Shown here: in pieces, positions 1 through 48,458 of the stretch
Layout of the letters: each line of letters begins with the position of its first letter
How positions within the stretch are numbered: position 1 is the stretch's first letter
DNA from: an uncultured Selenomonadales bacterium
GTDB lineage: Bacteria; Bacillota; Negativicutes; Selenomonadales; Selenomonadaceae
DNA: 48,458 nt
Assembly: GCA_946406415.1 (NCBI GenBank)
Contig: CAMJKR010000001.1
Coordinates: 1-48,458 of the forward strand
Direction: 5' to 3'
The notes under the pieces: model-generated
The model's input: only the letters and a program-made list of their open reading frames with translations
What the model was told of the DNA's origin: nothing
Database searches by the model: none
Position numbers and translations under genes: made by a program

Positions 1-88
1 ATCTAAATTTTTCTCCTCTCTCTAATTTCTTGTCCACTTTATTGACTATTATCCACACTGACATTAAATCTAAATCCTTACTTTTCAT
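1..88 (-). CDS. hypothetical protein, first ~29 codons only (gene runs off left edge)
   Basis: ATG at 88 on the minus strand, directly preceded by purine-rich GGGGAAGAGGA. Reads MKSKDLDLMSVWIIVNKVDKKLERGEKF.. to position 1. Too short to assign. Confidence 0.25.
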   Translation of the reverse strand, partial: MKSKDLDLMSVWIIVNKVDKKLERGEKFR

Positions 89-393
89 ATCCTCTTCCCC
101 TTTCTATATCATTTTATCACTAAATTGAAACATATATACTTCTTTATCTTTATGTTTCTTCTTTTTTCTCCAAAGCACACCAAAATACTAACTGTCTCTT
201 CATCTTTTGCCTACATTGACAACATATTTCTTCTTAAATGTATGAGTAGCAAAAAAGAAATTGAGGAGTTTTCTTCTTCTTCTTTTCCTTTTCTTTATTC
301 TCTTTCCTTTAAAAAATAGGGATATGGATAAATCTAGTACACTTTTGTTTGTCGTTGTTGTTGTCAACCTTCTCCTAGACTGACTTTTAAGCA

Positions 394-445
394 TAAAAAA
401 AAGATAGAAAGAAAAGATTCCGCCGCGCAGATTTCTTTTTTCCTA
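394..445 (-). terminator. possible rho-independent terminator downstream of the primase gene
   Basis: On the minus strand: an imperfect A/T-rich stem (GGAAAAAAGAAAT .. ATCTTTTCTTTCT) around a GC loop (ctgcgcggcgga), followed by a run of 8 T. Lies about 130 nt after the stop at 577. Confidence 0.25.
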
Positions 446-576
446 TCCTATAGACTAAAAAAGACAACAGCAAACAAGCCCATTCAAAGAGGAATTTTTT
501 GAAAGGAAGGCAACCAACTTTCTTTTTTGTTACCTTTGTATCGGTAAACTGATTTTCAAATAGCAATGGAAAAGAG

Positions 577-3453
577 TTAGGCGGCTATGTCTTTTGTGAT
601 AATTCTTTCAAAAGCGACGCGCTGTTGACCATAAGCTCCACAACGTTTCCAAGTAGTGCGTTTCCAACCATCGATCCGAGCAAGGATTTCGTTGATTTGT
701 CTGAGGAGTGCGCGTTCTTTGCCAGGATTGTCAACTCTGAAGAGTTCGTAAGCGATTTCTACAGCGGAAACAACTATGCGTTTGACTGTACCGACTGAAT
801 GGTTATTAGGGCTATAGCTATAATTATCTGAATTGGCAGAATTGTCCGGACTAGCATTTTGCACAAATGCGCGGCATTCTATCATGGTTTTGCTCCGCCA
901 ATCTTCAGGTAGAAGAATATCGAGATAGGCGCGAATCATGCCTTCAAGCTCGGAACCTTCCGTATAGTCGCCTTGTAACTGTTTAGCAACGTCGAAAACT
1001 TCCTGTGGAGGAACGAGCTTGCTGTCGTCGAAGCCGTCTTTGAAAAGTTCGTTGTAGAAGACAAGAACTTCAGCCCAAAGCTGATCAATATAGTTCTTGT
1101 CGATTTTGGAGAGGCGTTCTTTAACTTCATCATTATTGGCAAGAGCAATGAGAATAAGGAAGCGTCTAGCCCCTGTTAGGTCTTTCAAAAATTCTTCGCT
1201 GTTGGTGGTGCCAGCAAAGACAGCTTGACGAAGGTATTCTTCCGAACGACGAAGGTAAGGGAGACGAATCTTATCAATACGTCGAGAGATGAAAGACTTA
1301 ATAGCTTCATTGGTCGATTTTTTAGTTGCTTGCATTTCGCCGAGTTCAATAATCCAAGAGCCGAGAAGTTGTTCGATAGCGTCTTTACCGTTAATGGAAT
1401 CAATAGAATCGTTGAACCACATTCTGCCAAGTTTGGAAAAAACGGTAGATTTGCCGACACCTTGATCGCCTTTAACTATAAGCGCATAGTCCCACTTACA
1501 GCCAGGATTGAAAATACGAGCAACAGCGGCAAGAAGCCAATGGAGCGTTACGCATCGAGCGTAGTACGAATCTGTAACTTTAAGCGTGTCGATGAAGAAA
1601 GTTTCAGCGCGTTTTATTCCGTCCCATTTGGGCAGAGAATTAAGGTAGTCTTGAACGGGATGAAAACTATTAGCTATGGCGTATTCGTCGACTGCCCTCA
1701 GCAACGTTTTGAAGTTGTCCAGTCCGTCATAAGTACGGCTTATGTAGTTGGCAAGAGCATTGTCATCGGAGTTCGACCAAGCAGGACGCCCAATAAGAGA
1801 GTTCGACCAGGGAAGCGGACGTTTGATTACCATTTTGTAGGAAAAAACATCGTAGCCGACGCAATCCCTGATATAGGGGTCATTGTGTAAGATAAGCTCG
1901 AAGTTAGCAGTGTTGCCTTTGGGATTACCGTAGCGATCGCGTTCGAGATTTTTGGAAATGATAGAGATAATCTTGTTGTTTCTTTCTTCGCTGGGAGATT
2001 GAGTGTAAAGAGTCGAGATAATCTTGAAGTCAGCAATACGTTGTTGGACAAGTTGCTCACGGCGTTTTTTTGCGAGTTCGATAGCAAGTTGTTGCTCGCG
2101 CTCTTTATCCTCGCGTTTTTTTGCTCTCTTGATAGGTTTAATGAGGTCGTTGATTTGGTCGTCGAAAACCTTCAAGTCCACGGAACCGGCTTTGCATTTG
2201 CCTCTGAAGTCTGCGAAAGTATCAGGCTGATAGACGTTGCAGAGCGCGACTGCACTGAGAATTTTTTTCTGGAGAATAGTTGCATTGGTGAAGTCGGTAA
2301 TAGTACCGAGCAAGTTGATAGCGGCGTCAAGGTCTTTGTTACCTGTGTTTGCCGTAGTTTTAGAATCAGAAATTTTTTCAGTAACGGGAGTAATTGATTC
2401 CGTCACAGAATTTTCTTTTGCAGGCTCGACGTTTTGAGTGTTGTTATCAGATTGAATGGATTTTTCGGCGTCGAGTTTAACCTGTGTGGCGTTTTGTGCA
2501 AAGGCAGTTTTGTCGGCTACGAGAGCTTCATTAGCGTCCTTGTGCTCGCCATAGATGCCGTTGGCGACGACGTTGGGAATGCCAAGTTTGTCGAGTTGTT
2601 TTTTGATATTCAAAGTAGTCTCCTTTCCGGCGGGGTCATTGTCCAGAGCTAGAATCAAGTATTTGGGCAGGACAGACTTAGCCTTAATGTAATTGATGAA
2701 TTTGCCTGCGTTGGCAGTACTACCGAGAGCGATGGCTTTGTAGCCAACTTCGTGAAAGCTGATAGCGTCGAACTCCCCTTCAACGACAAAAGTAAAATCT
2801 GAATCAAGAGCGGAAGTGTTGAAAAGAGAAGAGGATCCGACCTTTTGTTTGGAATATTTTTGCTGATAGTCGGGAATCTTATCGCGAGTGTCACGAGCGA
2901 GGTAGCTGAATTTACTCGTAGGAATGATGAGACGCGGAGATTTGGGCGCATTGTTGACTTTAGGATGACTCCAAGCAAAAACGAATCCGAGTTTGAAGTG
3001 ACGACAAGTGTCGAGAGAGAAACCGCGCCGCTTGTAATAGTCCGTTTTCTCCAAATCTTGGGTTGCTTGATTGAAGAAATCAGAGTAGTCGACTTGTTCA
3101 TTGGAAACGGGTTTGGACGTAGGTTTAGGCATTTTGCGGAAGATTCTGTGCGGGTGGTAAGAGTAAGAAAGTCCGAAATGTTCAGCAAGAGCTTTAGCAG
3201 CTTCGATGTAAGTCCAGCCCATTTCTTCAGCCTTGAGTTTGATAACGTCACCGCTGAATCCACAGCGGAAGCAATGAAGAATATCGCTGTTCGAGTTACC
3301 GTTGCGGTCGGTCTTGATGAAATTGATACCGTCACCGTCAGAGCCTGAACCGTTACCACAGATAGGACAAATAATTCCTTTTCCTTTGCGGTCGCTCGGA
3401 TACAGTTCGTGTAGGTGTTGCTTGGTGTGAACCCTGATTGCCTGTAAGTCCAT
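577..3453 (-). CDS. DNA primase (CHC2-type zinc finger + Toprim) fused to a VirE-family P-loop NTPase; element replication protein
   Basis: Zinc finger CPICGNGSGSDGDG...HCFRCGFSGD. Toprim VVEGEFDAISF ... LALDNDPAGK. C-terminal VirE-like Walker A IVKGDQGVGKST and IIELGEM. Start moved to ATG 3453 (MDLQAIRVH..), which has AGGAGT 8 nt upstream; the ORF-track start at 3507 lacks an RBS. Confidence 0.85.
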   Translation of the reverse strand: MDLQAIRVHTKQHLHELYPSDRKGKGIICPICGNGSGSDGDGINFIKTDRNGNSNSDILHCFRCGFSGDVIKLKAEEMGWTYIEAAKALAEHFGLSYSYHPHRIFRKMPKPTSKPVSNEQVDYSDFFNQATQDLEKTDYYKRRGFSLDTCRHFKLGFVFAWSHPKVNNAPKSPRLIIPTSKFSYLARDTRDKIPDYQQKYSKQKVGSSSLFNTSALDSDFTFVVEGEFDAISFHEVGYKAIALGSTANAGKFINYIKAKSVLPKYLILALDNDPAGKETTLNIKKQLDKLGIPNVVANGIYGEHKDANEALVADKTAFAQNATQVKLDAEKSIQSDNNTQNVEPAKENSVTESITPVTEKISDSKTTANTGNKDLDAAINLLGTITDFTNATILQKKILSAVALCNVYQPDTFADFRGKCKAGSVDLKVFDDQINDLIKPIKRAKKREDKEREQQLAIELAKKRREQLVQQRIADFKIISTLYTQSPSEERNNKIISIISKNLERDRYGNPKGNTANFELILHNDPYIRDCVGYDVFSYKMVIKRPLPWSNSLIGRPAWSNSDDNALANYISRTYDGLDNFKTLLRAVDEYAIANSFHPVQDYLNSLPKWDGIKRAETFFIDTLKVTDSYYARCVTLHWLLAAVARIFNPGCKWDYALIVKGDQGVGKSTVFSKLGRMWFNDSIDSINGKDAIEQLLGSWIIELGEMQATKKSTNEAIKSFISRRIDKIRLPYLRRSEEYLRQAVFAGTTNSEEFLKDLTGARRFLILIALANNDEVKERLSKIDKNYIDQLWAEVLVFYNELFKDGFDDSKLVPPQEVFDVAKQLQGDYTEGSELEGMIRAYLDILLPEDWRSKTMIECRAFVQNASPDNSANSDNYSYSPNNHSVGTVKRIVVSAVEIAYELFRVDNPGKERALLRQINEILARIDGWKRTTWKRCGAYGQQRVAFERIITKDIAA

Positions 3454-3746
3454 ATAATCAACTCCTTTTGGTAAAATATTATGTATGAAAGAAAAGACGA
3501 CACCCACCTGTTCGGTGAATGTCGTCTATCTTTTTCTCTTAGAGAGTCTTGCAAGAAACTTAGTTTTGCTTTATAATGAAACTCCATGAATTAGAGAATG
3601 ACTAATGGGTTTTTCATAGAGGTTGTTCTAAGCGATTAAGTCTTTTCTGATTCTGTGAGTGACTATCACCGAATTGGTAGCTTTAGGGGAATATACGGCA
3701 TTCACTAAGGTTGACTCTCTGGGATGGCAGGAATCATTCACCAGTG

Positions 3747-3779
3747 GCTCTGTAGGTCTGGTAAACTTGCAGAGCTTTT
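3747..3779 (+). terminator. hairpin plus T-run inside an ORF-free ~390-bp gap (possible end of a small RNA)
   Basis: GCTCTG (3747-3752) pairs with CAGAGC (3770-3775) and is followed by TTTT. The surrounding 3650-3800 segment is visibly GC-richer than its flanks and has no credible ORF. Confidence 0.2.
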
Positions 3780-3847
3780 CGCGTTTATGTAGGTCTTTCT
3801 ATAGTCTTGCCCTCCGTAAAATTTATGATTACCCTTATATTTGACGT

Positions 3848-4576
3848 TTAAGCGATAATTCCTTCAAGTTTAAAATTATGATTTAAAAAATTGATTGTGC
3901 CATGATTATTGCTTAAAAGGGAATTTATTGATTTTACTTCGATGATTTGTAATGAGTTGCCGCTGAGATTTAAGTGCATAACGATTAAGTTTATCAGTTC
4001 AATTATTGTGAAAGAATACGCATTCGTTTTGAGTAACTTTAGCTTCCAGTGGCGATTTAACTCTATCTCCAACTTCGATTGAATATATTCCATAATCTCT
4101 ATGTTTTTTTCTTGAAATATGAGTTCTAAGAGATGTACTTGATTAGAGTACAGATTACGTTTTCTTACGGCGTTTATGGAGGAACCGTCAGACGCATATC
4201 CTCCGCCATGTGGAAAGTAAAGTTTATCATCAATTTCGGTTAATGTCATGCAATGATTGGAACGAAGATTGGCTCTGGTTTCATCTGATATTTTTTCTGA
4301 TAATTTTCCATCGTCTAATAAATATAGTAAATGCGACCAATTATCTTTTACTATGAGTAATAGTTCTTTTTGTGAATACACGTTTTTCATATCATGTGGA
4401 TATATTTGCACTAAGTACATGGTATTGTCATCGCAACAAGCAAAAAGCTGATATTTACTTCTCTTTGCTGTGCCGTCGTCATGAAATCTTTTTGTCAAAT
4501 GAAAGTGATATATTCCCCAGTCGTTTAACAAATCATCGTTGAATTTACGTTTAATCCATCTGGATTTTGTTGACAT
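3848..4576 (-). CDS. hypothetical protein (242 aa), co-oriented downstream of the Type III R-M genes
   Basis: Long ORF with no competing frame. Contains WGIYHFHL and YPHD segments. I do not recognise the family. Confidence 0.55.
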   Translation of the reverse strand: MSTKSRWIKRKFNDDLLNDWGIYHFHLTKRFHDDGTAKRSKYQLFACCDDNTMYLVQIYPHDMKNVYSQKELLLIVKDNWSHLLYLLDDGKLSEKISDETRANLRSNHCMTLTEIDDKLYFPHGGGYASDGSSINAVRKRNLYSNQVHLLELIFQEKNIEIMEYIQSKLEIELNRHWKLKLLKTNAYSFTIIELINLIVMHLNLSGNSLQIIEVKSINSLLSNNHGTINFLNHNFKLEGIIA

Positions 4577-4602
4577 GAATTTACTTAAATCTTCGCTTGT
4601 GG

Positions 4603-4872
4603 TTACTTGTCTAACAAATTCTTTAAGGCTTGTTCATAGCCTTCTGGGCATTTGAACTGCTTTGAATACATTACTTGTCGAGGCTTTGGGATAATGGTTA
4701 ATTGCTCATTTTTGAAATAAACTAACAAAAGATTACCAGCGTAATTTGATAAATCTTCATCAGAGTAACCTTTGGTTTTCAACAAAAAATGTGCTATTTT
4801 TTCTAAGTCTTCAATGAAATCCATTGTAATAGACCACGAATTTTTTTCTAATAGGCAATTTTGGATTTTCAT
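4603..4872 (-). CDS. hypothetical small protein (89 aa)
   Basis: ORF lying between res and the 242-aa ORF on the same strand. GGGAG sits about 13 nt upstream of ATG 4872. No recognisable motif. Confidence 0.45.
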   Translation of the reverse strand: MKIQNCLLEKNSWSITMDFIEDLEKIAHFLLKTKGYSDEDLSNYAGNLLLVYFKNEQLTIIPKPRQVMYSKQFKCPEGYEQALKNLLDK

Positions 4873-4918
4873 TATAAAGATTTTTCTCCCATTTTATACG
4901 TTTGTAAAACAGTTTCTA

Positions 4919-7780
4919 TTACCTCGCTTGTCCAAATGAGTTGAAAATGTTATCGAGTTCTCCATTGCTAGAGGCATGGCATACTCTGTCGCAAATTTCA
5001 GCTTTAGATATATCAAGCCGTGTAAAAACTTTTTGTCCAAGTATTTTCTTTTCGCGAATCAGTTGTAGTCTGCCGGAGATTTGATTTTCTTTGGCGTAGT
5101 TAGCAAAACCTTTTGCCTTACCAATATTGTCTCTTTGATTGGGGTCGTGTGGCTCCAAAATATCGACGACGTAACCATCTTCATTGTGACGCACAATAAG
5201 AAAATCTGGAAAGAATGACTTCGTTTCGTTCAATTCGTTGTTGTAGGGAATAGCCAGTGACCACGACGCACGTTGACAATTTCTCAGCCAACAGACAAAA
5301 TCTTTGCATTTTTGTTCTTCGCGCAGGACGCCTTCTTCCCAGCCGTCAAGCTTAATCGTTGCCGTTCCTGTTGTCTCGTCGACGAACAGATGATCCGAAT
5401 ATTCTTTGCCATTGACGTCGTGAGGCATTGAAATTGTTGACGGCAGTAAGAAATTATATTTACTGACCTCGTCACCGTTCCAGACGATTGTATTATACTC
5501 ATTTTTCAAAGCAATAGGCAAAGTTATAGTCTTGCGTCTGAATTTATCGCACAGGTCATGAAATTTAGTTTTGGCAAAACGCTCAAGATTGACAAGACAG
5601 TCATGATTAGCAACGAAGAGGATAACGTTAATCTTGCCATCCTCAAGGTCATCACCCGCGTCTAAAATATTTTGCAGGTATCTGTTTGAGACACCTTCAT
5701 TTTTCAATACAACTTCAGCTTGACGAAATTGTCTTTCTATGTCGGTATCTGTCGTTACAAATAAATCTTGGCTAATGATTTGAGTGACACTTTCGCCAAA
5801 AGCGTCGAAGACCTGCGCGGACAGTTTAAATTCTTTAGCTTGTTGATAGAGTGTATTATATTCTCTTGACGCTTTAAGCTTGTCAATATAATTGCCAATG
5901 AAAGCGGCGACATCATCAAGTACGTCATCAAAAGCTGATTGCAATAATAAACTTCTCGTAAGGAAGTTCGCCATTTGAAATAGAGACTTTAAGTAGTCGT
6001 TAATTCGCTCGCTTCTGACTTTATAAGTTGACAACCCCATAGCATTTATAGCTTTTACGATTTTCTCGCGGTCAAAGACAGCTTGCATTGGTGGCATTTT
6101 TTTAGTGGAAATTTTAGAGGTTGAATTATTTTTCGTGTCTTCTGGAGTCAATGCAAAATGGTTATGTGATGGTTCAACTTCTCTTTTTTCCGATATTGTC
6201 GTAAAATTATCATGCGGTGTTTCTGAATATTCAGAAGAAAAATTTTCGTCGTGGAATATTTCAGTCGTTGACGAAGTGAGATTTTTTGATTGTGTCTTTA
6301 AATTGTAGAAAGAAAAATTTTGGTTATCGTCAGTTGTTCCTGTCATTGGAAAATTGTCGATTGGCTTTGCGGGAATTTTAGCAACGCCTTTGACTGTTAG
6401 AGTATCAATTTTTCTTTCACCGAGTGATTCTCCGATAATCTCTGTTGGAATGGTTTCTCCTTCCGATCGTTGAAGTTCGCGAACAATTTCCTGAACTGTT
6501 CCTTTATCAAAGTAGGGCAGGTACAGGCGCACTTCATTTAAGGTGTCGTTACTCTCAATATGGCGTCGCAAGGGTGTGCGAATCATTCGACCTAATAATT
6601 GAGCGATATAAGTAGCGTCGACTGCTCGACGGAAAGACATCATGGTTTCGGCTTGAGGGCAATCCCAGCCCGTTGAAAGATTTTCCTTGAAGAAAACCAC
6701 GCGAATTTTATCATCGCCCGAAATACTTGACGGGTTGCGATATTGAACTTGCAGACTGTTAATCGTTAAATCAGCCGTATCTCCAAACGTGTGAACGACC
6801 TCGCCGACTTCAAACGCAATGCCCGTACGCTGAGAAATTTTCTTTAGGCATTCGTCTAAATCGGTGTCGGAAATCTTACCGCTGGAACCGTTTGCCACTT
6901 GAACGACAAATATCGGATTGAAATTTTTCGCGTTCTGTTCACCGAGATATTGCCGCCAATGTTCGCACTTGTTCTTCCACTCATCAGTAGCTGCTTCCAG
7001 AATTGCCATATCTTTTGCAATGGAAGTACTTGTCTGTTCGTCGGGATAAATGACGATTATTCGCTCCTTAAGTAAGCCGGAAGCTTTAACTTCGTCGGTT
7101 TCAACAATAACACGTCGAATTGTTGCAGAGCTTTTGGCGACCAGATTGTTAAAACGTGCAGGAGTCGCACTCATACCGATGACGACAGGCACAGGCTCGA
7201 ATTTATCATCTGTGCTACCCTTGATGAATTTTTGCATAATGGTAGTAGCGCGAGCTGCCGCATTATCTTTCATGCCACGATGCGCCTCGTCAATGATGAA
7301 GTAAATTTTATCGGTCTTCGCTAAAATCGTGTTTCGTAGTGTTTCCCATATAGTGTATTGTCGAAAGTCCGAGTGTTTTGTTAAATTGCTACCCTTGCCA
7401 AGTTTTTGCGTGTTAAGAAAATAAATCTTGCCGTCTTCCAGAGTTTGTTGGTCAAAGTTGTCGTCTTCAATTATGATGAGTTGAGAGCGATTTATTTTGT
7501 CCGCGTTGAAGTAGAATTTATCGCAGGATTGCTGATTGAGTTCGGGTGAATCACTTAACCAGACGAAAATTGCATCTGGCTGTGCAGGATAATTTTCATT
7601 TCCACGATATACCTGCTCTACTAATGCCGCCAACATTATCGTCTTACCTGCGCCCGTCGGTGCGGTAAATGAAATCGCTTGTGGTACGTCTGTTAATTTG
7701 TAATCAGCTTGAGCGACCATAAGGAATTTTCTAAGGTGGTGCACGGCGTTTATTTGGAAAGAAAAAAGTTCAAATTTCAT
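4919..7780 (-). CDS. res: Type III restriction enzyme, Res subunit (SF2 helicase + C-terminal PD-(D/E)XK-like nuclease)
   Basis: Motif I FTAPTGAGKT and motif II FIIDEAHRG (DEAH). C-terminal FPDFLIV...VVDILEPHD...GKAKG nuclease-like segment. Lies 4 nt downstream of a DPPY methylase gene. Confidence 0.85.
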   Translation of the reverse strand: MKFELFSFQINAVHHLRKFLMVAQADYKLTDVPQAISFTAPTGAGKTIMLAALVEQVYRGNENYPAQPDAIFVWLSDSPELNQQSCDKFYFNADKINRSQLIIIEDDNFDQQTLEDGKIYFLNTQKLGKGSNLTKHSDFRQYTIWETLRNTILAKTDKIYFIIDEAHRGMKDNAAARATTIMQKFIKGSTDDKFEPVPVVIGMSATPARFNNLVAKSSATIRRVIVETDEVKASGLLKERIIVIYPDEQTSTSIAKDMAILEAATDEWKNKCEHWRQYLGEQNAKNFNPIFVVQVANGSSGKISDTDLDECLKKISQRTGIAFEVGEVVHTFGDTADLTINSLQVQYRNPSSISGDDKIRVVFFKENLSTGWDCPQAETMMSFRRAVDATYIAQLLGRMIRTPLRRHIESNDTLNEVRLYLPYFDKGTVQEIVRELQRSEGETIPTEIIGESLGERKIDTLTVKGVAKIPAKPIDNFPMTGTTDDNQNFSFYNLKTQSKNLTSSTTEIFHDENFSSEYSETPHDNFTTISEKREVEPSHNHFALTPEDTKNNSTSKISTKKMPPMQAVFDREKIVKAINAMGLSTYKVRSERINDYLKSLFQMANFLTRSLLLQSAFDDVLDDVAAFIGNYIDKLKASREYNTLYQQAKEFKLSAQVFDAFGESVTQIISQDLFVTTDTDIERQFRQAEVVLKNEGVSNRYLQNILDAGDDLEDGKINVILFVANHDCLVNLERFAKTKFHDLCDKFRRKTITLPIALKNEYNTIVWNGDEVSKYNFLLPSTISMPHDVNGKEYSDHLFVDETTGTATIKLDGWEEGVLREEQKCKDFVCWLRNCQRASWSLAIPYNNELNETKSFFPDFLIVRHNEDGYVVDILEPHDPNQRDNIGKAKGFANYAKENQISGRLQLIREKKILGQKVFTRLDISKAEICDRVCHASSNGELDNIFNSFGQAR

Positions 7781-7784
7781 GTCG

Positions 7785-9881
7785 TCACCCGCTTATTTTA
7801 AAATTTTCCAAATAGTCGCGGTAGAGCTGATAAGTTGTCTTGTCCGCGAAATTTTTAATCATAGCGTGATAACCGTAATCCGAGTCGGTGATAATAAAAA
7901 TCGTGTCAATCTCCTGTTTGGCGAGAACTTCGCGTTCAAAGTTGCTGAAAAATTTTTCATCGAGCAGGACGGCAAAATTATTTTCAGGCAGAATTAACAT
8001 TGACGGCAGATTTTTTTGGTCAACGGTCGGACATTTGCCGCGACACCCCGCTTTAAACCACAGCACCGGCAAAAGTTCTTTGAACTGCCTACCGAGCGCA
8101 ACATAATCTTTGTCGAGAAAACCAAGCTTGAAAAATGCGGCATTGGCTTTGAAGCCGTCAGCCATAGGCAAATCAGAGCCGAGATAATTTCCATTGAGCG
8201 GTGCGCCGTTAATGTCGTGTCCTTCAATACTACAAACGATTCGCGGCCACGTGACATAGCGAGCGACACCGAGTTTCTGCCATTCTTCGTCAGCGGGAGT
8301 ATATCTTGCGCGACGAAGATTTTTTTCCTCCGCGTCAGAAACTTCGTTATTTGTGACGAGAATGCAACGCCTATTACCACCGTCTTCCGCGTTGAGCAAA
8401 TTGACTGCGTGAAGAGTAGTGCCGCTACCCGCAAAGAAATCAATAATTAGCGCGTTGGGCTTATTTGCCACGAAAAAATTCAGCGCGTCACGCACCGCGT
8501 ACAACGATTTTGGAAAGGAAAATCGATTGCCGATAAGTTTTTTCAAGATTAGGCTACCGTTTGTCTGTGCATTATGTGAAGCTAAATTCCAAACAGTTTT
8601 AGGCATCATCAATTTAGTCTCATTGTAGACGCCAATAACTTCGTTTTGCATTCCACGTCCCGTTATTGTAACTTTCCCGTTTTCGATGTCATCGACTATT
8701 CCTGACGGCAAATAATTGACGACAGCTTTTTTAGGATTATTACCATTTGAAATTTTCAAGTAACCTTTTGCCAATAAGTCTCGTGCAGTTTCAAAATGCT
8801 TGCCCCAAAGAGTCTCGGTGCCGTCTGGTCTTAACGGAAAAAGTGCATAGCAATTATCGGGCGTAGTTACGTCAAAACGATTTTCTGTAAGTGACAACGC
8901 TTTGCCTATGGAATCAATTAGTCCTGTCGACTTGTTCACGAAGACTGGATAAAACTGATTTGGTCTAGCAGAACGGACACTTGTCCGTTCTCGGCGTCTC
9001 AAGCTCCGCCATTCTATATTTTTTTTCGTGTTACTTGGAATATCTTCCTCGTCGTTTTGCAATTCAAACATATTTGATTTATTTGGCGAAAGTTGTGCGT
9101 TACCAATCATGACGAAAAATATGAATTCATTCGTCCGCGAGAATTCGTTAAAGCGAGCTGTTCCTTCAGGCTTTATAATCGTTGTTACCATCTGAATATT
9201 TGCGCCACGAAAAATTTCTTCCAGCAGACAGCCGAGGTGCAGATATTCATGTTCATCAATGGTCACAATCAAGATGGAGTCTCGCGGATTCAGAAGGTCT
9301 TTGGCAAGCTTGAGCCGCCGTTCTATCATGGCAAGCCATTTGCTATGAGGATGATCATCGCCGTCAACATAAGAGTTGTTATATTTCCAATCGCGTGCTC
9401 CTGTATTATACGGCGGGTCAATGTAGATACAATCAACCTTTCCACCGTAAAGATATTTGAGTAATTGAAGTGCATGATAGTTATCCGATTCAATGAGCGC
9501 GTGCCAGAGTGAGGAGTCGGGCGCGTTACAGACGGTATCGAGCGGCTGAAGATAAGGATAAATCGGATCTCCGAATTGAGCAACGCTAATTACGTCGTCT
9601 TTGTTTAAAGTCATTTCTTCGCCGTCAGAGACTCTAACACAGGAAATAGAATTATCGACAATTTTCGTAACGCGATAAAGGTCGTCAAGCTTGCCAGCTT
9701 TTCGTGCGACGAGAGATTTTTTCTTTATTGACACGTTGTAAAGCGGGGTGCATTCGGGATTTTGCGGCTCGAAAACCAATCCGAATTTTTTTGTACTTTT
9801 CAACGTGACAATTTCTTTTTCTATACGTCGCCGCAAATTTTCATCAGATATTTCCTGAATTAAGTCATCTAACGCGGACAT
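7785..9881 (-). CDS. mod: Type III DNA methyltransferase, Mod subunit (N6-adenine/N4-cytosine class, beta motif order)
   Basis: Motif IV IYIDPPYNTG lies upstream of motif I IDFFAGSGTTLHA. Start set to ATG 9881 (MSALDDL..) with GGAG upstream; the ORF-track GTG at 9893 overlaps that RBS. Confidence 0.85.
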   Translation of the reverse strand: MSALDDLIQEISDENLRRRIEKEIVTLKSTKKFGLVFEPQNPECTPLYNVSIKKKSLVARKAGKLDDLYRVTKIVDNSISCVRVSDGEEMTLNKDDVISVAQFGDPIYPYLQPLDTVCNAPDSSLWHALIESDNYHALQLLKYLYGGKVDCIYIDPPYNTGARDWKYNNSYVDGDDHPHSKWLAMIERRLKLAKDLLNPRDSILIVTIDEHEYLHLGCLLEEIFRGANIQMVTTIIKPEGTARFNEFSRTNEFIFFVMIGNAQLSPNKSNMFELQNDEEDIPSNTKKNIEWRSLRRRERTSVRSARPNQFYPVFVNKSTGLIDSIGKALSLTENRFDVTTPDNCYALFPLRPDGTETLWGKHFETARDLLAKGYLKISNGNNPKKAVVNYLPSGIVDDIENGKVTITGRGMQNEVIGVYNETKLMMPKTVWNLASHNAQTNGSLILKKLIGNRFSFPKSLYAVRDALNFFVANKPNALIIDFFAGSGTTLHAVNLLNAEDGGNRRCILVTNNEVSDAEEKNLRRARYTPADEEWQKLGVARYVTWPRIVCSIEGHDINGAPLNGNYLGSDLPMADGFKANAAFFKLGFLDKDYVALGRQFKELLPVLWFKAGCRGKCPTVDQKNLPSMLILPENNFAVLLDEKFFSNFEREVLAKQEIDTIFIITDSDYGYHAMIKNFADKTTYQLYRDYLENFKISG

Positions 9882-9908
9882 AAAAAAAATCACTCCAACA
9901 ACGGAAAT

Positions 9909-10760
9909 TTATTTTGTGAGAGAACAAGCAAGTTCTTGAATTCGTTCAGAAGATAGTTGAGTTAATTCCTTAATTTTGTCAACGTTCATACCTGAACGAA
10001 TCATATTAAGAGCAACAGATTCAATACCGGCGTTAATACCTTCATCGCGTCCTTCATCAAAACGAGCTTGCAAAGCGTCGTCCATATTCCATTCTAGTGC
10101 CAGCATATTTAAAACCTCCTCGGCGTGTTTAACAAGATATTCGCCCATAATGTTGTTGTTGAGACAAAACTTAACAGCACGACTGATAGCTTTACGACTT
10201 GGTAATCCAAGTTTTATGCCTTCTTTGACTTTGCCGACAAGAATGCTGTAGTCGTTTAGATAATGGCAATGTTTAAGCAATGGTTGAGGTAAGCCGTAGT
10301 TTATATTGAAAGCAGTGACGATAAGCTCAAGAGAATTAGAGTCACCGTCAAAAGCATCAGAGAGGCGCATTTTTCTTTGTAATGGTTCATTTTTATCGCC
10401 ATTGTAAAGAACAAAGAATTTGGGCTTAGGAAACTTGATTAAGCCTTTATAGTAGAGCTTGTTTTTGTTCTTAACCAAATTGTTAAGAAGTTCGGCGACA
10501 TAAGAGAGGCACCGGAAAGGCATATTTTCATTGACAGTGGTCTGATGTTCAACAAGAATCAAGAAATGGTTGTCGATAGTGCAAGAAATATCATTTTTTT
10601 GCTTATCGAAGAAAATACCCTCAAGGGTGTTAATGTTCAATTCGTTTGGATTATCATATTTAGTGTCAAGAACAGCGTTGCAAAGGGAAAGAAGTCGCAT
10701 AGGATCATTGAAGTAGGAACGAAAGACCGAGTCGCGATACTGAGCATTAAAATTCGTCAT
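9909..10760 (-). CDS. Rpn-family recombination-promoting nuclease / putative transposase (PD-(D/E)XK)
   Basis: N-terminal YRDSVFRSYFNDPMRLLSLCNAVL...LEGIFFDKQKNDISC...LILVEHQT is the typical Rpn/transposase_31 pattern as I remember it. Confidence 0.7.
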   Translation of the reverse strand: MTNFNAQYRDSVFRSYFNDPMRLLSLCNAVLDTKYDNPNELNINTLEGIFFDKQKNDISCTIDNHFLILVEHQTTVNENMPFRCLSYVAELLNNLVKNKNKLYYKGLIKFPKPKFFVLYNGDKNEPLQRKMRLSDAFDGDSNSLELIVTAFNINYGLPQPLLKHCHYLNDYSILVGKVKEGIKLGLPSRKAISRAVKFCLNNNIMGEYLVKHAEEVLNMLALEWNMDDALQARFDEGRDEGINAGIESVALNMIRSGMNVDKIKELTQLSSERIQELACSLTK

Positions 10761-10915
10761 GCAATCACCCCGTGAGGATTATAGCACTGAAACTCAAGAT
10801 AATAAAGAGATTTTTAAACAATCCTGAAAAGTACACTTAAGCAAGTCGATTCTTCAATCCTGCTTAACTTTTTTCTCAATCGTTTAGCTGACTTCAATCT
10901 GTCCCGAAAAGCAAT

Positions 10916-10943
10916 GTGACTTTTAAAAAGTATCTGATATAAT
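10916..10943 (+). promoter_or_regulatory. candidate sigma70 promoter of the serine recombinase gene
   Basis: GTGACT (10916-10921), a 16-nt spacer, then TATAAT (10938-10943). Lies about 20 nt upstream of ATG 10965. Confidence 0.35.
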
Positions 10944-10964
10944 GGTATCGGAGATGAAGCTAAT

Positions 10965-11591
10965 ATGGCTAAGGAAATTTGGGGTTATGCGCGAGTATCC
11001 ACCAAAGAGCAGAATCTTGAACGTCAACTAGTCGAACTTCGCCGATATGTTTCAAAAGAAGAAAATATCATCTCGGACAAGAAGTCCGGCAAGGATTTCG
11101 AGCGGACGGGCTATAAGTCGCTTAAGGAGAGAGTCCGCGAAGGTGATGAGCTTTTCATAAAAAGCATTTATCGGCTTGGTCGCGACAAAGACGCTATCAA
11201 GGACGAATTACGGTTCTTCAAGGAAAAAGGCGTCATTGTCCACATTTTGAATTTCCCGCAGACAATGATAGAAGTGAGCGACGAACATCAGAAGAGCGTA
11301 ATGGAACTGGTCAACAACCTGCTGATTGAAGTTTTCAGCTTCATTGCGCAGGAGGAGCGAGAGAATATTCGACGGCGACAAGCGGAAGGTATAGCCCTGT
11401 GGCGCAAAACGGGAAAAACGAAAACGGGACGACCCTACGGTCGCCCTAAAATCCAATTCCCGTCTAATTGGAAGAAAATTTACGCGCTCTGGAAAGAGAA
11501 AAAGCTCAAGTCGAAAGAGGCTTGGTACTTACTCAAAATCTCTAAGAATGTCTTCTATCGCCTTGTTAAAGAATATGAGCAAAAAATTTAA
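10965..11591 (+). CDS. small serine recombinase (resolvase/invertase family)
   Basis: N-terminal GYARVSTKEQNLERQ catalytic-serine motif. Size of 208 aa with a C-terminal HTH-like tail (KEAWYLLKISKNVFYRLVK). Confidence 0.9.
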   Translation: MAKEIWGYARVSTKEQNLERQLVELRRYVSKEENIISDKKSGKDFERTGYKSLKERVREGDELFIKSIYRLGRDKDAIKDELRFFKEKGVIVHILNFPQTMIEVSDEHQKSVMELVNNLLIEVFSFIAQEERENIRRRQAEGIALWRKTGKTKTGRPYGRPKIQFPSNWKKIYALWKEKKLKSKEAWYLLKISKNVFYRLVKEYEQKI

Positions 11592-11639
11592 GAATATATT
11601 CTCCGTTCTTAAATAATCTTCAAGAATAAACTTGGCTAT

Positions 11640-11811
11640 TCAAGTTGTCGAAAAAAATGCCCTCAAGAGTGTTGGTGTTGAGTTTGTTAGCGTCGTGCAG
11701 TTGATGCCGAGAATAGCATTGAACCGTGACAATAATTTAGTCAGTTCGTTATCTTGAGAGTGAGTTTGACTTTGTAGGCGTTTACAGCGAAATCCTTGCG
11801 TAGTTTCTCAT
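11640..11811 (-). pseudogene. decayed 5' fragment of a second Rpn-family gene
   Basis: Nucleotide similarity to 10600-10700 of the intact Rpn gene. The translation gives KLLSRFNAIL ... then, after a 1-nt deletion, KLNTNTLEGIFFDNL (compare LLSLCNAVL...ELNINTLEGIFFDKQ). In-frame stops lie upstream, and homology ends after about 55 codons. Confidence 0.55.
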
Positions 11812-11879
11812 TATATGATAAACTATTCTTTAAGGTATAATTTTTCGTTTCGTTATAAGTACATTGGGAGTGGATAGTT

Positions 11880-14102
11880 TTGACGGATGATGAGAAAAAA
11901 GAAATACATTATGAATTGAAACGTTTTCGAGATAAGGTAGAAGATTTGCGTCGCTCTTTAGAACCACGTCAACTTTCACAAGAGGATTACATTAATTCTA
12001 TGGCAGATGATTCTTCTGAGTTTCTTTTTGAGATATTTAGTTGTAAAAATCAACCCGCAAATAATATTAGCCAAGAGGAGAAATGGCGGAGGCGTCGTGA
12101 AGAAGAATCTAGGAGGATTCAACAACAGATGGCGGAACACAATCTTAAGCTAGATTACTTGCGCCTTTTAGAATACTTTGACGACAATTTCTTAAAAATA
12201 TTGGAAAAAAATAATAGATGGGATGGTATTCAACTACTTTTTATTTTTTCCAAAGAACAAAGATGGCAAGAATTTGATGTAGCTAAACAATTAATAGCAT
12301 TCAACCGTTTTGATGATCTTTCCAATCTTGCAAAACTAAGGAAACAAGGTAGATGGGCAGATATTCAGACAGTTTGTAATTTGGCGTATTATGGGAATTG
12401 GAACGAAGTTACAATAAGACTAGCGGAAATGACAACATCACCAGAATCTCGTAATCTGTTTAATGAGCCCATTTTCACAGGCGAATTAAAAGATATGTAT
12501 CAACACTATCTTTTCTTAAAAGAAAATAACCGGATAGATGAAGCTAATAAAGTCTATAATGAGATATTTAATATTGTAGAAAGCAGGACAAAAAAGCTGA
12601 ATGCGGCACAGATTGATGTTCTTAAAACGGATGCGCTACACGGCTCAAATTCTATCAATCCCCCCTTTCAAGCTTCCTCGCAAGATGTGGAAAGTGCTTC
12701 AAATGAGAAATTAACCAAATCATTCTATGACGAGTGTGCGAATAGGTTCATCGAGGAATATCATTTGCTTTGTGGCGAAACGCCTGGCGACGACGGGAAA
12801 TACCCAGTTTATATTTGGGAGGAAAAGTTATGTCGTTATCGTCAAGTAGAAAATCTTACAGAGTTGTATAGTCGTCTTAAGAAGTTATCGCGTATCGTTT
12901 CATCAGAAATGGGATACGATAGACCGACATTGTTGCCGGATCAAAGAATAAGGGAGATTGTAGATAGTCTGATATATTCTTCTGAACTTACTATCGAAGA
13001 AAAGGGGATTAAGCAACCAAGAGAAGAACAAGTGTTTTTTCGGAACGGTTACTACGACCTGAGAGAAGGACAATTTTACCGAACCGACACAACTGGCTAT
13101 TTTCACCTTTTCTGTTTACCTTACGATTACGATGATAATGTTGGTGAGCCAGCGGTTTTTGATACTATGCTTGCCAACATGTTCAATGGTGACGAGAAAA
13201 AAATAGAGCTAAGTTATCAAATTATTGGTGCGATACTCTCTGATGTAACAAGGTTAAAATCGTTGTTTGTGTTCAAAGGCGTTCCGCACGGCGGCAAATC
13301 AACACTCGGCGATCTCATAGCATCTTTTTTGGCAGAGAATACAGTTGAATCTTTTCCGAATATGGATTCCATAGAAACGAGCAAAATTAAGCCCTATGAA
13401 CGCAACAGAAAGCTTTTGTACATTGACGATGCTCCGGATAAAGTTTGGAACAGTTCAACGGTTTCTTACTTAAAAAGTCGTTCAAGAGGATTGAGTGGAG
13501 CTAACGCTGTAGTTTTCAAAATTTTGTTTTGCACGAATTATGCTATATCGTGTAATACGGAAGAAGATAAAAAATCGCTAGAGGCGCGTTTGGTAATTTT
13601 GTCTTTCGATAATGACATGAAAGAATTTAACAAGAACCATGATACGTCAATAATTCAGCGAATGATTCGTTGCCATTTTGAGCTCGAACGTCAAGCCATA
13701 GTAAAAAAAGCATTGGAGCAATTCAAGGTTGTACTCGATAGAGGCGGTGAATTTACGAAGCTAGATGATAATTTGTCCAATGCAATTAGAATCTCTTCGT
13801 CACCAGTAATTCCGAGAAGTGCCGCGAAAGAAAACACTACACGCCAGACAATTAGTGACAAAAATGAAGCCGTATGTGACTTAATCCGCAAAAATTATGA
13901 ACGTACTGACGATCCAGAAAGATTTACAACACCGACAAGCATTCTTGATTTTATCATTAAGAAAATGCCAGATACCAATGGCAAAGAGGGAGAGGTAGGA
14001 AAAGTTGTGAGATTTGTATTTGGTAACGATGTCACAACCGGTAATAGGACGAAGGATGGCAAAACTCGTTACAAAATTACCTGCATAGACCCGCAACAAT
14101 AG
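11880..14102 (+). CDS. phage/plasmid primase, P4/D5 family C-terminal NTPase (SF3 helicase-like)
   Basis: FFRNGYYDLREGQF...YDYDD...LSYQIIGAIL...FVFKGVPHGGKSTLGDL (Walker A) ...KLLYIDDAP (Walker B). TTG start with GGGAGTGG upstream. Confidence 0.8.
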   Translation: MTDDEKKEIHYELKRFRDKVEDLRRSLEPRQLSQEDYINSMADDSSEFLFEIFSCKNQPANNISQEEKWRRRREEESRRIQQQMAEHNLKLDYLRLLEYFDDNFLKILEKNNRWDGIQLLFIFSKEQRWQEFDVAKQLIAFNRFDDLSNLAKLRKQGRWADIQTVCNLAYYGNWNEVTIRLAEMTTSPESRNLFNEPIFTGELKDMYQHYLFLKENNRIDEANKVYNEIFNIVESRTKKLNAAQIDVLKTDALHGSNSINPPFQASSQDVESASNEKLTKSFYDECANRFIEEYHLLCGETPGDDGKYPVYIWEEKLCRYRQVENLTELYSRLKKLSRIVSSEMGYDRPTLLPDQRIREIVDSLIYSSELTIEEKGIKQPREEQVFFRNGYYDLREGQFYRTDTTGYFHLFCLPYDYDDNVGEPAVFDTMLANMFNGDEKKIELSYQIIGAILSDVTRLKSLFVFKGVPHGGKSTLGDLIASFLAENTVESFPNMDSIETSKIKPYERNRKLLYIDDAPDKVWNSSTVSYLKSRSRGLSGANAVVFKILFCTNYAISCNTEEDKKSLEARLVILSFDNDMKEFNKNHDTSIIQRMIRCHFELERQAIVKKALEQFKVVLDRGGEFTKLDDNLSNAIRISSSPVIPRSAAKENTTRQTISDKNEAVCDLIRKNYERTDDPERFTTPTSILDFIIKKMPDTNGKEGEVGKVVRFVFGNDVTTGNRTKDGKTRYKITCIDPQQ

Positions 14103-14133
14103 TACGCGCACACGCACGCACATTCGGATCTAT

Positions 14134-14160
14134 AGCGTAAAATAACCGTTTATTTACGCT
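14134..14160. terminator. bidirectional hairpin between convergent genes
   Basis: AGCGTAAAATAA-ccg-TTTATTTACGCT stem-loop between the stop at 14102 (+) and the stop at 14282 (-). It is nested inside a 12-bp outer inverted repeat, ACACGCACGCAC (14110-14121) / GTGCGTGCGTGT (14181-14192). Confidence 0.45.
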
Positions 14161-14281
14161 GAGATTCGTGTATTTATCTCGTGCGTGCGTGTATGCAAGC
14201 CCTAAACCCAAATTGAGAAAAGAACTTCCCTGCAAAACGCAGGGAATATTTTTGTGCCACAACCCCAACTGTCATTAGATA

Positions 14282-14536
14282 TTACTTCTTGAGTTCCGAA
14301 ATAGAAAATATAGAATCAATGTTGCCGATGAGCAACGACTTGTCGACGCACTCGAAGTCTATGACCTCGTAGTCGAAAGCCAAGTTGCGAGCAATGTAAT
14401 CGGCGGCTTCTTCGGCGTTCTTGCACTTCTTGTTTTTAAAACCGAAAAATTCGTGTTTGTTCTCCAGCACGAGTTGCCACGACGTGAAGATTGCGGCGGC
14501 ATTAGAGCCGTACACTGCATAAAGACCACGTTTCAT
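14282..14536 (-). CDS. small protein with an RNase H1 N-terminal (Cauli_VI/viroplasmin-like) domain
   Basis: KRGLYAVYGSNAAAIFTSWQLV...FGFKNKKCKNAEEAADYI follows the (F/L)YAV..G...I(Y/F)tSW....(F/Y)K.f.s.eEA pattern. Overlaps the upstream HTH gene by 4 nt. Confidence 0.45.
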   Translation of the reverse strand: MKRGLYAVYGSNAAAIFTSWQLVLENKHEFFGFKNKKCKNAEEAADYIARNLAFDYEVIDFECVDKSLLIGNIDSIFSISELKK

Positions 14537-14757
14537 CGAGAATCACTACCTTTCAATTTAATGTCGGAAACGGCAGGACGACTGAAATTATCTGCCGCCC
14601 ATTTTTCAAGCTCACTTCTTTTGAACAGATAAGATTTGCCAAACTTCTTGGCGGGTATAACGCCTTGCCGAGTGAGCCGCAAAACTTTCATGTAATTGCA
14701 CTCGCCATTGAAGAATTCGGCGGCGACCTGCTTGGCGTTCAAAAATTCCTGTCCCAT
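14533..14757 (-). CDS. excisionase/MerR-type helix-turn-helix DNA-binding protein
   Basis: LNAKQVAAEF...VLRLTRQGVIPAKKFGKSYLFKRSELEKWA is the classical HTH_17/Xis-like signature. Confidence 0.7.
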   Translation of the reverse strand: MGQEFLNAKQVAAEFFNGECNYMKVLRLTRQGVIPAKKFGKSYLFKRSELEKWAADNFSRPAVSDIKLKGSDSR

Positions 14758-14862
14758 TTGCTATCATTCCTCCTTTTTACTCATATGTACTGTTGCTTTT
14801 CAATTTTTGCGAAAGACTTTCCGTCACTGCTCATCATTTTTAGCCACAAAAAAAAATTCAGC

Positions 14863-15387
14863 TCAAGCTGAGTCAACACGCTCTAAGCTATGCATTTCGA
14901 TTTTCTCAAAATCATGCTTGTTGAGGATGTCGTTAATCTTGAGCTTCAAATTTCTTAGCTCGTCGCGAGGTAGTGCGAATCGCTTGCCGTTTTGCATATT
15001 GATATTGTTAAGCACCATGTGCGCGTGCAAGTTGTCTGTGTTCGTGTGAATCGCTCCGATAATCTGGTAAGCTCCGCCGTCCAGAGTAGAAATCAAATCC
15101 ATGACTTCTTGGACACAACTATAGAAATCGTCAAGCCGCTCCGACTCAAAATCGTTGAGCGAAAGTATAAACTCCATAAACTGCCTGTACAGTAAGGTTT
15201 CATTTTTTTGCGATTGGTAACACCTTTTCACGAGTATCATTTCGTCGTAAGGATTAGTTGCCGAGAGGAAATTTGTAAAGATCAGCTCAGGCGAAGTGGA
15301 TGCCGGATTTAGAATGTAGTTCAATTTCGCCTTTAAGCTATGATTCTCGCCGACGGGAACGATTTTAAAAACAGCCATTTGAATCAC
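14863..15387 (-). CDS. relaxase/mobilisation nuclease domain protein (short, 174 aa)
   Basis: KLNYILNP near the N-terminus and the histidine triad HTNTDNLHAHMVLNNI (MobA/VirD2-type relaxase). Overlaps the mobC-like gene by 4 nt. Much shorter than typical relaxases. Confidence 0.7.
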   Translation of the reverse strand: MIQMAVFKIVPVGENHSLKAKLNYILNPASTSPELIFTNFLSATNPYDEMILVKRCYQSQKNETLLYRQFMEFILSLNDFESERLDDFYSCVQEVMDLISTLDGGAYQIIGAIHTNTDNLHAHMVLNNINMQNGKRFALPRDELRNLKLKINDILNKHDFEKIEMHSLERVDSA

Positions 15388-15818
15388 CTTAGTCCTTCAT
15401 AAATATTGTGTAGTCGCGCTTCTACTTCAAGTTCGTGATCCTTTTGCTGATCAAGCAAGTGAAGTATAAGCGTATTCATCTTCGCTTTTTGCAGAGAGAA
15501 GGTTTCCTTGAACTCTGGCGAAGTGGAGACTGGGTGTGCCCTTAACAGCTCCGAGTTTTGCTCTATAAGCTTGCTTAGGGTTTCTAATTTTTGCGCGAGG
15601 TTGTTATTATAGTTGCGCATGTCGTTGTGACAAGATTGAAGTTCTTTAACAATCTCGCCGCCGTTGTAAATCCGATTGATCGTTACCTTTGCAGCCGCTG
15701 TGCGGATAAAATCGCTGACACTGAGATTGGCTTCCTTAGCTTTGTCTTGAATCATCTTCCTATCTTCTTCTGTGAGTCTGGCATTGATTTGACACAGCTT
15801 GCCTTGCTTTTCAGCCAT
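15384..15818 (-). CDS. mobC: MobC-family relaxosome accessory protein (ribbon-helix-helix)
   Basis: INARLTEEDRKMIQDKAKEANLSVSDFIRTAA motif. Lies immediately upstream of the relaxase gene. Confidence 0.7.
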   Translation of the reverse strand: MAEKQGKLCQINARLTEEDRKMIQDKAKEANLSVSDFIRTAAAKVTINRIYNGGEIVKELQSCHNDMRNYNNNLAQKLETLSKLIEQNSELLRAHPVSTSPEFKETFSLQKAKMNTLILHLLDQQKDHELEVEARLHNIYEGLR

Positions 15819-16062
15819 ATAAATCCCTCCTGTATTAAAATATACACTACATATCTGGTATAGGGCTTGTATACTATATAGTTCTTAAGTAATTGATATT
15901 ATCATCAATTATTGTTATCTATCAGTATCCTATTACTATACATTCCTTATAGTAATTGCTAATGCTATACCATTATCTCATACAAGAAATTCTTTATACG
16001 TATCTTATATTTATGTACAGAGCTATTTAAAATTAAATTCGTTTCTTTTTAAATAAAAATTA

Positions 16063-16086
16063 GTCCCCTACTATCGAGTAGGGGAC
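16063..16086. other. perfect 10-bp hairpin in the mob-proximal intergenic region; candidate oriT inverted repeat
   Basis: GTCCCCTACT-atcg-AGTAGGGGAC lies in the AT-rich 360-bp gap upstream of the mobC-relaxase operon. No ORF here needs a terminator. Confidence 0.3.
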
Positions 16087-16180
16087 GTTTGCTGAGGTGT
16101 ATCTATTCTGGTAAAAAGTTAATCTAAGTGGTACACATCTCTTTCTTGCTTTTATGCTAGAATACTTTTGAGGTGAAGGT

Positions 16181-16564
16181 ATGGAAAAGATTGACGATTG
16201 CTTAGCGGAAATTCAATATATCGGGCTTAGGATTGCTTATTTCCGAAAATTGCGCAACTTGACTCAAGCCGACCTTGCCAACAAAGTTTCTATCAACAAA
16301 AATTATCTTTCACACATAGAGAGCGGCTCTGCCAATAAAGTCATGTCCTTGCCATTGCTTATAAGAATCTCTAAGGCACTCGATGTTGAGTTAGCATTGC
16401 TGGTTGACTTGAGTGATTTAGATAATTCTAAAAATGAAGTTCGCGAACAAATTACCGAGCTTAGGACTATGTTTGAAGAGATGAAACAATTTAACGCTGA
16501 ACTTAACGACATGATGGCTCAGCTGAACGATACGGATTACGACATTCCGGACGATTGCAAGTAA
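16181..16564 (+). CDS. XRE-family HTH transcriptional regulator
   Basis: IGLRIAYFRKLRNLTQADLANKVSINKNYLSHIESG, with an acidic coiled C-terminus. GAGGTGAAGG RBS. Confidence 0.85.
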   Translation: MEKIDDCLAEIQYIGLRIAYFRKLRNLTQADLANKVSINKNYLSHIESGSANKVMSLPLLIRISKALDVELALLVDLSDLDNSKNEVREQITELRTMFEEMKQFNAELNDMMAQLNDTDYDIPDDCK

Positions 16565-16568
16565 GTGT

Positions 16569-16796
16569 TCATTTCGGACTGGGATTATCGGTCAATCCCA
16601 AAATATAGTCCGTGCTGACGTTGTAAAGTTTGGCAAGAGCAATCAGATTGTCGACAGGCAAGTTGCGTTTTCCCGATTCATAGTAAGCGTAAAGGGATTG
16701 GGAGCAGTGAAGATAATCGGCGACTTTCTGTTGAGTCAGGTCGGCATCTTCTCTTAGGTCACGAATACGTGGGAATTTTCTACATACTTCGTTCAT
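16569..16796 (-). CDS. XRE-family HTH transcriptional regulator, divergent from the large operon
   Basis: IRDLREDADLTQQKVADYLHCSQSLYAYYESGKRNLPVDNLIALAKLYNVSTDYILGLTD. Start set to the internal ATG at 16796, because the longer ORF (to 16856) would cover the operon promoter and operator. Confidence 0.8.
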   Translation of the reverse strand: MNEVCRKFPRIRDLREDADLTQQKVADYLHCSQSLYAYYESGKRNLPVDNLIALAKLYNVSTDYILGLTDNPSPK

Positions 16797-16832
16797 AACA
16801 AGAAAAAGTATATAGAGGGAAAGTGGGCGGGA

Positions 16833-16861
16833 TTGATTTTTATGACTATAAGTCATATAAT
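16833..16861 (+). promoter_or_regulatory. sigma70-like promoter of the 16.9-36.5 kb operon
   Basis: TTGATT (16833-16838), a 17-nt spacer, then TATAAT (16856-16861). Lies 37 nt upstream of GTG 16899, which has a GGAGG RBS. Confidence 0.5.
16841..16857. promoter_or_regulatory. palindromic operator candidate overlapping the promoter spacer and -10
   Basis: TATGACT-ata-AGTCATA is a perfect 7-bp inverted repeat between the -35 and -10, adjacent to the divergent XRE gene. Confidence 0.45.
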
Positions 16862-16898
16862 CGCATTATTATTTTTCCTTTAAATTGGAGGATTTAAT

Positions 16899-17258
16899 GT
16901 GAAAAAATATTTGACGATCGACGCGAAGTTTAAATGCAACGCCTCCCCAAAAGTAGATTTTACTTGTTTGGAAAGCGTTAATAAAAAGGTCAAATACAAC
17001 GGCAAAATTGTTTTGACTGACAGCGTGAGGTTAATCGGTAGAGGGAAGTGCGAGCCGCTGACTTTAGCGGCGCAAGGAACTCCTATACCTTGTTGTTGTT
17101 CCTTGCAAGGTTGGCTTTCAACTGACAATGTAGCCAAAATTTGTGGAAAGTTTCTTCTGATTGAGAGTTCAAGAAATTTCTGCACGGCAACTCCCGTACC
17201 GGTTCCAATCACCGTTAAACAAAGTGGAACGAACGGAAAATTTTTTCATGGCGATTAA
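16899..17258 (+). CDS. DUF4280 domain protein (PAAR-like spike tip)
   Basis: LTIDAKFKCNASP...VKYNGKIVLTDS...GKCEPL...IPCCCSLQGW...AKICGKFLLIESSRNFC...ITVKQSG matches the DUF4280 pattern (conserved Cys, kingk..lt.dS, it..qsG) as I remember it. Encoded first in an operon that contains a VgrG-like gene. Confidence 0.7.
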   Translation: MKKYLTIDAKFKCNASPKVDFTCLESVNKKVKYNGKIVLTDSVRLIGRGKCEPLTLAAQGTPIPCCCSLQGWLSTDNVAKICGKFLLIESSRNFCTATPVPVPITVKQSGTNGKFFHGD

Positions 17259-17341
17259 AAAATGAGCTACATTAAAAAAACGGAAAGGACGTGAAAGACG
17301 TGACGACGAGTTTAAATTGACAAGATCGTTACGTCGATTTT

Positions 17342-25805: not shown

Positions 25806-27502
25806 TTCTTGTGGTTTTGAACTTTCAAATTGAGATAAGCGACGAAATTATAGAATGTTTCGGTTATTCTCTTTACAAACGCAATCAAAAAAAATCTCTG
25901 GAAGCAAAAGAATTATTTGAAAAACTTTTTTTGGATCTCCAATCCGAACTTCAAAAAGAATCTCAAATCAACATTCAACATTTGAGCAATTTGGACAATC
26001 GTTTAAGACTTGTAGAACACTCTGCCGCCGACAGCGAAGATGTAGAACGGGCAATTAACAAACTCAATAACAGGATAACGAGGATTGAATTCAACGTGGA
26101 CAATTACAAACGTCAGCAGGACGCCATTGCCGCGAATATGAATCAAATAGAGACTACTGTCAATCAACTTTATACGACACTCAACGGCAAAATAGAAAAG
26201 CTTGAGAAAAAGTTTAAGATCGAATTAAACAATGAAGTTGAAAGAGCAGTTGATGCCGCAGTCAAAAAAATTCTCGCTACCGATTTAAGCGGGGTAATTC
26301 AAGCGGCTGTCGATAATGCCGTCAAAACTACTACTCCTGCGCCCGTCATCAATGAAAAAATTCAAGCGGAAGTTGCCAAAGCTGTTGGGAATATTCAGCC
26401 GCCTAATGAATTCAACGTGGACAATTACAAACGTCAGCAAGACGCCATTGCCGCGAATATGAATCAAATAGAGACTACTGTTAATCAACTTTATACGACA
26501 CTCAACGGCAAAATAGAAAAGCTTGAGAAAAAGTTTAAGATCGAATTAAACAATGAAGTTGAAAGAGCAGTTGATGCCGCAGTCAAAAAAATTCTCGCTA
26601 CCGATTTAAGCGGGGTAATTCAAGCGGCTGTCGATAATGCCGTCAAAACTACTACTCCTGCGCCCGTCATCAATGAAAAAATTCAAGCGGAAGTTGCCAA
26701 AGCCATTAAAGAAGAACGCCAAAAAACTCAAGCAGGCAATGCCATTTATCCTTCAAGTTACCTTATCTTTGAACAGCAACGTAATAATATCAACGAGCTT
26801 AAAGAATTAATCAACACTCAACAAAAAGTAATCGAAGATTTAAAAGCGCGCCTCTCTGCCGTTGAGGGAAAAGCCGCAACTGCGACGATCGAGCTGGCAA
26901 CGGAAGAATATACTCCCCTCAAAATTCGCGACGAAAGCTCTTGGCTAAAATATAAAAGCCGCTTGAAAGATATTGGCAAGCTGAAACTATTCGCAGACAA
27001 AAATCCTGTCGAGTTCAAAATTTTTGCCTCAAAATTAAAAAGAATAGAAAATGCTATCGACAAAATAAATCCTAATGAATTCAACGAATACACGACGGAA
27101 ACTATAACAGATAAAATTGTTGAGGTAGTAAAAGAGTTCATCGACGTTTTAGAAACTTGCAGACGTAAAATTAAAAATCCCGCAAAGAATTCAGTCGCCG
27201 CGCAGGAGCTTTACAATTTGATTGAAGAATATCTTTCAGGGCTTGGCATTCGTTCGATGAATTTCAAAGTCGGCGATAATTTTGAGAAGTGGGCGGATCT
27301 CTCAATGAGTGAAGTACCGATAATTGAAAATACTTTTGACAACCGCAAACACAACATCTTGAAAGAAATTCTTGTTCAGCCGCATTATATAGAATTCATT
27401 AACGAACACGACAAAAAAGTACACCGCGTTTTTGGCGGGCGATGTGTTGCTTATGCTTATAAAAAAGGTGATGAGTATGGAAGAGTTTTTAGTAGGAATT
27501 GA
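25802..27502 (+). CDS. long coiled-coil protein with a GrpE-like C-terminal domain, paralogue B; contains an internal 321-bp duplication
   Basis: The C-terminal ~190 aa are homologous to the 249-aa protein (FNEYTTETI...AQELYNLIEEY..GLGIRSMNFKVGDNFEKWADLSMSE...HRVFGGRCVAY). The N-terminal ~370 aa are heptad-rich. The start (GTG 25802 overlapping the previous stop) is uncertain. Confidence 0.6.
   Translation: MILVVLNFQIEISDEIIECFGYSLYKRNQKKSLEAKELFEKLFLDLQSELQKESQINIQHLSNLDNRLRLVEHSAADSEDVERAINKLNNRITRIEFNVDNYKRQQDAIAANMNQIETTVNQLYTTLNGKIEKLEKKFKIELNNEVERAVDAAVKKILATDLSGVIQAAVDNAVKTTTPAPVINEKIQAEVAKAVGNIQPPNEFNVDNYKRQQDAIAANMNQIETTVNQLYTTLNGKIEKLEKKFKIELNNEVERAVDAAVKKILATDLSGVIQAAVDNAVKTTTPAPVINEKIQAEVAKAIKEERQKTQAGNAIYPSSYLIFEQQRNNINELKELINTQQKVIEDLKARLSAVEGKAATATIELATEEYTPLKIRDESSWLKYKSRLKDIGKLKLFADKNPVEFKIFASKLKRIENAIDKINPNEFNEYTTETITDKIVEVVKEFIDVLETCRRKIKNPAKNSVAAQELYNLIEEYLSGLGIRSMNFKVGDNFEKWADLSMSEVPIIENTFDNRKHNILKEILVQPHYIEFINEHDKKVHRVFGGRCVAYAYKKGDEYGRVFSRN
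26087..26703 (+). repeat. near-perfect tandem duplication, period 321 bp (about 296 bp conserved per copy), in-frame
   Basis: Copy 1 is 26087-26382 and copy 2 is 26408-26703. I see only two substitutions (cagcagg/cagcaag; actgtcaat/actgttaat). Both copies encode an identical EFNVDNYKRQQDAIAANMNQIETTVNQLYTTLNGKIEKLEKKFKIELNNEVERAVDAAVKKILATDLSGVIQAAVDNAVKTTTPAPVINEKIQAEVAKA. Confidence 0.95.
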
Positions 27503-29075
27503 CTTTGGTGCCTGCAATCTGAAAGCGGCGGCGTTTGTTGACGGAAAAAAATTTCGTCCTATCCAGCTTAACACGCAAGAGGGCAGTACAAAACACGCGC
27601 CGAATATCATTTACTACAGGAAGAATAAAAAAGACGGCACTATTAATAAAATCATAGGGCAAGCCGCCTTTGTTAGTAGCCTCACGGATATAGGTACAGA
27701 AAAAAATTTTGTCGCGAATATCAAACGCAAGATGGAAATAGTCGATTGGTCACAGCGAATAGCGAATCTCGACTGCGATGTTACTGCCTTTGAAATCATA
27801 CGCGACATTTTCGAGTGTATTCAACGTTTCTTCAGCAATAAAAAATCTCAAAGCGTTCGTGCGGTCTTGACGGTACCGGTTTGTTTTTCGGAAGTTCAAC
27901 GCAATATGATTCGTCGCGCCGCTGAGGAGTCGGGGCTAGTTGTAGATACTCTGATTAGCGAACCTTTTGCCGCAATTTTTTCACTAAGAGATTTGCCGAG
28001 CTACAAAGATAAACTCATCATGATTTTTGATTTTGGCGGCTCCACACTCGATGTAAGTATCTCCAAAATTGAATGTTCTTCGGAGGGCGAATTGAAAATT
28101 ATTGAGCTTGCGGCGGCGGGAATTCGTTTCGGCGGGCTTGACATTGACAGGGATATTTATGAAAAAATTCTTTTGCGCGATTTCCAAACGTTATTTGACA
28201 ATAGCTCAATAAAGGATGCAATAAATCGCGAAGACTTTTACTTGAATTTTACTCGTGAGCTTAAGGAATTACTTTTCAAAACTAGCGAAGATGCTGAAGC
28301 ACAAGAATTATCAGAAGGCACTATCACAGGTCTTGAGGATGTCATTTTGAAATATAAAGATGTCGAAAAACTTTTTTCAGAGAGCAATTACAAGAAAAAA
28401 ATTTTTGATATGTTCGATGCGATTTTTGAGGATTTGGAGGACAACCCTAGTTATTCTTATCAGAAGGAAGATATAGCTAGAATTTTTCCAATCGGCGGAA
28501 CGTGCAAAATTCCGTTCTTCATTGACATTCTTGAGGAATATTTCGGAACGGAAACTTTCAATAAGGAAGATTTTGACTTCGACGATAACGAATTTTTGAT
28601 GAAGGGATTAACCGACCGTTATCTTGCAGTAGCGAGCGGCGCGGCGCATTATCTCAATCGCAAGCAAGACGGAAGTCTGCCTAAAAGTTCCAATGTCATT
28701 CCGTATTGTATCGGTTACGGCAAGGACGGGAAATTTTCTCGTTGCCTCAATAGAAATATGCCGTTCGGTTATGAGACGCGCTCTATGCTCTTGCCATTGC
28801 CTTTCCTAAAAAAAATTTCTTGGACGATTCAGTTTTTCCAATGTTTCAGCAATCAAACGGTGTCTAAATTGGACAGTGAAGAGGGCGCAGCGGTTTATAT
28901 AGGTAAAATCAAATTAGATGAATCGCTTTATGAAAAAAAAGAATCGCCGCTGTTCAAAATACGGATAATGCGAGACGGACGTTTGCGTCTTGAATTCTTT
29001 GACAACAAAACTTTTCCAGACGGCTCGAAAGAACTCGTCACGATGGAAGAACATTTTTTGGAGATAGGAGGTTAA
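27477..29075 (+). CDS. Hsp70-family ATPase 2 (divergent phosphate-binding motifs)
   Basis: VGIDFGACNLKAAAF (TT replaced by AC). LTVPVCFSEVQRNMIRRAAEESG...LISEPFAAIF. IFDFGGSTLDVSI. IFPIGGTCKIPFFIDIL. Start at ATG 27477 (or 27471) after AAAGGTG; it overlaps the end of the previous gene. Confidence 0.75.
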   Translation: MEEFLVGIDFGACNLKAAAFVDGKKFRPIQLNTQEGSTKHAPNIIYYRKNKKDGTINKIIGQAAFVSSLTDIGTEKNFVANIKRKMEIVDWSQRIANLDCDVTAFEIIRDIFECIQRFFSNKKSQSVRAVLTVPVCFSEVQRNMIRRAAEESGLVVDTLISEPFAAIFSLRDLPSYKDKLIMIFDFGGSTLDVSISKIECSSEGELKIIELAAAGIRFGGLDIDRDIYEKILLRDFQTLFDNSSIKDAINREDFYLNFTRELKELLFKTSEDAEAQELSEGTITGLEDVILKYKDVEKLFSESNYKKKIFDMFDAIFEDLEDNPSYSYQKEDIARIFPIGGTCKIPFFIDILEEYFGTETFNKEDFDFDDNEFLMKGLTDRYLAVASGAAHYLNRKQDGSLPKSSNVIPYCIGYGKDGKFSRCLNRNMPFGYETRSMLLPLPFLKKISWTIQFFQCFSNQTVSKLDSEEGAAVYIGKIKLDESLYEKKESPLFKIRIMRDGRLRLEFFDNKTFPDGSKELVTMEEHFLEIGG

Positions 29076-29078
29076 GCA

Positions 29079-29267
29079 ATGGAGGACGAACGCAAGACCC
29101 AATTTGAGCAACTGTATGCTTTCGGCGTTGAGTGGCTTGGCAAAATCGAAAATGACATTCGCGCTAAGCATGAAAAAATCGAAAACTTGGAAGCAGACAA
29201 TGCCAATTACGAGAGACTTCAGTCGACTGTACGGCAGGCAATGATGTCTTTTGATGAAGGAAAGTAA
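29079..29267 (+). CDS. small coiled-coil protein (62 aa)
   Basis: Strong RBS (TAGGAGG) 3 nt after the Hsp70-2 stop. Heptad-like sequence. N-terminal similarity to the next gene (GVEWLGKIEND.. versus GGEWYKELVAL..). Confidence 0.5.
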   Translation: MEDERKTQFEQLYAFGVEWLGKIENDIRAKHEKIENLEADNANYERLQSTVRQAMMSFDEGK

Positions 29268-29366
29268 TCGCATGGAAAACTTGACAAACGTGAGGACAAA
29301 CTCAACGAACACGCAAGCCGACTTAGCGGCAAGCAATGATGTATTTTAAGATAGGAGGTACAGCGT

Positions 29367-30296
29367 ATGGAAAATGAGTTACAAAATCTGAACCACATGC
29401 GCGACATTTTGGATCACATGCATAAAATCGGCGGCGAGTGGTACAAAGAATTGGTCGCGCTCAAAAAAGAAAATGATGATTTGAAAAAGGAAAACACGCG
29501 GCTCGACGGGCTTGAAAAACTCATCACGGAGCGAATCAATAGCCTTCACGCAAATATTGACGATAAAAGTCACCTCGTTTTGAATAAAATCTCCGAAGTC
29601 CACACGAAGGATATTCCCGACGTTAAAAATGAAATCGTCAACACCAGAAATTCTATCTCGCCGTTGACTGAGGCGAAAAGATTTTACGATAAAAAACTCG
29701 ACACTCTCAATGAAAAGCAAGACGAATTAGAAAATCGCGAAAAAGGCATTAGTCAGGGCGAAAGCGACCTTAGCGATAAGCAAAAAGAGTTATCAATTCG
29801 TCAAGGACAGCTCGACGGTTGGCAACGTCAACTTGAGGAGCAAAAATGCAATCAAGACGATTATCAAAGACAGCTCAACGGTTGGCAACATCAACTTGAA
29901 GACCAAAAGCGCGCTCAAGACGATTATCAAGGACGCCTCGACGGTTGGCAACGTCAACTTGAGGAGCAAAAGCGCGCTCAAGACGATTATCAAAGGCAGC
30001 TCGACGAGTGGCAAAGAAATTTGGAACTGCGAAAAAATGAGCTTGACGAACGCGAAAACTCTTTAAACGAACGCGAGGCAGAGCTTGATTCTTCAAATTA
30101 TGGCGCAGAAGATCATCACGAAAACTTTGAGCATGAATGCTCCGGAGATTATTTTCAAAACGAAGAACGTAACTATCCTCGTGATAATCAGGAATGTGAA
30201 CAGCCGGATCAGGAAAATCTGTCGACAAATCCAAACGACAATTCCCCTGCGCCTTCACAAAGTAACGGACAAGACCCCGATTTTAAAGACCTGTAA
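29367..30296 (+). CDS. coiled-coil protein with W/Q-rich 21-aa tandem repeats and an acidic low-complexity tail
   Basis: TAGGAGG RBS. Repeats QLDGWQRQLEEQK(C/R)(N/A)QDDYQR. No enzymatic motif seen. Confidence 0.7.
   Translation: MENELQNLNHMRDILDHMHKIGGEWYKELVALKKENDDLKKENTRLDGLEKLITERINSLHANIDDKSHLVLNKISEVHTKDIPDVKNEIVNTRNSISPLTEAKRFYDKKLDTLNEKQDELENREKGISQGESDLSDKQKELSIRQGQLDGWQRQLEEQKCNQDDYQRQLNGWQHQLEDQKRAQDDYQGRLDGWQRQLEEQKRAQDDYQRQLDEWQRNLELRKNELDERENSLNEREAELDSSNYGAEDHHENFEHECSGDYFQNEERNYPRDNQECEQPDQENLSTNPNDNSPAPSQSNGQDPDFKDL
29808..30029 (+). repeat. 63-bp in-frame tandem repeat, about 3.5 copies
   Basis: Units start at 29808, 29871, 29934 and 29997 (the last is partial). They encode QLDGWQRQLEEQKCNQDDYQR / QLNGWQHQLEDQKRAQDDYQG / RLDGWQRQLEEQKRAQDDYQR / QLDEWQRNLE. 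Confidence 0.9.
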
Positions 30297-30311
30297 AAAG
30301 GAGAAAAGTAA

Positions 30312-32375
30312 ATGGCAGAATCTTACAAGTATGTTGTAGGCATTGATTTGGGTACGACTAATACTCTCGCTTGTTTTTTCAGGAACGGGCGCAAGGAATT
30401 GGTAAAATTTGCTGGCGAACCGTTGTTGCCGTCGGTGCTCTACGTCGATAAAAACGGCAAAGCCTATATCGGAAACAAAGCCTTGCACAGAGGCGCAACT
30501 GACCCGCGCAATATGGTTCGTTCCTCGAAAAAATATATTGGCGACTACGAGAAAAATCAAGTTTGGAATCTGAACGGCAAAAACTTCACGCCGACCGACG
30601 TTGCAACAGAAATTTTAAAAGAAGTCCGTGCAAATTTCGTTCGGACGGTTGATTGCGACCCGTCGGAAAAAATCGGCGCAGTTATAACCGTTCCCGCATA
30701 TTTCAACAACAACCAACGCACCGAAACGCGCAAGGCAGGTAAGGCGGCAGGGTTTGAAGTCATGTGGATTCTTGAGGAACCTGTAGCAGCCGCTATTGAA
30801 GTAATTCATGAAGAGCACTTTGATAAGAAAGTTTTCGTCGTGGACATCGGCGGCGGCACCTTTGATTTGAGCGTCTTGGAGGCTGACGAACAACAACACA
30901 TTTACAAAGAAATCGATAAAGACGGTGACCCGCAACTCGGCGGCGACGACTTTGACGAGGCTCTTGTCAACAGATTAATCGAAATCATCAAGGACGATTC
31001 GGGTAAAGATTTATCTTCGCTAAACTCTTCCGGACTTGAGGAATCGGATTATTTCAAGAATAGAAATATTATCCTCAAGGCGGCGCAAAAGGCTAAAAAG
31101 GAATTGAGCGGCGACAGCGAAGAGAGCGACATTGAAATTGAAGATATTTTCGACGATTACGACCTCGAAATGACTTTGACCCGCGAAGAATTTAACTCAA
31201 TCTGCTCCGAAATTTTTGATAAGATATTCGCCAGAACAAAAAGATTCGTTGATAAAAGCAAGGAATTCAAAATCGGCGACATCGGCAGAATAATTTTGGC
31301 GGGCGGCACGTGCTATATTCCGTTAATCGGCGAGACGATTGAAAAAATGTTCGGAATTGAGCCTGACAGCGGTCTTGAAAAATCTATGCTCGTCGCTTAT
31401 GGTGCGGCGCACTTCGCGAGATGGAAAAATGGCGGCGTCGAAGGCGGTGTTTCTTTCACACTGCAGGGAATTATTCCTCACTCTCTCGGCGTGGAGATTG
31501 TCAACCAAAAACGAGAGCACATCTTTGAAAAAATCTTGACTAAGGGCTTGAAATATCCTTGCCGTAACTCAAAAGATTTCACGACGACTTTCGACAACCA
31601 AACGCAAGTTGATATAAACGTCTACGAGGCGGGCAACGACGCCGAAGCGCAAATCGACATCAATTATCATAAACTTTACGGCACTCTGACTTTGGACGGA
31701 ATCGCGCCCAAGCCTAAAGGTGTTCCGACGATTAAAGTTACCTTTGATTACGACGATAACCAGAATTTAACCGTCACGGCTCTTGATACGCAAACCGGCG
31801 ACTCTGAAACCAAAGCCATAAAGTCCGGACAAAAAATTGAGTTGCAAAAAGAATCGCCCGTTGATTTAATGTTGCTCCTTGACGTTTCGGGCAGTATAAG
31901 TGTGAATGATCTGTCCCAAGCTAAAAACGCAAGTTTGCGGCTCGTGAACGAGATGATTGACCTTTCGGTGCACAGAATGGGAATAATTTCCTTTGGAAGT
32001 TATGCGAATTTGCTCTGCCACCTCACACATGATAACAATCAGCTGAAGCGAGTTATAAATAGCATTCTTTACACTGGAGGCGGTACAGATATGGTTGACG
32101 CTCTACAGAAGTCCGAAGACGCCTTGCGCAACAGTGTAAATGAAAAAGTTATTCTGATGATGACAGACGGTTATCCCAACAGTAACAGCAGGACTTTGGA
32201 TTTTGCAAATAGACTTACTCGTCAAGGCTATAAGATATACGCAATAGGCGTCGGTAGCATAGATTTTAATTTTCTTTATCAAATGGCGGGTAGGAAAAAT
32301 ACAATGGTTATCGACAGCATGAGCAAGTTGGCGGACGCTTTCAAATCCGTCATGAATTCGATTATGTTGCGCTGA
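30312..32375 (+). CDS. Hsp70-family ATPase 3 fused to a C-terminal von Willebrand factor A (vWA) domain
   Basis: VGIDLGTTNT. ITVPAYFNNNQRTETRKAGKAAG...LEEPVAAAI. VVDIGGGTFDLSV. IILAGGTCYIPLIGETI. SBD-beta ...PTIKVTFDYDDNQNLTVTALD. Then the vWA MIDAS motifs LLLDVSGSIS, GGGTDMVDAL and ILMMTDGYPN (about 31860-32372). Confidence 0.85.
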   Translation: MAESYKYVVGIDLGTTNTLACFFRNGRKELVKFAGEPLLPSVLYVDKNGKAYIGNKALHRGATDPRNMVRSSKKYIGDYEKNQVWNLNGKNFTPTDVATEILKEVRANFVRTVDCDPSEKIGAVITVPAYFNNNQRTETRKAGKAAGFEVMWILEEPVAAAIEVIHEEHFDKKVFVVDIGGGTFDLSVLEADEQQHIYKEIDKDGDPQLGGDDFDEALVNRLIEIIKDDSGKDLSSLNSSGLEESDYFKNRNIILKAAQKAKKELSGDSEESDIEIEDIFDDYDLEMTLTREEFNSICSEIFDKIFARTKRFVDKSKEFKIGDIGRIILAGGTCYIPLIGETIEKMFGIEPDSGLEKSMLVAYGAAHFARWKNGGVEGGVSFTLQGIIPHSLGVEIVNQKREHIFEKILTKGLKYPCRNSKDFTTTFDNQTQVDINVYEAGNDAEAQIDINYHKLYGTLTLDGIAPKPKGVPTIKVTFDYDDNQNLTVTALDTQTGDSETKAIKSGQKIELQKESPVDLMLLLDVSGSISVNDLSQAKNASLRLVNEMIDLSVHRMGIISFGSYANLLCHLTHDNNQLKRVINSILYTGGGTDMVDALQKSEDALRNSVNEKVILMMTDGYPNSNSRTLDFANRLTRQGYKIYAIGVGSIDFNFLYQMAGRKNTMVIDSMSKLADAFKSVMNSIMLR

Positions 32376-32397
32376 GAGTAAGAAAGGAGCAAATAAT

Positions 32398-35300
32398 ATG
32401 AGTGAACCAAATGAGGAATTTTTGACAATGTTAAAAGATTCTTCGATTGAAGACGAACGGAAAGAAATTCTGCCATCATTTCGCGGCGGCAAGAAACGTC
32501 TGGAAATTGAAGTAATCAACAAAATTTTAAATGACGAAGGCATAGACGCCGAAGAGCCGAAAACGGATTTTGATTTCTGGTGCGTGTTGAAGAATCTTAA
32601 GAAACGCAATGATGTCCTGTACATTTTGAAGGATTGTCTTAAAGAAGCTGAAATTTCTTGCAACGACGCGATATTGAAAACGCTCAAAAAAGACCAGTTC
32701 ATTGAGTTGCTGTTTAACGTGTTCGATATTTATCCCAAAGCATATGACGAAAGTTCTGCGACGGCGACAACTTCAGCTACCGAGACAGAAAGCGGCTCGG
32801 AAATTTCTGAAGACACGGAAAAAATTCGCAAAGCTACAGAAAAACTTTTCCCGAACGGCATTAACGGCAAACAGGAAATAGAATACGCCGAAATAGCCGA
32901 CATGTTGCCCGAAAAGGTTTCTAGCGTCGACGACCTTAAAAAGCTTATGCTTACAACCAAAGCCGGCAATAAAATCAAGGAAATGTTCAAAGCCTGTTGC
33001 CGAATGAAAGAAGTTGACATGGAATTTGGCAAGCTCGGCGGGCTTGAGAGAAAAATTTATGTGCCGATATTCTTCGACGTGTTTGAAATAAAATTTCCGC
33101 AGAGTACCAAGATTGATTCGATACCAGTTGACGAAAATACCGCAAGCGCATCGTCTAAATCTTCAAGCGAATTGCAAAACATCAGTCTTGCTTTGACCTT
33201 CGAGCAAGTTCAAGAAATTTATAAAGGCGGAGAAAAAATTTCTGTCGCCGATCTTGAAGGCTACGACATTTCCGACAACGTAATTGTTTATCGCGACATG
33301 CCTGTCACTTTATCGGACGGCTTTTGGATAAAAGTTCCAGACAACGTTAGTATTTCTCATCTCTGCGCGGCGCTCATAAATTCGCAAACCGAAGAAGTAG
33401 TTGCCGTCGGTTCGGTTGAAAAATATTTTACGAACAGCGGAGAAACAAGACCACATTTGATTTTCGCCGCCGATAAAATTAAGTTCGAGCAATTTGAACG
33501 TCAGCGCGAGTTCAATGTTATGCTTATACCGGTCGAACAGGAAGATTTTCTTATCAATCCGAGCGGCGATTATCGCGGCAAGCTTTATATCTTCGAGTGT
33601 GATTTGAATTTGGACACGTTGAAGAAGACCGACAAACCCCTTTGCATAGATTTTGGCACGAGCAATACCACAGCGGGAACTTACGGGCTGGGCAATAACA
33701 TCGGCAACAACGATATTCAACTGGTGAAATTCCGCGACGTAACTTCCGAAATGCCCAAGATAAGTGATCTGTTGCCAACTGTCGTTTACGTTGATTCCTT
33801 CAAAGACGATAAGCCAATTTTTAAATTCGGTTACGAGGCGCATAAAGAAATTATTGATTCGGATTACAGCACACGCGCTTCCGTCTTTTACGAAATCAAA
33901 CGTTGGATTAATTCAATCAACAAAACCGAAAAACTTTTTGACAAAAAAGGAAACACCATTCCCAACGAAATTTCGCACAAGGAAATTTTGAAGGCTTATC
34001 TGAATTACATCATAGAAGTTGCTCAGCAACAATTCAAAGTTAAATTCCGTAATCTGCACTTCACCGCTCCGGTTAAGCTCAAGAAACAATTTTTAAAAAT
34101 TATGTCCGAGATTTTCCCCGAACCCGAATATTTTATCGAGCGCGAACGCAGTTTGGACGAAGGCATCGCGATTGTTTACCATTACATAGCCGAACAACTG
34201 CGCGAAAAAAAGAACGACGAGCCTGTAAACGGAAATATTTTAATTCTGGATTGCGGCGGCGGCACTACTGATTTAGCAAGTTGCAAATATTCGATTGAGG
34301 ATTCAAACGTCGGTCCTGTTCTGAAAATCGAGACAGGTTTTGAAAACGGTGAATCCAATTTCGGCGGCAATAACATTACTTATTTGATTTTGCAGATGCT
34401 CAAGATTAAAATCGCCGCCAACCTGCAACGACAAGGGAATTTGACAATGCAGGAGCTAATAGTCGAAGACGAAAATACTATTCTCTGTGATATTGATGAT
34501 AACTACGACAATAAAAATAAAATTTATGAGAAATTCCTCGCAGCTTACAAGCAAGCAGAAAATATTATTCCGACAAAATTTAGCGAATGTTCCGGACGCA
34601 ACGAGAAGTTGATGATTAAACGGAATTATTATTACCTTTGGCAAATGGCGGAGGCAATAAAGATTGAGTTTTACCGTTCCAATTTAGTCAACGTAGATTT
34701 TGACAAAGAGCAAGACAAAAAAATTTACGTCGACGACGCGGCACAATATTATCTTTACGTCAAGACCGACGGTAAAACTTTAATACGTCACGACCGACCG
34801 ATGGATAAAGTCGAAATCACGATAAAAGAAATCAACCGCATAATTTGTCCCGAAATCTACGCCTTGCTCAATACGCTCCTTCGTCAGTACACGGGCAAAA
34901 ATTTTGAGACAATAGAGGTGCTTCAAAAATTCCGCTATCGTCTTTCGGGTCAATCTTGCAAAATCGCGCTGTTCAATGACCTGTTAAAAGAATTTATTCC
35001 CGGTGTACTCATTCGCAATCGGACGCAAAAAAATTTGAACTCGGACAACAAAACCGACAGCAGCGTTTTAAAAAAGTTTTGCATAGAGGGAAGTATTGAA
35101 TACATGCGCGACAAAGCTCGCGGTGAACTTAAGCCCATACTCAATACGAGAAACATGAAAAATATTTACGCCGTATATATCGAAGATGGCGGCAAACTCT
35201 CCGAATGCGCTCTTGACTACGACAGCACGGTTACTATCATCAAACGCCCTAGCAATATGCGCGAAGCAATCTTCATTGTTAAGGACAGCAACGGCAAAAT

Positions 35301-48458: not shown

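What the first reader, a model, noticed from the sequence alone, without database searches (positions are those of the whole stretch)
30312..32375. Hsp70 with a vWA domain in place of the helical lid
- All four Hsp70 nucleotide-binding motifs and an SBD-beta segment are present.
- After about residue 515 the protein continues into a complete vWA domain.
  - Its MIDAS residues are intact: DVSGS, GGGTD, MTDG.
- vWA domains are usually partnered with MoxR-type AAA+ chaperones in bacterial conflict and assembly systems.
- A covalent Hsp70-vWA fusion suggests a chaperone that docks on a metal-dependent protein ligand, possibly another operon product.
Basis: partly seen in the sequence, partly recalled or inferred. 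Interest (0 to 1): 0.7.

Follow-up and report, generated by a model that had tools for sequence, protein, structure and literature searches.

The report
Hsp70-vWA chaperone in spike-gene operon
This is a real Hsp70 chaperone whose helical lid is replaced by a metal-dependent docking (vWA) domain, and it always sits in a conserved 14-gene operon of rumen and gut Firmicutes that combines several Hsp70-like ATPases with a minimal phage-tail "tube-spike-tip" set, which suggests an undescribed toxin-delivery or conflict machine.

Summary
ORF 30312-32375 (+, 687 aa) scores as Hsp70 NBD+SBD-beta (res 8-510, 2.5e-88). It stops where the DnaK lid would begin and continues into a vWA domain (res 518-668, 7.5e-22). 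The MIDAS residues (D524/S526/S528, T592, D619) are kept in at least 95% of 116 homologues.

The fusion is a family, not a one-off. It comprises about 45 full-length 50%-identity clusters, in Selenomonadaceae, Megasphaera, a Clostridia MAG and Ureibacillus. No curated family or paper describes it.

The gene is always gene 12 of a 14-gene operon (16899-36484):
- a DUF4280 (PAAR-like) protein
- a 749-aa protein with no known relative
- a protein with a predicted Hcp/tail-tube fold
- a VgrG-like spike
- two proteins of unknown function
- three lidless Hsp70s with coiled-coil partners
- a 1080-aa SrfB-like actin-fold ATPase
- a 295-aa protein

No sheath, baseplate, AAA+ ATPase or membrane protein is detectable. 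In a related locus the PAAR-like protein carries an AHH nuclease and is followed by an Imm11 immunity gene.

The best reading is that the protein is a MIDAS-anchored Hsp70 serving an uncharacterised Hcp-VgrG-PAAR toxin-delivery or conflict apparatus. The architecture and the gene linkage are shown. The docking partner and the mechanism are inferred.

The parts
16833..16861 (+). promoter-like site (TTGATT-17-TATAAT, 10 of 12 matches) upstream of the first gene of the operon
   Evidence: This is a consensus match only. Two Xre-type HTH genes lie just upstream (16181-16564 +, 16569-16856 -).
16899..17258 (+). g00: 119-aa PAAR-like (DUF4280-type) tip protein with no toxin extension
   Evidence: Pfam itself is silent on this protein. 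BLASTP gives 2e-10 against the Pfam-verified DUF4280 protein of the Ureibacillus locus L024. It is 42% identical (2.6e-18) to the N-terminus of the 595-aa DUF4280-AHH protein of L025/L027. Four cysteines are conserved.
17342..19591 (+). g01: 749-aa conserved protein with no recognisable relative
   Evidence: 31 homologues at 26-93% identity, none with a Pfam domain. The AF2 model has pLDDT 75.7 and pTM 0.73. Foldseek found no match with E<0.1 in the PDB or BFVD. There was no phage hit.
19600..20058 (+). g02: 152-aa protein with a predicted Hcp / contractile-injection-system tube fold
   Evidence: The AF2 model has pLDDT 78.8 and pTM 0.75. 49 of the 50 best Foldseek PDB hits are themselves tube, tube-initiator or Hcp chains, or chains from eCIS, pyocin, diffocin or phage tail and baseplate assemblies; the 50th is a defence complex (DSR2) solved with a phage tail tube protein. 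Best E is 1.9e-4, probability 1.00, TM about 0.5. Sequence-only searches do not detect this.
20087..21529 (+). g03: 480-aa VgrG/gp5-like spike protein
   Evidence: Pfam Phage_base_V 1.6e-11. NCBIfam vgr_GE and TssI give sub-threshold hits. PDB hits: T6SS VgrG 1.3e-8, Anabaena CIS spike 2e-4, Pvc8. Orthologues also hit Phage_GPD.
21542..22798 (+). g04: 418-aa conserved protein of unknown function
   Evidence: Conserved next to VgrG in all related loci. No Pfam, PHROG or PDB match.
22799..23461 (+). g05: 220-aa conserved protein of unknown function
   Evidence: Conserved synteny. No family match.
23458..25044 (+). g06: 528-aa lidless Hsp70 (NBD + SBD-beta), with catalytic residues intact
   Evidence: Pfam HSP70 6.1e-60, profile positions 1-486 of 599. 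Catalytic residues are conserved.
25056..25805 (+). g07: 249-aa protein, paralogue of the C-terminal third of g08; a possible Hsp70 co-factor
   Evidence: Alignment A3. The only hint is weak BAG1-domain hits at E about 0.04-0.06, which are not significant.
25802..27502 (+). g08: 566-aa coiled-coil protein ending in the g07-like domain; contains a 321-bp tandem duplication (26086-26703)
   Evidence: The start codon is uncertain.
27432..29075 (+). g09: Hsp70-like ATPase (about 510-547 aa) with a degenerate phosphate-1 loop (GACN) and a divergent C-terminus
   Evidence: Pfam HSP70 5.4e-19. T11A and T12C substitutions. Orthologues are 506-551 aa, so the true start is probably an ATG at about 27471-27477.
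29367..30296 (+). g10: 309-aa coiled-coil protein with 21-aa repeats and an acidic tail; poorly conserved, and replaced by two small coiled-coil proteins in other subtypes
30312..32375 (+). g11: THE FINDING. A 687-aa lidless Hsp70 fused to a MIDAS-intact vWA domain. NBD+SBD-beta is nt 30333-31841 and vWA is nt 31863-32315. MIDAS: DxSxS at 31881-31895, T592 at 32085-32087, D619 at 32166-32168.
32398..35640 (+). g12: 1080-aa protein with a central actin/Hsp70-fold ATPase (CIDFGTSNTTAG at 416-427, DCGGGTTD at 618-625, LSGQSC at 849-854); remotely SrfB-like; always directly downstream of the Hsp70-vWA gene
   Evidence: The motifs are invariant in 11 orthologues. SrfB hits are weak in 7 of 11 members. 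The L027 orthologue passes the SrfB gathering score, 27.7 against 27.1. PADLOC PDC-M61B gives 2e-7.
35597..36484 (+). g13: protein of about 265-295 aa and unknown function; the last gene of the operon and always paired with g12
   Evidence: 12 orthologues. No family or PDB match. The start codon is uncertain.
36530..36551 (+). terminator-like hairpin followed by a T-run, just after g13
   Evidence: This is a consensus match only. Conservation with related loci stops at g13.

Best explanation
SHOWN:
- g11 is a catalytically competent-looking Hsp70 (NBD, linker, SBD-beta with the hydrophobic pocket kept).
- It has no SBD-alpha lid. A classical MIDAS-bearing vWA domain starts at exactly the point where the lid would begin.
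- It is one of three lidless Hsp70s, plus a fourth SrfB-like actin-fold ATPase, in a conserved operon of about 19.6 kb and 14 genes.
- That operon also encodes a PAAR-like (DUF4280) tip, a predicted Hcp-fold tube protein and a VgrG-like spike.
- The operon has no detectable sheath, baseplate wedge, AAA+ ATPase or membrane component.
- The cassette moves as a block between different genomic contexts in Negativicutes, a Clostridia MAG and a Bacillus-relative.
- In one relative the PAAR-like protein is extended by an AHH nuclease and followed by an Imm11 immunity gene.

INFERRED:
- The cassette is an uncharacterised delivery or conflict apparatus built around an Hcp-VgrG-PAAR vehicle.
- Hsp70-type ATPases supply the ATP-dependent assembly, loading or recycling work that ClpV, a sheath or MoxR-type ATPases do in known systems.
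- Within it, the vWA domain of g11 uses its MIDAS metal to bind an acidic side chain of a fixed partner. The most likely partners are the always-adjacent g12/g13 pair or the tube and spike proteins. This tethers the Hsp70 to the machine.
- The SBD-beta cleft then engages an extended segment of a client, under control of the NBD ATP cycle and perhaps of the g07/g08 co-factors.
- Related lidless Hsp70s without vWA occur without g12, g13 or spike genes nearby. This fits the vWA being the coupling element.
For: - Domain architecture, boundaries and motif conservation.
- Family size and spread: 118 of the 120 best clusters have both domains. About 45 full-length 50%-identity representatives are among the best 150 hits to the SBD-beta+vWA part. 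The only named species in that search is Ureibacillus xyleni.
- Conserved synteny at 21-50% protein identity.
- A VgrG-like gene is present in all 11 loci (counting the window itself) whose upstream flank reaches far enough. g12 and g13 follow the Hsp70-vWA gene in all loci that have a downstream flank.
- The flanking genes differ between loci.
- g02 tube fold.
- g03 VgrG.
- g00 PAAR-like.
- PAAR-like protein with AHH nuclease, followed by Imm11.
- No hydrophobic segment in g01-g13 on a crude Kyte-Doolittle scan (g00 was not scanned).
- No AAA+, sheath or baseplate family in Pfam, NCBIfam, PHROGs or PADLOC.
- Lidless Hsp70s without vWA, solo or in threes, sit next to trmD without g12, g13 or VgrG.
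- Literature: PMC8651086 reports Phage_GPD VgrG genes next to DUF4280 PAAR genes in Firmicutes without T6SS or eCIS genes. [quoted passage not shown]
Against: - No partner of the vWA domain was identified, and no complex modelling was possible.
- No J-domain protein and no recognisable GrpE is in the operon. The g07/g08 co-factor idea rests on non-significant BAG hits.
- No membrane, lysis or secretion component is encoded, so an export route is unexplained.
- The tube call for g02 rests on a predicted structure from a shallow alignment (16 sequences, TM about 0.5). Sequence profiles do not confirm it.
- g00 does not itself reach any Pfam threshold.
- The toxin and immunity pair was seen in a related locus that lacks the Hsp70 triad (L027), not in the window.
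- g01, g04, g05 and g13 remain blank, so a sheath or baseplate too diverged to recognise cannot be excluded.
Confidence: 0.5

Rival explanations
1. The cassette is an intracellular anti-phage or abortive-infection system. The tail-like proteins (tube, spike, tip) would serve as sensors, decoys or scaffolds for incoming or assembling phage parts. The Hsp70-vWA would be an NTP-dependent threshold switch, like the MoxR-vWA or GTPase-Hsp70 conflict systems of Kaur et al. 2020. It would release or activate an effector inside the cell.
For: - All products look cytoplasmic, with no hydrophobic segment in g01-g13.
- The cassette is mobile. In the window it lies on a mobile element among restriction-modification genes. 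In Megasphaera it lies next to WYL and AAA-ATPase/PDDEXK genes.
- Xre-type regulators lie upstream.
- Kinase domains are linked to the cassette in L024 and L027.
- All four ATPases give weak hits to the PADLOC candidate PDC-M61B.
- Hsp70 and vWA components are documented in predicted conflict systems (PMC7159879; PMC11090510).
Against: - A PAAR-like protein with an AHH nuclease and an adjacent Imm11 immunity gene is the signature of exported polymorphic toxins, not of suicide effectors (PMC3482391).
- No known defence family is matched above noise.
- The Hcp-VgrG-PAAR trio is otherwise known only from injection devices.
Confidence: 0.25
2. The cassette is a remnant or module of a prophage, tailocin or eCIS, and the Hsp70s are morphogenetic chaperones for the tail. 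The missing sheath and baseplate genes would lie elsewhere, or would be g01, g04, g05 and g13 diverged beyond recognition.
For: - Tube, spike and tip genes are of phage-tail origin.
- Four conserved proteins have no assignable fold or family.
- g10 and g08 give weak tape-measure-like coiled-coil hits.
Against: - There are no capsid, terminase, sheath, gp25/gp6-type baseplate or lysis genes in or next to the operon in any of the loci examined.
- The g01 model has no match to any sheath or baseplate structure, and g01 has no match in 50,697 phage records.
- The boundaries of the cassette are the same in unrelated genomic contexts.
Confidence: 0.12
3. g11 is a specialised proteostasis chaperone. 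The vWA domain would simply act as a substitute lid or oligomerisation module, unrelated in function to its neighbours.
For: - The catalytic and substrate-pocket residues are canonical.
- Lidless Hsp70 relatives exist next to the housekeeping gene trmD.
Against: - Synteny with g09, g12, g13 and the spike genes is strict at 42-50% identity across families and classes.
- There is no housekeeping context.
- MIDAS conservation argues for ligand binding rather than a passive lid.
Confidence: 0.05

Closest known systems
DnaK/HscA-type Hsp70 chaperones (Pfam PF00012)
   Same: The NBD has all catalytic residues. A linker and an SBD-beta are present, with the F426, V436 and I438 pocket equivalents. Identity to DnaK over res 8-509 is about 34%.
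   Different: There is no SBD-alpha lid and no C-terminal tail; a vWA domain takes their place. The VLLL interdomain linker is altered to FTLQ. No J-protein or GrpE is encoded nearby. The scores are far below the NCBIfam DnaK and HscA cut-offs (300 against 648-822 bits). The gene is operonic with tail-like genes.
MoxR AAA+ / vWA chaperone pairs and the vWA-MoxR-VMAP ternary conflict systems (Kaur et al. 2020, PMC7159879)
   Same: An ATP-driven chaperone is coupled to a MIDAS-bearing vWA adaptor inside a mobile, multi-gene conflict-type locus.
   Different: The ATPase is an Hsp70, not an AAA+. It is covalently fused to the vWA domain. No MoxR or VMAP gene is present.
T6SS cargo vehicle Hcp-VgrG-PAAR, including DUF4280/IglG-type PAAR-like tips
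   Same: A predicted tube-fold protein, a VgrG-like spike and a PAAR-like tip are encoded together. A toxin-extended PAAR-like protein with an immunity gene occurs in a related locus.
   Different: No TssB/C sheath, TssE/F/G/K baseplate, TssJ/L/M membrane complex, TssA or ClpV is detectable. The hosts are Firmicutes. Three to four Hsp70-superfamily ATPases are present instead.
Orphan Phage_GPD VgrG + PAAR_H2 (DUF4280) pairs of Firmicutes noted by Zhang et al. 2021 (PMC8651086)
   Same: The gene pair, the phylum and the absence of T6SS or eCIS genes all match. This is probably the same or a related cassette.
   Different: That paper does not mention Hsp70, vWA, the tube-like gene or the SrfB-like ATPase. 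No paper in the searched library holds both DUF4280 and Hsp70.
Hsp70-like NBD/SBD modules of CoCoNuT/McrBC systems (CnuD; PMC11090510) and the GTPase-tubulin-Hsp70 systems (PMC7159879)
   Same: Non-housekeeping Hsp70-like ATPases are recruited into mobile conflict loci, together with coiled-coil proteins and in places with vWA genes.
   Different: There is no McrB GTPase, HEPN or TerY-P triad here. The CnuD motifs are degenerate, whereas those of g11 and g06 are intact.
SrfB of the srfABC operon (Pfam PF07520)
   Same: g12 orthologues match the central ATPase region of SrfB.
   Different: The match is marginal: it passes the curated cut-off only in one orthologue, and the window protein scores 12.9 bits against a cut-off of 27.1. 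No SrfA or SrfC was recognised. The SrfABC mechanism is itself unknown (PMC6950479).

Membership tests
Hsp70 (PF00012) | Actin-fold NBD with phosphate-1, phosphate-2 and adenosine motifs and the catalytic D8, K70, E171, D194, T199 and D201 equivalents | tested here: met
   HSP70 2.5e-88. D12, T15, T16, K73, E155, D177, T182 and D184 are present and are conserved in the family.
Hsp70 (PF00012) | SBD-beta sandwich with a hydrophobic peptide pocket | tested here: met
   The alignment to DnaK runs through residue ~506-508. The F426, V436 and I438 equivalents are kept; the arch residues are changed, M404 to V and A429 to T.
Hsp70 (PF00012) | SBD-alpha helical lid | tested here: not met
   The profile match stops at position 503 of 599. 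vWA starts at res 518, so there is no room for a lid.
Hsp70 (PF00012) | Dedicated J-domain and nucleotide-exchange partners | tested here: inconclusive
   No DnaJ or GrpE hit was found in any operon product. g07 and g08 give only non-significant BAG hits. Host DnaJ or GrpE could serve.
vWA / MIDAS domain (PF00092) | Profile match to the full vWA fold | tested here: met
   VWA 7.5e-22 over profile positions 1-163 of 174; VWA_2 1.1e-16. PDB I-domains down to 4e-10.
vWA / MIDAS domain (PF00092) | Complete MIDAS motif DxSxS...T...D | tested here: met
   D524, S526, S528, T592 and D619 are each conserved in at least 95% of 116 homologues and are invariant in alignments A1 and A2.
vWA / MIDAS domain (PF00092) | Metal-dependent binding of an acidic residue of a ligand | not testable with these tools
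   This needs biochemistry or complex modelling.
MoxR-vWA chaperone systems | A MoxR-type AAA+ ATPase encoded with the vWA protein | tested here: not met
   No AAA+ family was found in g00-g13 with Pfam, NCBIfam or PADLOC.
Type VI secretion system | Hcp tube, VgrG spike and PAAR tip | tested here: met
   g02 has the tube fold by prediction only. g03 matches Phage_base_V and VgrG. g00 is homologous to DUF4280 proteins.
Type VI secretion system | TssB/C sheath, TssE/F/G/K baseplate, TssJ/L/M membrane complex and ClpV | tested here: not met
   No family hits. The g01 model matches no sheath or baseplate structure. No hydrophobic segments in g01-g13. g04, g05 and g13 were not modelled, so extreme divergence is not excluded.
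Extracellular contractile injection system / tailocin | Sheath, gp25/gp6/gp7-type baseplate, tape measure, AAA+ ATPase and tail fibres | tested here: not met
   The same searches as for T6SS apply. PHROGs gives nothing except weak coiled-coil tape-measure noise for g10.
Polymorphic toxin system | N-terminal trafficking domain + C-terminal toxin + adjacent immunity gene | tested here: inconclusive
   The feature is met in the related locus L027: DUF4280 5.5e-6, AHH 3e-4 and Imm11 5.2e-10. In the window itself the PAAR-like protein is 119 aa with no toxin domain, and no immunity gene was recognised.
SrfB (PF07520), for g12 | Score above the Pfam gathering threshold | tested here: inconclusive
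   The window protein scores 12.9 bits against a cut-off of 27.1. 7 of 11 orthologues give weak hits. The L027 orthologue scores 27.7 bits.

The most novel reading that the evidence does not exclude
The operon encodes a new class of phage-tail-derived delivery machine in Firmicutes, working in both diderm Negativicutes and monoderm Bacilli. An Hcp-VgrG-PAAR projectile would be assembled, loaded and/or driven by a set of Hsp70-superfamily ATPases rather than by a contractile sheath and ClpV. The Hsp70-vWA would be the MIDAS-anchored motor or adaptor, in the way mtHsp70 is tethered at the mitochondrial import channel. This would be the 'unknown phage-like translocation system' suspected for Gram-positive bacteria (PMC8651086).
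Probability: 0.25. Interest if true: 0.9.

Novelty: new variant of a known kind. Interest (0 to 1): 0.72.

Why it matters
- Hsp70s are among the best-studied proteins. A widespread natural family in which the lid is swapped for a ligand-binding MIDAS domain is a ready-made test of what the lid does. It also shows how an Hsp70 can be hard-wired to a specific machine.
- The operon gives a concrete and complete gene list for the orphan VgrG and DUF4280 pairs of Firmicutes, which so far have no associated apparatus.
- It suggests that the apparatus is built from Hsp70-type ATPases, which would be a different energetic solution from every known contractile injection system.
- The operon is present in cultivable Megasphaera elsdenii and in abundant rumen Selenomonadaceae. 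Both the competition hypothesis and the phage-defence hypothesis are therefore directly testable, and they bear on rumen and gut ecology.

Tried and rejected
- g01 as a sheath or baseplate protein: the AF2 model is of usable quality, but Foldseek found nothing in the PDB or BFVD. The PDB profile search was empty, and there was no phage hit.
- Sequence-level proof that g02 is Hcp failed: Pfam and PHROGs are silent, and the PDB profile search gives only spurious marginal HA2 hits.
- g07/g08 as GrpE-like or BAG-like exchange factors: only non-significant BAG1 and thermosome hits. I do not claim this.
- PDB profile searches for g12, g13 and g04 returned nothing meaningful.
- A "compact" Hsp70-vWA cassette without spike genes (L016-L018) looked real at first, but it was an artefact of short contigs. 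The same subtype on a longer contig (L028) has the full operon.
- An apparent Hsp70-vWA on the Methylorubrum megaplasmid (tblastn 90% coverage) is a canonical DnaK whose lid aligned spuriously. No plasmid in PLSDB carries the fusion, and the operon has no megablast hit there.
- No known defence system was matched: PADLOC gives only weak generic Hsp70 similarity to the candidate PDC-M61B.
- Literature searches for Hsp70 with vWA, VgrG or DUF4280, and for VgrG in Negativicutes, found no description of this system.
- The first attempt to scan genomes with a 21-sequence alignment failed because it had no conserved stretch. A 6-sequence alignment worked.
Full report
**1. The observation**

- Pfam gives HSP70 over residues 8-510 (E 2.5e-88). 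That match covers profile positions 1-503 of 599, so the lid part of the profile is left unmatched.
- Pfam gives VWA over residues 518-668 (E 7.5e-22), with VWA_2 and weaker vWA-clan hits on the same stretch.
- Against solved structures, residues 8-509 align with DnaK, BiP and mortalin NBD+SBD-beta. The alignment ends at about E. coli DnaK residue 506-508, which is where lid helix A begins.
The hydrophobic pocket residues F426, V436 and I438 are also conserved. The arch residues and the VLLL linker are altered.
In an alignment of 116 full-length homologues each is identical in at least 95% of sequences.
- The isolated vWA domain is closest to classical ligand-binding I-domains: TRAP, collagen VI, anthrax toxin receptor and BatB.

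**2. Is it a one-off?**

No.

- 118 of the 120 best 90%-identity clusters (42-93% identity, full coverage) carry both domains. The named ones are Selenomonadaceae MAGs and Megasphaera elsdenii; the latter cluster stands for 75 sequences on 42 contigs.
- An exhaustive HMMER scan with the SBD-beta+vWA part found 71 representatives at E<=1e-30. Among the best 150 there are about 45 full-length proteins of 640-745 aa matched at their C-terminal ends, plus fragments. The remainder are giant multi-vWA proteins.
- The only named one is Ureibacillus xyleni, a member of the Bacillales.
- NCBIfam has no model that this protein passes. Sources call it only "Hsp70 family protein".
- PLSDB plasmids hold only canonical DnaKs. 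One apparent long hit turned out to be a DnaK.

**3. The neighbourhood**

The gene is embedded in a run of same-strand, tightly packed genes from 16899 to 36484.

- A promoter-like site lies at 16833-16861 and a terminator-like hairpin at 36530-36551.
- Comparison with 20-odd related loci shows that g01-g13 are conserved as a block at only 21-50% protein identity. These loci come from Selenomonadaceae, Quinella, a Clostridia MAG, Megasphaera and Ureibacillus. Conservation stops after g13.
- The flanks differ between loci:
  - In the window the flank is a mobile element with primase, resolvase, relaxase, ERF and restriction-modification genes.
  - In L004 the flank is rsmH/ftsL.
  - In Megasphaera the flank is EcsC, WYL and PDDEXK genes.
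  - In L028 the flank is housekeeping genes.
- The operon is therefore a mobile cassette.

Its content is as follows.

- **g00** (16899-17258) is a 119-aa protein homologous to DUF4280 PAAR-like proteins. The evidence is BLASTP 2e-10 to a Pfam-verified one and 42% identity to another. It does not itself reach a Pfam threshold.
- **g01** is a 749-aa protein with no relative by sequence or predicted fold.
- **g02** is a 152-aa protein.
  - Its AF2 model has pLDDT 78.8.
  - 49 of the 50 best Foldseek hits are Hcp, tube or tube-initiator chains, or other chains from eCIS, pyocin, diffocin or phage tail and baseplate assemblies; the 50th is a DSR2 defence complex solved with a phage tail tube protein.
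  - The probability is 1.00 and the best E is 1.9e-4.
- **g03** is a VgrG/gp5-like spike.
- **g04** and **g05** are of unknown function.
- **g06** is a second lidless Hsp70 with intact catalytic residues.
- **g07** and **g08** are paralogous proteins. g08 has a long coiled coil.
- **g09** is a third Hsp70-like ATPase with a degenerate phosphate-1 loop.
- **g10** is a repeat-rich coiled coil.
- **g11** is the Hsp70-vWA.
- **g12** is a 1080-aa protein with invariant actin/Hsp70-fold ATPase motifs and a marginal relationship to SrfB.
- **g13** is of unknown function.

A crude hydropathy scan finds no membrane segment in g01-g13; g00 was not scanned. No sheath, baseplate, AAA+ or known defence family is detected in any library.

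**4. Informative variants**

- In L027 the spike module (PAAR-like, g01, g02, VgrG, g04, g05) is joined directly to g12 and g13 without the Hsp70 triad. There the PAAR-like protein is a 595-aa DUF4280 + AHH-nuclease protein followed by an Imm11 immunity gene. This is the classic layout of an exported polymorphic toxin (PMC3482391).
- In L019-L023 close relatives of g11 (41-50% identity) end right after SBD-beta, without a vWA domain. They occur alone or as an Hsp70 / coiled-coil / Hsp70 / Hsp70 set next to trmD, with no g12, g13 or VgrG nearby.
- vWA-bearing versions are therefore found with the g12/g13 and spike genes, and vWA-less versions are found without them. This is the main, still circumstantial, argument that the vWA domain couples the Hsp70 to that machinery.
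- A seemingly compact vWA-bearing variant (L016-L018) was an artefact of short contigs.

**5. Mechanism**

The following points are shown:
- g11 is a lidless but otherwise canonical Hsp70 covalently joined to a MIDAS-intact vWA domain.
- It is in obligate synteny with a predicted tube-fold protein, a VgrG-like spike and a PAAR-like tip, and with three more Hsp70-superfamily ATPases.
- The cassette is mobile.
- Related cassettes carry a toxin and immunity pair.

The following points are inferred:
- The cassette builds an Hcp-VgrG-PAAR vehicle.
- Its assembly, cargo loading or recycling is powered by Hsp70-type ATPases.
- g11 is tethered by MIDAS coordination of an acidic residue on a fixed partner. 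g12/g13 are the prime candidates because they are always adjacent.
- The SBD-beta cleft of g11 works on an extended client segment.

I put about 0.5 on this overall reading. The architecture and linkage parts are near-certain, and the docking and motor parts are speculative.

The main rival (0.25) is an intracellular anti-phage system of the NTPase-chaperone type described by Kaur et al. 2020 (PMC7159879). It is favoured by the fully cytoplasmic look and the defence-island-like contexts. The PAAR-like toxin and immunity layout counts against it.

A prophage or tailocin remnant (0.12) and a stand-alone proteostasis chaperone (0.05) fit the data poorly.

**6. Comparison with what is known**

- It works like an Hsp70 and like a vWA adaptor. 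It is a member of the Hsp70 superfamily that fails the lid criterion.
- It is not a MoxR-vWA system, because there is no AAA+ ATPase.
- The cassette shares the tube, spike and tip with T6SS and eCIS, but it fails every other defining feature that could be tested.
- Zhang et al. 2021 (PMC8651086) noted that Firmicutes have Phage_GPD VgrG genes next to DUF4280 PAAR genes without T6SS or eCIS genes. [quoted passage not shown] This operon is very likely that system or a relative of it.
- The Hsp70, vWA, tube-like and SrfB-like components appear not to have been described. No paper in the searched library holds both DUF4280 and Hsp70, or Hsp70, VgrG and von Willebrand together.

**7. Verdict**

- The finding is real, recurrent and not explained by existing annotation or by the literature available here.
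- The protein is a new variant of a known kind: an Hsp70 with a vWA domain in place of the lid.
- The cassette around it may be a new kind of tail-derived machine (probability about 0.25).
- Interest is 0.72.

The limits of this analysis are as follows.
- The tube assignment rests on one predicted structure from a shallow alignment.
- Four conserved proteins remain blank.
- No interaction or export evidence exists.
- The DnaK residue mapping used a sequence recalled from memory.

Noticed in passing
window 26086-26703 (inside g08): A 321-bp tandem duplication, 1.9 copies at 99% identity. It duplicates a coiled-coil segment of about 107 aa in frame and looks like a very recent length change of the coiled coil.
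   Followed up: partly
window 29801-30014 (inside g10): A 63-bp repeat in 3.4 copies, which encodes 21-aa DDYQRQLDGWQRQLEEQKRAQ units. g10 is the least conserved operon gene and is replaced by two small coiled-coil proteins in other subtypes.
   Followed up: partly
window 25056-25805 and 26900-27502: g07 and the C-terminal third of g08 are paralogues (58% identity). The family gives weak, non-significant profile hits to the BAG1 domain, an Hsp70 nucleotide-exchange factor (E about 0.04-0.06).
   Followed up: partly
window 16181-16564 (+) and 16569-16856 (-): Two back-to-back Xre-type HTH genes lie immediately upstream of the operon. A related locus (L027) also has an HTH gene upstream, so these are possible dedicated regulators.
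   Followed up: no
window 36604-38539: Just downstream of the operon there is an MmeI target-recognition-domain fragment (36604-37089, -) and an IS4/5-family DDE transposase (37898-38539, -), set among broken-looking ORFs. This looks like a degraded restriction or ATPase gene region.
   Followed up: no
window 577-15818 and 41563-45877: The window has a mobile-element backbone: primase-VapE (577-3507), ResIII helicase (4919-7780), N6_N4 methylase (7785-9893), PD-(D/E)XK protein (9909-10760), resolvase (10965-11591), D5_N-like protein (11880-14102), MobA relaxase (14863-15387), DUF932 (41563-42684) and ERF recombinase (45299-45877). There is no megablast match in PLSDB for the operon.
   Followed up: partly
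L019-L023 (Selenomonadales MAGs): Lidless Hsp70s without vWA, 41-50% identical to g11, sit directly upstream of trmD. They occur either alone or as an Hsp70 / coiled-coil / Hsp70 / Hsp70 set. This is a chromosomal lidless Hsp70 module of unknown role.
   Followed up: partly
L024 3379-5556 and L027 20594-22138: Protein-kinase links. In Ureibacillus the first Hsp70 of the operon has an N-terminal kinase-like region (Pkinase 7.7e-6). In L027 a Pkinase gene follows the cassette.
   Followed up: no
L024 16515-19367 and L027 4623-7622: A further family of proteins of about 950-1000 aa has a central Hsp70-like NBD. It is distinct from g12 and has no Pfam match. It accompanies the cassette in Ureibacillus and in the compact L027 variant.
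   Followed up: no
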